Origin: Bdellovibrionales bacterium
GTDB taxonomy: Bacteria; Bdellovibrionota; Bdellovibrionia; Bdellovibrionales; UBA1609
Assembly: GCA_043764155.1 (NCBI GenBank)
Contig: JAYUKW010000001.1
Coordinates: 118,027-182,026, forward strand
Direction: 5' to 3'
Length of the DNA: 64,000 nucleotides
Shown: positions 1-64,000 of the stretch, piece after piece
How positions within the stretch are numbered: the first letter of the stretch is position 1
Layout of the letters: the number at the start of each line of letters is the position of its first letter
Position numbers and translations under genes: made by a program
The notes under the pieces: model-generated
The model's database searches: none
What the model was told of the DNA's origin: nothing
The model's input: only the letters and a program-made list of their open reading frames with translations

Positions 1-56
1 AAAAAGTACTATATTTTAAATTCACTAGGTCAGATATTAGCTCAGGGTCAATATAA

Positions 57-737
57 CTAATTAAGATTTAAAAAATCTTTTAGTTTTAATAAAACTTCTA
101 TAGGTATTTCGTGCCCACCTTGAAAAATTTCAAGGTGATGTTTTTTAGATTTAGAAATAGATTTAAAATGATGAGCTCCCTGCACCGGTAAAACAGGATC
201 ATACTTCCCATGAGAATGAAAAATTGGTATCCCGTCTAAGCTGCCAGACATCCATAAATTTTGTCTAATAACTGTTCCAGATAAATGAATCAACCCTCTG
301 GGTTTAAATTTTTTAGAATATATAAAATCTGTCGCAACCATGGCGCCCTGACTGAACCCACCAATAATTATTTCTTTGGGCTCAAGTCTCATGGATTCAA
401 TAAAGGTAAAAATTTTGTCATTAAGCTTATCAAGATTTTCTGGTTCTCTTGAATAGTACTCTTTGAAACGTCCTTCTTGAATTAAAGTTTGGAAGTGACT
501 GATATCGACATTAAACCAAGCTTTTCCACCAAAAGCCGCCACTTCAGGTGGGGCCATGGGTCCATCTAAAAAAATCCAATTGAAATCTAAGTCCTTGATA
601 AAATTTAATTCTGAAATTGAATACAAATCCTGTGCATTAGCTCCATACCCATGAAGCATAATGACCGTCGCATGATCTGGGTTTCCAGGATTAAATAAAT
701 ATTTTAAACCAGATTTTTTATCTTGTTGTAATTTCAT
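57..737 (-). CDS. alpha/beta hydrolase, phospholipase/carboxylesterase family
   Basis: 226 aa; HGYGANAQDL, nucleophile elbow GGFSQGAMVA, C-terminal QGGHEIP; start overlaps the stop of the upstream gene by 4 nt. Confidence 0.75.
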   Translation of the reverse strand: MKLQQDKKSGLKYLFNPGNPDHATVIMLHGYGANAQDLYSISELNFIKDLDFNWIFLDGPMAPPEVAAFGGKAWFNVDISHFQTLIQEGRFKEYYSREPENLDKLNDKIFTFIESMRLEPKEIIIGGFSQGAMVATDFIYSKKFKPRGLIHLSGTVIRQNLWMSGSLDGIPIFHSHGKYDPVLPVQGAHHFKSISKSKKHHLEIFQGGHEIPIEVLLKLKDFLNLN

Positions 738-1663
738 AGGATCACCTTTGCTGCTTTTTCTAAACGATTATGAATGGCGGACCAATTTGAATCCAGTTCG
801 TCATGGGTCCATTCAAATAATAAAATATCAACGTTTTTAGATTCTTCAATTAATGTTTTATATAATACGCGTGCGAATAAAAATGGATTTTCTGGAAATA
901 TAATGGGTTTCACTATTTTATTTTTAAATTCAGGATAATCGTAGCTGATGGGTTTATTTTTAAAAAGATATAAATCAGCCGAGGGCTGGTAGTGCTCTTT
1001 CATTGAACCAGGGCCTTCTAGATTAAAGCTTTCAATGACTTTAATATTTAAATTTTTAGATTTAAAGAAATCAATTAGATTTTGTCTAGAAATTTGACCA
1101 GGGCGAAGAATAAGTAAAGTATTTGATTCAGGAACCAATTTCACAATTGTGGATTCAAGGCCAATTTCGCAACTTCCACCGTCTACGATATTTAAGTTTG
1201 GAAAGTACTGCCTGACATGATCAGCTTCAGTAGGACTGGTTTTTTTAAATGGGTTGGCGCTTGGGGCTGCAATAGGTGTATTTAGCTTCGATATAATTTG
1301 TTCTGTCAGTGAATGATCAGGCCATCTTATCGCGACCGTGTCAGTGCCGGAAGTGATAATATCCGAAACTGTGTTTGGATTTTTATCAAAAACAAGAGTT
1401 AAGGGACCTGGCCAAAACTCTTCTGCGAGCTGAATTAATATGGGGTGAGGGTTTAATGTCAGGTTTGAAATCATTTCTAGATTAGAGACATGAACAATCA
1501 GGGGATCAAAAAAGGGTCGTGCTTTGGTTTCAAAGATTTTTTTTAATGCTGATACGTCATTAATTTTTGCGGCTAACCCATAAACGGTTTCCGTAGGTAG
1601 GGCTACAACCCCACCAGAATTTAAAACTTCTACAGCTTTATCAATACTTATAAATTCTTTCAT
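734..1663 (-). CDS. L-threonylcarbamoyladenylate synthase (YrdC/Sua5 family, long form)
   Basis: 309 aa; YrdC-core motifs ALPTETVYGLAA, RPFFDPLIVHV, APSANPFKK, plus a C-terminal Sua5-type extension. Confidence 0.85.
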   Translation of the reverse strand: MKEFISIDKAVEVLNSGGVVALPTETVYGLAAKINDVSALKKIFETKARPFFDPLIVHVSNLEMISNLTLNPHPILIQLAEEFWPGPLTLVFDKNPNTVSDIITSGTDTVAIRWPDHSLTEQIISKLNTPIAAPSANPFKKTSPTEADHVRQYFPNLNIVDGGSCEIGLESTIVKLVPESNTLLILRPGQISRQNLIDFFKSKNLNIKVIESFNLEGPGSMKEHYQPSADLYLFKNKPISYDYPEFKNKIVKPIIFPENPFLFARVLYKTLIEESKNVDILLFEWTHDELDSNWSAIHNRLEKAAKVIL

Positions 1664-1698
1664 GACAGATTGAGAGTTATATAGTTAAAAATAGGCTT

Positions 1699-2175
1699 AT
1701 GAAAGTTTTATTTGTCTGTTTAGGTAATATCTGTCGATCTCCCACCGCGGAGGGTGTTTTTAAGCATTTTGTTGAGTCTGAAGGTTTATCGGGAATTATT
1801 ACTTCAGATTCTGCAGGGACTTCAGGTCATCATGATGGTGGCCAAGCTGACTCTCGTTCAATGCATCATGCTGAACTTCGAGGGTATCAGCTAGCCAGTA
1901 TTTCACGTCAAATAAAAGTTAGTGATTTTTTTGATTTTGATTTGATCTTAACTATGGATGATTCAAATTTTGATAAGGTCATCCGTTTGGCTATTGAAAT
2001 TGATGCCGACACTGAAAAAGTTAAAAAGTTCACAAGCTACTGTCAGATTCATCAAATCAATGAAGTTCCAGATCCGTATTACAAAGGTCATGATGGATTT
2101 GAAGAGGTCTTAGATATTATTGAAGATGGGTGTCAGGCTTTGCTTAATGAAATCAAATTAAACCTAAAAAAATAA
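1699..2175 (+). CDS. low-molecular-weight protein-tyrosine phosphatase
   Basis: 158 aa; N-terminal CLGNICRSP (CX5R) P-loop and DPYY general-acid motif. Confidence 0.9.
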   Translation: MKVLFVCLGNICRSPTAEGVFKHFVESEGLSGIITSDSAGTSGHHDGGQADSRSMHHAELRGYQLASISRQIKVSDFFDFDLILTMDDSNFDKVIRLAIEIDADTEKVKKFTSYCQIHQINEVPDPYYKGHDGFEEVLDIIEDGCQALLNEIKLNLKK

Positions 2176-2194
2176 AAGATTATAAGGATTAAAA

Positions 2195-3190
2195 ATGTTA
2201 AATTTAATTAAATTTCGAATCCTATTTATTCTGTTACTAAATTCCTCTTCTGCGCTTGCAACTAGTCTTGATACTAATCAATTAACAAGTGTAGAAAAAT
2301 GTAGTCATATTCTCACTTTGTATCCTGATGCCATTGAAAGTTTTGATGTTCAGAGCAACACATTAGTTTTTAAAAATGGACATCGTAGTTTTTGTGATGA
2401 TGGACAGGTTTACAATTTAATTCAAAATTTAGATTATCAAAAACAAATGTCCCAAGTCGATTTAAGCGATATTCTTTTACAAGCTTATCCAGATCATTAC
2501 ATGGCTCCAATAACAGAAAAGAATTACTCTCCAGGCCGATTTCGTCACGATCAACTTTTAATAAATACATATTTAAATATAAACGCCCTTTCTAAAACAG
2601 ATCTTCTAAAATCGGCCAAAGATGATCTTACAATTGACGATGTAAAAATCCTAGCTCGCTACTTACAAATGGAAATCGTAAAAGTTAAATTTCTTGGTTT
2701 TGATATTAACATGAATCAAAGAAATGGGGCTGCTGAAGCCCTTGCACGAGTAGGGCGGCGGTTAGAAAAAGATTTTCCCCAGGGGGCTAAATGGCTTATT
2801 TCAAATCGAAATATGTCTGGGGGATTTAACATGCGATTTATCAGCGGAACTAAAAGACTATCTTCTCATTCATGGGGGATTGCGGTCGATTTCACATTAA
2901 AAAATGCGACTCCAAATTTAAAATGGTTTGATTCCTACTGGAAGTGGATTGCCGTATGTGCACCAAACTTAAAATGTTCACCAGCAAGAACTGACGAAGG
3001 GGCCAAATATCGAAGAGATTTAAGTGAAGAACTTTTAGATGTTCAGATCTATCCCCTAAACTTCGACCACTTCCCCCCAGAAATTGTTCAAGTCTTTGCC
3101 GACGAAGGTTACATCTGGGGCGGTCACTGGCACCACTTTGATACAATGCACTTCGAGTACCGTCCCGAATTCTTCACCCATCAAAAATAG
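2195..3190 (+). CDS. secreted M15-family (LAS-type) zinc peptidase, probable peptidoglycan peptidase
   Basis: 331 aa; signal peptide; SSHSWGIAVDF and GGHWHHFDTMHFEY metal-ligand motifs; last codons and stop lie inside the palindrome arm. Confidence 0.7.
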   Translation: MLNLIKFRILFILLLNSSSALATSLDTNQLTSVEKCSHILTLYPDAIESFDVQSNTLVFKNGHRSFCDDGQVYNLIQNLDYQKQMSQVDLSDILLQAYPDHYMAPITEKNYSPGRFRHDQLLINTYLNINALSKTDLLKSAKDDLTIDDVKILARYLQMEIVKVKFLGFDINMNQRNGAAEALARVGRRLEKDFPQGAKWLISNRNMSGGFNMRFISGTKRLSSHSWGIAVDFTLKNATPNLKWFDSYWKWIAVCAPNLKCSPARTDEGAKYRRDLSEELLDVQIYPLNFDHFPPEIVQVFADEGYIWGGHWHHFDTMHFEYRPEFFTHQK

Positions 3191-3642
3191 TCCTACACTT
3201 ACTAATTCTTAAAAAAACTTATTTAAAGTCTATTTTGATTATAAATATAATTTTCATCATAGAATTTAAAATAGGCTCGTTGGCGTGAAGCCTTGCTCGA
3301 AATCTATTCTGGTTTTTATATAAATTTAAAGATCATTGGGACATTTAAAACAGGGCAGACCTTGTCATTCGCTTTGCAGATTAATTTTGTTCTCTAGACA
3401 TTGCTTAACAAACTATAATGGTTGTTTTAACTTATCCAGCAGAGCAAAGCTTCACGCCAACGAGCCTATTTTAAATGTCCTAATGATCTTTAAATTTATA
3501 TAAAAACCAGAATAGATTTCGAATGCAAGGCGAATGACAAGGTCTGTCCTATTTTAAATTCTATGATGAAAATTATATTTATAATCAAAATAGACTTTAA
3601 ATAAGTTTTTTTAAGAATTAGTAAGTGTAGGACTATTTTTGA
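3181..3642. repeat. nested quasi-palindrome E1 (modules A-B-C-D-loop-B'-C'-D'-A')
   Basis: Outer arms 3181-3275 vs 3548-3642 are exact reverse complements (95/95). Inner arms 3301-3354 vs 3465-3518 match 52/54. Cassette B ctcgttggcgtgaagc is at 3276-3291, rc copy at 3449-3464. Cassette D gcagaccttgtcattcgc is at 3355-3372, rc copy at 3530-3547 (17/18). Apical segment is 3380-3442. Confidence 0.95.
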
Positions 3643-4427
3643 CAGGTGGGGCAGAAGTAGCTGGATCGGTTGGACTGGGTGATTTTTTTAATTGTTGTTT
3701 GGCAGATATTGCATTTGGAATTTTCTTGGCCATAGACTTGCCAATGATTTTGCATATCGCCTTGTTCGCCGGCAACGTTTTTATAATCTCGAAGTGAGCT
3801 TCCACCTTTTTTAATGGCTTCATTTAACACATTCTTGGTTTCTGTAATGATATTAATCCAATCATTAAATTTTAATTTCGATGTTATTTTTGTGGGTTTG
3901 ATTTTTGTTTTAAAAAGAATTTCAGAGGCATAAATGTTACCTACGCCTAAAATATTTTTTTGATTTAAAATCCATGATTTTATTGGTGTGTTTGATTTTT
4001 TTGCTTTTGAATAAAAATCATTTGAATCAAGCTGGTCATGAATGGGATCGGGGCCAAAATTTTTAAATGTATTCTGATCAAATTTTAAAATATATCCAAA
4101 ACGTCTAGGATCATTGTAAATTAAATTTATATTACTCCATTCAATTACAACATGATCGTGTTTTATTGGTGCGTAAGTAGCTTCATATCGCCAGTGACCA
4201 GTCATACCTAAGTGTGAAATAAAATGATGAGTATTAGTTTTTAAAATTAAAAATTTACCACGACGATCAACAGATAAAATACTTTTATTTTTCAAGTCCT
4301 TTAATTCTCTTAAAGGTAGTGGGAAGCGCAAATCTTTTCTTAGGAGCTTAATTTCTTTGATTGCCTCTTTGGGCAACTGGTTTTGAATACCTAGTTTTAT
4401 AATTTCGACTTCAGGGAGTTCTGGCAT
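3633..4427 (-). CDS. mutM: formamidopyrimidine-DNA glycosylase
   Basis: 264 aa; MPELPEVE N-terminus; C-terminal zinc finger CNICQ...FCPTCQK; stop codon lies inside the E1 arm. Confidence 0.9.
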   Translation of the reverse strand: MPELPEVEIIKLGIQNQLPKEAIKEIKLLRKDLRFPLPLRELKDLKNKSILSVDRRGKFLILKTNTHHFISHLGMTGHWRYEATYAPIKHDHVVIEWSNINLIYNDPRRFGYILKFDQNTFKNFGPDPIHDQLDSNDFYSKAKKSNTPIKSWILNQKNILGVGNIYASEILFKTKIKPTKITSKLKFNDWINIITETKNVLNEAIKKGGSSLRDYKNVAGEQGDMQNHWQVYGQENSKCNICQTTIKKITQSNRSSYFCPTCQK

Positions 4428-4644
4428 TAAGCACTCATAGCTTTTCGGTATTTAAAGTCAATAGTTGATCGTGTAATATGAAGCATTCTAATGTGTGATT
4501 GATAAAGTAAGGCCTAATAGGCTGTAATATAATCGACCACTTATAATCTGAATGTTTTATAATAAATTAGTTTAGCTATTTTAGACATTAGTCTCTTTCA
4601 TTATCGTTCAACCAAAATTAGAATAAGTAAGGAGAAAACAGTCT

Positions 4645-6360
4645 ATGTTTCATTCTTTAAATAAATACTTACGTTTTATTATTATTAATATACCTATCCT
4701 GGGACTTATATTTTTATTTCAGAATGCAATAAATGTGACCTCTGATGGAGCTATAATTCAAATGGCAATCTATCAAGATCTTTATCCAAAAAGTTTTTCT
4801 TTATTCCCAGGACAATCATCCGCCGTCGTTTTAAATCCAAAGGCGTTATTAGCTATTCATGAAAGTATGGAGTTGGGGGCAAATTCAGTATGTATCGGTG
4901 TTAACTGTAGTTTGGCGTCAACTCCTGTTAGTGCCTGTGTGCAATATAATTTTGAAACTTTTGCATCTGTAAATTCACCGGCCTTGGTAGTGCGTTATGC
5001 CCATGTTCCACAAGTAGGGGTTGCACATTGTGCAGGAACATATTGTGGATCTTCTCCAGGTTTAGTTTTATTCGGTCGGGATAATATAAATCAAAGCTGG
5101 TTACGCCTAGGTTATGCAGAACTTAATGGTGAGATCAATAAAACAAGCATAAGTGAATCCAAAATTTTAGAATTAAATAAAATCTACACACAGGTGGCTT
5201 TATGTAGAGCTGGCGGAGGATCAAGTCGAGATCATTTAAAAATAAGCAGTCTTGTGCAAAGATATGTTCAAAAAAGCACTAATTCGGCCCCTGATAAAAA
5301 TCAATGTGTGGCTCAGGTTCCTTCCAGCGTAGATAGCCTACGTTGGAAAATTCTTTCTGATTTTACACCTAAGTATAAAAATCTTATTTTAAATATTGCC
5401 ACTTATCCATTTAATAGCATGGCCTATCAGTGTTTATACAAATTAAATGCAGCTCAAAAACTAAATTTGGGTTGTGAAATAAATGAAGCTGAAAGAATTG
5501 GAAAATCCTTAATAGAACAAAGTGATTTAGACGGTGATGGAAAAATGGGTTGGGGGATTAGGTCTAATCTTGAAAATGAAAAGTGTGGTCTCGGTGGTTA
5601 TGATGCTTTAAATGATGGGACCTGTAATCCACCAAATACAGCCTATATGTTTCAAACAGGTTTAGTTTTGGATTGCTTAGGAAAGCTTTACGAAGTCACA
5701 GGAAATCCGGATTATTTAAAAGCTGTAAAAAAGGGTATAGCTGATTCTATGAATTTTGGATCTAGTCAATTGGGTGCTTGTGAAGACTGCTTTGAGTACA
5801 GTTATTCGTATTCGCCAAATGAAGTGGGTCGCTTTGTTCGCAATACTAGTTTAGAAATGGCTGTGCCACTGGCTTTTTTATATAAACATACAGGTGCACT
5901 AAAATATCGTGACCGACTTTTTCAAGTGTTAAAATCAGAACAGTTTAATTACACCAATGGAAACAAAGGCTACTTAAGTATTTATGATCCTAAATACAGC
6001 AGCTCCGAAAAATGGCGAAATGAAGACCATATGCCCTCACACATTAGATATTTAAGTCGCGTTTCAAGTGAGTTAAAAATAAATAACTTAAATCTGCTAA
6101 GTGATAATTTGCAAAAAGATTGGCGTTTTTGTTCAGGCAATCCTTGGTGTGCTAAGCAAAGAACCCAACAAGACCCAACAAATCCATATCAAAGTGGTGA
6201 TATTGATGTGTTTACAAACACATACACCACTTTAAGTTGTTCAGCTTATGGAATGTCTGCACAGCTTAGAAATGACTGTATTCATGAAATGAATGATTTT
6301 TATTTGCAAAAGAAAACGCCGACATCAGATATGCTAACTTTTATTCTTGAAAGCTTGTAA
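4645..6360 (+). CDS. hypothetical secreted protein (possible alpha/alpha-toroid fold)
   Basis: 571 aa; N-terminal hydrophobic signal/anchor; GGAG RBS; Cys-rich; helical-repeat-like segment QTGLVLDCLGKLYEVTGNPDYLKAVKKG; no family recognised with certainty. Confidence 0.5.
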   Translation: MFHSLNKYLRFIIINIPILGLIFLFQNAINVTSDGAIIQMAIYQDLYPKSFSLFPGQSSAVVLNPKALLAIHESMELGANSVCIGVNCSLASTPVSACVQYNFETFASVNSPALVVRYAHVPQVGVAHCAGTYCGSSPGLVLFGRDNINQSWLRLGYAELNGEINKTSISESKILELNKIYTQVALCRAGGGSSRDHLKISSLVQRYVQKSTNSAPDKNQCVAQVPSSVDSLRWKILSDFTPKYKNLILNIATYPFNSMAYQCLYKLNAAQKLNLGCEINEAERIGKSLIEQSDLDGDGKMGWGIRSNLENEKCGLGGYDALNDGTCNPPNTAYMFQTGLVLDCLGKLYEVTGNPDYLKAVKKGIADSMNFGSSQLGACEDCFEYSYSYSPNEVGRFVRNTSLEMAVPLAFLYKHTGALKYRDRLFQVLKSEQFNYTNGNKGYLSIYDPKYSSSEKWRNEDHMPSHIRYLSRVSSELKINNLNLLSDNLQKDWRFCSGNPWCAKQRTQQDPTNPYQSGDIDVFTNTYTTLSCSAYGMSAQLRNDCIHEMNDFYLQKKTPTSDMLTFILESL

Positions 6361-6419
6361 CTTTAAAATTAATTTCTATATAAATTTTTTGGTGAAAGAT
6401 GACTAATTTTTTTAAATTT

Positions 6420-6713
6420 TTAGTTGTAGGATTTTTTAATTATTTTAGTTAAATCTGTAAGCTTGACGGTTTTTTCTAAAGGATGTCGTAAGGTTTTATC
6501 TGCTTCGACAATATATTTGTTAGTTCTGCCAATTTTCTCTCTTTTTATATAGCCAGCATCTTCAAGATCTTGAATTATGGTTAATACAGCCCTTTCTGTA
6601 AGGCCGACTTTCGATGCGATTTCTCTAACTACGACATCGTTTTCAAGCGCTAAAATAAAATAGACATGTCCGTGATTGCTAAAAAAAGTCCAATTATCTC
6701 TGACCATATCCAT
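6420..6713 (-). CDS. winged helix-turn-helix transcriptional regulator (MarR/ArsR-like)
   Basis: 97 aa; HTH segment REIASKVGLTERAVLTIIQDLEDAGYIKRE; divergent from dabB. Confidence 0.6.
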   Translation of the reverse strand: MDMVRDNWTFFSNHGHVYFILALENDVVVREIASKVGLTERAVLTIIQDLEDAGYIKREKIGRTNKYIVEADKTLRHPLEKTVKLTDLTKIIKKSYN

Positions 6714-6736
6714 ACATTAATCTATTATGATGCATT

Positions 6737-6763
6737 ATAATACATGAAATATAATACATGAAA
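6737..6763. promoter_or_regulatory. two 13-bp direct repeats ATAATACATGAAA in the regulator/dabB divergent promoter region
   Basis: Identical copies at 6737-6749 and 6751-6763, between the wHTH start (6713) and the dabB start (6817); candidate operator. Confidence 0.35.
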
Positions 6764-6816
6764 ATATTTGCATATATAAAATGATTTTGTTATGTTTTTT
6801 TAAAAAGGAGAGCTTT

Positions 6817-8307
6817 ATGTCATCGAATTTATTAAATTTTGCATTAATTTGTCTTGTTTTAAGTCCACTAAGTCTACCATATTTAGTTTCTCAAAATTCT
6901 AAATCTACATTAAGTTTTGGAATTTACTTCGGCCCTATTTTAGCCCTTATTCTTTCAATTCAATCCTATGCTATAAATACACCGCTTATTTTAAATTCAA
7001 GAGCAGTTTTTTTACCTAATGAAAATTTAGGTTTTTACTTGGATATTTTGTCAGGATTTGTATTAAGCTTTGTTTTATTAATTGGCGCTGTGACTACAAA
7101 ATTTTCGTTCAGATACTTAGAAATAGATAAAAATAGAAATCTTTTTTTAAAATCAATATCATATGTCCTTTTTTCAGTTACGGTTATGCTTTTATCAGAT
7201 AACTTTATTCAATTTTTTGTATTTTGGGTTTTAACATCTTACTTTCTTCATAAGCTTTTGACTCATGTTAAAAATGATTCAGAGGCAGAAAGTGCGGCTC
7301 GTCAAAAGTTTTGGACTAGCAGATTAGGCGATCTATTTTTATTAATTTCAATATCTTGTTTTTATGTAATTTTTCGAAGTTTTAATTTTTCAGAATTAGT
7401 AAGAACTGATTTAATTCACAACTGGAATAATAAATGGTTACTAGATGTCGGATGCATATTTTTGGTTTTAGGTTCCATTACTAAGTCTGCACAATGGCCA
7501 TTCCAATCTTGGTTACCACTTACGATGAACACGCCCACGCCTGTTTCAGCTATTATGCATGCAGGGGTTATAAATTCTGGTGGTTATTTATTAATCAGAC
7601 TAAGTCCCCTCATGAATCAATCACATTTAAGTTTAGTATTTTTGACTCTAATAGGTGCTTTAACAGCAATTATTGGCGTCATGGTGATGTGGACCCAAAC
7701 TGATGTTAAAAAAAGTTTGGCCTATTCTACTATTTCACAGATGGGTTTTATGATGCTTCAAATTGGAGTTGGAGCCTATTCTTTAGCTTTGATTCATATG
7801 ATGGGCCATGCATTTTATAAAGCCTATTCATTTTTAACTATAGGACAGGTTGTAGATTATGGACGACTGAATCGTATTTTTGCATCTGAAAAATTGAAGT
7901 ATAATTTCAATTTTGCGTTTTCTATCCTCTTTGCTATACTGATGACAGGTGTTCTGTATTTAATTATTGATCCAAACTTTTCAAATAAGAACCAAGGCTT
8001 AGTGCTTTTAGGTATCTTAAGTCTTTCACTGTCACAAGTTCTACAAAATTCAAAAAATATATTAACGGGTTTAATAACTTGTGCTGCCATTTGTGTTCTT
8101 TACGGATTGATTTATAAAATTTCGATATTTACTTTTTTAGATGTTTTAAATCTCCCCAAGGGAATGGACTCAAGTATGTCCTTACTTATTGATTTTGTAT
8201 TAATCTTTGCTTTTTTAACTTTGTTGTTAATGCAAAGTCACTTTGTGTATCTAAATCAGCATCGTTTTTTTAGAAAAATCTATGTCAAATTATTAAATGG
8301 ATTTTAA
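6817..8307 (+). CDS. dabB: DabB, proton-conducting membrane subunit (NuoL/MrpA-like) of DAB inorganic-carbon pump
   Basis: Polytopic membrane protein; AQWPFQSWLPLTMNTPTPVSAIMHAGVINSGGYLL matches the NuoL/Mrp antiporter core; directly upstream of dabA. Start moved to the ATG at 6817 with a GGAG RBS (track ORF starts at 6781). Confidence 0.8.
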   Translation: MSSNLLNFALICLVLSPLSLPYLVSQNSKSTLSFGIYFGPILALILSIQSYAINTPLILNSRAVFLPNENLGFYLDILSGFVLSFVLLIGAVTTKFSFRYLEIDKNRNLFLKSISYVLFSVTVMLLSDNFIQFFVFWVLTSYFLHKLLTHVKNDSEAESAARQKFWTSRLGDLFLLISISCFYVIFRSFNFSELVRTDLIHNWNNKWLLDVGCIFLVLGSITKSAQWPFQSWLPLTMNTPTPVSAIMHAGVINSGGYLLIRLSPLMNQSHLSLVFLTLIGALTAIIGVMVMWTQTDVKKSLAYSTISQMGFMMLQIGVGAYSLALIHMMGHAFYKAYSFLTIGQVVDYGRLNRIFASEKLKYNFNFAFSILFAILMTGVLYLIIDPNFSNKNQGLVLLGILSLSLSQVLQNSKNILTGLITCAAICVLYGLIYKISIFTFLDVLNLPKGMDSSMSLLIDFVLIFAFLTLLLMQSHFVYLNQHRFFRKIYVKLLNGF

Positions 8308-8331
8308 TTTAAATCATCTAAAGGAGAAATT

Positions 8332-10827
8332 ATGATTCAAATACAATTTGATTCTAAAACTAAGAATTTTGATTCGAACATCCAGAATTTATTAAAAAAA
8401 TCGAATATTGTAGATGTAAAGCACTGTGTTCAATCTGTTAAGCAAAGATTAACTCCGGTATGGGATCTAAGAGATAATGTGGCAGTAAACCCTTTTTTTG
8501 GATTTAGGGATAAAAATTTTTTAGATACTTTATGTTTTCATGAGAGCTTAACTGGTAATAGTCTTTTACCTTCATATAAATATTTTAATTCCCTTTACAG
8601 ATCAGGAAAAATTACTGATGCAGATTTAAATCTAGCATTAATTGAATATAATAATAATTTCGCTAACACTGACAAAATAAGTCTACATGATCTTAAAGTG
8701 GCACTTGAGATAGGTCTTGAATCTGATATTGTTAAAATTAATTCAGGATCTGATGTTTATGATTTGCAAAATAAAACACAATGGACCCCTAAAGTTAAAA
8801 AACATATTTCTAAGTGGTTAAGTGCATACTTTGACGAAGGTCAATCTTTGTGGTCAATGCCAACTAAAAATCTTCGCCTTTTCACCGCTTGGAAAGAATT
8901 AGTGATTTACGACAAATCATTTAAAAAATTAGGATCTAAATTCAATAGTACTTTTTTTGGTTTGTCGGATCAGCCGTCAGAAGTAATTGAAAATTTATCT
9001 GAAAAGTTAATACAAAAATTTGATTTAAGTTCAGAACAACTTGAAATATATTTTTTTAAACTAATAAGTCAAATTCAAGGTTGGGCTTCTTTTGTTCAAA
9101 AGTTTGAATTCGAAGCGGCTCGAAAAAATCAAAATGATGATTTAATTAGAATCGGTGGATTTGAAGATATTTTAGCGATATGTCTCTGTTATGATTACAG
9201 TTTTCTTAATTTAGTAAATTTTGGACCTAAATTCATTTTAATAAATACTTCTTTTGATGAAATCATGACGAACGACAATGTAAAAAAAAATATTCTTCTT
9301 AAGGCTAGTGAAGATAATTATCGCAGCCAGCTATTATCAAAAATTAATGTTAATACTTTAACTGAAAAAAATAATTTTCCTGAAGCTCAAATGGCGTTCT
9401 GTATAGATGTTCGTAGCGAATTGATTCGACGTCATATTGAAAATTTATGTCCTCAGATTCAGACGATAGGTTTCGCGGGATTTTTCGGTATTTCGATGTC
9501 GCATAGGACTTTGGGCGCTTCTCATGCAGAACAACAGTGCCCGGTTTTACTAAATCCAGTTTGCGAGATTCAAGAAATATCTAAATCTAAACATTTAGGA
9601 ATAAAAATTAAAAATAAAATCAAAAATATTAATTTTTTAAAATTTTTAAAATCTGGTGTTAATTCAAGTTTCACTTTTGTAGAGACTTTTGGCTGGACAT
9701 ACATTTTTAAAATGATTAAGTCTAACCATTTCAAATGTAAGATAAATTTAAGTTTTGAACCACTTATTATTAAATCATCGAAAGATAATCAAAGAAGACC
9801 TGATCTAACATCCTTATCTTTAGATCAAAAAACTAAATTAGCTTTCGGAGCTTTAAAAAATATGGGACTCACATCAAATTTTGCTCCCTTTGTTTTTTTT
9901 ATGGGACATAAAAGTAAAACAGAAAACAACCCTCAATCTTCGGCTTTAGACTGTGGCGCTTGCGCAGGTCATAGCGGTTTGTCTAATGCTAGAACTTTAG
10001 CGGGCCTGTTAAATGATCTAGGATTGCGTGAAGAATTAAAAATGAACTATAAAATTGATATTCCATTAAACAGTTGTTTCATATCTGGAGTTCATATCAC
10101 AACAACAGATGATTTTGAATTTGATGAATATCATATTACAGACGCATCAACTTTAAAGTCTTTTTATAGTCTAAAAAATAAACTTAAATTTGCTCAAATT
10201 AAAACACTTAAAGAAAGATCAAAAAATTTTAATTATTGTGAAAATTTAAGCGACAAAGATTTAATTGAACAGATCCAAAATAAATCTAATGACTGGTCAG
10301 AGGTTCAGCCCGAATGGGCCTTAGCAAATAATGCGGCTTTTATTGCTGCACGACGAGAGCTAACTCGAGGTCTAGATTTGAACGGGCGTACTTTCCTTCA
10401 TAATTATGATGCCAAAAAAGATTTGGATCTAAGTATTTTAGAATTAATTATGACAGCCCCTATGATTGTCGCTAACTGGATTAATATGCAATATTACGTT
10501 TCCGCAGTAAATCCTAAGGATTATGGCAGTGATGATAAAACCTTACACAACATTGTAGGACAAATCGGATTAATCAGAGGAAATGGCAGCGACCTTTTGA
10601 TGGGTTTAAGTTTACAGTCCTTATTTAGAAATGGTCAGCTGATGCATCAACCTTTAAGGCTACAAGTTATATTAGAAGCGGCTACAAAAGATATGGATCA
10701 AATTATTTTAAAACATAAAATGGTCAAAGATTTAGTCGAGAATGAATGGTTAAATTTAATTTCAATATGTCCCGACTTTGGATCAAAAAAAATATACTGT
10801 AAGGGCGAATGGGTGCAATTAAATTAA
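8332..10827 (+). CDS. dabA: DabA (DUF2309), beta-carbonic-anhydrase-like subunit of DAB inorganic-carbon pump
   Basis: 831 aa; FCIDVRSE (CxDxR) and ALDCGACAGHSG Zn-site-like motifs typical of DUF2309; AGGAG RBS; paired with dabB. Confidence 0.85.
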   Translation: MIQIQFDSKTKNFDSNIQNLLKKSNIVDVKHCVQSVKQRLTPVWDLRDNVAVNPFFGFRDKNFLDTLCFHESLTGNSLLPSYKYFNSLYRSGKITDADLNLALIEYNNNFANTDKISLHDLKVALEIGLESDIVKINSGSDVYDLQNKTQWTPKVKKHISKWLSAYFDEGQSLWSMPTKNLRLFTAWKELVIYDKSFKKLGSKFNSTFFGLSDQPSEVIENLSEKLIQKFDLSSEQLEIYFFKLISQIQGWASFVQKFEFEAARKNQNDDLIRIGGFEDILAICLCYDYSFLNLVNFGPKFILINTSFDEIMTNDNVKKNILLKASEDNYRSQLLSKINVNTLTEKNNFPEAQMAFCIDVRSELIRRHIENLCPQIQTIGFAGFFGISMSHRTLGASHAEQQCPVLLNPVCEIQEISKSKHLGIKIKNKIKNINFLKFLKSGVNSSFTFVETFGWTYIFKMIKSNHFKCKINLSFEPLIIKSSKDNQRRPDLTSLSLDQKTKLAFGALKNMGLTSNFAPFVFFMGHKSKTENNPQSSALDCGACAGHSGLSNARTLAGLLNDLGLREELKMNYKIDIPLNSCFISGVHITTTDDFEFDEYHITDASTLKSFYSLKNKLKFAQIKTLKERSKNFNYCENLSDKDLIEQIQNKSNDWSEVQPEWALANNAAFIAARRELTRGLDLNGRTFLHNYDAKKDLDLSILELIMTAPMIVANWINMQYYVSAVNPKDYGSDDKTLHNIVGQIGLIRGNGSDLLMGLSLQSLFRNGQLMHQPLRLQVILEAATKDMDQIILKHKMVKDLVENEWLNLISICPDFGSKKIYCKGEWVQLN

Positions 10828-10830
10828 AAA

Positions 10831-11052
10831 TTACTCTTCAAATAAATGGTACTGTTGGTCTAAGGCATCGAAGTACAGGGTGACGTCTTTACCATCTTTA
10901 CCTAAGGCTTTAATGATATTTCTGCCGCGGGTGTTGTCCCAGGGATCAAAATAATCTTGTGTGATGGCATGGGTGAACGAAGACGTAGATTCCAATTCAT
11001 CAAACAGATCTATTTGTTCATAATCTTGATTTTTTAAAGCTAAATTTTTCAT
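10831..11052 (-). CDS. small acidic hypothetical protein co-transcribed with lexA
   Basis: 73 aa; GGAGG RBS 6 nt upstream; starts 12 nt after the lexA stop. Confidence 0.5.
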   Translation of the reverse strand: MKNLALKNQDYEQIDLFDELESTSSFTHAITQDYFDPWDNTRGRNIIKALGKDGKDVTLYFDALDQQYHLFEE

Positions 11053-11064
11053 ATTTTCCTCCAG

Positions 11065-11730
11065 TTATCTTTTTTTTATTTGTGCTTTAGCATAATTTCT
11101 CATCAGACCAATCACTAAACCTTGCAAAGTGATTTCATGGGGTTCGTACCACATGGATTTCATTTTGGAGTTGGCAGGTCTAAGTTCCACCTGACCATTT
11201 TTATAAAATATTCTTTTAACAGTGGCTGATTCATCTTCTGTCGAAACCACGGCAAGACTGCCTTCAGAGGCAAAGGAATTTTTTTCGATAATCACTAAAT
11301 CACCACTGTGAATGCCTTCGTCAATCATAGATTCCCCTTGAACACGAAGGACAAAACTTTCCTTGGGTTTTTGAACTAATGAAAGAGGAACATCGACCCA
11401 CTGGTCAAAGTTTTTTTCTTCTAAAGGGAGGCCGGCCGCCACCTTCCCAAGCAGAGGGAGGGTGACAGCGACGGACGGTTTTTCCATCAGATCGGCAAGG
11501 TAATCTGTGGAAGATTTTAAAAGCTTAAGGGAGCGTTTTTCATTCGAGTTTCCTTTTTGAATATAATTTTTGGACTCGAGCTGTTGAATGTAACGTTGAA
11601 CTGAATTGATGCTGGCAAAACCAAAATGGTTTTTAATTTCAGTAAAAGTCGGAGAGATTCCATGGGTTTTTACATAGGTTTCAATAAATTCCAGTGTCGC
11701 TTTTTCTTTGGATGTTAAGGACTTTGCCAT
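11065..11730 (-). CDS. lexA: LexA repressor (S24 peptidase)
   Basis: 221 aa; N-terminal wHTH; cleavage region VAAGLP; catalytic Ser in GESMIDEGIHSGD and Lys in ATVKRIF. Confidence 0.9.
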   Translation of the reverse strand: MAKSLTSKEKATLEFIETYVKTHGISPTFTEIKNHFGFASINSVQRYIQQLESKNYIQKGNSNEKRSLKLLKSSTDYLADLMEKPSVAVTLPLLGKVAAGLPLEEKNFDQWVDVPLSLVQKPKESFVLRVQGESMIDEGIHSGDLVIIEKNSFASEGSLAVVSTEDESATVKRIFYKNGQVELRPANSKMKSMWYEPHEITLQGLVIGLMRNYAKAQIKKR

Positions 11731-11745
11731 CGTGTAATCTCCCTG

Positions 11746-11784
11746 TGTAAGTTTTATTATAATAGTTGTAAGTTTAGTGTAAGT
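11746..11784 (-). promoter_or_regulatory. three phased direct repeats (ACTTACA on the lexA strand) upstream of lexA
   Basis: TGTAAGT on the + strand at 11746-11752, 11767-11773 and 11778-11784 (spacing 21 and 11 bp), flanking a TATAAT on the lexA strand; candidate SOS operator. Confidence 0.3.
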
Positions 11785-11872
11785 AAAGAAAATATTTAAA
11801 ATTATTTATTTTTTAGACCAAAGGATAATTTTTTATTTTTAAGTCGACATTGTTTTATTCCGAGACATATTA

Positions 11873-12703
11873 ATGCGCATTATTTTTGGGCTTATCTCCC
11901 TGCTTTTTTTTATATCTTCTGCTCAAGAAGTTGGTGACAGTTCAACGGCGGATATTGAGCCCTCGACCCGAATTGAAATGGGTACGATTTTGGGCCTCCC
12001 GATGAAGGAACCAGAAGCGCCGATTGAAACTGGACTAAGGAGTGGAATCCCTTTAAGGGGCGATACTCGAAGACAGTCTTTAGAAAATCGTAGCTTCAAT
12101 ATCGTTGAAATCGACACTTGTAATAAACAGACTACAATTAACTTTGAATTCGGTGGGGGCGAACGTTGTCGCACTGAAAGAGAAATTAATCCTTTAGCCG
12201 TCGATTTTATCAATGCCAATTTATTCGATTGCGCCTTTGAGGGTTTAAAGGCCGTTGGCAATACTAAGAAAATTCGAAGAATTGTAATCGGAAGCCAAGG
12301 GGCTTATGCACGAAGGGCTATTTGTGAAGGTTGCGTGTGGAGCACCCACTCCTTAGGTACAAGTATAGACATGAACCATTTGCAAATCGAGTTCACTGAC
12401 GGATCAAAAGGTATTTTTCCAACAGCCGCTACTGATTTATCAGGCAACATTTATCCTGGATTTTCGAGATGTCGAAGTGAGTGCGGAGAGCGAAGATTTA
12501 ATAAAAGGGGTTCGGCTCGATTCTTTGTTGATTTTCGAAAATGTATGAATGATCGCATTTACATTTTAAAAACTGAACTTCAAAGGACTCAAGGCGATTG
12601 CACTGGCGGTCTTTTAGACTGTGATACAAATGCGGATCACAATAATCACATTCATCTTTCTGTTCCGTTTTGCCCTCAACCTAAAAACACGGGTGAGATA
12701 TGA
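11873..12703 (+). CDS. secreted LAS-superfamily zinc peptidase-like protein
   Basis: 276 aa; signal peptide; WSTHSLGTSIDM and DHNNHIHLSV (H..D / HxH ligand pattern). Confidence 0.55.
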   Translation: MRIIFGLISLLFFISSAQEVGDSSTADIEPSTRIEMGTILGLPMKEPEAPIETGLRSGIPLRGDTRRQSLENRSFNIVEIDTCNKQTTINFEFGGGERCRTEREINPLAVDFINANLFDCAFEGLKAVGNTKKIRRIVIGSQGAYARRAICEGCVWSTHSLGTSIDMNHLQIEFTDGSKGIFPTAATDLSGNIYPGFSRCRSECGERRFNKRGSARFFVDFRKCMNDRIYILKTELQRTQGDCTGGLLDCDTNADHNNHIHLSVPFCPQPKNTGEI

Positions 12704-12810
12704 TATTTCGGCTTCTGTTGGATTTAGATTCGGGCAGTAATTGTGGGTGTAAAACAAAAGCTGAATTTTTATCTATTGATTTAAAAGATATCTGTTCGGT
12801 AAAGTAAACC

Positions 12811-13509
12811 ATGAACGTTTTATTATCCGACTTAAAAAATCTCAAAGGGTCTTGGAAAGAAAAACTAAATTCTGAAGTCAGCAGGCCTTACATGCTGAAA
12901 TTATTTAATTTTTTAGAAACTGAAAGTCAAAATGGTAAAATCATTTATCCTGAAAAAAAAAACTACTTTAAGGCTCTAGAGCTATGTCCTTTTGAAAAAA
13001 CAAAAGTCATTATTTTAGGTCAAGATCCTTATCACGGTGAAGGCCAAGCTCACGGCTTAAGTTTTTCGGTCTCTAGCGATACAAAATTACCTCCATCTTT
13101 AAAAAATATTTTTAAAGAATTACAATCAGATCTGGGTTCTGGTTGGAAGGCCCCACGGACCGGGGATCTTTCAACATGGGCTAAATCAGGGGTCTTATTA
13201 CTAAACACAACTATGACAGTTGAAAAATCAAAGCCAGGCTCTCACCAAAAAAAGGGCTGGGAGATTTTTACAGATTTTTTATTAACTGAATTATCTCAAG
13301 ATTCTAGACCCAAAGTGTTTATTCTTTGGGGGGCGCCGGCATTAAAAAAAGTAGGACTTATTGACCCTAATACTCATTTCATCATTCAGTCGTCACATCC
13401 GTCGCCGCTTTCAAGTTACCGAGGATTTTTTGGGAGCCGTCCCTTCTCTAAAGCCAATGAATTTTTAACAAGAACTGATCAAAGTGCCATTGATTGGTCT
13501 TTGGTTTGA
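12811..13509 (+). CDS. ung: uracil-DNA glycosylase
   Basis: 232 aa; GQDPYHGEGQAHGLSFS and HPSPLS family-1 UDG motifs. Confidence 0.9.
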   Translation: MNVLLSDLKNLKGSWKEKLNSEVSRPYMLKLFNFLETESQNGKIIYPEKKNYFKALELCPFEKTKVIILGQDPYHGEGQAHGLSFSVSSDTKLPPSLKNIFKELQSDLGSGWKAPRTGDLSTWAKSGVLLLNTTMTVEKSKPGSHQKKGWEIFTDFLLTELSQDSRPKVFILWGAPALKKVGLIDPNTHFIIQSSHPSPLSSYRGFFGSRPFSKANEFLTRTDQSAIDWSLV

Positions 13510-13627
13510 TTGAAATTTAAGTTAAATTAGCTCTAACTTAGATTTAAGTTAAAATACGCTTTGTGTGAGTAGTCCAGAAAAAAGCGCTATTCGTGAATTG
13601 ATTCTTAGCATATAATTTAATTAAATT

Positions 13628-14659
13628 ATGATAAAAAAATTCTTTGGTCCGTTTAAAGAAAAAATCCTTATCGTTGATCAACTCACTCCAAAAAACTTTG
13701 AACCAAAACACAGCCTGTTGTTTATTGATGAGAATTTAAAAGAATTTCCAGAAATCAAAAAGTTGGAATCTAAATTTCAAATTTTATTTTTAAAAGCGGG
13801 CGAAGATTTAAAATCTATCGACGGATTAAAATCAGTTTTAATAAAGATCGAACCCCTGCTTGAAAACATCCAACCCCCATATTGTTTTGTGGCTATCGGC
13901 GGGGGAAGTATGGGTGATTTTTGTGGATTTTTAGCTAGTATCTATCATCGTGGTGTCGATTTTATACAGTGCCCAAGTACTTGGCTTGCAGCCATTGATT
14001 CGTCACATGGGGGTAAAACTGCACTAAATGTTTTAAGTTTTAAAAATCAAATTGGAACTTTTTATCCAGCAAAACAAATAATAGTTTCTAAATCCTTGCT
14101 TCAACATCAAAGCCCAACAAAAGCCATGGGCGAGATCACTAAAACTATTTTGCTTTCTAGCCAAAATTCGAAACTTAGAAATTTTATAAATAAAAATTGG
14201 CCGGCTGATTTTGATACAGTTTGGTCTTCGATCACAGACTTTATTAATGTTAAAAATTCTTATGTTAAAAAAGACCCTAAAGAAAAAAAGAAAGAAAGGT
14301 TTAAATTAAATTTAGGTCATACGGTGGGACACGCCTTAGAAAAAATTTATGGTTTACCCCATTCAGAAGCTGTTCTAAGAGGTGTTATTTTTGCTGTCAC
14401 GTGGAGTGTTAAAAAGAAATACTCACATATAAAGCTGCTTCAAGTTTTAATTCATTATCTAGAGATCAATCAATTTTTCCTTGGCGACCTACCCAAAAAG
14501 TCTGAAGTTGAATTCGAAAAGGCTTTACTAAAAGATAAAAAACGAAGTGGTGAAGATATTAATTTTGTTTTTTTAAAAAACTTCAGAGCTGTAATTAAAA
14601 AAGTCACTGTTCCAGAAATTATTAAGGAACTTAAAAATCAAGGCTTAATTGCCAAATGA
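13628..14659 (+). CDS. aroB: 3-dehydroquinate synthase
   Basis: 343 aa; GGGSMGDFCGF, DSSHGGKTALN, LNLGHTVGHALE. Confidence 0.8.
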   Translation: MIKKFFGPFKEKILIVDQLTPKNFEPKHSLLFIDENLKEFPEIKKLESKFQILFLKAGEDLKSIDGLKSVLIKIEPLLENIQPPYCFVAIGGGSMGDFCGFLASIYHRGVDFIQCPSTWLAAIDSSHGGKTALNVLSFKNQIGTFYPAKQIIVSKSLLQHQSPTKAMGEITKTILLSSQNSKLRNFINKNWPADFDTVWSSITDFINVKNSYVKKDPKEKKKERFKLNLGHTVGHALEKIYGLPHSEAVLRGVIFAVTWSVKKKYSHIKLLQVLIHYLEINQFFLGDLPKKSEVEFEKALLKDKKRSGEDINFVFLKNFRAVIKKVTVPEIIKELKNQGLIAK

Positions 14660-15927
14660 AATTTAAATATTCAGGCCCAATTGAAAGTTCAAAGTCGATA
14701 GTCAACCGTGCTCTGATTTTAAGTGCGACGTTTCCAAATTTAAAAATAAGTTATGAAAGTAAAGCTAAAGATATTTTAGAGTTAAAAAAATCTTTAGATG
14801 AATTCAATAAGTCTCAACATACGAATTTAAATACTGAATCTTTAAAAGACAGCTTTGGCCCTTCGGTTTTTGATTTGGGAAGTGGCGGCACAACATTTAG
14901 ATTCTTTGCAATTTATGTTTCAAAATTTAAAGGTCAGTGGGTCCTAGAAATTAGTCCTCAATTGGCGAAAAGACCACATGATGGAATAGTTGAAATTTTA
15001 AGCCAATTGGGGGTTAAGTCCAATAGCTATTTTAATAAAAAAAAACCTTATTTTATAATTGATTCTGAGGGTTGGGCAGGACATCAGGTCGATGTCGACT
15101 TCATTAAATCGTCTCAGTTTTTTTCTGGACTAGCTTTGGCCGCAGCAGATAGTAAAAACGATTTTAAAATAAACTGTTTAAACAGAGATCAAAGTTCTGG
15201 ATATGAGGCCATCACTCTAAAGTTATTAAAGGATATTGGCTGTCAGGTGAAGGACCAAAATAATGTGGTTGTAATTAAATCAACCCAAAAATTAGAAAAA
15301 CCTGTGGAATTGAACATTGGTGCGGATTGGTCTTCCGTCATCTATTTACTTAGTTTTTGTTTTTCAGGATCTGAAATTGAAATTACAAATTTAGATTTGA
15401 ATTCAGCTGAGCCTGATCGTAAAGGTTTGGAATTTTTAAAAGAATTGGGTCTGAATTTTGAACTTAAACAAGGTATTCACTTTTATAATGTTAAAACTAA
15501 GCCTAGTGAATTTAAAAAGTACTTAAAAATTATGAACCTAAAATATAATCCGGATTTATTTCCAGTGATGGCGATTTTACTTAGCCAGATAGCACTAGTA
15601 CACAATATTGAAGTGGCCATAGAATATCCGGAACAGCTTATATATAAAGAATCTGACAGATTAAAACATATGATTATAGTTCTGGGTCGTATCGGATTTC
15701 AAATTGATTCAGATTTAAATACCAAAAGACTAATTTTAAAAATAAAATCCAGTCCGAAATGTGATCAATTAAAAAAAGATGAAAAATTTGATTTTGACTC
15801 AGATTCAGATCACAGGCTTGTTATGAGCTATGAGCTTCTAAAGTCCTTTGGTTATAATATTAGTTACGACAAACCAGAATCAGTTAAAAAAAGTTTTTCA
15901 AATTTTTTTGAGATCGTAAATGGATAA
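14656..15927 (+). CDS. aroA: 3-phosphoshikimate 1-carboxyvinyltransferase (EPSP synthase)
   Basis: 423 aa; KSIVNRALIL, GSGGTTFRF, KESDRL, DHRLVMSY; ATGA overlap with aroB. Confidence 0.8.
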   Translation: MKFKYSGPIESSKSIVNRALILSATFPNLKISYESKAKDILELKKSLDEFNKSQHTNLNTESLKDSFGPSVFDLGSGGTTFRFFAIYVSKFKGQWVLEISPQLAKRPHDGIVEILSQLGVKSNSYFNKKKPYFIIDSEGWAGHQVDVDFIKSSQFFSGLALAAADSKNDFKINCLNRDQSSGYEAITLKLLKDIGCQVKDQNNVVVIKSTQKLEKPVELNIGADWSSVIYLLSFCFSGSEIEITNLDLNSAEPDRKGLEFLKELGLNFELKQGIHFYNVKTKPSEFKKYLKIMNLKYNPDLFPVMAILLSQIALVHNIEVAIEYPEQLIYKESDRLKHMIIVLGRIGFQIDSDLNTKRLILKIKSSPKCDQLKKDEKFDFDSDSDHRLVMSYELLKSFGYNISYDKPESVKKSFSNFFEIVNG

Positions 15928-17920
15928 AATATTCTTAATAGGTCACAGAGGTGTTGGCAAAACAACCTTACTTCAAGATTTAAAACTAAAATCAAAAAAA
16001 TATATTTGCTATGATTTAGACCAAGAGATTGAATCTAGGGGGCAAATTAAAATTCAAGATTTATTTGAAGACGGTCAAGAAAAAAAATTTCGTAATTTGG
16101 AAATTAAAATTTTGAATGAAATAATAAAAGAATTTACATTAAAAAAAATTAAATCTGAACATAAGACATCTTTGAGTCATAATAAAAAATTAAAATCAGA
16201 CAAGATTTCAAATAGGGCGTCATTGCAATTGGTTGTATCTGTTGGAGCCGGTTTTCAATTAGAAAAATTTAAATTTCCGAAGCAAGCTATGGTTTTATGG
16301 CTCAGACGAGTGACGGATTCTAAAGGTAGAATTTTTTTAAATCGCCCAGTATTAACTAAACATAGTGATCCTCTAAAAGAATGGTCTGAACTATTTCCTG
16401 CTCGTGAAAAAAAATACATGTCGTATTCTAATGCTCAAGTCTTTATTCCAGAATATTTTGACCCTAAATTTAATGCTCTTTATGAGTATTTAAATTTTAA
16501 ATCCCCTAAGCATGGATTTGTAACTTATTTGCCGAAAGAAAATGATTTGATTTTAAATTTAAATCCGAGTTCCATGGAATTAAGGTCAGATTTAATTGAA
16601 GAAAATCAAATTTTTAAAATTTTAAAATCTAATCCGAAGGTTCTGCACATAGTATCAATTCGAAATTTAAAATCTAATATTTTAAAAAAGCTATCATGTA
16701 TAAAAGCTAAGTTTTTAGTCGACTGGGATATTGCTTTAGGTTTACCGACAAAAGAGCAGCTTAAATATATTGATATTTATTCTAGTCACAGCGAACGTGC
16801 TGTTGAAGAGATTTTAAATTTTAATTTTGAATTATTAAATTTATATTCATCAGAAATTAAAAAGCTTAACTACGATCCCCATTTTAAGATCTGTCCTTTG
16901 GTTTCGTCCCATGAAGACGCTTTAAATCTAGATTTAAAATTGAGTCAGATTTTTGATCAGTTAAGTTACTCATTTCTGCCTAGATCTGTTGGTGCAAGTC
17001 AGTCCGCTAATAGCTCCGCTTCCACCGTAATTAAAGATTCGGCTAATAATAGTCTATCTTATGATTTGTCTTACTTAAGACAATTAAAATCTTATCAACA
17101 AAAAATTGGATTCTATAGATTTGGTGAAGGATCTTCTTGGGATCAACCTTTGTGGTGGCAGTGGCCTAAAGACAAGCCTAAAGGTTTTTATGGAATCTAT
17201 GGGCAAAATATAAGTCATAGTTACACCCCTAGTTTTCATTTTAATTTTTTTAAATATAAAAATTTTTGGCCTTTATCCATAGATTCATTAGATCAGCTTT
17301 TGAGTCACAAAGATCAGTTTATAAAAAATGACCTTAAGGCTTTGGCTGTCACAGCACCTTACAAATCTGAAGTCTATTCTGCGTCTAATTTTAACAAAAT
17401 AAATGATGTATCAAAGGTAATAAAGCACAATTTTGATCAAGATAAAAATTTAGATTTCAAAACTGCGAATACTTTAATTCTAAGTCCAAAATTAGTTAAT
17501 AAGGTAGACTCTTTTAATACAGATTATTTTGCATTAAAGAATTTTTTGAAGATTCATTTTGATACTAATCAAAAGACTTTTGTTTGGGGCGGTGGTGCTC
17601 TTTTAGAGCAACTAAAAAAAATTAATCCAAACGCTTTTTTTTATTCTGCTCGAACAGGAAAGCCTAGAACTTTGTCTGGTGTTGATTCTTCGCTAACTAA
17701 AAAAGTTCAGCTGATTTGGGCCAGTGGTGAAAAGGGTCTTAATCCAGATGTTCTTAATCAAAAATATACAATTACTAAAATTATAGATTTAGATTACAGA
17801 GATAATTCCAAAGCAAAGCTTTACAGTTTCATAAATAAAATTGAATATGTGAGTGGATTAGAGTTTTTTGTACAACAAGCCCAAGCTCAGCAATCCATAT
17901 GGGATAATTATGAGTTTTAG
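15920..17920 (+). CDS. trifunctional shikimate kinase / type I 3-dehydroquinate dehydratase-like / shikimate dehydrogenase fusion
   Basis: 666 aa. N-terminal GHRGVGKTT Walker A with SK-like DLDQEIE..FR. Middle ELRSDL, VDWDIAL, SSHSE, HFKICPLV resemble type I DHQase. C-terminal YGIYGQNISHSYTPSFH and AVTAPYKSEV match AroE. 8-nt overlap with aroA. Confidence 0.7.
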   Translation: MDKIFLIGHRGVGKTTLLQDLKLKSKKYICYDLDQEIESRGQIKIQDLFEDGQEKKFRNLEIKILNEIIKEFTLKKIKSEHKTSLSHNKKLKSDKISNRASLQLVVSVGAGFQLEKFKFPKQAMVLWLRRVTDSKGRIFLNRPVLTKHSDPLKEWSELFPAREKKYMSYSNAQVFIPEYFDPKFNALYEYLNFKSPKHGFVTYLPKENDLILNLNPSSMELRSDLIEENQIFKILKSNPKVLHIVSIRNLKSNILKKLSCIKAKFLVDWDIALGLPTKEQLKYIDIYSSHSERAVEEILNFNFELLNLYSSEIKKLNYDPHFKICPLVSSHEDALNLDLKLSQIFDQLSYSFLPRSVGASQSANSSASTVIKDSANNSLSYDLSYLRQLKSYQQKIGFYRFGEGSSWDQPLWWQWPKDKPKGFYGIYGQNISHSYTPSFHFNFFKYKNFWPLSIDSLDQLLSHKDQFIKNDLKALAVTAPYKSEVYSASNFNKINDVSKVIKHNFDQDKNLDFKTANTLILSPKLVNKVDSFNTDYFALKNFLKIHFDTNQKTFVWGGGALLEQLKKINPNAFFYSARTGKPRTLSGVDSSLTKKVQLIWASGEKGLNPDVLNQKYTITKIIDLDYRDNSKAKLYSFINKIEYVSGLEFFVQQAQAQQSIWDNYEF

Positions 17921-18932
17921 AAATACGTTTGGTCATATGTTTCAATTGCACACTTTTGGTGAAAGTCATGGTCCATCTATGGGACTTGTGATTGATGGTT
18001 GTCCGTCAGGTCTAAAAATTGATGAAGCTAAAATTGTGAAGTATTTAAATCGAAGACGTCCTGGTCAAAATGCTTTCGTGACGGCAAGAAATGAAAGCGA
18101 TGATTTTAAAATTTTAAGTGGCATTTATGAATCTAAAACATTAGGAACACCAATTGCTGTTGAAATTTTAAATCAAGATCAGAAATCGGCTGATTATGCT
18201 GAAGTTAAACCCAGAAAGGGACATGCGGATCAAGCATGGAAAGATAAATTTGAACACGTGGATTTGCGGGGTGGCGGAAGAGCCTCAGGGCGTGAAACTG
18301 TCAGCCGTGTTTTTGCCGGAGCCATTGCTAGACAGGCTTTAGAAGTTTTAAATCCCGAACTTAAAATTTATGTGTGGATAGAAAGTGTAGGACCAATTAA
18401 AAGTAAAGCTCAGTTTAAAGACTTTAGACTTCAATTTGATAATTACTTAGGACTTAAAACGGATTTAGGCTTTGCAGATGACTCCCAATTAGATGTTTTA
18501 AAAACCATGCTTGAAGACGCCAAATCTAATGGTGAAAGCTATGGTGGGGTTATCAAGGTTAAAATTAAAGGCCCCAATGCTGGATTAGGTCAACCTGTGT
18601 TTTCAAAATTAAAATCTGACTTGGCTTCAGCTTTATTTTCGATTGGGGCTGTTCAAGGAATTAATTTAGGCGATTCAAATGTCAGTTTAAAGGGCAGTGA
18701 ATTTCATAAATTAGATCAGCCCTACGGCGGTATTCAGGGTGGGATTTCTACAGGACAAGATATTGAGCTAGAGGTTTTATTTAAACCCACGTCAAGTATT
18801 CAAGATGTAGCAAAAACTGGAAGACATGATCCTTGCATTATGCCTCGGGCCTTGGTTGTTGTAGAATCGATGATCGCTATGGTGCTCCTTGATCATACAC
18901 TGCTTAAGCGTTTAGATCGTTTAAATATATGA
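17910..18932 (+). CDS. aroC: chorismate synthase
   Basis: HTFGESHGP, RGGGRASGRET. Start set at the ATG at 17910 (MSFRNTFG...), overlapping the upstream stop; the track ORF start at 17868 is an upstream extension. Confidence 0.85.
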   Translation: MSFRNTFGHMFQLHTFGESHGPSMGLVIDGCPSGLKIDEAKIVKYLNRRRPGQNAFVTARNESDDFKILSGIYESKTLGTPIAVEILNQDQKSADYAEVKPRKGHADQAWKDKFEHVDLRGGGRASGRETVSRVFAGAIARQALEVLNPELKIYVWIESVGPIKSKAQFKDFRLQFDNYLGLKTDLGFADDSQLDVLKTMLEDAKSNGESYGGVIKVKIKGPNAGLGQPVFSKLKSDLASALFSIGAVQGINLGDSNVSLKGSEFHKLDQPYGGIQGGISTGQDIELEVLFKPTSSIQDVAKTGRHDPCIMPRALVVVESMIAMVLLDHTLLKRLDRLNI

Positions 18933-20308
18933 GAAACTTTTATTATATCTTATTTTTATTTCTCACGAACTGCACATTTTTAGGTTTGATCCCTGAGCTA
19001 AACCAGGTCACAAATGATCCTAAAATTGAAGCTCAGATTTTAGAAGAAACAAATCTTCATCCTTTTGCTATTTGGCAGGGTTTAACGACTAGCTCTACGA
19101 CAAACATAAAAATTTTAGCAAAAAAAATGGACAAGATTTATTTTAAAGTTTTTGAAAATGAAAAAGAAATTAAAACTATAAATCAAGAGCGTGTTGACGC
19201 TGGAACTACAGACTATGCTGTTTACAAATTAGAGATTTCAAAACTGTCTATTAATACAAATTATACGTTTCAAGTTTTTAAAGATTTACAAATTATTGAT
19301 CAGCGAAATTTTCAAACTGTGGATTTAAAATCCAAAACTGCTAAAATCGGTGTTTTGTCCTGCACTCATGATATCTACAGGGATATTCAATTTAAAATGT
19401 GGAATGATTATTTAAAGCAAGACCCTACATACACCTTCATGATTGGGGATAATGTTTACGCGGATACTCTTCTGCCGTCTAAGGATAAAATTTTTAATTT
19501 TAAACATGCCACCGAGCCCATGTTATGGAAAAGGTATGTTGAGACCTTTAATATTCTTTCTTATTACAGAATAGCAAGATTGGTTCCCACTTTAGCCATT
19601 TGGGATGATCACGATTACGGATTTAATAATGGGGATCAATCTTATCCTTATAAAAAAGAATCTTTAAAAGTTTTTGAAACATTTTACGGTTCTAGATCTG
19701 TGCCACAAATCACTGAAAAATTAGCAGGTGCAGGGTATATATTTAATGCCTTTGACCAAAGATTTATTTTTTCAGATGGACGCACGTTTAGATCTGAACC
19801 AAAAAAGATAAAACAAATGGCTAGTAAAACGCCTGATAAGGAATCAGAATCTCATTGGGGCAAAGATCAAACTTCTAAAATATTAAGATCGATGACTATT
19901 GAAAAACCTACTTGGATTATTAAAGGAGATCAATTTTTTGGTAAGTATCACACTTTTGAATCTTTTGAAGTGAATCACCCCAATGATTTCAAAAACTTTT
20001 TAGCTGAATTAAAAAAAGTTAAATCTAAAGCTTTTTTTGTAAGTGGGGATCGACACTTAAATGAACTGATGAAAATTGATTCAAATGAGACCGGCTACGA
20101 GACCTACGAACTGACTTCAAGTGCTATGCACGCGGCTGTTTTTCCTAACGCATGGAAAAAAAACCCAAATCCAAGACAAATTTTTGGTGCCTCTGGGGTT
20201 CATAACTACTCTATTGTTGAAATTAAAAGTTCTTCGCCTTGGCAGATGAAGGTGCTTTCTTACGGACCAAAAATGAAAATCCTTTATCAGCAAGACTTAA
20301 ACTTTTAA
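18929..20308 (+). CDS. PhoD-like metallophosphatase, probable lipoprotein
   Basis: 459 aa; LTNC lipobox-like signal; WDDHDYGFNNGD and SGDRHLNEL; ATGA overlap with aroC. Confidence 0.7.
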   Translation: MRNFYYILFLFLTNCTFLGLIPELNQVTNDPKIEAQILEETNLHPFAIWQGLTTSSTTNIKILAKKMDKIYFKVFENEKEIKTINQERVDAGTTDYAVYKLEISKLSINTNYTFQVFKDLQIIDQRNFQTVDLKSKTAKIGVLSCTHDIYRDIQFKMWNDYLKQDPTYTFMIGDNVYADTLLPSKDKIFNFKHATEPMLWKRYVETFNILSYYRIARLVPTLAIWDDHDYGFNNGDQSYPYKKESLKVFETFYGSRSVPQITEKLAGAGYIFNAFDQRFIFSDGRTFRSEPKKIKQMASKTPDKESESHWGKDQTSKILRSMTIEKPTWIIKGDQFFGKYHTFESFEVNHPNDFKNFLAELKKVKSKAFFVSGDRHLNELMKIDSNETGYETYELTSSAMHAAVFPNAWKKNPNPRQIFGASGVHNYSIVEIKSSSPWQMKVLSYGPKMKILYQQDLNF

Positions 20309-20319
20309 AGGATCTATGT

Positions 20320-20709
20320 ATGGCTAGTGTATTTACAAAAATTTTAAGTCATGAGCTTCCGTCTTATAAACTTTATGAAGACGAGCACACACTTGCTATT
20401 TTAGCTTTAAATCAGATTCAATTAGGTCACACACTTATTATTTCTAAACGTGAAGAGAATCATTTTTTTGATCTAAATGATGTGGAATATACGGCATTAA
20501 TGAACACCACAAAAAAGTTAGCTAAGGCGATTAAAAAAGCTACGGGTTGTAATCGTGTGTGCACCTTTTTTCAAGGCTTTGAAGTCCAGCATGTTCATCA
20601 TCACCTAGTTCCAACCCAATCATCTAAAGACTTTAATTTAGCAGTTCAAACACCCAGGTCTGTAGAAGATATGAAGTCTATTCAAGCCAAGATCATTGAT
20701 GCATTATAG
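20320..20709 (+). CDS. HIT-family nucleotide hydrolase
   Basis: HVHHHLVP histidine triad. Start set at the ATG at 20320 (MASVFTKIL...); the track ORF start at 20239 overlaps the previous gene. Confidence 0.85.
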   Translation: MASVFTKILSHELPSYKLYEDEHTLAILALNQIQLGHTLIISKREENHFFDLNDVEYTALMNTTKKLAKAIKKATGCNRVCTFFQGFEVQHVHHHLVPTQSSKDFNLAVQTPRSVEDMKSIQAKIIDAL

Positions 20710-20733
20710 ACTTTATTGCTATGAGGTTGATAA

Positions 20734-21231
20734 ATGAATTTGAATGAATTTACTAAGATAACTTATAAAATAGTTGGGATTTTTTTAAGCCTCATTTTGA
20801 TAAATTCATCAGCCTTAGCCGAAATTGTATTTAAGCCGTCCTTGGGTATTGGGGCGGGGGAGTACTTAAATGATAAGTTCACCGAAATCAGACTTGGTGG
20901 ATCACTCCATTTGGTTGAAGCCCCCCTTGCTTTTGAACTGCATGGATTTCAAAGAGTTATTCACGAGAAAGAAGATTTTTATGGCTTAGATTTAGAAATG
21001 AAACTTAAAAGACAATTTAAAATTTCCGATCAGTACATGATAGGAACTTACATTGGTCCGGGATATAGATTTGCGACAAATGATTTAGATGCTCCACTTC
21101 TAGATTTTTCACTTGTGGTGTCCAAATCAAATGCATTTAGTTTACACCTTGGATACAAAATTATTTTATTGGATTGGGGCAGCCAAGATTATAAAAATGA
21201 TAGTCTGGCCTATTTTGGATTACAGCTATAA
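20734..21231 (+). CDS. hypothetical exported protein (possible small outer-membrane beta-barrel)
   Basis: 165 aa; signal peptide ending ALA; alternating hydrophobic pattern. Confidence 0.4.
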   Translation: MNLNEFTKITYKIVGIFLSLILINSSALAEIVFKPSLGIGAGEYLNDKFTEIRLGGSLHLVEAPLAFELHGFQRVIHEKEDFYGLDLEMKLKRQFKISDQYMIGTYIGPGYRFATNDLDAPLLDFSLVVSKSNAFSLHLGYKIILLDWGSQDYKNDSLAYFGLQL

Positions 21232-21276
21232 AACGTAAATTATTATAATTATAAAATCTAAAAGGACAAAAGTTAT

Positions 21277-21828
21277 ATGTTACATATTATTGTAGGTACG
21301 GACCGAGTGGGCTCAAATTCAGCGAAAGTGGCTAAAATCGCTCAAAAAAGATTTCAACAGCTTGGCGTAGAAACAGAATTAATTGAACTTGAGAAATTGC
21401 CCCTGTCGGAATTGAACGGCACGATGTACGGAGCTAAAGATAAAATGCCACTTGGTATTTCAAAAGTAATCAATTCATTAAACGAAAGTGATGGCCTTTA
21501 TATCGTTTGTCCCGAATACAATGGTTCAATGCCTGGGGCTTTAAAATATTTTATTGATTTTTGGGAGTACCCAACGACGTTTGAAAATAAACCAGTGGCT
21601 TTTGTTGGATTAGGCGGAAAATTCGGTGGGCTAAGACCTGTAGAGCACTTACAGCAAGTTTTTGGATACAGAAATGCGTATTTATTTCCAGAAAGAATTT
21701 TTATTACTAACGTATGGAATGGATTGGGTCCAGATGGACTTTTGGATGAAACATTAGATAAGCTTTGGATTAAGCAGATTCAAAGATTTTCTAAATTTGT
21801 TGGTGTTAGAAGATTAGTAGATCTTTAG
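21277..21828 (+). CDS. NAD(P)H-dependent FMN reductase family protein
   Basis: 183 aa; flavodoxin-like; IVCPEYNGSMPGALK motif. Confidence 0.7.
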   Translation: MLHIIVGTDRVGSNSAKVAKIAQKRFQQLGVETELIELEKLPLSELNGTMYGAKDKMPLGISKVINSLNESDGLYIVCPEYNGSMPGALKYFIDFWEYPTTFENKPVAFVGLGGKFGGLRPVEHLQQVFGYRNAYLFPERIFITNVWNGLGPDGLLDETLDKLWIKQIQRFSKFVGVRRLVDL

Positions 21829-21923
21829 TGATTACCGATAAAACATTAGAATAATAGTTTTATTTAAAATTGTTTATTGAAATTAAAAATAAAATATATG
21901 TATTAAGAAATAAGAAGGCACAA

Positions 21924-22727
21924 ATGAAAATTGAAAGTTTTTTTGAACAGATATGGAATCAGTACACAAATCTAAATCCAGAGGCTTTAAAAATTCACCA
22001 GCTTTTAAAAAAACAAGGTGATGAAATTTTTAATGATCATATTGCTTACAGAACTTTGAAACATCCCAAGTTAGGTATTGAATCTTTGGCTAAGTTTTTT
22101 AAAGATTTTGGATATGTTGAAAAATCAGATTATCATTTTGAAGTTAAAAAACTTTATGCAATTCATTTAGAAAATATAAAAAGCCCAGAATTACCAAAAA
22201 TTTTTATTAGCGAACTTTTAACGGATAAGTTTTCGCCTGAATTACAAAAAACTATGAATCAATTAGTAGATCAAATTCCAGCAAAAACACTTTCGGACCC
22301 ATCTTTGTGTATGGCCGGGCGTTTGTGGACGGCGAATCATAAAACATATCAATCCCTTTATAAAGAAAGCGAATATGCGGCTTGGTTTTATGCCTATGGT
22401 TTTTGTGCGAATCATTTCACGGTAAATATTAATAATTTGAAAGCCTTTAAAGAAGTTCAAGATTTAAATGAATTTTTAATGAAACATGGGTTTCAAATGA
22501 ATGAAAGTGGGGGATTGGTAAAGGGAACACCAGACGATCACTTAGAACAAAGCTCAACTATGGCTTACGAAAAAGAATTAAAATTTGATGATGGTGTTTT
22601 CAAAGTTCCTTCTTGTTACTACGAATTTGCAAAAAGATACCCAATGAAAGACGGAAAAATGTACCAGGGATTTGTAGCCAAATCTGCTGATAAAATTTTT
22701 GAAAGTACGAATCAAAGAGGTCATTAA
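21924..22727 (+). CDS. DUF1338 / 2-oxoadipate dioxygenase-decarboxylase (HglS-like) family protein
   Basis: NDHIAYRT and CYYEFAKR motifs; start set at the internal ATG at 21924 (the track ORF begins at a TTG at 21870). Confidence 0.65.
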   Translation: MKIESFFEQIWNQYTNLNPEALKIHQLLKKQGDEIFNDHIAYRTLKHPKLGIESLAKFFKDFGYVEKSDYHFEVKKLYAIHLENIKSPELPKIFISELLTDKFSPELQKTMNQLVDQIPAKTLSDPSLCMAGRLWTANHKTYQSLYKESEYAAWFYAYGFCANHFTVNINNLKAFKEVQDLNEFLMKHGFQMNESGGLVKGTPDDHLEQSSTMAYEKELKFDDGVFKVPSCYYEFAKRYPMKDGKMYQGFVAKSADKIFESTNQRGH

Positions 22728-22728
22728 T

Positions 22729-23415
22729 ATGAAATTATACATATCTTTTATGTTATTACTGTTTTCAGTTAGTTCATATGCAGGACTAGCAGAGTTTGGA
22801 ACTATTAATTCTACTTCACCAGGTGTTGTTGTCTTTACTTTGCATGATGGAAATCCAATTAAGAAATATTGTGTGATTGAACTAACTGTATCCGAAAAAA
22901 AAATAAAATGGATCAGTCATCCCTTAGAAGAAGCTTATGTTAAGCGTGACCCACGTTTTTTGTATAACTTTAACGATAAACAACTTTTAATTGGTTCGAT
23001 TGGAAAAGATAAGAAAGATAATATTACAGCTCAAGTGCACTTCTACACAAAGGGTTTGCAAACTCTTGATCTTTTGGCTGAAGCAGAATGCACTGACCGT
23101 GCCGAGATCACAGTTGAAAACAAAGCGATTGATTTTTCGTGTGGCAATAAAGTTAAAACAGTGAAGTTAGAGCAAGATTTAAAATCAAAAGTAACAAGTG
23201 GTTTTCCAACAGAATCCATCGAGTTTAAAGGTAAAGTCTCAGAAGTCAAAAATGATGATTGGCGGTTCGAAATTGCTGAAACAGACAATTATTTTAAAGA
23301 TAGATTTCTAGTTTTTCAAGGCAATCAACTTTTAAAAGAGTACAAATCCAAAGACTTTATGCGTTGCTTTGAGTATGAAACCTTGAAGGGCTCACAAGAT
23401 AAGTTTTCAGAATAA
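22729..23415 (+). CDS. hypothetical secreted protein
   Basis: Signal peptide MKLYISFMLLLFSVSSYAG from the ATG at 22729, with an AGAGG RBS. Confidence 0.5.
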   Translation: MKLYISFMLLLFSVSSYAGLAEFGTINSTSPGVVVFTLHDGNPIKKYCVIELTVSEKKIKWISHPLEEAYVKRDPRFLYNFNDKQLLIGSIGKDKKDNITAQVHFYTKGLQTLDLLAEAECTDRAEITVENKAIDFSCGNKVKTVKLEQDLKSKVTSGFPTESIEFKGKVSEVKNDDWRFEIAETDNYFKDRFLVFQGNQLLKEYKSKDFMRCFEYETLKGSQDKFSE

Positions 23416-23554
23416 TATTTTTTAGATAAATAAATCTAGTTTCTAAATTTATTGAATTACTAGATTAAATTAATATAGTAATTAAGCTGACCATTATACG
23501 TAAGGTCATGTAGGAATTATTTGTATTTTAATATTAGTGTCCTACTCTAATTGT

Positions 23555-23866
23555 ATGAACCTAAAAAAAATATTTTCTGTGCTAGTAGTCTTATATTTTG
23601 GAATTTCTTTTGTCAGTGCAGAGGTTTCTAAACCTCGAACTTTGATTCCTGTTCCAGCTAAATTTAAAAACTGTAAAGTGGACTCAGACTGTCAGCTTGT
23701 CGGAACTCTGTGTGGCTGTTGCGATTATGATGTTATCAACTCTTCAAAGGTTGAAGCTTACACGAAGATGGAAAAGCAATGCAAAGTGGTGCCACCACCA
23801 TGTGATTGCCCTAAGTCTGATAAAACCTTTAAGTGTGTAGCTCAGATGTGTAAAGTCACTAACTAG
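23555..23866 (+). CDS. small cysteine-rich secreted protein
   Basis: About 103 aa from the ATG at 23555; signal peptide; 12 Cys in the mature part, including CGCC and CDC. Confidence 0.5.
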   Translation: MNLKKIFSVLVVLYFGISFVSAEVSKPRTLIPVPAKFKNCKVDSDCQLVGTLCGCCDYDVINSSKVEAYTKMEKQCKVVPPPCDCPKSDKTFKCVAQMCKVTN

Positions 23867-24330
23867 AAAAGAGATCTAGGTATAATTCTTGGAACTTGTT
23901 TTAAATATTTTTTATAGGGTTCGCCAAATTGCTGAGTTAAAAATTTTTCCTCTAAACTTACTTTAATAAGTAAAATTATAATTAGAAGGACAGAGCTCAT
24001 GAAGGCATACAAAGACAAGAAAAATAGCGACCAACCAAAACTTAAAAAAACTCCGGATAAATAAATTGGATTTCTGACCCAAGAAAAAGGCCATTTGGTC
24101 ACAAGTTCTGATGTAGATCTTTGTTTCGCTCGAACTTCAAAATTTGTACTCATTGTAAATATCGAAGCCAAAAATAAAAAAGCACCTAAAAAAATTGAAA
24201 TTAATCCTATAATAAAATGTACACTTAAAGGTTCTAAGTCTAAATTAGAATATTCAAATTCATAAAATGGAGCATAAAAAATTAAACCGATAGTTAAGAG
24301 CTGCGCGGTTAAAACTAAGTTTGCTTTCAC
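23863..24330 (-). CDS. isoprenylcysteine carboxyl / phospholipid methyltransferase-family membrane protein
   Basis: 155 aa; 4 TM segments; VRNPIYLSGVFLSFGW motif; GTG start with a GAGGA RBS. Confidence 0.6.
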   Translation of the reverse strand: MKANLVLTAQLLTIGLIFYAPFYEFEYSNLDLEPLSVHFIIGLISIFLGAFLFLASIFTMSTNFEVRAKQRSTSELVTKWPFSWVRNPIYLSGVFLSFGWSLFFLSLYAFMSSVLLIIILLIKVSLEEKFLTQQFGEPYKKYLKQVPRIIPRSLF

Positions 24331-24333
24331 AGA

Positions 24334-25029
24334 TTAATCCTCAATTGAATATTCGAACGGATAATCCATTCGAGGGATAAGGGCTTGTTTCACTTCTGAG
24401 AACCAATGTCTTTTTTGTGGGTCCCAGCGAAATCCAATTCGACGGGCTTTATCTCGGTCATCAAATCCAACGTGAGCAAAGACCTTAACAAGAGGGGACT
24501 GTTGAATCATCACAATCTCTTCAATGTCATACTTAGATAAAAGCTTTAAAGTGGTCAAAACATCAAAAAGGGCGCGGTGGGCAAATGGATTTAAAAAACC
24601 GTGCTCAGCGGCAAGGTAGGACAGCTTTCTGGTTTTAATTTCTTGGGCGTAAGGAATATCAGTTAAGGTGTCGATCCAAGGTTTTTTAAGCTTAGGCATT
24701 TGGTAACTTAAATAGGCTTGATTTAAAAACTCAGAATCAAAGCTAATGGCGTTGTGGCCCACTAAGTATTCAGCTTGGTTAGCGAGTTCAGTTAATGTTT
24801 TAAGAGCGTCACTTAAAGGGATCCCGTACGTCTTCAAATCTTCAGATGATATTCCAGTGATACTTTGAACTTCGTTCGAAAGATCTATGTTATCGAAATA
24901 GATAAGTTCGTTAAAAATCTTTTTGGGTGCTTGTCCTTCGGTGTCCCAAAGCACAGCCCCAATTTCAATGATTTGGTCTTTTTCAAAACTTAATCCAGAG
25001 GTTTCTAAATCGACTCCTAAAACTAACAT
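24334..25029 (-). CDS. DEDDh 3'-5' exonuclease (DnaQ-like) with C-terminal DUF5710-like domain
   Basis: LGVDLETSGL, VGHNAISFDSEFL, HRALFDV; C-terminal RRIGFRWDPQKRHWF. Start moved to the ATG at 25029 (AAAGGA RBS), because 25030-25146 of the track ORF covers the rnpB terminator and rnpB 3' end. Confidence 0.75.
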   Translation of the reverse strand: MLVLGVDLETSGLSFEKDQIIEIGAVLWDTEGQAPKKIFNELIYFDNIDLSNEVQSITGISSEDLKTYGIPLSDALKTLTELANQAEYLVGHNAISFDSEFLNQAYLSYQMPKLKKPWIDTLTDIPYAQEIKTRKLSYLAAEHGFLNPFAHRALFDVLTTLKLLSKYDIEEIVMIQQSPLVKVFAHVGFDDRDKARRIGFRWDPQKRHWFSEVKQALIPRMDYPFEYSIED

Positions 25030-25061
25030 GTGATGTCCTTTTGTTGGAACTTTTCTTTTTA

Positions 25062-25088
25062 TAAAATGGCGGGGGTCTTTCGACCCCC
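25062..25088 (-). terminator. intrinsic terminator of rnpB
   Basis: On the - strand: GGGGGTC-GAAA-GACCCCC (7-bp GC stem, GNRA loop), followed by GCCATTTTAT. Confidence 0.7.
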
Positions 25089-25100
25089 ATTGACGAACCT

Positions 25101-25467
25101 GTAAGTTTCTCTTTAAGCCGGATTCTGTAACTTTAAAAATCGTCACAATTTTTAAAATCTAACCATCATTCCTCTAGGATTAAAGTTACCTTTAACCTCA
25201 AGCAATCTACCCGAAAACTGGTGCGAGCCGCACTCATAGCGTTTCCCTATTTGACCTTGCTTCGCGCAGAGTTTTGCTGTTTTCACTCCAACAGCTCCCC
25301 GAAGATCTCCCGTTCCCGATCTAAGGATCATAGCCTTGGACATTCTCTCTGTTCCACTGTTCCTCATCTTACGATGGAGGGGCGTTACCCCATGCGCTGC
25401 TCTACGAAGTCCGGACTTTCCTCCAAAATGGTTTAACCCATTTCAGCGATGGTCTTTCAAAACTTAC
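25101..25467 (-). ncRNA. rnpB: RNase P RNA (bacterial type A-like)
   Basis: The - strand contains GGAGGAAAGUCCGGAC (CR-I/P4 5'), GGUAACGCC, CAGUGGAACAGAGAG, GCAAGGUCAAAUAGGG, GGGUAGAUUGCUUGAG, CCUAGAGGAAUGA and ACAGAAUCCGGCUUA (P4 3'). P1 pairs GUAAGUUU with AAACUUAC; P2 pairs GACCAUC with GAUGGUU. Confidence 0.93.
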
Positions 25468-25490
25468 ATTATAATGGATATTGAATTTTA

Positions 25491-25518
25491 GACCGAATGA
25501 CAAGGACTGATTTCCTAT
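25491..25518. repeat. solitary degenerate copy of cassette D (rc orientation)
   Basis: gaccgaatgacaaggactgatttcctat shares the 12-mer cgaatgacaagg plus ctg..tcctat with the D' regions of E1 (3530-3553) and E2 (39979-40000). Confidence 0.5.
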
Positions 25519-25558
25519 ATCTGAATAAGATAGGTTTAAACTGTTTCGGTTGCAGTTT

Positions 25559-27526
25559 TTAAGCAGCTATTTTATCAAAAAGCTGGTGTTCAGTACGATC
25601 TATAATCATATTTATGTCTTCTTTAGAACCTTTAAAATTTTGTTGAACAAGGGTTTCTAATTTAGCAATTGATAATTTTCGTTCTAATAATAGTTCATTT
25701 TGAATGGCGTTAAACAATTTAGCTTGCTCGCCAAGAACTTTTTTAGCTTTGACCAAGGCTTCATTGAGCCACTTTTCTTTCAATAAATCGTCTTCAAATT
25801 TTAATGAGCTTAAGTTATGAGGCAGGTCATTATGTTTTAAGGATTGACCTATATGAGACCCCATTCCGACTTCAGAAATCATGTGAGAAACAAGATCTGT
25901 AGCCATTTTTAAATCTTCATATGCACCACTACTAAGTCCCGATTTTGTAAAAAGCATTTCTTCAATGGCATAGCCAGATAAAATCATTGCTAAATTAGAT
26001 TCGGCGATTTCTTTAGTTATAACTTTGATTTCTTTAAATCTAACTTGTGGATTTACATTTTGAGCATATCCTTCTTCGAAAATTATGCGTTCTGGAAGCT
26101 GACCAAATAAGGTGACACCGACAACGATATGGGCGGCCTCGTGATTCGAAATATATTTTAGTTGTACGTTTGAAAATGTTACTTTTTTGTTTTCGGAAGA
26201 TTTATCAAAAACGAGTTGATCTTGATAAATTATTTTATCATCAGAAATTAAACTAAAACTATTTTTAAAATCATCAAAATCAACCACCGCAAGCTTAGCG
26301 TTTATTTTATAAAGCTCTAAGATCCACGTTGGGACTCTGACGTCAATTACTTCACCAATTGTGGAAATTATAGGTCGTACACCTTGGGATGGAATTAAAC
26401 CATTCTTTAAAATAATTTTTTTAACGTTATTAGTAAATTGAATTTTAAGTAAAAAATTATCCTCAATGTTTTTTGAAATTTCGGTTAACTTTTTTTCAAC
26501 AATTCGTTCATAATCATGCTCTTTTAAATTTTTAAAAATAACAAATGAAGTGCCCATCCGTGCTACTTGCTCGGCTCTAAATCTTTTGAACAAACCTTCT
26601 TTAATATTTGAAGTCGTAATTTTTGAAACTTTGTCAGCAAGTTCATCTGGAGTTAAACTAACAGGCGAGACAGTTTTAATATTGCTAAAGGATTCATCAA
26701 TATTGCCTGACAGAATAATTAAGCACTTGGTAAAATCTAAACACAAAGTTTCTTTTTCATTTTTCTCTAATTTTGATAAAATCCATAAAATAACATCAAC
26801 GGGATTAGTCTCAAGAGCTGTTAAAAGTAATTTTTGTGATGCATTTGAAATATTTAGATATGGAATTAAAAAACTAATTTCAAACTCAGATGGACTGTAA
26901 GTATAACCCTGTTGTTGCATATTTAAATTTTTTAAAATATTTTTTATTTGGCCTATATTACTTTTAAACATGGAACTTGAGACTTCTACCTTACCAGTGT
27001 CTAACAGAGCCCAAAAATTTCTTAAACCAATCCTGTCAATTTCTTGTCCTCCGTCGCTTATAGTTCTGGCTATTTGAATCTCATCAAAAAGTAGGACTCC
27101 GCACTGGCCAGATAAATTAATAAAACTTTGAATTAATGCCCCTTCGTCTCGCTCTGCATAACTGTCCACGTATTTGCCCATGTCATTGCCAGTATAGAGA
27201 CTTCTTTTATCTAGTTTTGAAATTAGGCTTTGAACTAAGCTGGTTTTTCCAACCCCAGTCATTCCCCAAAGTGAAACAATGACAGGTCGTCTTAACGATT
27301 CTGGAATTAGAAACCAAGGTCGTATATACATTATAAGTTGATCAATTTGATTATCAATTCCAATAAATTCAGTTTTAATTTGTCGACATGCATTTTGAAG
27401 TAAGGCTTCTTTTTCTTTAATAATTTTTAAATCGTAATTTATTTGTTTATTTTTATCTTCAATTTTTTCCAATGATTGAACAAATAGATTAAAATTAGAT
27501 TTTTCATTAACTTTAAGATCTTCCAT
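25559..27526 (-). CDS. soluble Clp/Hsp100-D2-type AAA+ ATPase fused to FtsH-type M41 peptidase-like domain
   Basis: 655 aa; no TM. WGMTGVGKTS (Walker A), VLLFDEIQ (Walker B), LIILSGNIDES, FRAEQVARMG and QGVRPIIS resemble ClpB/ClpA D2. C-terminal NHEAAHIVVG (HEXXH) and GAYEDLKMATDLVSHMISEVGMG resemble FtsH M41. Confidence 0.65.
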   Translation of the reverse strand: MEDLKVNEKSNFNLFVQSLEKIEDKNKQINYDLKIIKEKEALLQNACRQIKTEFIGIDNQIDQLIMYIRPWFLIPESLRRPVIVSLWGMTGVGKTSLVQSLISKLDKRSLYTGNDMGKYVDSYAERDEGALIQSFINLSGQCGVLLFDEIQIARTISDGGQEIDRIGLRNFWALLDTGKVEVSSSMFKSNIGQIKNILKNLNMQQQGYTYSPSEFEISFLIPYLNISNASQKLLLTALETNPVDVILWILSKLEKNEKETLCLDFTKCLIILSGNIDESFSNIKTVSPVSLTPDELADKVSKITTSNIKEGLFKRFRAEQVARMGTSFVIFKNLKEHDYERIVEKKLTEISKNIEDNFLLKIQFTNNVKKIILKNGLIPSQGVRPIISTIGEVIDVRVPTWILELYKINAKLAVVDFDDFKNSFSLISDDKIIYQDQLVFDKSSENKKVTFSNVQLKYISNHEAAHIVVGVTLFGQLPERIIFEEGYAQNVNPQVRFKEIKVITKEIAESNLAMILSGYAIEEMLFTKSGLSSGAYEDLKMATDLVSHMISEVGMGSHIGQSLKHNDLPHNLSSLKFEDDLLKEKWLNEALVKAKKVLGEQAKLFNAIQNELLLERKLSIAKLETLVQQNFKGSKEDINMIIDRTEHQLFDKIAA

Positions 27527-27769
27527 GTTCTGTTTTTCGGAAAAAAGGGGTTTTTAGTACATGTGTATTGAGCTAAATTTTATAAACTGGACCTAAATCT
27601 TAATTGCCTTAGAGATCTATTATAACAAAATGTGTCCTGGTTTAGATGCACAGCTCCGTGGATCATCCCTGGACCTCAATAAATTATCTGGGTAGCCTTT
27701 TCTTACAGTTTGGATTTGGAACTTTGAGTCTTTAAAGTCCAATTCATAAATTTAATTTAGGCGGGGTTT

Positions 27770-28771
27770 ATGTTTAAAATAATAATTATATTTTTAACTT
27801 TTTGGTTGTCTATTGGATCAATTTCCGCCGAACTAAATATCAAATCAGAAGAAAAATCTTGGGCTGAACTGTCTCCTTCAAAAGAATTCTTATATCAAAA
27901 TGCTAAAACAATTTTAATTAGTCTGTCAGACTATTTAGAAATTGATATCAATTCTATTCATTCAAATGATCCTCTATTTAATGAAACATTAAAAAATAAA
28001 AATTGCTTAGTTAGATCTAAATCTTTAATTTTAGATTCTAGATGTTTAAGACTTATTAATACTGAATTTCCAGATGCATTTGAACAAATGGTTTATGATC
28101 TTGTTAGCTTTTATGATCAAGACACACCTTCTTTTGATGTTAAACTTTCTGCATCTGAATATTCAAAACTAGATAAAAATGAAGTTTTTGAAAGATTAAA
28201 AAGTAAGATTGATAGCTCAGTTAATGAAATCAACCCAATTTCAATTCTTTCATCTCAAGTCTATAATGTACTTTGGACTGTGCCGGGCTATGATGCGAAT
28301 TGTTTTGGTACGGCGTACACAGCTGTGACCCCAAATGTTCCTTTAAAGTACCGCGATTTATTATGGAGCAATTATAATCCCGCGGGATATGACCGCTATA
28401 AAATCAATGATGAATTAGTTTTTGGTGATATCATTGAGTTTGAAATTCCTGGTGATGGTCACGCTATTGTTTATGTTGGTACAGATCAAGAGGGTGAACA
28501 ATTAGTTTTAACTAAAAATGGATTTATGCCTTCTGTACTTCAAGTGATGAAGTACAAAGATGTGTATAGAATTTATGAAGTCTACAGCATTACAAAAGTA
28601 AATGTCTGGCGCTATAATTCAAAAAAAGTGGGTGGGTCTTCAACGATTTTATCAAATTCGAATGTGCCAAACATATTTAATCCCAGAAGTGGTTACGTCA
28701 AATTGTCAGTCGATGAATTGATGGCTAAAGATTTTGCTTTCAGATTTAAAAAGTGGATGACTTCAAACTAA
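27770..28771 (+). CDS. secreted protein with possible papain-like (NlpC/P60-type) Cys-His domain
   Basis: 333 aa; signal peptide; DANCFGTAY and, about 45 aa later, GDGHAIVYVG. Confidence 0.4.
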   Translation: MFKIIIIFLTFWLSIGSISAELNIKSEEKSWAELSPSKEFLYQNAKTILISLSDYLEIDINSIHSNDPLFNETLKNKNCLVRSKSLILDSRCLRLINTEFPDAFEQMVYDLVSFYDQDTPSFDVKLSASEYSKLDKNEVFERLKSKIDSSVNEINPISILSSQVYNVLWTVPGYDANCFGTAYTAVTPNVPLKYRDLLWSNYNPAGYDRYKINDELVFGDIIEFEIPGDGHAIVYVGTDQEGEQLVLTKNGFMPSVLQVMKYKDVYRIYEVYSITKVNVWRYNSKKVGGSSTILSNSNVPNIFNPRSGYVKLSVDELMAKDFAFRFKKWMTSN

Positions 28772-31014
28772 AACCAACCCTTATCTTCCACCACAAGTTC
28801 AATGTCATCTTCAGGTAAAGGAATATAAAGCTCTTTGGCGTCTTCAGTCAGTTTGTAACTTGAGAAGGATTCTGACGACACGCCTTCGGGCCAATCAAAG
28901 TCAGATGCCACCTGACCTAGGTTTTCTACCCCGCGCATATAATCCGCCCACACAGGTAAGGGTTGGCCAGCGCCAGATAATTTGCTTCCAGTGCCTTCGT
29001 CATAGCCGACCCAAGCTATAGCGACGTGGTCTTTTGAAAATCCAGCAAACCAAGAATCTTTGTGAAAACTAGTGGTCCCCGTTTTTCCTGCATAGACCCC
29101 TTGAAGATTCCAATGGCTAGCTGATTTTGCAGTTCCATACTTTAAAGTATTTTTTAACATTCCAATGACTTCAGCTGTTTGAATTTTATGTTCAAAGTCT
29201 TTTGAGGGTTCTGGAATAAATTCGTACACCACATCCCCATCAAATTTTTCAATTTTTTTAATAAAGTGAATTTTCTGATAGTCCCCAAATTGTGAAAGAG
29301 AACTATAAATTTGCAAAGCTTCTAAAGGGTAAAATTCAAAAGTTCCCAAAATCAAAGCTGGATAAGGTTTAAGTCTATCTTTAACTCCAAACTCTTCAAC
29401 AACATCAATGACATGATTTAAATCCGTGTGCTCTAGACCGATCCTAGCTGTAGGAATATTTAAAGATAACATCAAGGCTTGAAACAAATAAACCTGTCCG
29501 CCAAAGGCAGATTTGTCATAGTTAGATGGGGACCAGGTTTTTAATCCATCTTTAAAATCAAACGTATCATTACTGATTAAGCTTTTTGGATTTAATTCTT
29601 TGTCATCTATTAAAGCAGATAAATATACAAAGGGTTTCATTAATGAACCGATTGGTCTAAAATTTAATAGAGCCCTGTTGTAGGGACTTTTTCTAAAGTC
29701 GGATCCGCCAACTAAAGCCAAGACTTCCCCGGTTCTAGGATTAGCTGAAACAATTAAATTTTCTAATTTCCCTGGATTTTCTAATTTAGCTTTGAATTCT
29801 TTAATCTTTTTTTGTGCTACGCTTTCTGCAATTTTTTGATGATCAGGCGAAAGTGTGGTGTAAACTTTTAGCCCTTCGGAAGGGTCAATACCTTCGGCGG
29901 CTATAAATGAATTCACTGCATTTACAAAATACGGCGCTAAAAAAGAATCACTGCTTTTAGATCGAACGTCTAAAGTCTCTTGGGTGGCTAATTTAAAATC
30001 CTTTTTAGTGATCCAATCTAATGCCAGCATTCGATCTAATACGGCTTTAATTCGTAATTCATTTTTTTCTTGCTTGTGTGGGCCGTAAATTCCAGGACCT
30101 TTCACCGACCCAGCAAGAGACGCGCACTCTTTCAAAGACAATTGATTTATATTTTTATTAAAATAAAATTCAGCTGCCGCCGGAAAGCCTCGTACTTCAA
30201 AAGGACCATCTTGGCCCATATAAATAATATTTAAGTAATTTTCTAGAATTTTATTTTTGTCGGCCGTGATCTCAATTAAAATAGCCATCAAAGCTTCGCG
30301 CGCTTTTCGGATTAAAGTTTTTTGACTGTCTAAAAATTTATTTTTTATTAACTGTTGGGTGATGGTGCTTCCGCCTTCAGATAATCGACCGGCTTTGATA
30401 TTTCTAAAAAAGGCGCGACCTATGGCTTTAGGGCTAATTCCTTTGTGTTCTAAAAATCGATCATCTTCAATAGCTAAAATAGATTCCAAACAATAGTCAG
30501 GCATTTGCGAAATAGAAGTGAAGGTTTGTCTGACCGCTTTTTCGTCAATGAACTGGGCAAAAAGTTTACCGCCAAGTGAAAAGCTTTCGATAGATTCCAT
30601 TTTGCTGTCTTCAAATATTAAAATCTCTAAAATTTGATCAGGGCTTAAAACCAGAAGGCCACTTTGAGTTTCGCCTTGAAAAACAAGGCAGCTTGATCCT
30701 GATTTAGGAAGCTCGGTGTCAATACGTTCCTCACAAAGATTAACCGGTAAAAGTGTAAATTCCTTTTTTATGATGGGTTGATCTAACCCACGTTCTGTCC
30801 AGCCGCTCGCCTTGAATCTATTGACTAAAACAGTGGCAGAAATTTTTTGTAGACGCCGAAGTTCTTGGCTTCCAGTGTAAATTTGTACTGGTTGACTAAA
30901 CCAACCCTCATCTAAGCTGGCTTTAATGTCAGAATTGACTTTTAAGGCCCAGATAAAAATCAAGCCGAAAAGAAAACAGCCAAGGGATAATGCAAGGACT
31001 AAATACTTCTTCAT
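28768..31014 (-). CDS. class A penicillin-binding protein (PBP1A-type transglycosylase/transpeptidase)
   Basis: 748 aa; EDDRFLEHKGI and GGSTITQQL (GT51); GSLMKPF (SxxK), SLN, KTGTT (transpeptidase). Confidence 0.9.
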   Translation of the reverse strand: MKKYLVLALSLGCFLFGLIFIWALKVNSDIKASLDEGWFSQPVQIYTGSQELRRLQKISATVLVNRFKASGWTERGLDQPIIKKEFTLLPVNLCEERIDTELPKSGSSCLVFQGETQSGLLVLSPDQILEILIFEDSKMESIESFSLGGKLFAQFIDEKAVRQTFTSISQMPDYCLESILAIEDDRFLEHKGISPKAIGRAFFRNIKAGRLSEGGSTITQQLIKNKFLDSQKTLIRKAREALMAILIEITADKNKILENYLNIIYMGQDGPFEVRGFPAAAEFYFNKNINQLSLKECASLAGSVKGPGIYGPHKQEKNELRIKAVLDRMLALDWITKKDFKLATQETLDVRSKSSDSFLAPYFVNAVNSFIAAEGIDPSEGLKVYTTLSPDHQKIAESVAQKKIKEFKAKLENPGKLENLIVSANPRTGEVLALVGGSDFRKSPYNRALLNFRPIGSLMKPFVYLSALIDDKELNPKSLISNDTFDFKDGLKTWSPSNYDKSAFGGQVYLFQALMLSLNIPTARIGLEHTDLNHVIDVVEEFGVKDRLKPYPALILGTFEFYPLEALQIYSSLSQFGDYQKIHFIKKIEKFDGDVVYEFIPEPSKDFEHKIQTAEVIGMLKNTLKYGTAKSASHWNLQGVYAGKTGTTSFHKDSWFAGFSKDHVAIAWVGYDEGTGSKLSGAGQPLPVWADYMRGVENLGQVASDFDWPEGVSSESFSSYKLTEDAKELYIPLPEDDIELVVEDKGWF

Positions 31015-31114
31015 AATTCTTCCTAATGTGTTCTTTTAATATTTTAAATTTTCTTAAAAACCAACTATTTCAAGGTCTTGACAGAATTGGCTTGGACTCG
31101 TTTAGTGTTTATCT

Positions 31115-31390
31115 ATGAAACTATCTCAAAATCAAATTCAAAGATTAGTACAGCACCTTTTTACTGAAATAAAAAGTTCACCAGCGGTAGAGTTTAAGGT
31201 CGACGATGCCGTGATTAAATCTAAAATTTTAGCGGTGATTCAAAATAATATTGAAGAAGAAAGTAAAATTGATCAGCTTGTTGATGGCATGATGGATCAG
31301 CTTGAACGACAAAATGCGGACTTTCAAAGATACAAAATGTTTCCACTCTTAAAAAAGAAGCTGGCAGAACAAAGAGGATTTATTTTATGA
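31115..31390 (+). CDS. DUF507-family small protein
   Basis: 91 aa; paralogous to the next ORF; 4-nt overlap. Confidence 0.55.
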   Translation: MKLSQNQIQRLVQHLFTEIKSSPAVEFKVDDAVIKSKILAVIQNNIEEESKIDQLVDGMMDQLERQNADFQRYKMFPLLKKKLAEQRGFIL

Positions 31391-31659
31391 TTTCTGAAAA
31401 TAGAGCTTCTCATTTAAGTCATTTAATTTTTGAAAAATTATGGAATGATGATGTTGTTGAATACTCTGATGAAGGTGCGGCCCTAAAAGATTATAAACGT
31501 GGTTTAGATAAGTTTTTAAAAGAACACACGGATGTCGATAAAAAAGCAAAAAGCATGATTTCGTCGCAAAGCCGAAGTATTCTTGAAGGAACGGCTGAGT
31601 GGGAGACTCTTTATAAAAAATATTACGAAACTGAACTTAAAAGAAAGGGTATAGATTAA
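31387..31659 (+). CDS. DUF507-family small protein
   Basis: 90 aa; EGTAEWETLYKKYYETELKRKG, as I recall for DUF507. Confidence 0.6.
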   Translation: MISENRASHLSHLIFEKLWNDDVVEYSDEGAALKDYKRGLDKFLKEHTDVDKKAKSMISSQSRSILEGTAEWETLYKKYYETELKRKGID

Positions 31660-33122
31660 TGATCAAATTTGTATTCGCCGTATTTTTATCCTTAAGTGCT
31701 TTAAATAGTTTTTTGAATGTGGCCCAAGCTGATATTTCTTGGCAAGGTCGCTACAGAGCCTCTTACAATTATATTACTGATCCTAGTTTAAGTGGTGATG
31801 GTTCAGATAAAAATTATTTTTTACATCACTTGGTTTTAACACCTAAAATTATTTTGGCAGATGGGTTTGAACTCATTTCAACTTTAGATATTTTAAACAA
31901 TGGTGATTATGCAGTTGTTGGATCACAGGCAGGACAAAGTCTTGGTTCTGGTGGATCTAAGCCTGCAAATACTTTTTATGGTTCTGATGGATCCCCAGCT
32001 TTAGCAGATAATCAAATTGGTAATGTGCGTGATGCCAATATACGTGAATTTTATTTAGTTTATAAACATGCAGGCGGAAGATTTAAGTTAGGTCGTGCGC
32101 CGCTGCATTTTGGACTTGGAATTAATTTAAATAACGGCCAAGGTGCTTTCGACCATTATTTCGATAACAGAGACATGGTGTCTTACGAAGTTCTATTCGG
32201 TGGAATGAAGTTTCAGCCTTATATTGCAAGAATCACGGACGGGTTTAATAGCTCAGGCAATGCGGCTAATGAGCTTGGTTTGATAGCAGATTGGGATAAA
32301 AAAGATTCAGGACTTAAGCTTGGACTTTTGGGGCTTATTCGTCACGTGCCAGGCAGTTTAAATAATAATCAAGTCTCAACATCTGGAGCCGCTGATTTTC
32401 AACGATATGGTGTTTATGTTGAAAGAGTAAATACAAAAGATTCGGATTTTAGATACGCTCTCGAGCTTGGTTTAAATTCTGGAAAATTGGGATTAAATTC
32501 AACCGGTAAAGAAATCAAGTACAGTGGTTTAGGACTTGCTTTTGAAATGGATTATTTCACACCAGTTCGGGGTTTAAAAATGGGACTCAAGTCAGGTTAT
32601 GCCGCTGGAGCAGATGCATCTAAAGATGATAATTTTTCCGCGTTTGCATTTGATCGAAATTATGATGTAGGTATGCTTTTATTTAATCACCCAATGGGAA
32701 ATAAAAACTTAGACTTGTTTTCGTCGACTGCTTTTGGAAGGCAAGGAGCTAACTTTGGTTCGGGGTATCAACCCAATCAGTCTATTGATTCCGAAACTGT
32801 TGCAAATTCAATTTATGTAGCCCCATATATTTCATACGATGTTGATGCAAAATGGAATATCACTTCGTCTTTACTTTGGGCGCAGTTAGAAAATACAAAT
32901 GTAAATTCACCATTTTTCTCTACAACATCCAATTTAATAGTAGATCGAGATTTGGGTTTTGAAGTTGATTTCGCACTGACTTATAAACCATTCAAACTTT
33001 TAACTTGGGAGACACGTCTTGGTGGATTCTTCCCTGGAAAAGCGTTTGAAGGTGGATCGCAAAACTTTGATACTAAAAATGTGATTGGTGGAGTGTCTCG
33101 TATATCTTTAAGCTTTGAGTAA
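31659..33122 (+). CDS. putative outer-membrane beta-barrel protein
   Basis: 487 aa; signal peptide ending AQA; Gly/aromatic-rich alternating strands; coupled to the DUF507 pair. Confidence 0.55.
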   Translation: MIKFVFAVFLSLSALNSFLNVAQADISWQGRYRASYNYITDPSLSGDGSDKNYFLHHLVLTPKIILADGFELISTLDILNNGDYAVVGSQAGQSLGSGGSKPANTFYGSDGSPALADNQIGNVRDANIREFYLVYKHAGGRFKLGRAPLHFGLGINLNNGQGAFDHYFDNRDMVSYEVLFGGMKFQPYIARITDGFNSSGNAANELGLIADWDKKDSGLKLGLLGLIRHVPGSLNNNQVSTSGAADFQRYGVYVERVNTKDSDFRYALELGLNSGKLGLNSTGKEIKYSGLGLAFEMDYFTPVRGLKMGLKSGYAAGADASKDDNFSAFAFDRNYDVGMLLFNHPMGNKNLDLFSSTAFGRQGANFGSGYQPNQSIDSETVANSIYVAPYISYDVDAKWNITSSLLWAQLENTNVNSPFFSTTSNLIVDRDLGFEVDFALTYKPFKLLTWETRLGGFFPGKAFEGGSQNFDTKNVIGGVSRISLSFE

Positions 33123-33137
33123 TATTTTATTTCTAAG

Positions 33138-33239
33138 CTGTCTAGTTCACTCGTTGGCTTTATGGGCGGCATCGTTCAGTCCGCTTCGCTGGGACTTCCG
33201 TTCGCACGCCCAGCCAACTCGCTGGAACTTTTCTTTATT
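33138..33239 (+). repeat. GC-rich structured module G1
   Basis: Has 5' ctgtctagttcactc and 3' tcgctggaacttttc, identical (15/15 each) to the flanks of the module in the E2 apical loop. Internal stem: gttggct..gggcg / cgccc..agccaac. Confidence 0.85.
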
Positions 33240-33368
33240 GTCTAGTTCACTCACACCCACACGTCGAACTTCGTTCGAATAACGTGGGGCTCGTTGGAAC
33301 CCGCAGAGAGACTTCGTCTCTCGTTTGCGAGCCTAGGCTCGCTCCGGCGGGGAACTTTTCTTTTTATT
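33240..33368 (+). repeat. GC-rich structured module G2 (tandem to G1)
   Basis: Starts gtctagttcactc and ends ggaacttttc. Contains hairpins cgaac-ttc-gttcg, gagagac-ttc-gtctctc and gcgagc-ctag-gctcgc. Abuts the stop codon of the convergent gene. Confidence 0.8.
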
Positions 33369-34848
33369 ACTGTCGAACGGGTCGTCTTGTAGTGACCTGT
33401 TGAAAGCCTGGGCCAGCATCTTGTCCACGCTGAATTCCTTCTGAAGCACGAAGTGCATTTATGTTAACATCCCCACTAACAATGTCACCATTTGGAAATG
33501 CAGTAGGTGGTAATAACATCGCATTGCTTGGATCTAAGTTTGCTGTAGGGGAAGCCAAGTCAGTAAAGATCGAAGGTTGAATTCCAATGGGGTTTTGAGT
33601 TGTTACAGTCGGAACTTGAGTCGTAGACGACGCTTGTAGTGAAGTTATTGGCTGACCTTGCGCTATTTTCACAGACTCTTGGGCCCAGTAGTTAACTGCA
33701 AAATCAATATTTGTATTTGCTGAAGCTAGAGCTGCCGGATCTGCGGCTAAAGCAGTACTGGCTTGAGCTTTTAAACTTGCGCTGATGTTTGTTAATCCTG
33801 ATTGTAGCTCAATTAGTTTTGTACTTAATTGTGTCTGTGATAACTGGTCACTTGGGTTCAATTTTAATTGATTTTGTAATGCTGTGATCTCTGCAAGCTT
33901 AGAACTAATTAAGATCGCGGCCTGTCCATGAGCTTGAGCCCCATACTGTAAACCCAACTGGTTTCCTGTGGCTGCGTCAGCTTGACCAGCAGCTGTGTAA
34001 AAGTCATTGGCTGTTCTTTGTGTTGCATTTGCAGAGCCCATGTTGTCACCTAATTCGTCGGCAAAAATGGGAGCAATGTTCGCATCAAAGTAAGCTTTTT
34101 GATCTGCTTCACTTAAGCCTTCAAGTTCTGCCATATGACAATCTTTAATTTGATTGAATTCGGCTGGAACATCTTTATTTAAAAATGCAGATGTTGATGC
34201 TGGTGCAATTTCAGAATCTAAATCAAGGTTAAATCTTTGATCATCATCAGAGTCTTCAGAATTGGAACGATCACCAAAATCATGATCTAGTAAACCTAGT
34301 GCAATTAGTTTTTCTGAAACCTCAGTAAAAGCCACAGCTTTATCTTCACGACTTCCGCGTTCATTTGCTCTTTTGTATCGGGCGATTAGATCTGTCATTT
34401 GAAGACTGTCTTCTTGGCGAACTAAACACTGATTGCTTTTAGTTTGGTAATTTCTTAATGCCTGTCTGACATCATCAGTTGATGGTAAATTTTCTGGAAT
34501 CAAACCTGTAAATGTTCCGTCGTCAGAGGACTCGGCTTCGCCATCTTCAATATTACTAACTTCATCGCCGGCATTTTCACTTAGTTCATCAGCATCTTGG
34601 ATTCGCATAGGAGGAGTCGCAGCCGGAGGACTATCTTCAAGGTCTTCGGCATTATAAGTGCGCCCATTGATAATCAGTGTATTCCCGGAACCTTCAATTG
34701 ATCCGTCGACAGCGACTTCATTGGCAAGCTCGCGGTGTATTTTATCAGAGTTAAAAGGTTTCATAAAAAAAGAAACCTGAAACACGGCTAAGCTTAAAAC
34801 GGCGGTGGCTTTAAAGATACCCTTAATATACTGACTTATGTTTTTCAT
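33367..34848 (-). CDS. hypothetical membrane-anchored/secreted low-complexity protein (acidic N-half, Ala/Gln-rich C-half)
   Basis: 493 aa; N-terminal hydrophobic anchor; no recognisable domain. Confidence 0.5.
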   Translation of the reverse strand: MKNISQYIKGIFKATAVLSLAVFQVSFFMKPFNSDKIHRELANEVAVDGSIEGSGNTLIINGRTYNAEDLEDSPPAATPPMRIQDADELSENAGDEVSNIEDGEAESSDDGTFTGLIPENLPSTDDVRQALRNYQTKSNQCLVRQEDSLQMTDLIARYKRANERGSREDKAVAFTEVSEKLIALGLLDHDFGDRSNSEDSDDDQRFNLDLDSEIAPASTSAFLNKDVPAEFNQIKDCHMAELEGLSEADQKAYFDANIAPIFADELGDNMGSANATQRTANDFYTAAGQADAATGNQLGLQYGAQAHGQAAILISSKLAEITALQNQLKLNPSDQLSQTQLSTKLIELQSGLTNISASLKAQASTALAADPAALASANTNIDFAVNYWAQESVKIAQGQPITSLQASSTTQVPTVTTQNPIGIQPSIFTDLASPTANLDPSNAMLLPPTAFPNGDIVSGDVNINALRASEGIQRGQDAGPGFQQVTTRRPVRQ

Positions 34849-34902
34849 ACTTTTCCCCCAAGTATTATTTTAATCTTTATTACAAGAATTCTGCCAACTT
34901 AA

Positions 34903-34944
34903 GGCCATGCTGGGGGTTTTGGGTGTAAACACTCTAGACATCTG
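34903..34944 (-). repeat. partial G-like fragment
   Basis: The - strand reads cagatgtctagagtgtttacacccaaaaccccc; compare the G2 start ttgtctagttcactcacaccca. Confidence 0.35.
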
Positions 34945-35090
34945 AAAAACAAATCCAACATGAATCTCAAAATGAGACAGCCTAAAATAAGTGGGTTTAT
35001 TTGGTCGTGAAATTGACTTTATCTGACTGAATATAGATGAATACTACAAAAACAAGTGCCTTTCTGATTAAAAAGAATTAATGGTTTTCC

Positions 35091-36287
35091 ATGGCCTTCA
35101 TATTTCCTAAAATCACACCACCGGATAACACCAATGAAAAAGACTGGCTGGATTGGAAGTGGCAATTAAAAAATGCAATTAAAACAAAAGAAGATTTGGA
35201 AGCTCAAATCCCACTTTTAAAAGAAGAATTAGATTTTTTTAAATCCTATAAATCTTCGGGCTTTAAATTTCAAATCACACCTTACAGTCTTGAAGTTTTG
35301 AAACAAAAAGACACAACCCGTGTTTTAAGAAAAATATTAATTGGGGATTTCTCAGAATACTCAGAACAAAAACAAGCTCAATTAGACCCTTTAAATGAAA
35401 GACAAAATAATCCTGCTCCACGTGTGATTCATAGATACTCTGATAGGGCCTTATTCTTAGTGACTGACTTTTGTAGTGTGTATTGCCGTTACTGCACCCG
35501 AAAGCATTTCACCGCCAAAGACCAAGTGTTTCCATCAGCTTCTGAATACGATCAGGCGATGGACTATTTTAGAACTCACAAAGGGATCAAAGAAGTTATT
35601 TTGTCAGGGGGCGATCCTTTAACTTTATCCGATGATCGAATTATAAAAGTCATTTCAGACTTAAGATCTATTTCTCATATTGAAATCATTCGTATAGGAA
35701 CCAGAATCCCAGTAGTGATGCCGATGCGGATCACTGAGGACTTAGTTAATAAGCTTAAAGCCTTTCATCCGGTTTATATTATGACTCACTTCAATCATCC
35801 AGATGAGCTGACAGAGGATGCAAAGTCGGCTTTAAGTTTATTGGTCGACAATGGTTTTCCTGTATTTAATCAAATGGTGTTTTTGAATGGGGTGAATAAT
35901 GAGGCTTCATTGATTCAAGCCTTAAATCGAAGGCTGACTTATTTAAGGGTTAAACCCTACTATATGTTTCAATGTGACCCTTCTGAGGGAACTGATCACT
36001 TACGAACTTCGATTCAAGATTCTTTGGGTATTCAGAAAGAACTTTGGGGACATATGTCAGGTTTGTCGATGGCTAACTTATCTGTAGATATCCCGAGTGG
36101 TGGGGGAAAGGCGTATTTCGTTCCTAATTTTGTTGAATCTCAAAACGAAAATGAAATTTTATTTAAAGGCTGGGACGGGGTGAGTGAAAAGTATATTAAT
36201 CCCAATTCAATAAATTTAAAAAAACCAGTGGTTGATGATAGTTATAAAAAAGAATGGTCTGAGATTCTAAATTCTAAATTCTTATAG
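35091..36287 (+). CDS. KamA-family radical SAM lysine 2,3-aminomutase
   Basis: 398 aa; CSVYCRYCTRK cluster motif; SGGDPL. Confidence 0.8.
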   Translation: MAFIFPKITPPDNTNEKDWLDWKWQLKNAIKTKEDLEAQIPLLKEELDFFKSYKSSGFKFQITPYSLEVLKQKDTTRVLRKILIGDFSEYSEQKQAQLDPLNERQNNPAPRVIHRYSDRALFLVTDFCSVYCRYCTRKHFTAKDQVFPSASEYDQAMDYFRTHKGIKEVILSGGDPLTLSDDRIIKVISDLRSISHIEIIRIGTRIPVVMPMRITEDLVNKLKAFHPVYIMTHFNHPDELTEDAKSALSLLVDNGFPVFNQMVFLNGVNNEASLIQALNRRLTYLRVKPYYMFQCDPSEGTDHLRTSIQDSLGIQKELWGHMSGLSMANLSVDIPSGGGKAYFVPNFVESQNENEILFKGWDGVSEKYINPNSINLKKPVVDDSYKKEWSEILNSKFL

Positions 36288-36304
36288 GTAAATTCATTTA
36301 TCTT

Positions 36305-37009
36305 TTATTCTATTAGCTTTAAATAGCCATTTTTTGAATCTTCAAAGAAAGGATTCTTTTCTAGAATACCTAGCGTTAATGGAAGAAATGGGAATCCAAG
36401 AGCTTGCATCATTAAAAAAAAATCCGGCGTATCAACAACATATAATTGAAAACCTAATAAAATAGCGCCAGCCATTGTAGATAATTGAAATCTTTTGAGA
36501 TGTTCTTTTTTTAAACGTCTGTAAGGGGGTAGAAATGAATATTTTGACGGTAGTTTTTGGATTTGATAACTATGACCTGTTTCATTTAAAAATCTTAATT
36601 CACCATGCTCATTAAAAACCATATCTTTAATTTTTAATTGTCCATTAATTTGACTGCCTATTTTTTTGACTACATCAGGATTAGAAGAGTCTGTGATAAC
36701 GAAATAGACTTTTCCAGAAAATGAAGTCGTACCTATATAAGTTTTTATATTTGAATTTTCTGAAGATTCCAATAATATCCACTTAGAAAGCGTTAAAGGA
36801 TAAATCTGAGTTTTATTTCTAAAATCGTAAATAGTACCGAATTTAATGGCTGTCTGGTGAATTGTAAACTCGCCGAATGTGATTTCATCAGGATAAAAGT
36901 CATCTGGATTAGTCTCTATGTCTAAATAATCCACACATTGACTATTTTGAGCTCTTGAAAAAGTGCTAAATGTAAACAAAAAGAAACTAGTTATTAAAAT
37001 TGTTTTCAT
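36305..37009 (-). CDS. hypothetical protein with signal peptide and C-terminal membrane segments
   Basis: 234 aa; no recognisable domain. Confidence 0.45.
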   Translation of the reverse strand: MKTILITSFFLFTFSTFSRAQNSQCVDYLDIETNPDDFYPDEITFGEFTIHQTAIKFGTIYDFRNKTQIYPLTLSKWILLESSENSNIKTYIGTTSFSGKVYFVITDSSNPDVVKKIGSQINGQLKIKDMVFNEHGELRFLNETGHSYQIQKLPSKYSFLPPYRRLKKEHLKRFQLSTMAGAILLGFQLYVVDTPDFFLMMQALGFPFLPLTLGILEKNPFFEDSKNGYLKLIE

Positions 37010-37130
37010 TAGGATTTTTATTCAAATGCTATGCCATCGATTAAACTAGATTCAAAATAATATCTAATTGTTATTTAGATATTTTAAGACAGTTTGTGAT
37101 TTTCTTATTTTTTTATAATATTAAAGTTTT

Positions 37131-38969
37131 TTACTTTAAAAGCTTATTTGGCTTAAGCACAATCTGTTGAGTCTCTTCGCTTTTTAAGATGACTTCCTGT
37201 TCATCAAATTTACGACTTTTTCTATTCACAGCGCGGACCACAACCTTTTTGTCGGCGTGATATTTGTAGCCTTTAATTGGCAAACGGTCGTAGATTGGGT
37301 TTCCGTTAATATAAACAATAGATTCCCTTGGCATAACGTCAATGTCTAAATAACCCACTCTGATTTTTTGTAAAGTGCCTTTGTAGTCTGAACTTGAATA
37401 GTTGGATTCAATTTTTGTTTGGTAATCAATATAGTCTTGCTTTTTTAAACCCAATGTAAAGTCCATGTCTGAAGGCACTTTGACTCTGGCTGGTGTTAAT
37501 TGACCTGTGCTGACTCCGTTTACAACCACTTCTGCCCCTTGGGGAAAGCTATTGATGGTGATGTACTTTTCGTTAATTCTTGAGTAAAGAGTTTCTGGAA
37601 GCTTTTCATTCATTGATGCCATTTCATCAACGTTGTTCCCAGGAAAAAGTTGAGACGCTATTAGTGCTAAACCTGCCGCGATTAAAAACATAATGACGTA
37701 TTTAGTGTAATCTCTAATATCAAAATTTTTATTATTGCGTGCTCTTTGCCTATAATTGGTTTGCGAAATACTTCTTTGATTTTGAGATTGGGTGTAGCTC
37801 GGTTTTGACTTGTCCTTGCTAATGGTAATACTTTTTATATCAAAATTTGATTTTTCACTTTTTTCAAAATCACTAAATAGATTAACTTTGCTTTGCTCAA
37901 ACCCTAAATCATCAATGTCTATATCGGTCTTTGTGACTCCAACGATTGTTTTTTCTTGCTCCGAATAGGAAGTACTATTGGCTTCAAACTTAACGCTGGA
38001 ATATTCAATTAATTTTTTTCTATTTTGTAATATTTCATCTGCATACAAAGATTTAATAAATATAGAAAAATCTTGAGAAGAAAATTCGGGATATTGAATA
38101 TTCAAAAATCTGTTTAAATCCTTTTGAAAATCCGCACAAGTTTGATAACGATCTGTTGTCGACTTAGTTAAAGATTTATTTACAATTCTTTCTAGTTCTT
38201 CAGGAACATTAGGATTTAATTTTCTAACAGATGGAATTTTTCCTTCACGGATCTTTTTTAAAGTTCCAATTTCACTTTCAGCAACAAATAGTCTTTCTTT
38301 TGCTAAAAGTTCCCAAAGAACAATACCTAATGAAAAAATATCTGTTCTTAAATCTATACTTTCGCCTGTAGCTTGTTCTGGGGACATGTACGCGAACTTA
38401 CCTTTTAAAGTTCCAGCTTTGGTCGATTCAACTTGGCTTTCCGCTTTTGCAATTCCAAAATCAACAACTTTAACTTCACCTTCAAAACTAACCATGATGT
38501 TTTGTGGACTCATGTCTCTGTGAATAATATTTAAAGGCTTACCTGTTGTTCCATCTAAACATCTATGGGCATGATCTAATCCAGCCGCCACGTCTTTAAT
38601 AATATTTACGATTTGATCAATAGAGAAGTAGGTGTCTAATTCCTTTTGCATACGAGTTAAAATTTGACGTAAATTTTTACCGTTAACATACTCCATAAGA
38701 ATATAGAATTGGCCACTTTCAACGCCAAATTCATATATAGGCACTATGTTACTGTGTGATAAGTTTACATTTATTTTAGCTTCGTCTTTGAACATGTTAA
38801 TAAATTCAGTGTTAGATGAGTACTGAGGCAAAATTCTTTTGATTGCACTGAATTTTGAAATTCCGCCTGTACCTGAGCTTCTAGCCAAAAAAATTTCGGC
38901 CATACCACCCATTGCAATCCTTTCTAAAAGGATATGTTTACCGAAAATTTCAAACTCTTTCTTAGCCAA
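37131..38969 (-). CDS. Ser/Thr protein kinase with TM segment and C-terminal PEGA domain
   Basis: 612 aa; HRDMSPQNIM, DFGIAKA, YMSPEQ; SFPQGAEVVVNG (PEGA). Confidence 0.85.
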   Translation of the reverse strand: MAKKEFEIFGKHILLERIAMGGMAEIFLARSSGTGGISKFSAIKRILPQYSSNTEFINMFKDEAKINVNLSHSNIVPIYEFGVESGQFYILMEYVNGKNLRQILTRMQKELDTYFSIDQIVNIIKDVAAGLDHAHRCLDGTTGKPLNIIHRDMSPQNIMVSFEGEVKVVDFGIAKAESQVESTKAGTLKGKFAYMSPEQATGESIDLRTDIFSLGIVLWELLAKERLFVAESEIGTLKKIREGKIPSVRKLNPNVPEELERIVNKSLTKSTTDRYQTCADFQKDLNRFLNIQYPEFSSQDFSIFIKSLYADEILQNRKKLIEYSSVKFEANSTSYSEQEKTIVGVTKTDIDIDDLGFEQSKVNLFSDFEKSEKSNFDIKSITISKDKSKPSYTQSQNQRSISQTNYRQRARNNKNFDIRDYTKYVIMFLIAAGLALIASQLFPGNNVDEMASMNEKLPETLYSRINEKYITINSFPQGAEVVVNGVSTGQLTPARVKVPSDMDFTLGLKKQDYIDYQTKIESNYSSSDYKGTLQKIRVGYLDIDVMPRESIVYINGNPIYDRLPIKGYKYHADKKVVVRAVNRKSRKFDEQEVILKSEETQQIVLKPNKLLK

Positions 38970-39060
38970 TTAAAACCCCTCGATTCTAATATTTTTCGGC
39001 GTTAAAACTTATTGTCTTAACTGGACTTTGGAAGAGCAGTTGAGATATTCTGTCTATATT

Positions 39061-39654
39061 ATGAAATGGATTGGTTTAACAGGATGTATGGGGTGTGGAA
39101 AATCCACAGTAGCCCAAATTTTAAGGCAAGATCATGATCTTGAAGTCATTTCAGCTGACGATGTGGCACTAGAAATTTTAAAAACGGACCAAGAGCTTCA
39201 GGACTACATATCTAAAAATTTAAATGTTGGCTTTGATCCCGACTTTAGTTTGTATCGATCAAAGATCTCGGCCAAAGTTTTTGGCAATCCAGAGGCCTTA
39301 AAAAAATATGAACAGATTTTTCATCCTAAGGTGAAACAATATGTAGCAGGACTTAAAGAAAAGCTTTCAAAAAATCAAGATCTTGCTTTTTATGATATTC
39401 CTCTCTTGTTTGAAAAAAACATGCAATCAGATTTTAGTGCCATTATCGGTGTCTTTGCTGATCATGATGTGCAAATGGCTCGACTTAAAGAGCGAAACCA
39501 ATGGACAGATGATCAAATTGCAGAACGCTTAAAACATCAGATTCCAAATAAAACCAAAATCGACCAATGTGATTTTATTATTTTTAACAACTCATCCTTA
39601 GATAGTTTGAAAACTCAAATCATCGACATCCTGGCTAAACTCGTCAGTCATTAA
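39061..39654 (+). CDS. coaE: dephospho-CoA kinase
   Basis: GLTGCMGCGKST P-loop right after the ATG at 39061 (the track ORF begins at a TTG at 39028); last 15 nt and stop lie inside the E2 arm. Confidence 0.85.
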   Translation: MKWIGLTGCMGCGKSTVAQILRQDHDLEVISADDVALEILKTDQELQDYISKNLNVGFDPDFSLYRSKISAKVFGNPEALKKYEQIFHPKVKQYVAGLKEKLSKNQDLAFYDIPLLFEKNMQSDFSAIIGVFADHDVQMARLKERNQWTDDQIAERLKHQIPNKTKIDQCDFIIFNNSSLDSLKTQIIDILAKLVSH

Positions 39655-40074
39655 AATCTCATTTACATAATATTTAATTTTTATATTTTAAAGAGATCTT
39701 CACAATTTAAAACAGGCTCGTTGGCATGAGGCCTTGCTCGAAATTCATTCTACATTCTATTTAAATTCAAAGATCCTTAGGACATTTAAAACAGGGCAGA
39801 CCTTGGCATTCGCTTTGCACAAGTTGGAAAAGTTCCAGCGAACTGGCGAGGGTGCGTAGCCCCTCGAAAGCCAGTGAGTGAACTAGACAGTAGCAAAGCT
39901 TCACGCCAACGAGCCTGTTTTAAATGTCCTAAGGATCTTTGAATTTAAATAGAATGTAGAATGAATTTCTAATGCAAGGCGAATGACAAGGTCTGCCCTG
40001 TTTTAAATTGTGAAGATCTCTTTAAAATATAAAAATTAAATATTATGTAAATGAGATTTTAATGGCTGACGAGT
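39639..40074. repeat. nested quasi-palindrome E2 (same architecture as E1)
   Basis: Outer arms 39639-39716 vs 39997-40074 match 77/78. Inner arms 39741-39795 vs 39914-39968 match 55/55. B is at 39717-39732, rc copy at 39898-39913. D is at 39796-39813, rc copy at 39979-39996. The apical segment 39821-39891 is a G module in - orientation. Confidence 0.95.
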
Positions 40075-40103
40075 GGTTGGCCACTCGATGTGAGGGATTA
40101 GTT

Positions 40104-40850
40104 TTACCAGGGTAAAATGGTGTGGTCGTAGTTTAAGAATTGGCCTTGGTTTTCAGGTTTTAAGTTTTCAATGACGTTAAAAATATTTTCTGCAGACTCT
40201 TTTGGTGTATGAATTTTATATTTTTTTTCAGCTGCTTTCATAAAGGGTTCTGACAGACGAGTTTGAGTGGTACCTGGATGAATTGTGACAACATACTTTT
40301 CTGTGCCTAAACGTTTAAATTCTAAGCTTAAATTTTTAATAAACATATTTAAAGCAGTTTTTGAAGCGCGGTACGAATACCAGCCCCCAAGAGAGTTGTC
40401 AGAAAGACTGGCCACCTTTGCAGATATTGCGGCAAACACGGCGTAGTGTTTATGTTTAAAGAACTCTTTTAAATACTTGGCAAAAAGCATTGTGGGAATA
40501 CTATTCACCAAAAAACTTTTTTTCATATTCTCAAGGCTAACCTCTTCGACTCGTCGTTCAGCAACTAAGCCTTCGATTTGTAAAGCGCCAATACAATTAA
40601 TAAATCGGTGAATTTCAGTTATACTTAATTCATGAAGCGTTGATTTCATATTCGAGAAGCCGTCTTCGTTTTCGATATCTAATAAAAACCATATTAAACG
40701 AGTTTGATATTTTGTTTGTAGTTCTTCCATTAGATTTGTGATTGTGCTTCGGTAAGTACCAATCACAATGTTTTCAGAATTTGCTTCTAAATAGGTTTGG
40801 CATAAACTAAGGCCTAACCCTTGACTTGCTCCGGCAATAACAATGTTCAT
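40104..40850 (-). CDS. short-chain dehydrogenase/reductase (CsgA/C-factor-like)
   Basis: 248 aa; IAGASQGLGLSL, YRASKTAL. Confidence 0.8.
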   Translation of the reverse strand: MNIVIAGASQGLGLSLCQTYLEANSENIVIGTYRSTITNLMEELQTKYQTRLIWFLLDIENEDGFSNMKSTLHELSITEIHRFINCIGALQIEGLVAERRVEEVSLENMKKSFLVNSIPTMLFAKYLKEFFKHKHYAVFAAISAKVASLSDNSLGGWYSYRASKTALNMFIKNLSLEFKRLGTEKYVVTIHPGTTQTRLSEPFMKAAEKKYKIHTPKESAENIFNVIENLKPENQGQFLNYDHTILPW

Positions 40851-41061
40851 TTTTTAGCTCCGTAGTTTGAATTTTAGCTTGTATTTAACTTAAATTAATC
40901 TCAAATTTTATTTAATTTATGACTCAAATCAATTGTTTAAATTAAATAGGTTCGAGTGAATGATGCAATTCATTACTGCCTGATATGAATATACATTTAA
41001 ATTTTATTAAAACAGAATAAGGTTCTTTTAATGTTAAGTAAAACCAACAAAGGAATAGATT

Positions 41062-42975
41062 ATGATTCATAATTTCAATATCAATAAGTTTTTTAAAATC
41101 TTAGGTTTATTTGTGGGCTTTTTGTTTATTGGATGCTCTTCGCCTGAAAAAACAAAATTTACTGAGATACCGCTTAAAGATTTTTTTAAAGTTCCTATTG
41201 CTTCTCAGTTTAGGATTAGTCCCAATGGTCAAAAAATTGCGTCTCTTCGACCATACAAAAACAGAATGAATCTTTTTGTGTCTGATTTCGATAAAAGCAA
41301 TTGGAAGCCTTTTACAACTTACAAGGACAGAGGAATTCAAATTGTGGGTTGGAAAGGAAATGAAATTGTTCTTTTCACAAGAGATTTTGGTGGGAATGAA
41401 AATTTCCATCTGTTTTCCGCTAATATCACTTCGGGAAGCGTTAAAGATTTGACTCCTAACCCTGAAGAACGTGCTTTTGTGGTCAATACTTTAGAAGATG
41501 TATCTGACACTAATGTATACGTTTCTTCTAATCGAAGACTTAAAACTGTATCCGATATTTATGAAGTGAATGTTTTTACTGGTGAAGAAAAAATGATTCT
41601 TCAAAATCCTGGTAAGCAAACTGAATGGGTGATTGATCACAAGGGTCAAATTCGAATCGCCATGGAATCAGATGGTGTAAACAAAACATATTTTTATAGA
41701 AAAAATAATGATCAAGCATTTAAAAAAATCAAAACTTATTCTTTTAAAGAAACTGTAAATCCTGTCTTTTTTGATTTCGAAAATAAAGATGTCTATGCAA
41801 TGACCAATGTAGATTCTGATAAAGTTATTGCCGTTTTGATGAATCCAGAAAATTTTAAAACTTCAAAAAAAGTGTATTTCAATGATAGTTACGATGTTGA
41901 TGATCTAACATTATCTAAGCAAAAAAAGGAATTAATTCAGGCTTCATATACAGATTGGAAATTTAGACGAACGATTTTCAGTAAGTACTACAGAGATATT
42001 TTTGAAGATATCGAAAATAAAATTCCGAATAAAGAAATTCATCTGACCTCATCAAGTAAAGACGAAACTCTTTTTACTGTTCATGTTGCCAGTGATCGAA
42101 CTCGTGGAATGTACTACACTTACGACGTAAAAACTAAAAACTTACAATTCTTGATGAATCCAAGTCCATGGATTGATGAAGAAAAAATGGCTTTTGTTAA
42201 ACCTATCAAATATAAATCTAGAGATGGATTAAATATCGAAGGCTACTTAACATTGCCTCCGGGTAAAGAAAACATGAAAGGCTTACCTCTTGTTGTAAAT
42301 CCTCATGGGGGACCCTGGTATCGTGACAGTTGGGGTTATAACCCTGAGATTCAATTTTTAGCTAACCGAGGTTACGCCATTCTTCAAATGAATTTCAGAG
42401 GATCGACAGGATACGGAAAAAAATTCTGGGAAGCTTCATTCAAACAATGGGGTCAAAAAATGCAAGATGACATCACCGATGGTGTGAACTGGGCTATTGA
42501 TCAACAGATCGCGGATAAGAACAATATTTGTATCTACGGTGGAAGTTACGGGGGCTACGCAACGCTAGCGGGTGTTACATACACACCAGATTTATATAAG
42601 TGTGGTGTCGATTATGTCGGTGTATCAAATCTGTTTACATTTCAGGCGACGATTCCTCCTTACTGGGAGCCATTTAAAAAAATGCTTTATGAAATGGTAG
42701 GACACCCAGAAAAAGATAAAGACATGCTGACGAAGTTTTCACCGGTATTTCATGCAGACAAAATCAAAGCGGCCTTGTTTGTTGCACAAGGGGCTAACGA
42801 CCCTCGAGTTAAAAAATCTGAATCAGATCAAATTGTTAAAGCTCTAAAAGATAAAGGAATAGATGTTCCTTACATGGTCAAAGACAATGAAGGTCATGGT
42901 TTTCATAATCAAGAAAATCAATTTGATTTTTATACCGTGATGGAAGCGTTTTTAAATAAACATATTAAAAAGTAG
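41062..42975 (+). CDS. S9-family serine peptidase (prolyl oligopeptidase / dipeptidyl aminopeptidase), lipoprotein-like
   Basis: 637 aa; FIGC lipobox-like signal; beta-propeller N-half; GGSYGGYAT nucleophile, GANDPRV, EGHGF. Confidence 0.85.
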   Translation: MIHNFNINKFFKILGLFVGFLFIGCSSPEKTKFTEIPLKDFFKVPIASQFRISPNGQKIASLRPYKNRMNLFVSDFDKSNWKPFTTYKDRGIQIVGWKGNEIVLFTRDFGGNENFHLFSANITSGSVKDLTPNPEERAFVVNTLEDVSDTNVYVSSNRRLKTVSDIYEVNVFTGEEKMILQNPGKQTEWVIDHKGQIRIAMESDGVNKTYFYRKNNDQAFKKIKTYSFKETVNPVFFDFENKDVYAMTNVDSDKVIAVLMNPENFKTSKKVYFNDSYDVDDLTLSKQKKELIQASYTDWKFRRTIFSKYYRDIFEDIENKIPNKEIHLTSSSKDETLFTVHVASDRTRGMYYTYDVKTKNLQFLMNPSPWIDEEKMAFVKPIKYKSRDGLNIEGYLTLPPGKENMKGLPLVVNPHGGPWYRDSWGYNPEIQFLANRGYAILQMNFRGSTGYGKKFWEASFKQWGQKMQDDITDGVNWAIDQQIADKNNICIYGGSYGGYATLAGVTYTPDLYKCGVDYVGVSNLFTFQATIPPYWEPFKKMLYEMVGHPEKDKDMLTKFSPVFHADKIKAALFVAQGANDPRVKKSESDQIVKALKDKGIDVPYMVKDNEGHGFHNQENQFDFYTVMEAFLNKHIKK

Positions 42976-42986
42976 AAATTTAAAAT

Positions 42987-45017
42987 ATGACTCAAGGTGG
43001 ATTTCTTACTGATATAGGAATTGTGTTAGGTGTGGCTGCGGTCACATCATTTTTAGCTCGAAGATTTAAGCTGCCTACAACTTTAGGTTATCTATTTGCC
43101 GGTATTATAGTTGGTCCCTATGTCCCCCTTCCGCTATTTGCTGATCTTCATCGTGTTGAAACCATGTCTGAATTTGGTGTGATTCTAGTTATGTTTGCAG
43201 TGGGCTTGGAATTTAGAATTAAAAAACTATTTCAAGTTTTACCAAATGCAGGTTTCACCGCGTTCATTGAAATGAGCACCTTGTTCTTAATCGGAACTTT
43301 AGTGGCAGATTTTTTGGGTTGGACTACGACACAAGGAATATTTTTAGGCTCTGCCTTATCGATTTCAAGCACTATGCTTGTGAGCAAAGTGTTTGCAGAT
43401 CAACCTCCGCAGACAGATGTACGAAGGCAAGTTTTTGGTATTTTGATAATTCAAGATATCGCGGCCATTTTAATTTTAGCTTTGTTAGGTACTATTGCTG
43501 CGGGTTTAAATAAAGACAGTCCAAAGCCTGTAGAGGTCATGACTCAGCTGGGAGCTATTTTAATTGCGATTAGTGTCGTTGGACTTTTTGTTATTCCAAA
43601 ATTTGTTCGAAAAGTGTCAAAACTTAAAAGTGAAGAGACTCTGGTCGTGGTCTCTATGGGGATCTGTTTTGGTTTGGCTTTGATAGTTGAAAACTTAGGT
43701 TATTCCGTGGCCCTGGGTGCATTCTTAGCTGGAATGTTAGTTTCTGAAAGTGGTTTAGGAAATAAAATTGAACATTTGATCTTTCCTATTAAGGATATGT
43801 TTGCTGCTATATTTTTTGTTTCTATTGGTATGCAAATCAATCCGGTGCTCGCTATGGACCATTTGCCTTCAATATTTTTATTGTCTTTTTTGGTCGTCTT
43901 TTTTCAATTTTTGAGCGTCAGTGTTTCTGGAGTTTTATCTGGTGTTGGTTTAACAAATTCGATTAACTCTGGTTTTGCCTTAGGACAAATAGGTGAGTTC
44001 GCTTTTATTATTGCGGCTATTGGAACAAAAGCGGGTCTGCTGCAAGATTCTTTTCAAACCATAATTATTGCCGTGGCTGTAGTAACTTCTATCTCAACAC
44101 CATTAATTTGGAAGTCTAAATTTAAATTTATTAGTTTTATTGATAAAAACTTACCTAAAAAAGCAGATGTTTTAATTAACCTTTACGAAGCTTGGTTTAA
44201 GCAACTAAAAAAAACTGCTTTTAATAATATTAACTTACCGCGAAGGATTCTATTTGCAGTATTTATTGATTTGGTACTTTTGGTTACAATCCCCCCCTTA
44301 TTACTTGCAGTAATGCCAAAAGTACAAAATCTTTTAGAAGATTTAGATCTATCATACGGGGCAATTCAACTTGTGATAGCCGCTGCTGTGATGACCTTGT
44401 TTATTCCAATTGTATTCAGTTTAATTTCTAATATAGGTAAGCTTTTGACTGCATTTGTGAACGAAGTCTTTCATTTTGATTCAGAAATTAAATCAGCGTC
44501 TTCAGCGAATGCAATTCAACTTTTTAGATTGGCTTTTCAAATCTTGGTTTTATATGTGATTTGGATTCCACTGATGATTAGTGTAAAGACGTTTATAAGT
44601 AGTGATATTATTTATTACATGGTTTTAATTACAGGCTTATTGGTTACAGTTTATCTTATCTACAAATCAGACTCTGGATTAGATTCTAAGAAAAATCGTA
44701 TTATCGTGAGTGGGGGCGAACGTATCTTAGATGTCCTTTCCAAGCACTCATTTCCCGATAGTGATGAATTGGAATCTATTGGACTTTCTGATTTAATTTC
44801 GATCAAAGTAACAAATCCAGAAGTCATTAATAAAACTCTTTCCGAAATAAATCTTAGGGCGAAAACGGGTTGTAGTATTATTTCTATTAAACGAAATAAA
44901 AACAGAATATTATTCCCCAAACCAACTGACATATTATACCTAGGTGACCACGTTCAAATTTCTGGTGATACCCATGCCGTTTCAAATGCAGTAAAAGCAT
45001 TAAGTATTGAGCACTAG
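42987..45017 (+). CDS. CPA2 cation:proton antiporter (Kef-type) with C-terminal RCK_C/TrkA-C domain
   Basis: 676 aa; about 12 TM; Na/H-exchanger-like core; C-terminal soluble domain. Confidence 0.75.
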   Translation: MTQGGFLTDIGIVLGVAAVTSFLARRFKLPTTLGYLFAGIIVGPYVPLPLFADLHRVETMSEFGVILVMFAVGLEFRIKKLFQVLPNAGFTAFIEMSTLFLIGTLVADFLGWTTTQGIFLGSALSISSTMLVSKVFADQPPQTDVRRQVFGILIIQDIAAILILALLGTIAAGLNKDSPKPVEVMTQLGAILIAISVVGLFVIPKFVRKVSKLKSEETLVVVSMGICFGLALIVENLGYSVALGAFLAGMLVSESGLGNKIEHLIFPIKDMFAAIFFVSIGMQINPVLAMDHLPSIFLLSFLVVFFQFLSVSVSGVLSGVGLTNSINSGFALGQIGEFAFIIAAIGTKAGLLQDSFQTIIIAVAVVTSISTPLIWKSKFKFISFIDKNLPKKADVLINLYEAWFKQLKKTAFNNINLPRRILFAVFIDLVLLVTIPPLLLAVMPKVQNLLEDLDLSYGAIQLVIAAAVMTLFIPIVFSLISNIGKLLTAFVNEVFHFDSEIKSASSANAIQLFRLAFQILVLYVIWIPLMISVKTFISSDIIYYMVLITGLLVTVYLIYKSDSGLDSKKNRIIVSGGERILDVLSKHSFPDSDELESIGLSDLISIKVTNPEVINKTLSEINLRAKTGCSIISIKRNKNRILFPKPTDILYLGDHVQISGDTHAVSNAVKALSIEH

Positions 45018-45062
45018 CCAATTTTTGAATTGTATATTCTTTTATAAAAAATTAATTTTGAA

Positions 45063-45953
45063 TTAAAGATTCTCAACAAAAAAATCTACCACTTTGCTTC
45101 GATTAAAAAGTCCATACCATGCGACCGTGTTCACATGATTTAAATGACTGACCTCAACTGAACTTGCTTTAAAAAAATCATTGGCTTTTTGCTGATTTAA
45201 ATAAGGAACAAGTTCGTCATTAGTAGAAACAATAGAACCTATTTTTTTACCGATCGAATAATTTGCGTGTTGGGTCGTGGGCTCAAATTTAAAAACTTGT
45301 GATAACTCTTTTAAATACTGCTCGTCATTTTTAAGATTATATTTCGTATATCGCTTAGATTTTAATTCTGTCATTGCGGGTTGATTCGAAAAAATAATGA
45401 CTTCAGGTATAGGTAAACCACCAACAATAATAAATCCTGTTTTAATATAAGGGTTTGTAGCCATTGTAACTGAGGCATGAAGAGCCCCTACACTTGTGCC
45501 TAAAACTCCGTAATTTTTTGTAGATGAATATTTTAATACTTTATTTAAGGCAACCTGTGCGGACCCATAAAAAGAATTATGAAGTTCATAATTAATAGTT
45601 TCGATTTCATAGCCAGTCCATTTTTGTAAAATAAAAACTTCATACCCTTTGATAGCAAGTTGTCTTGCGTAAAGTCGATCTACAATATTTTCACCACCCG
45701 TCGGAGGAAAAATAAAAATAGTTCCTTTAAAATTTAAAAGATTTCGTTTGGTTACTTTTCTGTAATTTACAAACCCGTCTTGATCTTTAATCTGATGAAT
45801 TATGTTTGTAGTTCCAATAAAACTTAAAAAAGATTTTGTCGTTGAAAAATCTAATATTAAGATGAGTAGTCCAATTAAAAGTAAAAATATTAAGGTTAAT
45901 TTAATTTTTGAAACGGGGTTTCCTAAAAATAAATTTATAGTTTTGGTTAACAT
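45063..45953 (-). CDS. membrane-anchored alpha/beta hydrolase
   Basis: 296 aa; N-terminal TM; GTSVGALHA nucleophile elbow. Confidence 0.6.
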   Translation of the reverse strand: MLTKTINLFLGNPVSKIKLTLIFLLLIGLLILILDFSTTKSFLSFIGTTNIIHQIKDQDGFVNYRKVTKRNLLNFKGTIFIFPPTGGENIVDRLYARQLAIKGYEVFILQKWTGYEIETINYELHNSFYGSAQVALNKVLKYSSTKNYGVLGTSVGALHASVTMATNPYIKTGFIIVGGLPIPEVIIFSNQPAMTELKSKRYTKYNLKNDEQYLKELSQVFKFEPTTQHANYSIGKKIGSIVSTNDELVPYLNQQKANDFFKASSVEVSHLNHVNTVAWYGLFNRSKVVDFFVENL

Positions 45954-46054
45954 ACTGCTTTAGAGTCTAGCTTTTACTAAGTGTCGTCAATTTGGAATTG
46001 AGCCTGATATAGAATTTAATATTTAATATTTAATTTAATATTTAATTTAAAATT

Positions 46055-46114
46055 GAATCTTAGGCTGAATCTTAGGTTAAATCTTAGGTTAAACCTTGAG
46101 TTAAACCTAAGGTT
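46055..46114. repeat. five tandem 12-bp repeats (consensus RAATCTTAGGTT)
   Basis: Units: gaatcttaggct, gaatcttaggtt, aaatcttaggtt, aaaccttgagtt, aaacctaaggtt. A degenerate copy is near 45993-46006 and an inverted degenerate copy near 46151-46166. Lies in the divergent promoter region. Confidence 0.85.
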
Positions 46115-46195
46115 TAATAAATTAATATTTGAGATGCAAAATAATCTCAAAACCTCTAAGATCTTAAATAATTAGTTATTTAAGGAGTTTTATTT

Positions 46196-46996
46196 ATGGC
46201 TATAAAAAGTACAGCTTTAATCACTGGAGCATCAAGTGGAATTGGTTATGAGTTGGCTAAAATTTTAGCCAACAAGAACTTTGACTTAGTTTTAGTGGCT
46301 CGTTCAAAAGATAAATTAGATAAACTTAAAAAAGAAATTTTATCTACAATTAAAGAAAATAAAGTCGATATTAAAATCAAAAGAATAGTGCTTGATTTGG
46401 CTTTACAAGAAAGCCCTTTAAAACTTTTTGAAATTTTAAAGCAAGAATCAATCTCAATCACCCATTTGATTAATAACGCTGGCGTGGGCGAACTTAATCG
46501 TTTCGATATGACAGATTGGTCTAAGTTGTCCCAAATGATCGATCTAAACATGAAGGCCTTAACTCATTTAAGTCATTTGTTTTTGCCTGAGCTTAAAACT
46601 AAATCTTCAGCCTGTATTTTAAATGTCTCTTCGATTGCTGCTTTTTTACCTGGTCCAAATATGGCCGTATACTATGCAACTAAAGCCTATGTGCAGTCTT
46701 TTTCGGAAGCTTTAGCTGAAGAGCTTTCAAATACAAATTTAAAAGTTATTTCTTTATGCCCTGGACCTACAAAATCGGGTTTTCAAGAAGCGGCCTCTAT
46801 TTCAACTAACAGTCCCTTATTTGCAGGGGTGCCATCGTCATTTGAGGTGGCTTTATATGCTGTGAAGCTGATGGAAAGTAATTCTAGAGTTGGTGTTCAT
46901 GGATTTAAAAATAAAGCTATGGTATTTTCATTAAGGTTTTTGCCTCGCAGATTAATCACCAAAGTGGTGACAAAAATTCAAGCATCAAGAACTTAA
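46196..46996 (+). CDS. short-chain dehydrogenase/reductase
   Basis: 266 aa; TGASSGIGYE, YYATKAYV. Confidence 0.85.
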   Translation: MAIKSTALITGASSGIGYELAKILANKNFDLVLVARSKDKLDKLKKEILSTIKENKVDIKIKRIVLDLALQESPLKLFEILKQESISITHLINNAGVGELNRFDMTDWSKLSQMIDLNMKALTHLSHLFLPELKTKSSACILNVSSIAAFLPGPNMAVYYATKAYVQSFSEALAEELSNTNLKVISLCPGPTKSGFQEAASISTNSPLFAGVPSSFEVALYAVKLMESNSRVGVHGFKNKAMVFSLRFLPRRLITKVVTKIQASRT

Positions 46997-47030
46997 ACTT
47001 AAATTATTAATTATAAAAAAGGAATATGCG

Positions 47031-47906
47031 ATGGTATCTGAAATTTTTAATCCCGAGTTGTGGACTACTGTAGAAGGTTTTAGTTTTTCAGATATCACTT
47101 ATCATCAGGCTAAAAATCAAGGAACAGTTCGAATTGCATTTAACCGCCCTGAGGTTCGAAATGCGTTTCGTCCGCAAACGGTGGATGAGCTTTACACCGC
47201 TTTAGATCACGCTAGACAAAATCCGAGAGTTGGAACTGTAATTTTAACTGGAAATGGGCCTTCCCCAAAAGACGCCGGATGGGCTTTTTGCTCCGGCGGG
47301 GATCAGCGGGTCCGCGGTGAATCTGGCTACCAGTACGATCCCTTATCTAAGGCCGGTCGTCTTCATATTTTAGAAGTGCAGCGCCTTATTCGCTTTATGC
47401 CAAAAGTTGTTGTGTGTGTTGTCCCTGGATGGGCTGTGGGGGGTGGGCATTCACTTCATGTTGTGTGTGACTTAACTTTGGCGAGCGTTGAGCATGCCGT
47501 CTTTAAGCAAACCGATGCTGACGTTGCTAGTTTTGACGGGGGATACGGCTCCGCATATTTAGCTAAAATGGTAGGACAAAAGAAAGCTCGCGAAATTTTC
47601 TTTTTAGGAAAAAGTTATAGCGCACAACAAGCGCTAGAAATGGGAATGGTGAACGCCGTTTTTAATCATAATGAATTAGAATCAGAAGCTTTAAAATGGT
47701 GTGCAGAGATCAATTCAAAAAGTCCAACTTCGATCCGAATGTTGAAGTATGCATTTAACTTAGCCGATGATGGAATGGTGGGGCAGCAACTTTTTGCAGG
47801 CGAAGCCACACGTTTGGCTTATGGAACAGAAGAGGCCAAAGAAGGACGGGATGCGTTCTTAGAAAAACGAGATCAAGATTTTTCTGAATTTCCATATCAT
47901 TTTTAA
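47031..47906 (+). CDS. menB: 1,4-dihydroxy-2-naphthoyl-CoA synthase
   Basis: 291 aa; crotonase fold; FCSGGDQRVRG; C-terminal DFSEFPYHF typical of MenB. Confidence 0.85.
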   Translation: MVSEIFNPELWTTVEGFSFSDITYHQAKNQGTVRIAFNRPEVRNAFRPQTVDELYTALDHARQNPRVGTVILTGNGPSPKDAGWAFCSGGDQRVRGESGYQYDPLSKAGRLHILEVQRLIRFMPKVVVCVVPGWAVGGGHSLHVVCDLTLASVEHAVFKQTDADVASFDGGYGSAYLAKMVGQKKAREIFFLGKSYSAQQALEMGMVNAVFNHNELESEALKWCAEINSKSPTSIRMLKYAFNLADDGMVGQQLFAGEATRLAYGTEEAKEGRDAFLEKRDQDFSEFPYHF

Positions 47907-48009
47907 AAACCCTCTGACCCTTTTTTCTGTCCAATCTGCGTCAAAAATTCATATATATTGGAATAATTTTTGACGCAGTTTGGACAGAAAAAAGGGTCAG
48001 AGGGTTTTT
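47905..48009. terminator. 45-bp-stem hairpin between convergent menB and the hotdog gene (bidirectional terminator candidate)
   Basis: 47905-47949 pairs with 47965-48009 with a single mismatch (47935/47979); 15-nt loop. The left arm starts within the menB stop codon. The right arm covers the last codons and stop of the convergent gene. Confidence 0.7.
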
Positions 48010-48479
48010 ATGCCGCGTTTTTTTAAAGATAAAGTCAGTTCAAAAGTCATGATATGGTCGTTTAAGTTAGAAACTTCGAAGGCTTTTCCACGAATAATTT
48101 TTTCTTCTCTTTCGCCAGAAAGTAAAGCTTTTGAGATCAGATCTTCAACATCTTTAGTTTGTTCGCAAATAAAATGAACATCACCTTCTGCTCGTTTTAA
48201 GAAGTCAGCTTTAAAATCTTTAAATAAAAAATTGATAGGCTTCTTTTTTAAAAAAACCAATTCCACAGCTTTAAGCGCACACGTCAACTCTGCGCCCACA
48301 GTCAAAGCCCCAAAGTACATAGCCCCTAAATGGTTTTTAGTTCTACGTTTAAGTTTAATTTCAACTACAGATCTTTTTTCACTAAGCTCTAAAACTCGTG
48401 GTCTCATAAATGCAATAATTGGAATCTTAAAAAAAGTTAACAAATAAATCATAAAACTTAATTTCGTTTCTGCTTTCAT
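47997..48479 (-). CDS. hotdog-fold thioesterase-like protein (DUF4442/YiiD_C-like)
   Basis: 160 aa from the ATG at 48479 (GGAG RBS). The track ORF extension to 48545 runs through an inverted repeat. Family assignment is by weak recollection only. Confidence 0.45.
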   Translation of the reverse strand: MKAETKLSFMIYLLTFFKIPIIAFMRPRVLELSEKRSVVEIKLKRRTKNHLGAMYFGALTVGAELTCALKAVELVFLKKKPINFLFKDFKADFLKRAEGDVHFICEQTKDVEDLISKALLSGEREEKIIRGKAFEVSNLNDHIMTFELTLSLKKRGIKTL

Positions 48480-48489
48480 ATTTACTCCA

Positions 48490-48606
48490 AAAAGTGCCAG
48501 GTTCCGTTTGCGAATTAATGTTGTTATTATCGATTTGGTATTCAATTTAAATGCATTTCAAACCATAACAAATGCGTTTAATCCACAAACGGAACCTGGC
48601 ACTTTT
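48490..48606. repeat. 21-bp perfect inverted repeat flanking a 75-bp spacer
   Basis: aaaagtgccaggttccgtttg (48490-48510) pairs with caaacggaacctggcactttt (48586-48606). The right arm abuts and overlaps the POT stop codon. Confidence 0.85.
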
Positions 48607-50038
48607 AGGTGGGTTCGGCGAGGTTGTGATCTTGTAGGAATGTTTTTTCTTTGTAGAAGTAGGCGATGATCATAAAGATGATTCCGGCCCAAAAGACCAT
48701 AGCGGTGAAAAACCAAAAGTAGTTCGCGCCGGCGAGGATATTAAAACCAAGGGCTTTGTCTTTGGCCACAAGACCATTGACGTTGGCCGTGACGATATTT
48801 CCTAAAGATATTGAAAACATAAATAAGGCCATAACAAACGACTTCATGCTGTTTGGTGCCTGAGTGTAAGAAAATTCTAAAGCTGTGATTGAAATTAATA
48901 TTTCAGCCGCAGTGATCAATACAAAAGCTAGAACCTGCCAAAGCATAGATGGTGTTGCACCGTTTTGAATCCACTGCTCTGTTATAGCGATAACAGCAAA
49001 TGAAGCTGCTGTTAGAAAAAAGCCAACACTGATTTTTCTAAGTGGAGTTACTTTTACCCTGCGTTCAAAGAAAGGATAAATAATTAAAGTAAAAAGTGGA
49101 ATATAAAGTAAAACTAAAACCGGATTTACTGCTTGAACTTGCGCAGGCAAAATAGTGAAGCTAGCAAAACCTAAATTCACAATACGATCAAGCTTGTCAG
49201 CTTGTAACACCCATGATGAGCCCGTCTGGTCGTAGAGGGCCCAGAATACAGCGATCACTAAATAGATAAGACCGAGTTTTAAAAGAGCAAAAATTCCGTC
49301 TCTGCTTTTTAGATCTTTTAAAAATGTAGCTCCGTCAGCAGGCATAGCTATGAACTCGTGGCGACCCATATAAAATATGACGGTCGCTACGAACATTAAA
49401 ATCCCAGGAATACCAAAGGCGACAGATGGACCATAAATCTCTAACATCCAAGGAATGATTAATATTGAGAAAAATGATCCAAAGTTAATAGACATATAAA
49501 AGTAACTAAACACTTTATCTATTAAATGTTTTTTACTAGCGTCGAACTGATCGCCAACATGCGCAGACACACAGGGCTTGATCCCACCAGAACCAATAGC
49601 GATAAGTCCCAATCCTACAGCAAGTAAAGTTTTGGGTTCAGCAAGAGTTAAAATAAACGGAACTTCCATTAAGGCTAAAACCAGATGTCCAACACAATAA
49701 ACCAGAGACAATCCAATAATCGTTTTATATTTCCCTAAAAATAAATCAGCCAGCAAAGCGCCAAATAGTGGAAAAAAATAAACTGCAGCAACAAAATAAT
49801 GATACCATTCAGAGGCTTCAGAACCGGTAAAAAAAGCATCCTTACCTTGGCTATCTAAAATAAACTTAGTCATAAAAATCATCAGAATAGCTTTCATTCC
49901 ATAAAAACTAAATCTCTCAGCAGCTTCATTCCCGATGATATAAAAAACCCCTTTAGGCATTTTATCTTTTGATGCACTAGTCATTTGATTTTGAGACTGG
50001 TTCGGCGTTTTATTATTGGTGCTACTAATTGAACTCAT
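48605..50038 (-). CDS. POT-family proton-dependent oligopeptide transporter
   Basis: 477 aa; GNEAAERFSFYGM (ExxERFxYYG-type) signature; about 12-14 TM. Confidence 0.85.
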   Translation of the reverse strand: MSSISSTNNKTPNQSQNQMTSASKDKMPKGVFYIIGNEAAERFSFYGMKAILMIFMTKFILDSQGKDAFFTGSEASEWYHYFVAAVYFFPLFGALLADLFLGKYKTIIGLSLVYCVGHLVLALMEVPFILTLAEPKTLLAVGLGLIAIGSGGIKPCVSAHVGDQFDASKKHLIDKVFSYFYMSINFGSFFSILIIPWMLEIYGPSVAFGIPGILMFVATVIFYMGRHEFIAMPADGATFLKDLKSRDGIFALLKLGLIYLVIAVFWALYDQTGSSWVLQADKLDRIVNLGFASFTILPAQVQAVNPVLVLLYIPLFTLIIYPFFERRVKVTPLRKISVGFFLTAASFAVIAITEQWIQNGATPSMLWQVLAFVLITAAEILISITALEFSYTQAPNSMKSFVMALFMFSISLGNIVTANVNGLVAKDKALGFNILAGANYFWFFTAMVFWAGIIFMIIAYFYKEKTFLQDHNLAEPT

Positions 50039-50129
50039 AAATCCCCTTAATTATTTATATTTAATTTTTAAGTTCACTTTGCATTTATACATTTTAATCA
50101 AACTGAAAACTAAAAAATAAATAAACTCG

Positions 50130-50978
50130 TTAAAATGCTAACTTTAAACAAAATACAGATCCGCCAGATTTTAAAAACTCAGACGTATCTACCTTTTTAA
50201 TTTTAAATTTATAATCACCTAATCTAGAAATCGTATCTACATTCTGTTGATCAATAATGACTGTTTTGCCATCGGGGCAAAACAAATTACAAGCTAAAGA
50301 CTTTCTAGCTTCTTCAATTGGAATTTCAATTTTTAATTTAAAGTGCTGATCAAGTTTTTTTAAAGAGTCCTTATCAAAAGCCTCTTTAACGTAAGCGCAC
50401 GTATCTTGGTCTAAAATCGCTAAACAAGTATCTAGATGATAAAAATAAGGACTAATAAGTTTTAAATTGATTACTGGTTTTTGAATTATCTTTTTTAACT
50501 GATTTGCGACATCTTGATGGGTCCGATAACCATGGCCTAAAAAAAGTTTATTATTTTCAAACGACCATAAAGCATCGCCCATACCTTCAAATGGACCAAT
50601 ATTAAGTTGGTACGTTTTGTAGCCTCTTTCATTAGCCCATTGTTTAAAAAATATAACTTCACCTGCCCGTTCTGCCGTTGCCATATGACTTAGAACAAAA
50701 CTTAGCTGGTTATAGTTAGAAGGATCTTTAAATGGTAAAAGCTGATTGGCAGTAAAGACCATATCCGGATGCGTTTCTGAAGCTGTAACTTGAAGAACAT
50801 TAAAGCCTAAATCCAAATAAATTTGCTGCAAAGCATCCCATTGTTGCCGAGCAATTCGTTCATTTACTATTTTCAGCTCACCATCGACGGCCCGCATAAA
50901 AGGATTGATTTCATAGCCTATTTTGAAATATGTCGGTGGCACCATTAATATATTTTGAGTCCGAGATTCTTTATTCAT
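50130..50978 (-). CDS. amidinotransferase / dimethylarginine dimethylaminohydrolase-fold enzyme (guanidino-group modifying superfamily)
   Basis: ILMVPPTYF N-terminus; C-terminal SGGSVFCLKL catalytic-Cys motif; start set at the ATG at 50978 (the track ORF extends to 51053). Confidence 0.65.
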   Translation of the reverse strand: MNKESRTQNILMVPPTYFKIGYEINPFMRAVDGELKIVNERIARQQWDALQQIYLDLGFNVLQVTASETHPDMVFTANQLLPFKDPSNYNQLSFVLSHMATAERAGEVIFFKQWANERGYKTYQLNIGPFEGMGDALWSFENNKLFLGHGYRTHQDVANQLKKIIQKPVINLKLISPYFYHLDTCLAILDQDTCAYVKEAFDKDSLKKLDQHFKLKIEIPIEEARKSLACNLFCPDGKTVIIDQQNVDTISRLGDYKFKIKKVDTSEFLKSGGSVFCLKLAF

Positions 50979-51120
50979 GGCCCACTTTGACAGCCCGTTT
51001 GTCCAAAGTCTAGCATAGACACTGAGCCTACAAATACAAACGCACCTATGCATTTTAAAAATTAATCTTAAAAGCTAAAGTTTCGTTTTAATTTAGGTAT
51101 CAACAACAAAAGGGGATCTT

Positions 51121-52452
51121 ATGCTTCGGAGCAAACTAAACCAATTTATCGGGATATTATTTTTAGGACTTATTACCACGCAGGCATCAGCAGATATTAT
51201 AAATATAAAAAGTTTATCTAAGAAATTAGATCCAGCAAAACAGCAGCTGATTTTAAATCATAATTCTAGTGTGACTCAATCGGGTCAATGGCTTAATTCA
51301 ACATCAACACCTGGCCTTACAGTTAAAAGACCTGTGGCTGAATACGAAGATGCGGGTTATCTACTTTTTTATTCTGAAACTCACTTTAATTCAGCAGATG
51401 TAAAAGCTAAATTGATTCAGAATTTACCTTCTGGTGTTACGGCTGTTATTTATACAGATTCTGATAATAGAAAAGATCAAGAAGCACTTTATAGATACTA
51501 CAGTGAAATGGCGCCTAACAAAGACCAAGTAAAGGTTATTAACATTCCTAATCCTTCTAAAATCATCACTTATAAAGATGAGTCTGGAGATGAACAAGAA
51601 GAAGAAGTTCAACCTGATGGATTTTGGTCAAGAGACACGATTCCAGTTCCTGTAATTCAAACATCAAATGTGAGCCCAATTCGTGCTCTCACAGAAAAAT
51701 TTACTGTTGTAGACGCTAAGTACTACCAAGAGTATGAGCCGGATCAGTATATTTCAGATTATTTCAACGCCAGCCTTTTATCTCATAAATATTACTACGA
51801 AGGTGGGAATTTTATGGCGAATGCAAATGGCGACTGTATTATGATCGACACAGAGGCCGCTCAGCTTATTCCTACCCAAGTCTTAACTAGAAGCTATGGA
51901 TGTAAAAATTTAATGCGTATGCCGTATCTTAAGGGTATTGGGCATGCCGATGAAAGTTTTAAATTTATTTCTGATAATCATGTCTTAACTGACGACACTA
52001 GATATAAAAGGATGCTTGAAGCTAAAGGCTTTAAAGTGTCTTTGCTGCCACGACCGAAGAGAGATTATGAAACGTATGTGAACTCATTAATAATTAACGG
52101 AACAGTTTGGGTCCCAGTTTATCAACAGGCCACAGACCAAACTGCATTAGATGTTTATAGAAACTTAGGCCTCAAAGTGATTGCCGCTGACAGCACCATT
52201 TTATCTAACGAAGGGGCGGGGTCTATTCACTGTATAACTATGACTTATCCTAAAACAACAAACTTTAATGATTTGCTAGCTAATTTCGGAGCCACAGATG
52301 TTGTTGATAGCGCCTCTATTGACTCTTATGTTGAAAAAAAAGTTTTAGTATTTAAGCAAGAATTAAAAGATCAAATTGAAATCTTAAAAGACCCAGGATT
52401 AGATAGATATTTAGATACTCTTTATGAAGAGGAAAAAGAACTGAAAAATTAG
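51121..52452 (+). CDS. secreted agmatine deiminase / Porphyromonas-type peptidyl-arginine deiminase family protein
   Basis: 443 aa; signal peptide ending ASA; FWSRDTIPVPV and GAGSIHCITM catalytic-Cys motif. Confidence 0.65.
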   Translation: MLRSKLNQFIGILFLGLITTQASADIINIKSLSKKLDPAKQQLILNHNSSVTQSGQWLNSTSTPGLTVKRPVAEYEDAGYLLFYSETHFNSADVKAKLIQNLPSGVTAVIYTDSDNRKDQEALYRYYSEMAPNKDQVKVINIPNPSKIITYKDESGDEQEEEVQPDGFWSRDTIPVPVIQTSNVSPIRALTEKFTVVDAKYYQEYEPDQYISDYFNASLLSHKYYYEGGNFMANANGDCIMIDTEAAQLIPTQVLTRSYGCKNLMRMPYLKGIGHADESFKFISDNHVLTDDTRYKRMLEAKGFKVSLLPRPKRDYETYVNSLIINGTVWVPVYQQATDQTALDVYRNLGLKVIAADSTILSNEGAGSIHCITMTYPKTTNFNDLLANFGATDVVDSASIDSYVEKKVLVFKQELKDQIEILKDPGLDRYLDTLYEEEKELKN

Positions 52453-52503
52453 TTTTTTATTTAAACTTGAATCCTTCAGGCGATAGATTATAACCTAAGC
52501 TTG

Positions 52504-53808
52504 ATGGATTTATTTGAAACTCAAGAAAATTTAAATCTAAATCAGCCTTTGTCGGAAAGACTTAGGCCTAAGTCTTTCGAAGACTTTATCAAGCAAGACA
52601 AATCCAAATCTAAATTCGAAAATTTAATTAAACAGTTTAACGAAGGTGTCGTTTATAACTTGATTTTATGGGGTCCACCGGGAAGCGGTAAAACCAGTTT
52701 TGCAAACATTATTAAATTAAACACGAAGGCTTTTTTTATTCAGTCCCACGCAGTTGATCTTTCCACTAAAGTGATTAAAGATTTTTGTGAGCAGTCAAAA
52801 AATAGATTTTTAATGCAAAATCAAAAATCTATTTTATTTATTGATGAAATCCATCGCTTAAATAAATCCCAGCAGGATATATTCCTACAATATATTGAAA
52901 AAGGGTTTATTTATTTAATAGGGGCGACGACCGAAAATCCGAGCTATGAATTAAATAAAGCCATCATGAGCCGTTGTAAGCTATTATTTTTTGAACCTCA
53001 TAGTCCAGATAATTTAAAATCACTATTTTTAAAAGCCTTAGCTAGAGATGACATTTCATCAACAGATTTAATTGAACATGGAACCCTAGAGCTTTTGATT
53101 CAAAGTTGTCAGGGGGACGCAAGACTTTTACTAAATAAAGCTGAAGACTTAATTCAAAGTTTTAAATTTAAAACGCTAAGCTTCCCATTAACTATTGAAG
53201 ACCTAAAAAAATATTTTTTTGAAACTTCAATTGCTTATGATAAATCAGGGGACGAACACTATAATGTAATCTCTGCGTTTATTAAAAGTATACGTGGCAG
53301 TGATCCAGATGCCGCCATTTATTATTTAGCCCGCATGATTTATTCAGGTGAAGATCCAGTATTTATTGCTAGAAGACTTATTATTTTGGCTTCAGAAGAT
53401 ATTGGAAATGCCGATCCCCAAGCCTTAACTTTAGCAGTCTCAACACTTAAAGCCGTTGAAGTGATAGGCTTACCCGAGGCTAGGATTAATTTAGCTCAAT
53501 GTGTAATTTATCTGGCATCTGCACCTAAATCTAATGCATCTTACTTAGCTATTAATAAGGCTATGGATTTAGTTGAGCGAACAAAAAATTTAAAGATTCC
53601 GCTGTATTTAAGATCAGCTCAAACAGAGTTGATGAAAAACTTAGGTTACGGCAAGGACTATAAGTATGCCCATGACTTTCCAAAGCATTGGGTGGGTCAG
53701 AATTATTTACCTACAGAAATATCAAGTGAAAGCTTTTATCAGCCCACCCAGCAAGGTTTTGAAAAACGTATCACTGAGTATTTGAACTGGCTTAAAAAAA
53801 CTGAATAG
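52504..53808 (+). CDS. rarA: replication-associated recombination protein A (MgsA/RarA AAA+ ATPase)
   Basis: WGPPGSGKTS, FIDEIHR, GDARLLLN; MgsA C-terminal domain. Confidence 0.85.
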   Translation: MDLFETQENLNLNQPLSERLRPKSFEDFIKQDKSKSKFENLIKQFNEGVVYNLILWGPPGSGKTSFANIIKLNTKAFFIQSHAVDLSTKVIKDFCEQSKNRFLMQNQKSILFIDEIHRLNKSQQDIFLQYIEKGFIYLIGATTENPSYELNKAIMSRCKLLFFEPHSPDNLKSLFLKALARDDISSTDLIEHGTLELLIQSCQGDARLLLNKAEDLIQSFKFKTLSFPLTIEDLKKYFFETSIAYDKSGDEHYNVISAFIKSIRGSDPDAAIYYLARMIYSGEDPVFIARRLIILASEDIGNADPQALTLAVSTLKAVEVIGLPEARINLAQCVIYLASAPKSNASYLAINKAMDLVERTKNLKIPLYLRSAQTELMKNLGYGKDYKYAHDFPKHWVGQNYLPTEISSESFYQPTQQGFEKRITEYLNWLKKTE

Positions 53809-53855
53809 AAGTGCCGATGGATGACTCGTAACGGCCCCAACTTTAAGTAAAAATC

Positions 53856-55499
53856 TTATCTACACATACGGCGATATTCACTTCTACCAACATCATTATT
53901 GGACCAACGAAGCTCGCGTTTTAATTTTCTGCAACCACATAAGTTTACATACTGTTCGTAAGATATTAAAGTTGAAGTTAAATCTTTATAATATTTAGCG
54001 CCGTCGCCTAAACTCATAGAACACATATATTCTTGATCAAAACTTCCTTGTGTTGCTAAGGGTGTTGTTGAAGCACTAGCTTCGTGGGCTGTAATCATTG
54101 GCACTTCAGTTGTAAAGCCATTCATGAAATCTAACACTGGTCCGACTGGGCGATTATCAAATGCAGTTCTAGTTAAGCAGTCTGTTCCCAAAACACTGGC
54201 CCATGGACCCTGGTATCTGATCGTGTTGTACTTCCCGTTTTTTCGACACCACTCAAAGCGTTCCACTTCTGAAAAGCTAGTTGAATGTTGAACACCAATA
54301 ATTGAAGGATCAACAGCCGCTTTATTTTCTTCACTCAAATAATTTTGATCAGCATAAATGATTCGTTTAAATCCATCATTTAATTTTGGATAGGGATGAT
54401 CTAAAACTGAAAATTCATAAAGGTCGCTATACAAATAAAACGAATTTACAACTTTAACCGGGATCGAAGTTTGTAAACTTTTAAAGACAATGACAGCTAA
54501 TTGATACAAATCTTTGTCCCTGACGCGAATGCAGCCGTGGGATACAAAGCCACGCTTAAGTGCGTCGTTATCAATTTGGTAGTGAAATCCGATCTCTTTA
54601 TATTTAGTTCCGTTATTGTCTAAAACACCTATAAAGGGACGGCCGCGGTAATAATCGGGGTGGTTTCTTTCTTCTTTAATTTGGACATGAGTGGGATCAC
54701 CTGAATCATCAGGCGGCGGGTTTCGAGTAATCACAGCATTATTTTTTAATTCTTCTGTCATTGAACCAACAAAATTATCCATACCGCCTAAAGTTCGAAT
54801 ATCAAAAGATCCAACGCCAACCGGAATAACTTTTGTGATTTGATTTATTTTGTCAGTTAAAATTAACTTTCTGTCTGAAATATCAGTGAACACTTCAAAG
54901 TGGGTGTCTGTAAGTGGTATGTCTTTAATAACTTTAATAACTTTAACACGCTCTAAATTTCCAATTGGAATTTTTGCAGCATCAGTTTGTACTACTAATT
55001 TTCTAAAATAATATTGGCCTTCGGGGCTAGTAGATCTAAGTCGGTCATGAATAAACAAAATAATTTTAGCTTCGTAAACACCTTCTGAGATAAGACGAAT
55101 AGAATTCGGTCCGTCAAATTCAACTGAATAAATAACATCATTTCGCGACCAGCCTTTTTGATCTGTCTGATAAAAAACTTCATTTTCTGAATAGCCATCC
55201 GGACCTAGAGCTCCTTCACGGGTCAGCTCTATATTAGGGTTAGTTGATAGTCTTAAGTTCACATCACAATAATTTAAGTCTGGTTTAGACGTGCTTGGAT
55301 CTATTGGTGCAATAAAATAACAAGGTCTATTTTCAATGGCCACTTGTAGTGTACCTGTAGGCAAATCATTAAAAGTACCAAACTTTATGTGATCCCTCAG
55401 ATCGATATTGTAGTATGGCCCCGCGTACTCTGCAAAAGCAGGTTGGAACAGTGTCAAAAGACTTAACAATGGCATTAATTTTAGACAAATTAGACGCAT
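53856..55499 (-). CDS. secreted L,D-transpeptidase (YkuD) domain protein
   Basis: 547 aa; signal peptide; FVSHGCIRVRDKD catalytic motif. Confidence 0.75.
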   Translation of the reverse strand: MRLICLKLMPLLSLLTLFQPAFAEYAGPYYNIDLRDHIKFGTFNDLPTGTLQVAIENRPCYFIAPIDPSTSKPDLNYCDVNLRLSTNPNIELTREGALGPDGYSENEVFYQTDQKGWSRNDVIYSVEFDGPNSIRLISEGVYEAKIILFIHDRLRSTSPEGQYYFRKLVVQTDAAKIPIGNLERVKVIKVIKDIPLTDTHFEVFTDISDRKLILTDKINQITKVIPVGVGSFDIRTLGGMDNFVGSMTEELKNNAVITRNPPPDDSGDPTHVQIKEERNHPDYYRGRPFIGVLDNNGTKYKEIGFHYQIDNDALKRGFVSHGCIRVRDKDLYQLAVIVFKSLQTSIPVKVVNSFYLYSDLYEFSVLDHPYPKLNDGFKRIIYADQNYLSEENKAAVDPSIIGVQHSTSFSEVERFEWCRKNGKYNTIRYQGPWASVLGTDCLTRTAFDNRPVGPVLDFMNGFTTEVPMITAHEASASTTPLATQGSFDQEYMCSMSLGDGAKYYKDLTSTLISYEQYVNLCGCRKLKRELRWSNNDVGRSEYRRMCR

Positions 55500-55569
55500 A
55501 TAAAGGGACCCCTTCTAAGTTATAATTAAAGAGATCACTTTTCGTGCCAGATTCATTTATAGTGAGTGA

Positions 55570-56931
55570 ATGAAATTAGATCTAAAAAAATGTAAAGAGA
55601 TACTAAAATTAGCGTGGCCGCTTATTATTGCCAACAGCTTTTGGAATCTACAACTCACCATTGACCGGATTTATTTAGGTTCTTATTCAACAGAGTCCTT
55701 AGCGGCTTCAGTTGCAGTCATGAGTATCTTTTGGACCCCAATGGCGTTACTTCAACAGACTGGAAGTTACGTCACGACTTTTATATCCCAATACTTGGGT
55801 TCAAAAAATGAAGATATGGTTGGGCCCTCTTTATGGCACTCAGTCTATGTTAGTTTTATTGGTGGAATTTTATTTATAAGTTTTATATTTATTTCAGATT
55901 CATTTTTTGACTTAATAGGTCACTCTGATTCTGTAAAAAAGCTAGAGATCGAATATTTTAATGTGATTTGTTTTTCAGCCTTACCGATGGCTTTAGTTGC
56001 CAGCTTTAGCGGGTACTTCATAGGAATCTCAAAAACACGTGCTGTGATGTATATCAATGGAGCTGGTTTGGTTGCTCATGGATGTTTAGGCTACGTACTT
56101 ATTTTTGGTAATTTTGGATTTAAATCTTATGGCATGCGCGGAGCAGGCTATGCGACAGTCATTGCAAGCTTTGTGTCAGTGTTTTTGGCTTTGGGACTTA
56201 TCTATTACTCAAATGAAAAAGTAAGATTTAAAATTTTTAACTCTTTCAAGATAAATAAAGATCTTATTTCCAGGTATTTAAAATTTGGTATTCCCAGTGG
56301 ACTGCAATGGTCGCTTGAAGGTTTAGCATTCACTGTGTTTTTGATTATGATAGGTCGATTTGTAAATGGTGAGGCCGCTTTGGCGGCCAGTAGCATCGCG
56401 ATAACTGTAATGATGATTTCAGTATTACCATCCATGGGCGTGGCTCAGGCTGTTATGGTGAAAGTCGGTCAGTATCAGGGTCAGGGAAAACCAGAGCTTT
56501 CAAGACAATACACTTGGGCCGGAGTTCAAGTAGCTGCAATTTATATGGGAACAGCGGGTTTAAGTTTTTTCTTGTTTCCAGAATTTTATATGAATTGGTT
56601 TAAAAATGAAGACAATGCCCAGCTTTGGTCGCAAGTCGCTTTAATCACCCCAACTATTTTAGCTTTCGTAGGGGTGTTTACTGTTTTTGACAGCATGTAT
56701 TTAAACCTATCTTTTGCATTAAAAGGCGCAGGCGACACTAAGTTTGTGTCTTTAGTAGCACTTATTATTCCATGGCCCTTTATGGTTCTGCCAACATTAT
56801 TCTTAGCCAATAATCCTCAGGCCGTCATTTATGCCTGGGGATGTGCCACAGTTTACATTCTTATCACAGCCCTAATTATTTTATTAAGATTTAGAGGTGG
56901 GCGTTGGATGAAGATGAATGTGATTTCTTAA
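55570..56931 (+). CDS. MATE-family efflux transporter
   Basis: 453 aa; 12 TM; N-terminal ILKLAWPLIIAN typical of MATE. Confidence 0.8.
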   Translation: MKLDLKKCKEILKLAWPLIIANSFWNLQLTIDRIYLGSYSTESLAASVAVMSIFWTPMALLQQTGSYVTTFISQYLGSKNEDMVGPSLWHSVYVSFIGGILFISFIFISDSFFDLIGHSDSVKKLEIEYFNVICFSALPMALVASFSGYFIGISKTRAVMYINGAGLVAHGCLGYVLIFGNFGFKSYGMRGAGYATVIASFVSVFLALGLIYYSNEKVRFKIFNSFKINKDLISRYLKFGIPSGLQWSLEGLAFTVFLIMIGRFVNGEAALAASSIAITVMMISVLPSMGVAQAVMVKVGQYQGQGKPELSRQYTWAGVQVAAIYMGTAGLSFFLFPEFYMNWFKNEDNAQLWSQVALITPTILAFVGVFTVFDSMYLNLSFALKGAGDTKFVSLVALIIPWPFMVLPTLFLANNPQAVIYAWGCATVYILITALIILLRFRGGRWMKMNVIS

Positions 56932-56932
56932 T

Positions 56933-58960
56933 TTAATTCGTGTTATTTAATTCTATAACTTCAAAATCAGTCACAGGATGATCAATAAGTCCTTTCGGTG
57001 TTTGAAGATAAGTATGACCACCTAAAATCCCTAGACTTTGATTCATGAATTCAACAACTTGGGGAAAGCCTTTGTTTTTAGATAAGTAAACCCCTGTGTG
57101 GGACCATTTGTTTTTATTAATATCAAAACTATACACATCGTCGACATAATCTAAATCATTATTAGCTTCATCTTTTAAGATCATCCCACCTATTAAATAT
57201 ATTTTATTGTTTATAATACCAGCGCCTGGAGCAAACGTCGCAAATGGAAGTCTTGCTTTTTCTGACCATGATAAATTTTTAGTATTTAAAACGGTGACAT
57301 TATCAATCCAGTCAAAATGACTTACTCCTTGACCAATTCCACCCATCAAATAGATTTCATTATTTACACTTACAGCTGTGAACGCACGCCTCAAGGGGGC
57401 GGGTAGTGTTGTGGGTAATATCGAGACAGTTTCGGATTTTAAATCAAAAACTTCTATAGAGCTGTGAAAGCGACCGTTTTTGTCGCTTTCAAATTGAGGA
57501 GTGCTATCCCAGCCCCCGATTAAATACACTTTGTCATTCACAACAGCCAAGGCATTCGAAGATCTTGGACTTAAAAGCTTAACGGGTAAGATCTGCCACT
57601 GATTTGTTTTAATGTCATATCGTTCGATGGTGTTTACGGATTTCCACTTAGGTTTATGTACAGCACTAAAAGTAAAACCACCGAAGACATATATAAAATT
57701 ATTATAGGCGGCGATTTGGAAGCCATGTTTGGCCTCATTCATTGGCTTAAGCGTGACCCAAGTTTTTGATTTAATAGTGTAGGCCTGCAACAAATTTAAG
57801 AAAGACTCTTTAGGATAGGTGTGTTCAGGTCCCTGGTGACCACCAGCTATGTAGATTGTGTCATTGTATGTAACAGCTCCAAATGATGATCTTTCGGGCT
57901 TAGGTAAACTTGAAAGCACAGTTTTATTTAAATCTTCAGAATTAGAAAAAGAAACAACGTATTCGCTAGAAGCGGCATCATTTAAAAATGCAGTGGGTGC
58001 GCTTGCATTTGGTATAAAGTTTTTAAAATCTAGATCACGAATTGAATAAATATCGATCAGTGGGTTTGATGATGTGATTTCATTCGAATTTCCATTAAGG
58101 TTATCCGTAAATCTTGTAAAATAAATTTCATTATTAGATTTAAAAGTCGGGGTGAATTCCATTTCTACGTCATTGGTGACTTGAATTTTTTTTAGCGTCC
58201 ATAGATCAACAACAAAGATATCCCACTGGCCCCCATCTTGACTGACGAAAGCAACAAAGTGATCGTCTGGAGACAAGGATGGGAACATAGCGTGCTCGTC
58301 TTTAAGAGTCAGCTCCAATTCAGTCTGTGTGCTTCTATTGTAAGATATTAATTGCTTAGGCGCTTTTTTATCACTTTTATTTTCAGTGCGATGATAAATA
58401 ATTGTACTGCCGTCGGAAGAAACAGCGGGGGCATAACAGTCAAAAGGACTTTCTATGATTTCATATTTCGGGTTAAAAATATGGGTGGTTTGGTTTTTAA
58501 CAGTCTGAATAGAGGCAGGACCTAATGCTCTTTCCTTTTCTAAATCGACAACATAAATATTTTGTTTTAAATTTTTTGGATTCGGACCGCTAAAAACTAA
58601 ATACTTTTCATTCCCTGAAAACTCCACATGGATAAATTGATTTGCCTTTGGCGTCCAAACTTCTGTGATATTGTTTTTTAAGTCTTGGATCACTACTTCT
58701 AATTGAGTTTGACCACCAGGTTGAATTTTTCCTCTAGAATAAGCTAAAAATTGGCCTGAGGGACTTAAATCCGGGTGGTAGGTGTCTTCAGCTGGATTAG
58801 AAATCACAGTTTGATTTGTGCCGTCATTGTCTGCAAGAACAATAAGTCTTTGGGTGCCTATTTCTTTTTGAAAAGCTATTTTTGAAGACAGTTTTGCGGA
58901 CGAGGTGCAAGCCACTAAATTAATAGTGAAAGAAAAAATAATAAAAAAACAAAATTTCAT
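56933..58960 (-). CDS. lipoprotein with N-terminal TolB-like (PD40) beta-propeller and C-terminal Kelch-repeat propeller
   Basis: 675 aa; LVAC lipobox. PD40-like repeats: YHPDLSPSGQFLAYS, PAVSSDGSTIIY, FPSLSPDDHFVAFVS. Kelch-like repeats: IYIAGG, IYVFGG, VYLIGG, IYLMGG, IYLIGG. Confidence 0.7.
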   Translation of the reverse strand: MKFCFFIIFSFTINLVACTSSAKLSSKIAFQKEIGTQRLIVLADNDGTNQTVISNPAEDTYHPDLSPSGQFLAYSRGKIQPGGQTQLEVVIQDLKNNITEVWTPKANQFIHVEFSGNEKYLVFSGPNPKNLKQNIYVVDLEKERALGPASIQTVKNQTTHIFNPKYEIIESPFDCYAPAVSSDGSTIIYHRTENKSDKKAPKQLISYNRSTQTELELTLKDEHAMFPSLSPDDHFVAFVSQDGGQWDIFVVDLWTLKKIQVTNDVEMEFTPTFKSNNEIYFTRFTDNLNGNSNEITSSNPLIDIYSIRDLDFKNFIPNASAPTAFLNDAASSEYVVSFSNSEDLNKTVLSSLPKPERSSFGAVTYNDTIYIAGGHQGPEHTYPKESFLNLLQAYTIKSKTWVTLKPMNEAKHGFQIAAYNNFIYVFGGFTFSAVHKPKWKSVNTIERYDIKTNQWQILPVKLLSPRSSNALAVVNDKVYLIGGWDSTPQFESDKNGRFHSSIEVFDLKSETVSILPTTLPAPLRRAFTAVSVNNEIYLMGGIGQGVSHFDWIDNVTVLNTKNLSWSEKARLPFATFAPGAGIINNKIYLIGGMILKDEANNDLDYVDDVYSFDINKNKWSHTGVYLSKNKGFPQVVEFMNQSLGILGGHTYLQTPKGLIDHPVTDFEVIELNNTN

Positions 58961-59112
58961 AAAAATCCTCAGTTAAGTAAAATTAAAAAATTATTATTAA
59001 ACCGGTTAAAAAACGGATTTAATTTAGTCCTGAAATATAGACATAATGTTTAAATGATTTTGTACTAAAGTGAACGTTGCAGAAGGGCAATTGATCATTC
59101 AAAGAGTTTTGT

Positions 59113-60819
59113 ATGGTCTATATAAAAAAACTACTGCACAACGTTAATTGTAGGTTTAATAAAACTATTGTCTATACTCAGATTTTGATGAGTTCTGAAT
59201 ATGATAAGCCCTTCGGTGTTGTTTTAAAAAAATCCCTTTTTGGTATGAAAGAGTACACGTGGTCTCTGGTCATTTACACTGTTGCCATAGGGATTTTAAG
59301 TCTTGCAACACCAATCACTGTGCAGTCTCTAGTTAATACCTTTGCTTTGAGCACAGACGTAAAGCCTTTAGCAAATCTAAGTTTGATGTTACTTGTTCTG
59401 CTTATTTTTTATGGCTTTATTAAATCATTTCAATATATCACTGTAGAACTAATGCAACAGAAGCTGGTTGCACAGCTTTCAGTCGTTATTTCTAAAAAAG
59501 TCATCTTTGGTCCTAGGGCGGAATTCCAAAAGCATAACATCAGAGAAAAAGTAAATCGTTTCTTCGAAATCATCACAATTCAAAAATTAGTCGCGATGTT
59601 AGTAACAGACGGGCTTTCGATTTTAATTCAAACCTTTATTGGCTTAATTCTATTATCTTTGTATCACCCCTTTTTTATTCCGTTTAATATTTTGATTGCA
59701 GTCGTGATTGTTTTTGTATTTAGAACTTATAATTCAAAAGCAAAGATATCATCCATCAAAGAATCAACCGCAAAATTTGCTGTAGCTGGCTTTTTACAAG
59801 ATATTGCGGCGACTGAGTCCAGACTTCAAAATGAGGACATCTCTTTAAAACTAGCAAAGCATTCTGATAGTTTAATTCAAAATTATATTATAGAACGAAA
59901 AGAACATTTTAAAGTGCTCTTCTCTCAGAGTGTTATTTACTTAGCTCTCTACGCCGTTTTAAATGCGGCACTTTTGGGTTTGGGTGGATATCTAATCACT
60001 TTAGGTCAGCTTTCAGTGGGTCAGTTGGTCGCTGCAGAAATTATTATTAATGGAATATCAATACAACTTGTTTATGCGATGAAACACCTGCAGTTAGTTT
60101 ATGATCTTTACTCTAGTTGTGATAAGTTGAATTGGCTTATTGAAATTAAAGAAATTGCATTGTCTTGCGAAAATCAAAATATTAAAACTCTAAAAAATAC
60201 GAATGACATCGCTTTTGAGTTTAAAAATTTAAATATTGGGCTTGAAACTAAAATTCCAGTGAACTTAATGATTTCTCCTTCGTCATATCTAGAATTCAGA
60301 TATCATGACTCTAGACTAAAAGAGCAATTGATTGGCTTACTTCTTAAAAATGAAGAGCTTCGGGGTGGGGACATAAGCGTTGGCGGAATTAGCTACAAGG
60401 ATCTTTCAAGCCTTGAAGTTAGAAATCTTGTTCATAACATCGACGAGCCTATCGTATTTGAAGGCACTGTCAGAGAAAATCTATTGGACTTTGATCAGAC
60501 ATTAGATGTGTCATTTATTTACGAAGTTTTAAGAAAGTTTGATTTGGACGAGCGAATCTTAGCTTTTCCCAATCAATTAGATCAAAAGCTACATGCAGCG
60601 ACTGGGCTTTTAAGTTATAGTCAGAAATACAGATTAAGTTTAGCTCGAATCTATATTCATGAGCCAAGTTTACTAACTTTACAGACCACAAAAGAAATTT
60701 TTTATACTCCAGTCTTTAAGAAGTATATTATGGAATTTAAACAAAAAGGCTGTTCAGTTATAAGTTTCATCAATGATGAATCAATTTCAGAACTTTATGA
60801 TTTTAGAGAGTTAAATTAA
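59113..60819 (+). CDS. ABC-exporter-like protein (type I exporter TMD) with degenerate nucleotide-binding domain
   Basis: 568 aa; six-TM ABC_membrane-like domain. The C-terminal domain aligns by eye to an ABC NBD (FEGTVRENL, LSYSQKYRLSLARIY), but has no GxxGxGK[ST], LSYSQ in place of LSGGQ, and LLTLQT in place of the Walker B hhhhDE. An alternative start is at 59188. Confidence 0.65.
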   Translation: MVYIKKLLHNVNCRFNKTIVYTQILMSSEYDKPFGVVLKKSLFGMKEYTWSLVIYTVAIGILSLATPITVQSLVNTFALSTDVKPLANLSLMLLVLLIFYGFIKSFQYITVELMQQKLVAQLSVVISKKVIFGPRAEFQKHNIREKVNRFFEIITIQKLVAMLVTDGLSILIQTFIGLILLSLYHPFFIPFNILIAVVIVFVFRTYNSKAKISSIKESTAKFAVAGFLQDIAATESRLQNEDISLKLAKHSDSLIQNYIIERKEHFKVLFSQSVIYLALYAVLNAALLGLGGYLITLGQLSVGQLVAAEIIINGISIQLVYAMKHLQLVYDLYSSCDKLNWLIEIKEIALSCENQNIKTLKNTNDIAFEFKNLNIGLETKIPVNLMISPSSYLEFRYHDSRLKEQLIGLLLKNEELRGGDISVGGISYKDLSSLEVRNLVHNIDEPIVFEGTVRENLLDFDQTLDVSFIYEVLRKFDLDERILAFPNQLDQKLHAATGLLSYSQKYRLSLARIYIHEPSLLTLQTTKEIFYTPVFKKYIMEFKQKGCSVISFINDESISELYDFRELN

Positions 60820-61917
60820 ATGTCAAAAAAGCTTGAATCTTACAAAGACTATAAGAATTTTAAATCTGTAAAAATGGTGATAATTCCTCGTCCTGTGGAA
60901 GTATTATCAAAGCTTCTATTTGTATCCATGATTTTTCTTCTAATCTGTTTAGTTATCGTTCCTTGGAGACAGACGTCTAAAGGAACAGGACGAGTTATCG
61001 CTTTTGATCCAAACGAAAGAATTCAAATGATAACGGCCCCAGTATCGGGTGTTTTAGAAGAGTGGCTTATTAACGAAGGTCAAACAGTCAAAAAGGGCGA
61101 GCCCTTAGTTAGAATTGTAGATAACGATCCAAATTATTTAGAACGTTTAAAACTTGAAAGAGATGCTTCAATTAAAAAATATGAAGCGTCTAGATCTGCA
61201 AGTGAAGCCTCAATGTCTAATTACCAACGACAATTGTCTTTAGAAAAAGAAGGTTTAAGTTCAAGAAAAGATGTTGAAGCGGCAAAAATTACCTATCAAA
61301 AATTAATAGCAGAAGAAGCTGAGGCCGCGTCAGTCTTAGCTCAAAAAGAAGTTAAATTTTCAAGATGGCAGACTCAGCTTGTGACCGCACCGGCCGATGG
61401 AACTTTACTTCGAATTATGACCAGCTCGGGTGTGGTTAATATTAGTCAAGGTCAAGATCTAGCTTACTTTGTGCCGGATAGTAACGAACCAGCGGCAGAA
61501 GTTTATGTTGATGCTAACGATTTGCCATTAGTGTCTATGGGCCGCAAAGTCAGGCTGCAGTTCGAAGGCTGGCCGTCGATTCAGTTTAGTGGATTTCCAT
61601 CTGTGGCGATTGGTAGTTTTGGGGGGATAGTTAAGGCCATTGACCCTTCGGTTTCAGATAATGGTTTATTTCGAGTTTTAGTAGTTAAAGATCCTGAATC
61701 TTCTGAGCACTGGCCAAGCCAAATTTATTTAAGACAGGGGACAAGGGTTATTGGTCTAATTCTCCTTGACACAGTGTCCTTGGGTTATGAATTATGGCGC
61801 CAAGTGAATGGGTTTCCTAAATCAATGGATACATCTAAGCAAGATAGTTTTTATTTTAATTTAAAGGGTTCAAGAGTAAAAGATGAAAAACCAGAATCAG
61901 AAACTAAAGAGCAATAA
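60820..61917 (+). CDS. HlyD-family membrane-fusion (periplasmic adaptor) protein
   Basis: 365 aa; N-terminal TM; lipoyl-like GQTVKKGEPLVRI; coiled-coil segment; starts 1 nt after the ABC gene stop. Confidence 0.8.
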   Translation: MSKKLESYKDYKNFKSVKMVIIPRPVEVLSKLLFVSMIFLLICLVIVPWRQTSKGTGRVIAFDPNERIQMITAPVSGVLEEWLINEGQTVKKGEPLVRIVDNDPNYLERLKLERDASIKKYEASRSASEASMSNYQRQLSLEKEGLSSRKDVEAAKITYQKLIAEEAEAASVLAQKEVKFSRWQTQLVTAPADGTLLRIMTSSGVVNISQGQDLAYFVPDSNEPAAEVYVDANDLPLVSMGRKVRLQFEGWPSIQFSGFPSVAIGSFGGIVKAIDPSVSDNGLFRVLVVKDPESSEHWPSQIYLRQGTRVIGLILLDTVSLGYELWRQVNGFPKSMDTSKQDSFYFNLKGSRVKDEKPESETKEQ

Positions 61918-63346
61918 ATATTTCTTTTATACTAATAATATTTTGATATTGAGTTTAATTTTTACAACTCAAGTTTTTGCTTCAAAAACTAGTTTAAATA
62001 ACGGAGCTGATACATTCAGTCTTTATCAAGTCATTGCATCAACGTTTAAACATCATCCGATGATTATGTCTCAAATGAAAGAGTTAGATCAAGCCAAACA
62101 GTATGTAAGGCAAAGTCTTGGGGCATTTGATTTGAATTTAAAATCAGATGCACAAGGCTATACAGACGGCTACTATGATGGCCAGGCTTTTAATGTTTTT
62201 TTAGAGAAACCCTTGTTTTATTTAAATTCGAAAGCCTACGCAGGGTACAGAAAGTCAGATGGGACATTTCCTGTTTATAACGATCAGCTTACAACATTAA
62301 GTGAAGGTGAAGCCTTTGCCGGCGCTATGATTTCGCTTCTCAGGGATCGTTCCATTGACGATAAAAGATTTAAAAATATTATTGCAAGGCAAAATCTCGT
62401 TCAGTCAGAACTAGAATTAAAAAATCAATATGTAGAGCTTCAAACAATGGCTGCCAATGCCTATTATAAATGGCTAAGTCATTTAGAAAAAGTCAGGGTT
62501 CAAATCGAATTGCTAAGTCTAGCTGAAAGCCGCGTACAAAATTTCTCCACTCGAATAAGAAAGGGAGATTTGGCTAAAATTTATGGACTAGAAAACGAAC
62601 AGTATATTTTGAAACGTCAAATAAATCTAAATCAAGATAAGCAAAAACTTTACCAAGCTTCTTTATATCTTTCGCTATTTTATCGGGACTCGAACGGAAG
62701 TCCAATTATTATAAAAGAATCAAATTTAACTAAAATGGGCGAATTAAAAAATAAAAAAGTTAAAGACCCAATTGAGCTTTTAAACTTAGTGAATGCTCAA
62801 GATCTGATGATTCAAAACTTACAAAGCCAAATTCAACAGACTGTAGCGGATCGTAAAATGGGTTATAATGAACTATTACCTAAGTTAGATTTAAAATATG
62901 AAATCAGTGATGACAGCGGGGCTGGAAATACAAATCTTGATCCCTTACAGCAAAGCGTATATTTAAACATGGCCCTACCTATAGAAAGAAGATTGGGTCA
63001 GGGTCGGTTGAATGCAGCCAAAGCCAAGCGTGAGGCACTAGAAATCAAAATAAAATTTAAAAAAGAAAAAAACCAAATAGAAGTGATGTCTTTACTAAAT
63101 AATTTAAAACTTTTTAAACAAAATTATGAACTCACTCAAAAACAAATTGGTCTTGCTGATAAACTTAGGGATTCAGAAATCATTAAATTCAACAAAGGGG
63201 CGAGTGATTTTATCTTAGTGAATCTTAGAGAAGAGAACTTTGCAGAAAGTAAAATTAAAAACATTAAGGCTTATTTAGATTATAATCGCAATTTTGTAGA
63301 ACTTCAGCGCTTAGCCGTCGATTTAATTATTCCAATTCCAAATTAG
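61883..63346 (+). CDS. TolC-family outer-membrane channel protein
   Basis: 487 aa; signal peptide; two-repeat coiled-coil/beta pattern typical of outer-membrane efflux proteins; overlaps the HlyD gene end. Confidence 0.7.
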   Translation: MKNQNQKLKSNKYFFYTNNILILSLIFTTQVFASKTSLNNGADTFSLYQVIASTFKHHPMIMSQMKELDQAKQYVRQSLGAFDLNLKSDAQGYTDGYYDGQAFNVFLEKPLFYLNSKAYAGYRKSDGTFPVYNDQLTTLSEGEAFAGAMISLLRDRSIDDKRFKNIIARQNLVQSELELKNQYVELQTMAANAYYKWLSHLEKVRVQIELLSLAESRVQNFSTRIRKGDLAKIYGLENEQYILKRQINLNQDKQKLYQASLYLSLFYRDSNGSPIIIKESNLTKMGELKNKKVKDPIELLNLVNAQDLMIQNLQSQIQQTVADRKMGYNELLPKLDLKYEISDDSGAGNTNLDPLQQSVYLNMALPIERRLGQGRLNAAKAKREALEIKIKFKKEKNQIEVMSLLNNLKLFKQNYELTQKQIGLADKLRDSEIIKFNKGASDFILVNLREENFAESKIKNIKAYLDYNRNFVELQRLAVDLIIPIPN

Positions 63347-63402
63347 TCAAAATAATTAAAGTTATCGCAAAGAAGTCTAAATTTAAATTAAGGGGCTTGA
63401 GT

Positions 63403-64000
63403 TGAAAGATATATTAAGTCTAAAGCATGATTTTAAATCCTCAGTCGTAGTCTTTTTAGTCGCACTTCCGCTTTGTTTGGGAATCTCTTTGGCCTCAGGA
63501 GCTCCACTTTTTTCTGGAATTCTTTCAGGTATTATTGGTGGTGTGATTGTTGGTTTTATTAGTAATTCTAAAACTAGTGTCTCGGGCCCCGCGGCAGGAT
63601 TAACTGTTATTGTATTGGGCGCGATTAATACACTTGGTGACTTTTATTTATTTACAGTAGCTGTTTTTTTAGCAGGATGTATTCAAATTTTATTGGGTGC
63701 TTTTAAAGCTGGAGAACTTGGTGGATATTTTCCCAACTCGGTGATCAAAGGAATGTTAGCTGCTATTGGGATAATTCTGATTTTAAAACAAATTCCACAC
63801 GCCTTAGGTTTTGATGTGGACTATATGGGGGACGAATCTTTTTTTCAAATAGATGGTGAAAACACATTTTCAGAAATTTTAAAGGCTTTTAAGTATTTAA
63901 ATTTAAGTGCAGTGATGATTTCTTTTTTATCACTGGCTGCTCTTTTTTTATGGGATATAATAAATAAATCTAAGAAATATTCATTTTTTAATAATGTCCC
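63403..64000 (+). CDS. SulP-family inorganic anion transporter (5' part, truncated by the window end)
   Basis: My own translation from the TTG at 63403: [71 protein letters not shown], a typical SulP N-terminus. Open to the window end; not in the supplied track. Confidence 0.7.

Follow-up and report, generated by a model that had tools for sequence, protein, structure and literature searches.

How does a palindrome keep nearly perfect arms while retaining, between them, cassettes that break its symmetry? This question is raised by E1 (3181-3642), which lies between a peptidase gene and fpg in the window, the 64,000-nucleotide stretch of an uncultured Bdellovibrionales genome that was analysed as a whole. 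The arms described in the first-pass annotation were both reproduced, with 3181-3275 the reverse complement of 3548-3642 (95/95) and 3301-3354 complementary to 3465-3518 at 52/54 positions. An inverted-repeat search extended the outer arms to 3175-3275/3548-3648 (101 nt, 2 mismatches, 99/101) and the inner arms to 3297-3354/3465-3522 (58 nt, 2 mismatches, 97%). Cassette B (3276-3291) recurs unchanged, in reverse complement, at 3449-3464, and cassette D (3355-3372) does so at 3530-3547 with 17/18 positions matching. The G+C content is 0.18 and 0.26 in the arms and 0.62 and 0.56 in the cassettes. The frame said to be common to the cassettes is also real: TTTAAAAYAGG-N-YTTGC occurs 8 times in the window, where 0.01 occurrences are expected by chance, and all 8 copies fall within E1 or a second element, E2 (39639-40074), which has the layout of E1 (Table 1). 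E1 folds far more stably than shuffled sequence, with z = -29.6 and -32.6 (one value per strand). No homology was detected among the central loops, as the best pair (E1 versus L008a, 12/14) was equalled by 10/300 shuffles and was non-significant after multiple comparisons.

Table 1. Positions in the window of the parts of elements E1 and E2.
Feature	Position	Strand	Details
E1 outer arm A, left	3175-3275		101-nt arms, 99/101 complementary
E1 outer-module core, 5′ half	3276-3296	+	sense on + strand; cassette B plus frame
E1 outer core, 5′ parts			CTCG 3276-3279; TTGGCGT 3280-3286; GAA 3287-3289; GCCTTGC 3290-3296
E1 inner arm C, left	3297-3354		58 nt, 97% complementary to 3465-3522
E1 inner-module core, 3′ half	3355-3377	-	GCAAAGC, GA, ATGACAA, GGTCTGC; cassette D + TTTGC
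E1 central loop	3378-3443		AT-rich; without conservation versus E2 loop
E1 inner-module core, 5′ half	3444-3464	-	CTCG, TTGGCGT, GAA, GCTTTGC; GCAAA + cassette B′
E1 inner arm C′, right	3465-3522		inverted-repeat partner of C
E1 outer-module core, 3′ half	3523-3547	+	frame + cassette D′
E1 outer core, 3′ parts			AT bulge 3523-3524; GCAAGGC 3525-3531; GA 3532-3533; ATGACAA 3534-3540; GGTCTGT 3541-3547
E1 outer arm A′, right	3548-3648		partner of A
E2 outer arm A, left	39639-39716		77/78 complementary to 39997-40074
E2 outer-module core, 5′ half	39717-39737	+	CTCG TTGGCAT GAG GCCTTGC
E2 inner arm C, left	39740-39795		56/56 complementary
E2 inner-module core, 3′ half	39796-39818	-	cassette D + TTTGC
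E2 central loop	39819-39892		own G+C-rich hairpin inside; unrelated to E1 loop
E2 inner-module core, 5′ half	39893-39913	-	GCAAA + B′
E2 inner arm C′, right	39914-39969		partner of C
E2 outer-module core, 3′ half	39970-39996	+	bulge, GCAAGGC, GA, ATGACAA, GGTCTGC
E2 outer arm A′, right	39997-40074		partner of A

That E1 is a fold-back or chimeric assembly artefact is scarcely credible. The data are short-read metagenome assemblies, and assemblers can generate perfect palindromes. However, the E1 region is base-for-base identical in another assembly (ENA ERZ27314334, k141_1135479), and the window was not derived from that contig, because its coordinates would overrun the contig's end. A second copy, E2, lies inside the window, elements with the same core are found in three other species from unrelated projects (NCBI GCA_031412575.1, JGI, ENA), and both genes flanking E1 read through the outer arms to in-frame stops.

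The basic unit of E1 and E2 is a hairpin module. From its base, the module consists of a near-perfect, AT-rich stem of 50-100 nt, an asymmetric internal loop in which a 5′ CTCG stands opposite 7-8 variable nucleotides, a first helix of 7 bp (TTGGCRT/ATGMCAA), a purine-purine mismatch (GA(A)/GA), a second helix of 7 bp (NN-YTTGC/GCAAR-NN) and an apical loop of 4 to about 100 nt. Cassettes B and D are two divergent forms of the motif TTGGCNT-N5/6-YTTGC. This anatomy changes the initial view of E1 as a crosswise-swapped palindrome. The order A-B-C-D-loop-B′-C′-D′-A′ stands, but E1 is two inverted, nested copies of the module instead of a single palindrome; the order arises because the inner module is inverted within the apex of the outer one, and either single strand of E1 or E2 therefore shows exactly one sense core. 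The 16/18-nt bubbles described between the arms are also not open, since within them TTGGCGT is paired with either ATGACAA or ATGCCAA, and GC with GC. What remains unpaired within each E1 "bubble" is a 4 x 7 nt asymmetric loop and the GAA/GA purine mismatch.

Further copies with conserved cassettes and mirrored stem changes were found, for a total of 12 modules in 8 elements from four species. Single modules occur at L008 (10874-11073 and 13301-13465), L063 (14260-14476) and L069 (10796-10983), and double modules are E1 and E2 in the window, L002 (7307-7700) and L006 (9543-9863). Because single modules occur, the inner module can be regarded as a free-standing unit. This conclusion is not based on the weak resemblance of the E1/E2 inner arm to the arm of the single module L008b, which has AAAGATCAT...ATTTAAAAYARG in common with it (81% over 48 aligned nt, z = 2.8 versus shuffles). 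The rule that the inner module is inverted rests on four doubles, all of which perhaps descend from one ancestral double.

The arms and the core of these elements have evolved in different ways. Arms are 96-100% complementary within each element, while E1 and E2 are 82% identical to each other in their inner arms and 66% identical in their outer arms (z = 2.5), and the E1 arms have no significant similarity to those of the species X element that occupies the corresponding fpg/peptidase junction. L008a and L063 are similar over their whole length (86%, z = 7.8) and share their termini (TGTAATGAAGTGYGAAAATTTT), but no termini are common to the element subfamilies and species. G·U pairs are almost absent from the arms, so their perfection is a DNA-level property that is uninformative on RNA. 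Because the arms are unalignable between species, highly complementary within an element and run into native stop-codon regions, they must be re-copied arm to arm.

The gene ends at the element borders record this concerted evolution. At E1, the outer 16 nt of A′ (3633-3648) hold the native terminal codons of fpg with its stop (..CPTCQK*), whose CxxCQK* tail is conserved among all close Fpg homologs. The outer 16 nt of A (3175-3190) hold the terminal codons of the peptidase gene with its stop and mirror the fpg 3′ end, so that the window peptidase ends in EFFTHQK*, with the tail THQK* from the mirrored fpg end, whereas its ortholog ends in EFFY*. At E2, the first 16 nt of arm A are the native coaE end (..LVSH*), and the last 16 nt of A′ are the mirrored coaE 3′ end, placed in the spacer before an SDR gene. 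Arms also contain the LMWPc tail at L008 and the end of a UvrA-like gene in L002. In addition, the whole element interior is flipped between the window and species X. Template switching at inverted repeats is known both to homogenise arms and to invert spacers (PMC8604942; PMC7202029).

In contrast to the arms, the 5′ core CTCGWTGGCRYRAR and the 3′ core GARTGMCA are nearly invariant across species. Consistently, the proposal that the asymmetry is maintained and not decaying is borne out by the cassettes, which are conserved across four species even though the arms can no longer be aligned. Each B box stands opposite a D′ box on the far side of the apical stem (12/12 modules), the purine-purine mismatch is kept in 12/12 modules, as 2x2 and 3x2 forms, and the unpaired 5′ tetranucleotide is CTCG in 11/12 modules, the exception being TTCT in L069, the most distant member. 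Positions in the core helices vary in compensated fashion only. Standard pairs fill 94.9% of core cells versus 87.8% in shuffles, a value that 0/500 shuffles reach, and slid controls of the alignment give 22-39% pairing. In six of the 15 core pairs both partners have changed, as in CTTGC/GCAAG to CCTGC/GCAGG, or in GC/GC to GG/CC to AA/TT.

These observations bear on whether the asymmetry has any function. E1 could be a hairpin MITE with a chance second copy in its loop, B and D′ being a neutral heterology past which conversion between the arms cannot proceed. Hairpin repeats commonly insert within one another, conversion tracts can be blocked by a heterology of 16-18 nt, and a single origin is possible for all four doubles, with E1 and E2 paralogous as doubles. 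However, a heterology without function should have drifted like the arms, whereas both halves of the core stay nearly invariant where the arms have diverged beyond alignment, with compensated helix changes and a mismatch retained in every module. We consider a functionless asymmetry quite improbable.

Core covariation would also arise through DNA-level arm copying, which leaves the wobble and purine bias as the one strand-specific signal. The strand that carries CTCG holds 7 G·U and 6 G·A cells, compared with 1 cell for the other-strand wobble (A·C), although such counts are not independent, given the phylogenetic relatedness of the 12 modules. Under RNA parameters, 10/10 modules fold more stably as the sense than as the antisense strand, and under DNA parameters 6/6 do. 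Judged from sequence, and among the roles suggested in the first-pass annotation (RNA, ssDNA substrate or cruciform), the one-strand G·U and G·A bias favours a single-stranded form over one that is purely duplex or cruciform.

A duplex role would take the form of facing sigma-54 (-24/-12) promoters, or of a site, cruciform or duplex, for a protein that binds DNA. TTGGCAT-N5-TTGC does resemble TGGCAC-N5-TTGC, and cassette D of E2 (39796-39818) reads TTGGCATTCGCTTTGCA, which fits the sigma-54 consensus well and is correctly spaced. The distance from TTGGC to TTGC differs by one nucleotide between B and D in most modules, which a duplex-binding protein could read, and AT-rich, perfect arms would favour cruciform extrusion. 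Loops of 70-100 nt, however, would make extrusion of the doubles unfavourable, GG at -24 together with GG-N10-GC spacing occurs in one instance only, and duplex recognition does not explain the one-strand combinations of G·U and G·A. This role is therefore very improbable. The sigma-54 promoter itself was rejected, as the B boxes all have 11 nt between their two parts, which is one too long, and the correctly spaced D boxes mostly have GT. Hammerhead, K-turn, loop-E and CsrA-site readings of the core, compared by eye with the consensus sequences, did not fit either.

The position of the elements points to gene 3′ ends. All 8 elements adjoin a gene 3′ end, and 7 of the 8 lie between convergent genes. 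A member is found directly 3′ of fpg in 4/7 species. At the fpg 3′ site of L067, an ordinary GC hairpin followed by a T-run terminator is present instead of the element; a true terminator of this GC hairpin/T-run type also occurs elsewhere in the window (47904-48010). No element occupies the L008b site in L007, L067, L069 or the window genome, and the E2 site is likewise vacant in L061, L062 and L063. Densities are 2 elements per ~84 kb in the window genome, 3 per ~41 kb in species Y and 2 per ~39 kb in species X.

A scan of 185,579 species genomes with the 20-mer TTTAAAAYAGGCTCGTTGGC gave 4 matches, 1 of them real (L002) and 3 due to chance. A strict 23-mer had 0 matches in JGI metagenomes, a degenerate 22-mer matched at 46 loci (L013-L058), none of which has arms and whose number is close to a hand estimate of chance matches, and 2 matches in a viral-collection scan were both due to chance. 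Because these scans returned nearly only chance matches, the family is rare or narrow in the public collections scanned. A covariance model built on the core retrieves every single module and every inner one (E1, 3362-3464, - strand, 46.7 bits; E2, 39803-39913, - strand, 46.8 bits), misses the outer modules because their inserts are long, and found nothing new in 259 kb and a further 25 kb. No Rfam 15 family reached the gathering threshold in the window or L008, and at E <= 10 E1 and L008b gave sub-threshold, generic long-hairpin matches to plant and animal miRNA precursors only. Blastn of E1 against plasmids and phages gave no match. With Rfam, terminator scans and plasmid/phage blastn all without a match, the first-pass annotation was right not to assign E1 to known REP, ERIC, BOX, Correia or attC elements or to ordinary terminators. 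As a separate observation, a D-like 18-mer lies upstream of the RNase P RNA (25493-25510), without the frame or arms and with no -35 box alignment.

The main rival to a role in transcripts, which we hold to be somewhat unlikely, is a REPIN/REP-like non-autonomous mobile element acting as single-stranded DNA. CTCG and the imperfect core hairpin (TTGGCRT-GAA-stem-loop-stem-GA-ATGMCAA) would then be a recognition and cleavage site, at which a single-copy HUH/Y1 enzyme (RAYT- or IS200/IS605-like) or similar would copy the module into new intergenic sites. The antiparallel double would be comparable to a BIME with one substrate per strand, and effects on neighbouring genes would be a by-product. 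A conserved tetranucleotide at the foot of an imperfect hairpin is indeed reminiscent of tagged REPs and IS200/IS605 ends (PMC3733652; PMC3333891), and REP dimers are often heterodimers in which two different units face each other (PMC3733652). The sense-strand stability bias holds under DNA energy parameters as well, presence and absence at the L008b and E2 sites among relatives suggest mobility, and paralogous copies within one genome, such as L008a and L063, are alike from terminus to terminus. Against such an element, B and D are not self-palindromic units of 20-40 bp, and the tag is neither GTAG nor CGTC. That four species, which span 54-71% identity in Fpg, each have a member at the same fpg junction speaks for long-term retention more than for a roving element. 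The sense core lies on the C-rich strand of the locus in 4/4 single modules, the opposite of what is expected for an enzyme using the lagging-strand template, although n = 4 is too small a sample. A weaker argument is that no Y1/HUH, transposase, integrase or RT gene was found in the checked window ORFs or the Pfam tables of the fetched loci (~260 kb, several genomes).

A related and rather doubtful reading is that of a novel type of self-maintaining palindromic element, whose arms would be continuously re-copied from each other and grow outward to rewrite neighbouring C-termini. Its short core, asymmetric and strand-specific, with the CTCG tag, a helix containing G·A and G·U, and the GA(A)/GA mismatch, would persist as the substrate of a putative dedicated enzyme that acts on single strands once they are folded. 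Candidates are an ssDNA recombinase, a HUH enzyme, or a system for RNA processing or RNA-guided action. The nested, antiparallel double would in that case have evolved so that both strands present the core substrate.

The reading we favour, with confidence a little short of an even chance, is that E1 and E2 are copies of a lineage-restricted, undescribed family of intergenic hairpin repeats in uncultured Bdellovibrionales that acts single-stranded, most likely as RNA at transcript 3′ ends. DNA-level copying, by replication template switching or gene conversion between inverted repeats, would keep the arms perfect and push them outward until coding constraint halts their extension, while selection on the recognition site of a trans-acting factor would keep the core asymmetric. 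The element would most likely act in 3′ UTRs produced by read-through from the flanking genes, which usually converge. In this position, a very stable 3′-end hairpin could block read-through and exonucleases, or could undergo processing, with its purine-rich internal loops bound or cut by a putative lineage-specific protein or RNase. The antiparallel double form may serve both converging transcripts, whereas a single module leaves one of the two converging genes without a sense core. REPs between convergent genes have been described as 3′ UTR terminators and stabilisers (bioRxiv 10.64898/2026.03.23.713779). The modules are not classical intrinsic terminators, because a U-tract is absent after most of them; a TATTTTTG run is present at the element base in E1 only. 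An intrinsic-terminator scan found none for the element as a whole, whose arms are 18-26% G+C, and scans for sigma-70 promoters and terminators gave counts no higher than shuffles.

The family would add a structurally distinct group to the world of REPs, BIMEs and MITEs, from a poorly studied lineage of predatory bacteria. Why REPs prefer heterodimers over homodimers is an open question (PMC3733652), and the heterology seen here may confer strand specificity on a palindrome. The elements amount to a natural experiment in which DNA-level homogenisation perfects the arms and overwrites gene ends, while selection appears to preserve an asymmetric core of 40 nt. The mirrored gene ends give direct evidence that a growing palindrome can reshape the C-termini of proteins, and the conserved core could serve as bait for finding the protein or RNase that reads it.

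Several known systems offer partial parallels. Integron attC, CTX-phage attP and the GAA/GA bubble of the left-end hairpin of parvovirus MVM are strand- or arm-selective sites, in which, by analogy with the present core, small conserved asymmetries in a near-palindrome, such as extrahelical bases, distinguish strands or duplex arms. Unlike those sites, the copies described here are chromosomal and intergenic, lie between housekeeping genes in conserved synteny, and have no integrase, Xer-type context or replication initiator nearby; on reading the element ends, there are no R/L boxes or GTTRRRY core as in attC, whose sites stand in cassette arrays beside intI. Quasipalindrome correction and template switching (PMC7202029, PMC8604942), together with the coding palindromes of Nematomorpha mitochondria (PMC6649704), resemble the elements in that one arm is copied from the other, in that the palindrome extends into adjacent, including coding, sequence, and in that the segment between arms can invert, as the whole interior has done between the window and species X. 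However, these are mutational processes and not element families, and they account for the arms but not for the conserved core.

The closest known kinds of element are hairpin MITEs and REP/BIME heterodimers. Hairpin-forming MITEs transcribed into 3′ UTRs include Neisseria Correia/NEMIS, enterobacterial ERIC/IRU and pneumococcal RUP. These MITEs are co-transcribed with their neighbours, have orientation-dependent effects on mRNA processing and stability, and have ends that can supply or overlap stop codons. By description, the present elements are MITE-like in being 100-200 bp long (the doubles are longer), largely self-complementary and scattered between genes, and the unoccupied L008b and E2 sites in relatives are a MITE-like insertion polymorphism. 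By the same descriptions, MITE copies share terminal inverted repeats, which match those of an autonomous IS, and direct target duplications, whereas the present elements are conserved at their centre, have termini that differ from one subfamily to another, and have arms much closer to perfect than those of old MITE copies. Reading the ends of L008b, L063 and E1 gave no evident target-site duplication; the flanks are mirrored instead.

REP/BIME elements differ in other respects. A REP unit is a self-complementary, G+C-rich sequence of 20-40 bp, whereas B pairs with D′ and not with itself; B and D have no conserved self-complementarity, and an AGGCT/AGCCT mini-stem around B that is possible in some copies fails in L008b. 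The tag is CTCG here and GTAG or CGTC in REPs (PMC3733652), and the boxes lie within AT-rich, near-perfect arms of 50-100 nt that are copy-specific yet homogenised within each copy. The composite is nested, one module in another's apex, and not tandem as in BIMEs. REPs and REPINs typically exceed 100 copies per genome and are associated with a single-copy RAYT gene flanked by repeats, while no RAYT is known for the hairpin family. Like REPs and BIMEs, the elements are intergenic, lie just 3′ of ORFs and mostly between convergent or co-directional genes (PMC3733652, PMC3116915, PMC3333891), and persist in a lineage with presence and absence between relatives. In both, two related but non-identical motifs in inverted orientation fold into a larger imperfect hairpin, a conserved unpaired tetranucleotide stands at one end of the paired core, and the orientation of units alternates in composite elements.

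Each arm and cassette repeat that the first-pass annotation had assigned to the 462-bp nested palindrome E1 (3181-3642) was recovered, and both arm pairs extend slightly further at full length (Table). The crosswise order A-B-C-D-loop-B'-C'-D'-A' (A and C, outer and inner arms; B and D, G+C-rich cassettes; primes, inverted counterparts) is present in E1 and again in a second element, E2. Across the 64-kb window, eight instances of the frame TTTAAAAYAGG-cassette-YTTGC were found compared with 0.01 expected, four in each element, and folding of both strands, as the annotation had proposed, gave z-scores near -30. One contig of a second assembly, from which the window cannot be derived, is identical over the E1 region. 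An assembly artefact, a minor alternative, is excluded by this independent assembly and by the homologs in relatives.

Coordinates of the elements, related modules and flanking genes (window positions unless a relative's locus is named)
Feature	Location	Strand	Remarks
E1 outer arms, as annotated	3181-3275 / 3548-3642		exact reverse complement, 95/95
E1 outer arms, full extent	3175-3275 / 3548-3648		101 nt, two mismatches
E1 inner arms, as annotated	3301-3354 / 3465-3518		52/54
E1 inner arms, full extent	3297-3354 / 3465-3522
E1 cassette B	3276-3291 / 3449-3464		inverted, exact
E1 cassette D	3355-3372 / 3530-3547		inverted, one change
E2	39639-40074
M15 peptidase gene, left of E1	2195-3190	+	convergent with Fpg gene
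Fpg gene, right of E1	3633-4427	-	convergent with M15 peptidase gene
coaE, left of E2	39028-39654	+	convergent with dehydrogenase gene
Short-chain dehydrogenase gene, right of E2	40104-40850	-	convergent with coaE
Species X double	L006 9543-9863		fpg/peptidase junction, as E1
Species X second double	L002 7307-7700		beside UvrA-like gene
Species Y single module	L008 10874-11073		downstream of fpg, 78 nt beyond stop
Species Y single module (L008b)	L008 13301-13465		apical loop GAAC only
Species Y single module	L063 14260-14476
AAARGTGCCAGGTTCC(G/T) repeat	48487-48518 / 48578-48609
AAARGTGCCAGGTTCC(G/T) repeat	L061 6211, 6265, 11231
AAARGTGCCAGGTTCC(G/T) repeat	L062 5323, 5364, 5438, 10372, 10626

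The window has a G+C content of about 34% and comes from an uncultured organism for which a Bdellovibrionales MAG is the nearest relative with a name. Genes listed among the Pfam-checked window ORFs and in precomputed gene tables for the same genome and relatives are housekeeping or unannotated, and these sources, which cover a small share of each genome, contain no transposase, integrase, reverse transcriptase or HUH enzyme. A DabA/proton-antiporter-like gene pair (6781-10827), a putative DAB inorganic-carbon uptake system, lies upstream of the fpg region and is kept in species X.

Syntenic loci of relatives were retrieved by Fpg and CoaE homologs. Species X (GCA_031412575.1; Fpg 71% identical) carries doubles, species Y (JGI contigs; Fpg 64%) carries single modules, and the single module of species Z (L069; Fpg 54%), which is diverged, begins at the first base past the fpg stop. 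The species Y module downstream of fpg reads arm, CTCGATGGCGCGAAGG, CTTGC, 32-nt loop, GCAAG, CCGAGTGACACTCGCCTG, arm'. Because relatives carry single modules, the basic unit is evidently one hairpin, and E1 and E2 each consist, by this comparison, of two such hairpins, the inner one inverted within the apex of the outer one. The crosswise cassette order is real, but a special swap is unnecessary, as inverted nesting of two hairpins alone yields it. The inner arm of E1/E2 and the arm of L008b both have AAAGATCAT...ATTTAAAAYARG, a weak likeness (81% over 48 aligned nt, z = 2.8). The central loops look like variable cargo, as that of E2 encloses a separate G+C-rich stem-loop (39843-39880; ACTGGCGAGGG...CCCCTCGAAAGCCAGT) and that of E1 is AT-rich and unrelated; in the L002 double the innermost level is an additional plain hairpin. 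A small G+C-rich hairpin, CGAGTGG-TTGG-CCACTCG (40070-40087), spans the right edge of E2, between the palindrome and the dehydrogenase stop codon.

Folding of twelve module cores modified the proposal that the cassettes form open bubbles: a CTCG loop and a purine mismatch are unpaired, but B and D' are mostly paired. On the 5' side of an asymmetric loop, the 4-nt CTCG (11/12 modules) faces 7-8 variable nt. A 7-bp helix (TTGGCRT/ATGMCAA), a purine-purine mismatch of GA(A) facing GA (or AA), and a second 7-bp helix of two variable pairs plus YTTGC/GCAAR then lead to the loop or inserted module. Given this common paired layout, B and D are evidently diverged forms of one motif, TTGGCNT-N5/6-YTTGC. 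With loops swapped for a GAAA placeholder, standard pairs filled 94.9% of cells in the core alignment compared with 87.8% in shuffles, none of 500 being as high. Two-sided changes occur in 6 of 15 core pairs (e.g. CTTGC/GCAAG to CCTGC/GCAGG), and control partners shifted by one to three columns paired at 22-39%. This core conservation argues against a neutral nested MITE, a minor alternative. Elsewhere in the window, an 18-mer, TCAGTCCTTGTCATTCGG (25493-25510, - strand), matches cassette D at 15/18 positions (about 0.01 such matches expected by chance), 27 nt upstream of the RNase P RNA gene (25098-25466, - strand); it has neither the YTTGC frame nor arms, and does not fit as a -35 box.

Imperfect core positions on the CTCG (sense) strand are G·U (seven cells) or G·A (six cells), which become C·A or C·U on the opposite strand; the reverse pattern occurs in one cell only. 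The sense strand also has the more stable predicted fold of the two strands: RNA parameters favour it in 10/10 modules, by 2.4-9.5 kcal/mol, and DNA parameters in 6/6. Together, the pairing bias and predicted stabilities point to a functional form that is single-stranded, whether RNA or ssDNA, and read on one strand. A sigma-54 or duplex site, another minor candidate, is ruled against by spacing and GG content. In doubles, the outer and inner modules are sense on opposite strands, and therefore each strand holds exactly one sense core; this antiparallel nesting occurs in 4/4 doubles, which may have descended from one ancestral double. For the single modules (two in L008, one each in L063 and L069), the sense strand is the C-rich strand of the 20-kb locus by GC skew in 4/4, with small skews, which may hint at orientation biased relative to replication (n = 4).

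Arms within one element are 96-100% complementary. Between E1 and E2, inner arms are 82% and outer arms 66% identical, and the E1 arms have no significant similarity to the element at the matching junction in species X. Because the roughly ten inner-arm differences between E1 and E2 lie almost all on both arms of each element, and the five arm mismatches examined in the two elements are all transitions without strand preference, the arms evidently undergo concerted evolution at the DNA level and not RNA-type compensation. The outer 16 nt of the E1 right arm are the native fpg end, whose CxxCQK* is kept in all close homologs, and their mirror supplies the peptidase gene end, ...EFFTHQK* in the window versus ...EFFY* in species X. 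Similarly, the E2 left arm starts within the conserved ...SH* end of coaE, which is mirrored on the far side. Arms also include the LMWPc tail in L008, its last 23 nt in L069 and the last 13 nt of the UvrA-like gene in L002, and in nearly all elements one or both ends lie 0-5 nt from a stop codon or overlap one. Compared with the window, species X has the interior of its fpg-junction element in the opposite orientation. When template switching takes place between inverted repeats, the arms become homogenised and the spacer is inverted (PMC8604942; PMC7202029). We infer that it acts here, as the arms, gene ends and flip behave as described for that process.

Of the seven species examined, four carry a family member after fpg. 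The next gene lies 2-9 bp beyond fpg in L007 and L070, and an ordinary GC hairpin and T-run terminator occupies the site in L067. At the E2 junction, L061 and L062 carry another repeat, AAARGTGCCAGGTTCC, and the genes nearly abut in L063; the L008b junction is empty in every other species. Element density is about one per 14-42 kb, with no further copies within 10 kb either side of the window, and every inverted repeat in the scanned loci of relatives that has arms of at least 28 nt at >90% complementarity belongs to this family. The initial view of E1 as no recognised repeat agrees with our searches, which returned no Rfam family at threshold and no match in plasmids or phages. Exact-pattern scans of metagenome and viral collections gave chance matches only, a species-genome scan one true relative, and a covariance model of the core already-known modules only. 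In the main rival explanation, a RAYT-like or other single-strand enzyme would recognise the core as an ssDNA hairpin, and the family would be a REPIN-like replicator; the insertion polymorphism fits this, as does the tag-plus-imperfect-hairpin logic. No candidate enzyme was seen, in loci covering little of any genome. We consider this explanation rather unlikely.

Two other repeats were observed. The short family AAARGTGCCAGGTTCC(G/T) forms frequent inverted pairs and is common to three species. An unrelated, G+C-richer near-perfect hairpin (47904-48010; 46-nt arms, 15-nt loop) looks like a bidirectional terminator because it has a T-run on both strands. It fills the enoyl-CoA hydratase/DUF4442 junction, where species Y has an E1-family module, beginning at the stop codon of one gene and giving the other its last four codons and stop (...KKRGIKTL* versus ...KKRGK* in L063).

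Our tentative preference, held at somewhat less than even confidence, is that the module acts as RNA inside 3' UTRs produced by read-through from the flanking genes. There it would fold into a highly stable 3' hairpin, with purine-rich internal loops that a putative lineage-specific factor could recognise or cut, and the antiparallel double would serve both converging transcripts. The model for this role is drawn from REPs, which are described as 3'UTR terminators and stabilisers, also between convergent genes (bioRxiv 10.64898/2026.03.23.713779). The family shares its placement and the heterodimer-hairpin principle with REP/BIME heterodimers and with hairpin MITEs. Tagged REPs are defined by a self-palindromic, G+C-rich unit and a GTAG or CGTC tag, both of which this family lacks, and in contrast to MITEs it appears to have neither direct duplications nor termini conserved across its subfamilies and species. 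Its distinctive features are a conserved, strand-specific central core, antiparallel nesting, and long, perfect, locus-specific arms that are re-copied and invade gene ends.

Follow-up and report, generated by a model that had tools for sequence, protein, structure and literature searches.

Nested palindromes of a REP/REPIN-like family whose arms reach into gene 3′ ends in Bdellovibrionales

In the window, i.e., the whole 64,000-nt stretch of Bdellovibrionales DNA analyzed here, a peptidase gene (ORF 2195..3190) and fpg (ORF 3633..4427, minus strand) converge and end with the same letters. As the earlier note had pointed out, TCAAAAATAG at 3181-3190 is identical to its mirror at 3633-3642. The mirror match runs on to 3175/3648 with two mismatches (CA vs. 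TG). The peptidase C-terminus reads FFTHQK* and that of Fpg reads CPTCQK*. This raises the question of which end is the copy, and how a gene end could be copied onto the opposite strand. Both ends lie in E1 (3175-3648), which, like E2 (39639-40074), is a palindrome of about 450 bp between convergent genes. The arms of E1 (3175-3275 and 3548-3648) are 101 nt each and 98% complementary, those of E2 (39639-39716 and 39997-40074) 78 nt each and 99% complementary, and the folding z-scores of both elements are approximately −29. A survey of the convergent gene pairs, which had been proposed beforehand and was run within the window, returned long inverted repeats at three of 12 junctions, namely E1, E2, and a third hairpin at 47904-48010. 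Inverted repeats at these junctions are far beyond chance.

E1 and E2 are not simple palindromes, as both follow the order arm-X-arm-Y-loop-X′-arm′-Y′-arm′. X and Y are the two variant forms of a single site of approximately 23 nt with the consensus GG-[CTCG or CGAAGCC/GCAGACC]-TTGKCAY-[GAA or TC]-GCYTTGC. E1 begins with the mirror image of the fpg 3′ end (3175..3190, plus strand), which is read as the peptidase tail (F)THQK with the stop TAG. The left arm continues with an outer copy-specific part (3191..3224), similar neither to other copies nor to the B module, and a B-like AT-rich module (3225..3275) that aligns to B of E1 (z = 5) and ends with ATTTAAAATAGG, the 12-mer that was counted. 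The outer X site, CTCGTTGGCGTGAAGCCTTGC (3276..3296, plus), is followed by inner arm B (3297..3354; 58 nt, 97% complementary to 3465-3522), the inner Y site, GCAGACCTTGTCATTCGCTTTGC (3355..3377, plus), and a central loop (3378..3443) of unique sequence for which no second copy was found. The second half consists of the inner X′ site (3444..3464, minus), inner arm B′ (3465..3522), which is the partner of B, the outer Y′ site (3523..3547, minus), which lies opposite the outer X in the fold-back, and the right arm with its B-like module and copy-specific part (3548..3632). Still inside the right arm is the native fpg 3′ end (TCQK and stop; 3633..3648, minus), with CQK* conserved in orthologues.

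In E2, the left arm includes the native coaE 3′ end (LVSH and stop; 39639..39654, plus). The arm, described beforehand as starting 15 nt inside coaE, covers 13 nt of the gene plus the stop codon, 16 nt in total (actcgtcagtcattaa). A B-like module (39655..39716) ending with ATTTAAAACAGG aligns to B of E2 (z = 5.1), and is followed by the outer X site (39717..39737, plus), inner arm B (39738..39795; 100% complementary to 39914-39969), and the inner Y site (39796..39818, plus). The central loop (39819..39892) is filled nearly completely by a copy of an unrelated small repeat (39826-39890, GGAAAAGTTCCAGCGA...GAGTGAACTAGACAG). Then come the inner X′ site (39893..39913, minus), inner arm B′ (39914..39969), the outer Y′ site (39970..39996, minus), and the right arm (39997..40058), which ends in a non-coding mirror image of the coaE end (40059..40074) joining the SDR-side flank. 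The sole difference between this mirror and the gene end is agt/agc, exactly as noted before. The right junction has a 5-nt overlap (ACTCG/CGAGT) with a small flank hairpin (cgagtggttggccactcg).

The sites are thus ordered X+, Y+, X−, Y−, and single sites are not self-palindromic. From one half to the other, the X and Y blocks trade places, and fold-back brings each X opposite a Y′. X, Y, and the ATTTAAAAYAGG motif recur four to eight times each and are confined to E1 and E2 within the window (0-0.06 expected). A single strand is predicted to fold into a long rod with every X opposite a Y′, where each X/Y′ pair would give rise to a small internal loop, a pair of short helices, and an asymmetric bulge (4x7 nt) that is conserved. 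The element could then be described as an imperfect hairpin of REP type that is interrupted by a long AT-rich stem, with a second, oppositely oriented unit of this kind inside that stem. Crossing helices, in which X pairs with X′ and Y with Y′, were rejected: only the rod register pairs perfectly, because both outer sites, X and Y, contain GCCTTGC and both inner sites GCTTTGC. A copy from a related genome (L005) has GCCGTGC at both outer sites.

Six more copies with the same order of parts were found in one related Bdellovibrionales MAG, JANODG01, and one of them (L010) occupies the same peptidase/fpg junction as E1. Eight copies were compared: E1, E2, L002, L003, L004, L005, L006, and L010. 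The fragmented MAG thus has six copies or more, and the 64 kb of the window have two. The X/Y sites are conserved between these genomes, whose proteins share just 62-70% identity. Convergent genes flank five copies and co-directional genes two, while L006 has a single flanking gene on its contig; all eight are extragenic and adjoin at least one gene 3′ end. It can be concluded that E1 and E2 both belong to a lineage-restricted, previously undescribed REP/REPIN-like palindromic family, seen so far only in the organism of the window and this one MAG. The window is itself a metagenome assembly, which would allow for a fold-back chimera or other assembly artefact, or for mere chance similarity. 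However, E1 and E2 are embedded in a 235-kb contig, independent contigs of up to 519 kb encode the same proteins, the independently assembled MAG has its six copies with one at the orthologous junction, and the folding z-scores are again far from chance. We consider an artefact extremely improbable.

A multi-copy, palindromic, non-coding, and intergenic repeat might also be a classical MITE, i.e., what deletion has left of an insertion sequence, recognizable by conserved terminal inverted repeats and direct target-site duplications. The outer ends differ between copies, though, and the conserved parts are internal. No significant similarity was found among the outer arm ends of the eight copies, and the earlier statement that the outermost ends of E1 and E2 share no sequence holds in this comparison. 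Neither direct repeats nor direct target-site duplications flank any of the eight copies; instead, all of them are flanked by a locus-specific inverted repeat. Conserved termini and a direct target duplication, which had been named as the signs of a MITE, are hence both missing from these copies. Searches of viral, plasmid, and phage collections also gave no match: the X-motif scan of IMG/VR and the BLASTN search of the E2 core against plasmids and phages were empty. The X-motif scan of the JGI metagenomes returned three chance matches on contigs of 60-65% G+C that lack the partner site. A classical MITE is very improbable on these grounds. A Pfam scan of the 37 neighboring ORFs, in the window and beside the MAG copies, detected no transposase or RAYT gene.

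The direction of copying was judged from orthologues, a comparison of C-termini that had been suggested beforehand. CQK* is found in the Fpg of the window, of the related MAG, of two relatives without the element, and of E. coli, where PDB 1k82 has CQK as the last residues, in agreement with the previous remark that this C-terminus is native there. Likewise, of the dozen or so orthologues closest to CoaE, most end in (V/I/T)SH*, sites without the element included. The Fpg and CoaE ends are considered native because they are kept in relatives without the element. The peptidase behaves differently. Seven close orthologues end in PEFF(Y/N/-), whereas THQK is found in the window protein alone and begins exactly at the arm start; this tail is therefore read as the mirror of the fpg end. 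The search for an empty site was successful as well. In the relative L015, the peptidase/fpg site is empty with 32 nt between the stops, and the terminal codons differ between the two sides, which runs counter to a chance identity of both gene ends in relatives without the palindrome. The element is absent from L022 too. These comparisons support the view that the outermost 16 nt of E1 and of E2 are an inverted copy of a native gene end, and that the peptidase gained a new four-residue tail, PEFF* becoming PEFF-THQK*, from the mirrored end of the opposite gene. With native states defined via orthologues, the footprint expected of template switching is seen twice, as the peptidase side carries the mirrored fpg end and intergenic DNA the mirrored coaE end. 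The possibility that gene C-termini were rewritten, originally offered as an alternative, is thus confirmed for the peptidase. Candidate microhomologies at the junctions are 5 nt (ACTCG) at the right end of E2 and C/ACC at the left end of E1.

How much of the arms is local DNA can be stated more precisely. Outer arms of different copies are unalignable (z up to approximately 3.8, with the shared orientation scoring no higher than the reversed one), while B arms can be aligned between copies with z up to 17. For the window genome, 50-60 nt on the inner side of each outer arm proved to be a diverged copy of the inner arm (B) module, and the locus-specific part is the outer 16-50 nt of the E1 and E2 arms. 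The proposal that the arms had grown from inverted local flank is therefore supported for the outermost 16 nt, but not for the inner 50-60 nt, and the idea that a whole outer arm is captured local DNA was dropped for the window genome. Inside the gene, the mirrored segment takes in the stop codon and a further 13 nt in E1 and E2 (similarly in L010, with a 1-nt indel), 14 nt in L005, and 16 nt in L006, whereas L002, L003, and L004 deviate from these lengths. Such a narrow range of 13-16 nt in five copies, together with the locus-specific inverted repeats and the absence of direct repeats, could point to an integration footprint: the element would move as a folded single strand, and integration or break repair by snap-back synthesis would invert and duplicate the target in one step, leaving the mirrored gene end as a transposition scar of a new kind. 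A strand bias among the arm mismatches, discussed below, fits a single-stranded intermediate. However, measured from the module boundary, the locus-specific mirror ranges from approximately 7 to 60 nt across copies and has no fixed length, which, together with the deviating L002, L003, and L004, rules out a fixed 16-nt footprint as a rule. Furthermore, a hairpin without X/Y shows the same gene-end overlap, and the 37 neighboring ORFs offer no enzyme candidate. We know of no transposition chemistry that yields long inverted target duplications, and altogether this explanation appears improbable.

The hairpin in question is the third one. It had been described as a 45-bp hairpin at 47905-48009; the overlap with the menB stop and the codons of the convergent gene was correct, but its arms measure 46 nt (98% complementary, 15-nt loop) and span 47904-48010. 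The first letters of the left arm (47904..47949) are the menB stop codon TAA, and the right arm (47965..48010) takes in the stop codon of the convergent DUF4442 gene together with the 11 nt before it, the last codons being (I)KTL; orthologues of this gene end in ...KKRG(K)*. The hairpin sequence is unique and includes no X or Y site. A palindrome that overlaps two gene ends without being an X/Y element might suggest an inverse order of events, in which locus-specific palindromes, e.g., terminator hairpins over stops, came first and the X/Y element inserted into their single-stranded apex, the flanking inverted repeats then being the stem of the old hairpin and not generated by the element. Nesting is indeed always apical with the inner unit central in the outer one, the E2 loop is filled by an unrelated repeat, and L003 has three nested levels around a plain hairpin. 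On the other hand, no hairpin involving the gene ends was found at orthologous sites that are empty or have another occupant (L015, L022, L018, and L021), the outer arm in the window genome consists mostly of B-like module instead of local DNA, and template switching would still be needed for the origin of the local palindromes. Insertion into apices of older hairpins is thus unlikely.

A process at the DNA level is indicated by arm pairing. The AT-rich arms have diverged almost beyond recognition between genomes and are 93-100% Watson-Crick complementary within each copy. Over 90 consensus pairs, 95.9% are paired, and 43 have changed on both sides, compared to 19.3 ± 2.8 in shuffles and 6-10 with partners slid. 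In the B helix (44 pairs), 33 pairs are doubly changed, with zero single-side changes and one G·U cell. Between E1 B and E2 B, 10 of 56 sites are different, with nine of these changes mirrored in both arms, and the arm-to-arm mismatches amount to two in E1 B and none in E2 B. Covarying helices with conserved internal loops (X/Y′), located at a gene 3′ end in every copy, could also be expected from a selected structured RNA, in which the rod would be a 3′-UTR or antisense RNA acting as bidirectional terminator, mRNA stabilizer, or RNase III or protein-binding platform, and selection on RNA pairing would keep the complementarity. The mismatches on one strand, biased toward G·U, and a wobble-rich apical stem with the semi-conserved loop GTGGAGCACGA (12 G·T in 35 cells in the loops of the MAG copies) would fit this as well. 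However, wobble intermediates are essentially absent from the long arm helices, and selection per pair would be negligible in a rod of more than 100 bp. With gathering and permissive thresholds, Rfam returned an RNase P RNA elsewhere in the window and, for E1 and E2, only sub-threshold generic hairpin-type matches. Promoter-like and terminator-like signals were not above shuffled controls; the scan for intrinsic terminators gave no site for the palindrome as a whole, one weak match inside the E1 Y site, and none in E2, and the AT-rich arms of 47-101 nt differ from the short G+C-rich stem and T run of such terminators. The orientation of the element relative to the flanking genes is inconsistent (E1 vs. 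L010; L003), and the mirrored gene ends would be left unexplained. A selected RNA is improbable as a rival explanation, and it is compatible with, not exclusive of, homogenization at the DNA level.

More than 100 bp are kept paired, beyond the reach of weak selection per pair, and we therefore infer that the arms are homogenized at the DNA level. Template switching between inverted-repeat arms homogenizes and expands them, and it can make or maintain perfect stems (PMC13100816; PMC8794818). We hence favor, as probable, a REP/REPIN-like selfish or structural element whose arms are homogenized by template switching and extended by it into the flanks. One arm would template the other, either by replication template switching (snap-back) or by intrapalindrome gene conversion, and the same process may copy a few to a few tens of flank nucleotides, inverted, onto the opposite side. 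In this manner, the palindrome would enter the 3′ ends of fpg, coaE, and other genes, and the mirror copy would become coding where it meets the opposite gene, whose tolerance seems to limit its reach. Template switching, or snap-back, had been proposed beforehand and is the best-fitting mechanism, inferred as it is, but one trend in several copies goes against it. Arm identity is lower at the outer edges of L003, L004, and L010 (71-89% vs. 94-98% inside), while recent or steady outward growth predicts the opposite; an older, longer palindrome may instead have eroded. Moreover, efficient homogenization should erase the X/Y′ difference, which is retained in all 16 site pairs and would need selection on the sites or a barrier to conversion, and 13-16 nt upstream of the stop in five copies is tighter than a purely random process suggests. 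No transposase was seen near any copy. Finally, E1 and L010 share one junction, yet each is closer to the copies in its own genome than to the other, so that repeated insertion or conversion between copies must also occur. As to a possible orthology of these two copies, the proteins (62-70% identity) give a star-like tree, and the arms cannot be aligned.

Because the X/Y′ asymmetry persists and G·T exceeds A·C among the arm mismatches on one strand (19 vs. 5, p = 0.007), a folded single strand, ssDNA or RNA, is suggested as the form that is recognized or selected. Taken further, X/Y could be a new class of strand-specific hairpin element that is recognized via the heterotypic bulged X/Y′ in the folded single strand by a putative enzyme or RNA-binding factor, propagates into hairpin apices, its own included, and upon integration or maintenance yields inverted, not direct, target duplications that regularly rewrite the 3′ ends of housekeeping genes. 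We regard this extension as doubtful.

The homogenization reading makes the family a natural example, polarized by orthologues and an empty site, of stop-proximal codons copied to the opposite strand, where a neighboring gene would have received a new C-terminus. It also provides a bacterial repeat family with strong arm homogenization, in which helices turn over completely while still being perfectly paired, and standard covariation tests would misread such homogenization as selection at the RNA level. The survival of X/Y′ in all site pairs marks it as the functional part and as a handle for finding the recognizing factor. With regards to annotation, such palindromes make mirrored pseudo-ORFs and lineage-specific protein tails, whose over-interpretation would be unwise.

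Compared to known systems, REP/REPIN sequences are similar in having short conserved sites as inverted doublets and in being extragenic, mostly downstream of genes, between convergent or co-directional ORFs. In REP/REPIN, the sequence between the sites is less conserved yet hairpin-forming, with compensatory changes being common (PMC3116915), and oppositely oriented REP units build larger folds that have unpaired tags at the stem base (PMC3733652). REP/REPIN repeats reach tens to hundreds of copies per genome. The same kind of doublet is found here as X...Y′ and Y...X′, with the 43 covarying pairs described above. However, a doublet here systematically combines two different variants, X and Y, nesting goes two or three levels down with alternating orientation in place of a side-by-side arrangement, and the stems are AT-rich arms of 47-100 nt instead of a short spacer. 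A GTAG/CGTC tag as defined in PMC3733652 is absent, the unpaired ends being CTCG (X) and GGCTTCG (Y′), no RAYT, the single-copy Y1 transposase gene that the repeats flank in REP/REPIN systems, was seen among the 37 neighboring proteins, and locus-specific arm extensions enter coding sequence. REP/REPIN-like elements are hereby extended to uncultured Bdellovibrionales, with a nested architecture that is not described for known families.

Template-switch (quasipalindrome) mutations resemble the process proposed here in that one arm templates the other; they produce multi-base “compensatory” changes in one step, arms expand into flanks, and coding can change (PMC13100816; PMC8794818; PMC8604942). 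Most cases described so far concern short inverted repeats with arms of 5-50 bp, each at a single locus, whereas the palindromes here form a repeat family with a total paired length of more than 150 bp, in which two conserved asymmetric sites per arm are spared. The BIMEs of enterobacteria are mosaics of palindromic units of types Y and Z, extragenic and at gene 3′ ends, with units that are each self-palindromic and alternate head-to-head and tail-to-tail. Common features are the two site variants in fixed mosaics and an asymmetry that orients each unit. The order here is X, Y, X′, Y′, however, with two sites forward and two reversed, and each site, not being self-palindromic, is paired over a distance with one of the other type. 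In Rickettsia palindromic elements and in neisserial Correia elements, a consensus is conserved over the full length, and Correia elements carry terminal inverted repeats and a TA duplication. Like the present family, they are palindromic repeats in or abutting coding sequence that alter protein termini or transcript ends, but their coding changes come from the element's own sequence, whereas here they come from the mirrored neighboring gene.

The DNA of the window comes from a 235-kb contig of the ENA metagenome assembly ERZ27314334, has a G+C content of approximately 34%, and encodes proteins that were found again on a 519-kb NCBI contig. The closest named relative is the MAG Bdellovibrionales bacterium GCA_031412575.1 (JANODG01), whose orthologous proteins are 66-83% identical. 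Long inverted repeats were found at three of the 12 convergent gene junctions of the window, while at the others the genes are spaced by -4 to about 60 nt, or other repeats are present. The first palindrome, E1, is flanked by a Peptidase_M15_4 gene (2195..3190, +) and by fpg (3633..4427, -), with outer arms of 101 nt (3175-3275 and 3548-3648) that are 98% complementary. For E2, the neighbours are coaE (39028..39654, +) and a gene for a short-chain dehydrogenase (SDR; 40104..40850, -), and the outer arms of 78 nt (39639-39716 and 39997-40074) are 99% complementary. The folding energies of both are about 29 SD beyond shuffled controls. The third is a hairpin with 46-nt arms (47904-47949 and 47965-48010) and a 15-nt loop. 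Elsewhere in the window, a bacterial class A RNase P RNA (207 bits) was located at 25098-25466 (-), inside a 412-nt gap of the ORF map, and the first and second halves of Pfam DUF507 are matched by separate, overlapping ORFs of 91 aa (31115-31390) and 90 aa (31387-31659), which represent one gene that was split or else an arrangement of two genes.

E1 and E2 are no simple palindromes. Both follow the order A-X-B-Y-L-X'-B'-Y'-A', where A is the outer arm, B the inner arm, L the central loop, X (CTCGTTGGCGTGAAGCCTTGC) and Y (GCAGACCTTGTCATTCGCYTTGC) are short sites, and a prime marks the reversed counterpart. The sites share a plan of GG, CTCG (X) or CGAAGCC/GCAGACC (Y), TTGKCAY, GAA (X) or TC (Y), and GCYTTGC, and are homologous variants of one site. 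In the fold-back, each X stands opposite a Y', so that two helices of 7 bp form, with a small internal loop and a 4x7-nt asymmetric bulge. The outer X and Y both carry GCCTTGC and the inner X and Y both GCTTTGC, while GCCGTGC occupies both outer sites of the MAG copy L005; because outer sites match each other and inner sites likewise, the rod register is the relevant one. X with Y' is a REP-like imperfect hairpin that holds a long AT-rich stem (B/B') in its loop, and the tip of this stem is a unit of the same kind in opposite orientation (Y-L-X'). The E2 loop consists almost wholly of one copy (39826-39890) of an unrelated small repeat family, in which the ends GGAAAAGTTCCAGCGA and GAGTGAACTAGACAG are conserved and the G+C-rich hairpin they enclose varies; this family was also seen at window 33138-33360 (-) and MAG locus L002 3198-3417, and at a convergent junction its copies are arranged in tandem.

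When 185,579 species-representative genomes were scanned for the X motif, five loci were returned, all in MAG JANODG01, and a sixth copy of this MAG occupies the orthologous peptidase/fpg junction. The element had no match in JGI metagenomes, IMG/VR, plasmids or phages, and no copy was found in about 45 kb from other relatives. The order of parts is common to all six MAG copies. Five have two levels, with a core of 223-225 nt in which the aligned B measures 44-47 nt and L about 33 nt; the sixth, L003 (7268-7741), has three (A1-Y-A2-X-(plain 29-bp hairpin)-Y'-A2'-X'-A1'), and its outer palindrome extends about 42 nt, at 71% identity, into sequence that encodes the C-terminus of the adjacent gene's product. 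At least one gene 3' end adjoins every copy. The copies are neighboured by housekeeping genes (nuoG/I, recO, gdh, dnaB) and, as far as seen, by no transposase gene. The MAG loops form a seven-pair apical stem (alignment A5 columns 102-125, e.g., L002 2356-2379) that is G·T-rich on one strand (12 of 35 cells) and is capped by the semi-conserved loop GTGGAGCACGA. E1 and E2 lack this stem, and their loops are unrelated to those of the MAG. Arm mismatches are likewise G·T-biased on the A-X-B-Y-L-X'-B'-Y'-A' strand (19 versus 5 A·C, p = 0.007), and together with the apical stem this hints at one folded single strand (RNA or ssDNA) as the form that matters.

The arms also contain gene ends. The identical 3' string of peptidase and fpg (tCAAAAATAG) described in an earlier note was recovered, and the full match is 16 nt long, interrupted by a CA/TG difference in the codon for the zinc-finger cysteine of Fpg. 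Seven close peptidase orthologues (50-70% identity) end in EYRPEFF(Y/N/-), and only the window protein carries the extension THQK, which starts precisely at the E1 arm start. Fpg ends in CQK in the window, the MAG (CPHCQK), two element-free relatives (CSKCQK, CPKCQK) and, as previously stated, E. coli. The empty site that had been sought is present in the relative L015, where the gene order is the same and 32 nt separate a peptidase ending in PEFFN, without THQK, from the fpg stop; in another relative, L022, the 95-nt gap holds only a different small repeat. Taken together, orthologues, conserved CQK and empty site show that the fpg end is native and the peptidase tail its mirror image, so the earlier suggestion of rewritten C-termini holds for the peptidase. 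In the MAG copy at this junction (L010), the fpg-end mirror directly follows the peptidase stop (4967-4984 versus 5310-5324), a TGA made by a single extra A (tac tga cca aaa atc versus cac tgc caa aaa taa); thus, the same mirror is non-coding in the MAG and coding in the window. The palindrome further creates mirrored spurious ORFs with the same C-termini (...NSPTLTNS) on both strands (3611-3823, -; 3084-3212, +), a trap for gene callers. Adjoining fpg, a 571-aa ORF without a Pfam match (4645-6360, +) is missing from the otherwise syntenic MAG locus, where a TrmB-like gene directly follows fpg.

The left arm of E2 begins 13 nt upstream of the coaE stop, and this end is mirrored at 40059-40074 with a single T/C difference. 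Since CoaE ends in (V/I/T)SH in most of about a dozen closest orthologues, including two sites without the element, the copy at 40059-40074 is the derived one. The third hairpin begins precisely at the menB stop and spans the stop and last 11 coding nt of the convergent DUF4442 gene, whose product ends in RGIKTL in the window and in KKRG(K) in orthologues. As the MAG flank ggcaaataaaccc resembles that of the window (ggcataaaaaccc), this tail has the appearance of read-through, after loss of a stop codon, into an arm that derives from the DUF4442 side, with the mirror beginning right at the menB stop. On the contig L019 of the MAG, a mirror of the last nine menB codons and stop (FSKFPYHF) lies on the DUF4442 strand approximately 180 nt downstream of that gene (3150-3181), and the contig ends 32 nt further on, which suggests another gene-end-mirroring palindrome at this same junction that broke the assembly. 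A second repeat family, an inverted doublet AAAAG(G)TGCCAGGTTCC with a REPIN-like hairpin, was observed in the window (48487-48609) and at least three relatives (L018 3595-3723; L019 2252-2494; L021 3100-3240; L022 3243-3262), also at coaE/SDR and peptidase/fpg junctions without the X/Y element.

Within copies, arm complementarity is 93-100%, and 95.9% of the 90 consensus pairs of five MAG copies are paired. Both sides had changed in 43 of these pairs, where shuffles gave 19.3±2.8 and sliding the partners by 1-3 columns gave 6-10; in the 44-pair B helix, 33 pairs are doubly changed, there is no one-sided change and one cell is G·U. Likewise, of the 56 sites compared between E1 B and E2 B, 10 differ and nine of these differences are mirrored in both arms, with two arm-to-arm mismatches in E1 B and none in E2 B. 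Per-pair selection would be too weak to keep a rod of more than 100 bp paired, and a templated DNA-level process therefore fits better. Published work on template switching between the arms of inverted repeats documents that arms are made alike and lengthened by it, and that perfect stems can arise in a single step (PMC13100816; PMC8794818). Switching between the arms would also place inverted copies of gene flank on the other side, and by the same process the mirror would halt where the opposite gene would suffer damage, i.e., after PEFF in window and MAG and at the menB stop. In five copies, the mirror extends 13-16 nt into the coding sequence ahead of the stop, which is not read as a rule. 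The X/Y' asymmetry is kept in all 16 site pairs, and between the window genome and the MAG the sites are far better conserved than the arms; outlasting homogenisation in this way requires selection on the sites or their protection from conversion.

Homology between copies is recognisable in B arms (z up to 17) but not in outer arms. In each outer arm of the window genome, however, the 50-60 nt on the inner side align to the B module (z about 5), so only the outer 16-50 nt are locus-specific. Outward inverted duplication of local flank, as proposed earlier, thus applies to the outermost arm part and not to this B-like inner part. Identity drops towards the outer edges in several copies, contrary to what would be expected if the arms had simply grown outward in recent times. 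At the peptidase/fpg junction, both E1 and the MAG copy are most like the other copies of their own genome and follow their own fpg sequence, which requires independent events or continuing conversion.

E1, E2 and the mirroring of gene ends are real. Identities as an intrinsic terminator or an Rfam family were rejected for E1 and E2, and a BIME was ruled out by the differing site order. Unconserved termini and the lack of a direct duplication exclude a classical MITE, in line with the earlier view that no transposon with conserved terminal inverted repeats is present. Among known systems, the REP/REPIN group comes closest: its members pair two inverted copies of a short conserved site around a less conserved hairpin-forming spacer with compensatory changes. 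They lie downstream of genes and their opposite-orientation units fold into larger structures (PMC3116915; PMC3733652). The X/Y element differs in lacking the GTAG or CGTC tag, in its heterotypic sites, alternating-orientation nesting, very long arms and mirrored gene ends, and no RAYT gene was seen near its copies. While REP-like repeats and the template-switch expansion of inverted repeats are already known in general, the value here lies in a well-polarised example and an unusual architecture, with which the X/Y element extends the extragenic palindromic repeat theme as a fresh variant.

Follow-up and report, generated by a model that had tools for sequence, protein, structure and literature searches.

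A Bdellovibrionales shikimate operon with a putative trifunctional AroK-AroD-AroE protein that probably converged on the AROM order

To our knowledge, the question of why fungi and protists join five shikimate enzymes in an order that is not that of the reactions has been settled by nobody. The authors of the AROM structure give its domain order as DHQS-EPSPS-SK-DHQD-SD (PMC6851490). In prokaryotes, bifunctional shikimate fusions have been presented as exceptions to a monofunctional rule, the examples being Clostridia DHQD-SK, AroK-AroB and chorismate mutase-SDH (PMC10792529); this survey text bears out the view of the first-pass annotation that a trifunctional AroK-AroD-AroE fusion is nonstandard. 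NCBIfam includes models for AroK/AroB fusions. No curated family model or paper covering an SK-DHQD-SDH fusion was found in NCBIfam or the literature, and no literature was found that ties Bdellovibrio or Bdellovibrionota to AROM or to shikimate fusions.

The window analysed here is a 64,000-nucleotide stretch of contig JAYUKW010000001.1. It holds a locus that we read, with a probability of roughly 0.72, as an operon whose genes are coupled in translation and cover pathway steps 2-7, with an undescribed bacterial trifunctional enzyme that converged on the AROM order. The features are as follows.

13628..14659, + strand: aroB, assigned as 3-dehydroquinate synthase, 343 aa, pathway step 2 (Pfam and conserved residues)
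14656..15927, + strand: aroA, EPSP synthase of class I type by sequence, 423 aa, pathway step 6 (Pfam)
15920..17920, + strand: aroKDE fusion, 666 aa, SK, predicted type I DHQase and SDH
15920..16495, + strand: aroKDE residues 1-192, shikimate kinase domain, pathway step 5
16496..17173, + strand: aroKDE residues 193-418, putative divergent type I 3-dehydroquinate dehydratase domain, pathway step 3
17174..17920, + strand: aroKDE residues 419-666, shikimate dehydrogenase domain, pathway step 4
17910..18932, + strand: aroC, chorismate synthase, 340 aa from the ATG at 17910, pathway step 7
18929..20308, + strand: downstream ORF, 459 aa, weakly PhoD-like

The first-pass annotation had reported the order aroB, aroA, 666-aa ORF, aroC with start/stop overlaps at every junction, and ORFs were found at exactly these coordinates with real overlaps of 4-11 nt. 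The aroB/aroA overlap was 4 nt (ATGA), that of aroA and aroKDE 8 nt, that of aroKDE and aroC 11 nt (aroC ATG at 17910, aroKDE stop TAG at 17918-17920), and that of aroC and the downstream ORF (18929) again 4 nt. With such overlaps a restart on the next gene is possible: ribosomes ending one gene would resume on the following one, and this coupling may in turn keep the enzymes in roughly fixed proportions. Promoter and terminator scans of the operon gave signals at background level. The proposed colinearity with AROM also held, the gene and domain order being identical to DHQS-EPSPS-SK-DHQD-SDH (PMC6851490). Stop codons part aroB, aroA and aroKDE, so that the five activities lie on three polypeptides, not one.

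The 343-aa protein passed both Pfam domain models for AroB (DHQ_synthase, 96 bits; DHQS_C, 63 bits). Its score against NCBIfam TIGR01357 was 191 bits (cut-off 305), indicating that AroB is divergent, and a related sugar-phosphate cyclase model gave 172. The catalytic and metal-binding set was invariant across 26 relatives; operon context and these conserved residues favour its assignment as AroB. AroA matched Pfam EPSP_synthase (PF00275) at 126 bits and fell below the cut-off of the NCBIfam equivalog TIGR01356 (168 bits vs 287). With the AroA family profile, class I enzymes scored 235-182 bits (Vibrio 235, plant 216, E. coli 215) and class II enzymes 137-98, and by sequence AroA is a class I EPSP synthase, closer to class I than to class II. 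Its residues K13, R18, D39, R106, Q154, D300, K331, E332, R335, D385, H386, R387 and K412 were invariant, and the conserved loop read G-x-GGTTFRF instead of LGNAGTAMRP. This unusual loop at the glyphosate site of the Bdellovibrionota EPSP synthase family is of practical note.

AroC matched Pfam Chorismate_synt (PF01264) at 321 bits and TIGR00033 at 294 bits, above the cut-off of 212. The mechanical ORF started at a TTG at 17868 and the gene call at 17910; in ENA, where the identical contig is annotated, the public call for AroC is 340 aa long, matching the start at 17910. The downstream ORF has a hydrophobic N-terminus ending in Cys and scored 29 bits against Pfam PhoD, with no individually significant stretch. 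It was kept directly 3' of aroC in the closest relatives (L001-L003) and in L011, L017, L024 and L052, and was absent after aroC in most relatives' loci. It is probably co-transcribed with the shikimate operon and has no known pathway role.

The 666-aa ORF, described from the outset as one protein with SK, DHQase-like and SDH regions, proved to be a real fusion of this kind, as catalytic residues, profiles and the AlphaFold model agree. Catalytic residues of all three domains were invariant across 39 homologues with a mean column identity of 31%. The AlphaFold model had a pLDDT of 90.4 and a pTM of 0.89, and its top Foldseek matches were AROM (6hqv) and the C. albicans SK+DHQase+SDH fragment (7tbv), then Arabidopsis DHQD-SDH. 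The full-length profile aligned in a single stretch to AROM 6hqv residues 871-1431 and also to plant DHQD-SDH. Source annotations of aroKDE proteins name a shikimate kinase and/or dehydrogenase only.

The shikimate kinase domain scored 40.5 bits with Pfam SKI (cut-off 22.1), covering only residues 10-71, and stayed under the NCBIfam equivalog cut-offs (39 bits vs 180). Its profile (A5) aligned about 140-160 residues to the solved shikimate kinases of Aquifex, H. pylori and E. coli. Positions that were invariant or nearly so comprised the Walker A motif GHRGVGKT, D32/D34, R58, G109-A-G111 and the lid residues R130, D133, R137 and R142, with full invariance at GxxGxGKT, D34, R58, G109-A-G111, R137 and R142; residues ~72-100 form a lineage-specific insertion of low pLDDT. 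For the dehydrogenase domain, Pfam Shikimate_dh_N gave 23 bits on residues 426-488, below the gathering score of 27, and TIGR00507 gave 23 bits (cut-off 200). A precomputed PF08501 (Shikimate_dh_N) match was present in most aroKDE homologues, and the domain profile (A6) matched Aquifex AroE at 2e-23 over the full AroE length. Residues S434, T478-P-x-K482, N517-T518, T534-D535, G557/G559 and Q653/Q657 were invariant and aligned to the SxS, PxK, NT, NTD and Q motifs of solved AroE. From E. coli AroE we take the Lys/Asp to be the catalytic pair and the Ser, Asn, Thr and Gln to serve in binding.

The middle domain was the least recognisable of the three. A Pfam scan of the locus, as the first-pass annotation had proposed, returned DHQS, EPSPS, SKI, Chorismate_synt and a sub-threshold Shikimate_dh_N, and left the DHQase-like middle region without a match. 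PF01487 (DHquinase_I) did not match the whole aroKDE or the excised middle region at E<=10, no NCBIfam model matched residues ~193-418, and a precomputed PF01487 match was absent from every listed aroKDE homologue. The earlier call of a DHQase-like region was backed by other evidence, namely invariant catalytic residues, a profile match to Streptococcus AroD and the AlphaFold model. Residues E220, R222, R248, D268, S288, H290, K323, R387 and Q409 were invariant, and the E-x-R, R, D, S-x-H, K, R and Q motifs aligned with them both in fungal AROM and in the AroD of S. pyogenes and S. mutans. By analogy with Salmonella and E. coli AroD, these presumably include the Schiff-base lysine, the catalytic histidine and the substrate-binding Glu/Arg/Arg/Arg/Gln. 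The DHQase-only profile matched Streptococcus AroD 2ocz weakly (E=1.6e-4), AlphaFold predicted the region confidently as a barrel-type fold (pLDDT largely >90), and the aroKDE model superposed on both domains of Arabidopsis DHQD-SDH in Foldseek (TM 0.49/0.63). Conserved residues and modelled fold thus suggest a very divergent type I DHQase, whose activity would follow from them. We consider it unlikely that a former dehydroquinase has decayed here into a spacer without catalytic function, which would leave a bifunctional SK and SDH protein and a separate AroD or AroQ for step 3. The missing Pfam and NCBIfam matches, the source annotations and the absence of the bacterial AroD 'EGG' after the second arginine would suit a spacer. 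However, Lys, His, three Arg, Glu, Asp and Gln were invariant despite a mean column identity of 26% in the family, so that a working active site is to be expected rather than a spacer; AROM too has Q, not E, at the 'EGG' position, and a spacer fits poorly with the confident barrel.

The aroKDE fusion was carried by at least 212 species genomes. In the 80 loci inspected of these 212, the hosts were nearly all Bdellovibrionales, Pseudobdellovibrionaceae or Oligoflexia and included three cultured Bdellovibrio strains with closed chromosomes; the fusion is a lineage trait. The synteny survey called for by the first reading found the order aroB-aroA-aroKDE in 58 of the 80 loci, with aroC following in 50, and this order is widespread within Bdellovibrionales. 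In-frame EPSPS-SK-DHQase-SDH proteins occurred in two distant relatives, L081/P0067 (958 aa) and L016 (991 aa), which share only 37% identity, and the K-D-E part of P0067 was 47-52% identical to unfused relatives. Unfused aroA was the majority state, and the biggest fusion among relatives had four domains and no DHQS. These sequences suggest that aroA was fused in frame to aroKDE separately, at least twice, and that the fusion process is ongoing in the lineage. An apparent 1013-codon fusion in L047 was rejected: aroA and aroKDE lie there in different frames, and high GC content accounts for the spuriously long open frame.

Sequence comparison set every domain apart from AROM. In rankings of PDB entries, ordinary bacterial or plant enzymes outscored AROM with the family profiles of DHQS (230-199 bits vs 183-164), EPSPS (235-203 vs 194-185), SK (64-56 vs 48-42) and SDH (86-70 vs 55-46); with the DHQase profile, Streptococcus AroD was the sole match and fungal AROM fragments were not matched. 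A phmmer search with AroB against 1.84 billion representatives gave 390 matches at E<=1e-30, and the best 150 of these, nearly all metagenomic sequences, were of monofunctional size with no AROM-sized protein among them. Ten of these were looked up, and one bore an organism name (Bdellovibrionales) and another just the name of a function. A C. thermophilum SK-DHQD-SDH query matched only fragments of 390-970 aa without DHQS. Trees were built by neighbour-joining from 21-33 taxa, with 4-5 non-AROM outgroups from PDB alignments and fungal AROMs only, whose DHQS and EPSPS were rebuilt from two fungal genomic loci with ORFs pieced around introns. In the DHQS tree a split with 99% bootstrap put AROM with the enzymes of Gammaproteobacteria and Helicobacter, away from the Bdellovibrionales clade. 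The distance of AROM EPSPS and DHQS from the Bdellovibrionales clade (~1.8-2.0) was about double that from gammaproteobacterial and plant enzymes (~1.0). In the EPSPS tree the Gammaproteobacteria and plant outgroups formed one group, which left three lobes and thus no information on sisterhood. The Bdellovibrionales clade joined AROM in 42% of bootstraps for SK and 58% for SDH, a grouping that fits both long-branch attraction and a real deep relationship, as the Bdellovibrionales proteins were long branches in every domain tree. No indels common to AROM and the Bdellovibrionales DHQS or EPSPS were seen, and the AROM-specific insertions in both enzymes were missing from the Bdellovibrionales proteins. 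The first-pass annotation had named two results that would together refute its idea. The first was borne out, the domains falling among ordinary bacterial enzymes in the DHQS tree and all five profile rankings, with poorly supported splits in the SK and SDH trees; the second, a wide spread of the order among bacteria, was borne out within Bdellovibrionales only. Its suggestion of a specific evolutionary link to AROM, by ancestry or transfer, was not sustained in view of the five rankings, the DHQS tree (99%) and the lack of common indels.

A common origin, with AROM derived from such a bacterial operon or fusion, or both from an older bacterial arrangement, and the signal erased by fast evolution, is doubtful. 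It would explain the identical order of five activities, including the non-metabolic place of SK before DHQase; within-lineage fusions recreate A-K-D-E, and the SK and SDH trees and the long branches in every domain are compatible with it. Contrary to it are the DHQS topology, the twofold closeness of AROM EPSPS and DHQS to gammaproteobacterial and plant enzymes, the absence of common indels, the failure of the DHQase profile to detect AROM DHQase, and a predicted K-D-E packing unlike that of AROM (TM ~0.25), the D-E part resembling the plant enzyme (TM 0.63). Slightly less probable again is the form of a single origin in which a partly fused, colinear B-A-K-D-E block reached an early eukaryote, or came to both from a common bacterial source; if it were true, the bacterial tri- and tetrafunctional proteins would be surviving intermediates toward the pentafunctional enzyme. 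The transfer of a eukaryotic AROM gene to a Bdellovibrionales ancestor, followed by fission into aroB, aroA and aroKDE with the order kept, is very improbable. All five domains are less like AROM than many bacterial enzymes, the best 150 AroB matches are all of monofunctional size, AROM is parted from the clade at 99% in the DHQS tree, and AROM-specific insertions are missing; moreover, the change within the lineage is fusion, not fission, with unfused aroA in the majority and two separate fusions. These points outweigh the exactly colinear order, the still fused K-D-E part and the rank of AROM as best whole-chain structural match, all of which such a transfer would account for. The contig is metagenome-assembled, but an assembly or frameshift artefact joining separate genes into the 666-aa ORF was refuted for practical purposes, since independent contigs in NCBI and ENA encode the identical protein and at least 212 species genomes, the three closed Bdellovibrio chromosomes among them, carry full-length homologues.

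Convergence on the AROM order is the preferred reading. The locus would be a shikimate operon on the chromosome of an uncultured member of Bdellovibrionales, a relative of predatory bacteria, and would serve steps 2-7 of chorismate synthesis, with DAHP synthase encoded elsewhere. Judging from conserved residues and fold, aroKDE would be one chain with three active domains, a shikimate kinase, a diverged Schiff-base DHQase and an NADPH-dependent shikimate dehydrogenase, that carries the dehydroquinate made by AroB to dehydroshikimate, shikimate and shikimate-3-phosphate; AroA and AroC would then convert the latter to chorismate. The likeliest history is that tightly packed neighbour genes became fused either inside Bdellovibrionales or at its root, and the shikimate sequences of this clade look like a separate, fast-evolving bacterial lineage. 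Likeness to AROM would then reflect convergence or common constraint, not descent from AROM. The naive chance of a five-item order match is 1 in 120, so that convergence needs a functional reason.

A large bacterial clade thus has the AROM order as separate overlapping genes with the three C-terminal AROM activities on one chain, and on at least two occasions has extended that chain by EPSP synthase. If convergent, the B-A-K-D-E order may be favoured by function or assembly and not be a frozen accident, and the smaller bacterial proteins would offer tractable models for channeling, stoichiometry and domain packing. Because the aroKDE family has no curated model, its DHQase domain goes unannotated, and pathway reconstructions in Bdellovibrionota would wrongly give step 3 as missing.

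Among known systems, AROM (Aro1 of fungi and protists) has the same activity order, likewise carries SK-DHQase-SDH on one chain and gives the best match to aroKDE over the whole chain, by structure and by profile; two relatives of the operon extend the fusion to EPSPS-SK-DHQase-SDH. However, AROM is one polypeptide, whereas here there are three, with aroC in the same operon and a bacterial host. The AROM insertions are missing, every domain is closer to ordinary bacterial enzymes, and the interdomain packing of the predicted structure differs (TM ~0.25). Arabidopsis DHQD-SDH (PDB 2o7q/2gpt) has a type I DHQase followed by SDH on one chain, as in aroKDE, and was the best rigid-body match (TM 0.49 query-normalised and 0.63 target-normalised, rmsd ~6 A, ~545 columns), with the aroKDE profile alignment covering both domains. 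Unlike aroKDE, the plant enzyme lacks a kinase domain and its DHQase is recognised by standard models; it scored 69.5 bits against the SDH profile, under several bacterial AroE. The prokaryotic bifunctional fusions join two domains in other orders (DHQD before SK in Clostridia), whereas aroKDE joins three as SK-DHQD-SDH and two of its relatives have four.

The + strand at 13628-18932 carried four tightly packed ORFs, with a fifth directly behind them:

13628-14659, + strand: aroB (DHQS), 343 aa, Pfam DHQ_synthase and DHQS_C
14656-15927, + strand: aroA (EPSPS), 423 aa, Pfam EPSP_synthase
15920-17920, + strand: aroKDE (the fusion), 666 aa, short Pfam SKI match (residues 10-71) and a Shikimate_dh_N match below threshold (residues 426-488)
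17910 (start ATG) to 18932, + strand: aroC (chorismate synthase), 340 aa, Pfam Chorismate_synt
18929-20308, + strand: downstream ORF, 459 aa, weak PhoD-like match

From aroB to the downstream ORF, successive junctions overlapped by 4, 8, 11 and 4 nt. The 11-nt overlap presupposes that aroC starts at the ATG at 17910 (MSFRNTFGHMFQLHTFGESHG); the TAG stop of aroKDE occupied 17918-17920, and the public gene call on the identical contig likewise gave an aroC product of 340 aa. Inspection of the ORFs and their overlaps bore out the gene order, coordinates and overlapping junctions of the first-pass annotation as written. The Pfam/NCBIfam scan recovered aroB, aroA, the SKI region and aroC, but left Shikimate_dh_N below threshold and the DHQase region without a match. 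The NCBIfam equivalog cut-off was passed by aroC alone, with aroB, aroA and the fusion far below; the shikimate enzymes of the window are real yet strongly diverged. The gene set covered pathway steps 2-7. No DAHP synthase or chorismate-using gene was found in the 64-kb window, and both lay a few kb from the operon in L081, a related locus from another species genome. The ORF overlaps would couple translation, so that the enzymes would be made in fixed proportion. The glyphosate/PEP loop of aroA read G-S-GGTTFRF (G-x-GGTTFRF), compared with LGNAGTAMRP in class I enzymes.

The fusion had 234 homologues in the database search, nearly all of 545-705 aa and aligned end to end; the named sources were Bdellovibrio, Bdellovibrionales or Oligoflexia. 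When 39 homologues were aligned (mean column identity 31%), the invariant residues fell into three blocks. The kinase block held the Walker A motif GHRGVGKT, D32/D34, R58, G109-A-G111 and the lid residues D133, R137 and R142; the middle block E220, R222, R248, D268, S288, H290, K323, R387 and Q409; and the dehydrogenase block S434, T478-P-x-K482, N517-T518, T534-D535, G557/G559 and Q653/Q657. The middle block followed the type I dehydroquinase active site in order and approximate spacing (Glu-x-Arg, Arg, Asp, Ser-x-His, Schiff-base Lys, Arg, Gln), with residue roles that we take to be those known from Salmonella and E. coli AroD. Bacterial AroD has an 'EGG' glutamate that the fusion lacked; AROM carries Gln at the same position, indicating that this glutamate is not family-defining.

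The whole-family profile gave one continuous alignment with residues 871-1431 (SK-DHQD-SDH) of Chaetomium AROM, and also aligned to both domains of Arabidopsis DHQD-SDH. Streptococcus type I dehydroquinases were the sole matches of a profile built from the middle domain only (best E 1.6e-4), with the pairings ELRDD/EWRAD, SfR/TLR, SlH/SYH and hlKla/vvKia. Every middle-domain motif was in register when the fusion family, fungal AROM and the Streptococcus enzymes were aligned jointly. An AlphaFold model computed from the family alignment had a pLDDT of 90.4 and a pTM of 0.89, and its disordered or low-pLDDT parts were confined to two lineage-specific inserts (disordered at about 87-100 and 364-377). 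The top solved-structure matches of the model were AROM (6hqv, 1e-20) and the C. albicans SK+DHQase+SDH fragment (7tbv), with poor rigid-body superposition on both (TM ~0.25); the next-ranked match, Arabidopsis DHQD-SDH, superposed well (TM 0.49/0.63). The DHQase-like middle region suggested earlier was thus upheld by profiles, active-site residues and predicted fold, despite the lack of any Pfam match to this domain even at E<=10. We conclude that the 666-aa product combines SK, type I DHQase and SDH in a single polypeptide. Its three active sites are probably intact, which would make each domain active, and the fusion would hold together three consecutive steps: DHQ to dehydroshikimate, dehydroshikimate to shikimate, and shikimate to shikimate-3-phosphate. 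The inserts were rich in Ser, Lys and Asn, spanned residues ~72-100 (window 16133-16219) and ~358-380 (16991-17059), and lengthened the fusion by ~60-90 residues over a typical family member. Both were missing in most relatives; a stretch of similar size was present in the kinase region of L003, one of the nearest relatives.

With each species represented by one genome, the scan gave at least 212 loci with an aroKDE relative, of which 80 were kept. Apart from three otherwise labelled MAGs (Bacteriovoracaceae, 'Deltaproteobacteria' and 'Planctomycetota', one each), all 80 were Bdellovibrionales, Pseudobdellovibrionaceae, Bdellovibrio or Oligoflexia; the closed Bdellovibrio genomes HCB209, HCB288 and HCB290 were among them. 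When the window proteins were mapped onto the 80 loci, aroB-aroA-aroKDE-aroC was contiguous and co-directional in 50/80 and aroB-aroA-aroKDE was found in 58/80, showing that the arrangement is conserved across the clade. In 9/80, aroA was displaced and aroB lay directly 5' of aroKDE; most other loci were cut by contig ends. The nearest relatives (L001-L003) had 45-52% identity in the fusion compared with ~80% in AroB. The GC-rich MAG labelled Planctomycetota (L047, JAFGQW010000125.1) carried the aroB-aroA-aroKDE-aroC block at 25% identity; the operon may have been laterally transferred, or the MAG may be misbinned or its lineage mislabelled.

In two relatives aroA was in frame with aroKDE, giving an EPSPS-SK-DHQase-SDH protein: P0067 (958 aa, L081 1865-4741) and a 991-aa protein of L016 (~6810-9773). 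The two were only 37% identical, and the K-D-E part of P0067 was nearer to unfused relatives (47-52% identity), which suggests, as far as sequence comparison goes, that aroA and aroKDE were joined independently at least twice or that both MAGs are wrong at the same junction. Such fusions could arise by loss of the stop codon between tightly packed neighbour genes. A further protein with EPSPS, SK, DHQase and SDH domains, P0131, deposited as 'shikimate dehydrogenase, partial [Candidatus Bathyarchaeota archaeon]', was 59% identical to Chaetomium AROM and probably reflects an archaeal MAG contaminated with fungal DNA.

Around the operon, ung (uracil-DNA glycosylase; 12811-13509, +) and LexA (11065-11730, -) were just upstream. 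Many of the 80 loci likewise had ung a short way upstream of aroB, indicating that this linkage is a clade feature too. Few loci beyond those of the nearest relatives kept the 459-aa ORF behind aroC; the ORF product may be a lipoprotein, since the hydrophobic N-terminus ends in Cys (MRNFYYILFLFLTNC...). At 6781-10827 (+), adjoining genes for a Proton_antipo_M membrane subunit and DabA (712 bits) would form a DAB-type inorganic-carbon uptake pair, unexpected in a host group that is largely predatory or heterotrophic. Eukaryote-like domain proteins were encoded at 37131-38969 (-), 50130-51053 (-) and 56933-58960 (-); the set comprised a PEGA-domain Ser/Thr protein kinase, a match to the 'eukaryotic' DDAH model and a beta-propeller of the multi-Kelch type.

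The structure authors give the AROM order as DHQS-EPSPS-SK-DHQD-SD (PMC6851490), so the colinearity is exact: the five activities follow an identical order in AROM and in the window operon. The first-pass annotation had proposed an AROM-related ancestor or a eukaryote-to-bacterium transfer followed by fission. When family profiles were ranked against all solved-structure sequences, ordinary enzymes outscored AROM (in bits) for DHQS (230 for 5hvn, 218 for S. aureus, 212 for V. cholerae vs 183, 165, 164), EPSPS (235 for V. cholerae, 216 for plant, 215 for E. coli vs 194, 190, 185; class II enzymes 137-98), SK (64 for Aquifex, 61 for H. pylori, 60 for E. coli vs 48, 43, 42) and SDH (86 for Aquifex, 84 for Staphylococcus, 79 for Clostridium vs 55, 55, 47). 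The DHQase profile retrieved Streptococcus AroD only (24.8 bits), with no match to AROM among these sequences or to fungal AROM fragments. All five domains therefore scored higher against ordinary bacterial or plant enzymes, contrary to a specific kinship with AROM. A filter-free phmmer search with AroB (1.84 billion representatives) gave 17,993 matches, 390 of them at E<=1e-30; the best 150 of these 390 were all 183-531 aa.

Small trees (MAFFT, Kimura distances, neighbour-joining, 300 bootstraps) combined Bdellovibrionales sequences from the loci, fungal AROM domains (fragments and two fungal genomic loci, Podila and Drechmeria) and 4-5 outgroups per domain from PDB alignments. The DHQS tree split the Bdellovibrionales clade with S. 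aureus from AROM with Gammaproteobacteria and H. pylori in 99% of replicates. The clade grouped with AROM in 42% (SK) and 58% (SDH) of replicates, a grouping prone to long-branch attraction because the two formed the longest branches. The EPSPS tree was uninformative on sisterhood because the outgroups formed one cluster (AROM ~1.0 from outgroups, ~2.0 from the clade). By alignment inspection, the clade lacked the AROM-specific insertions, and a ~25-residue class I EPSPS segment shared by AROM, Gammaproteobacteria and plants was absent from most of it. Rankings, AroB match sizes, the DHQS split and the missing insertions together make transfer of a eukaryotic AROM followed by fission very unlikely. 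A deep origin shared by the two arrangements had no support in this sampling, but keeps a low probability.

Neither a bacterial SK-DHQase-SDH protein, nor its four-domain form, nor an AROM-ordered operon in Bdellovibrionota was found in curated family models or in the literature searched, which lay mostly outside subscription journals. Multi-enzyme shikimate proteins already known include AROM, plant DHQD-SDH and several two-enzyme fusions of bacteria; in a survey statement, the Hartmann laboratory characterises the exceptions among prokaryotes as bifunctional (PMC10792529).
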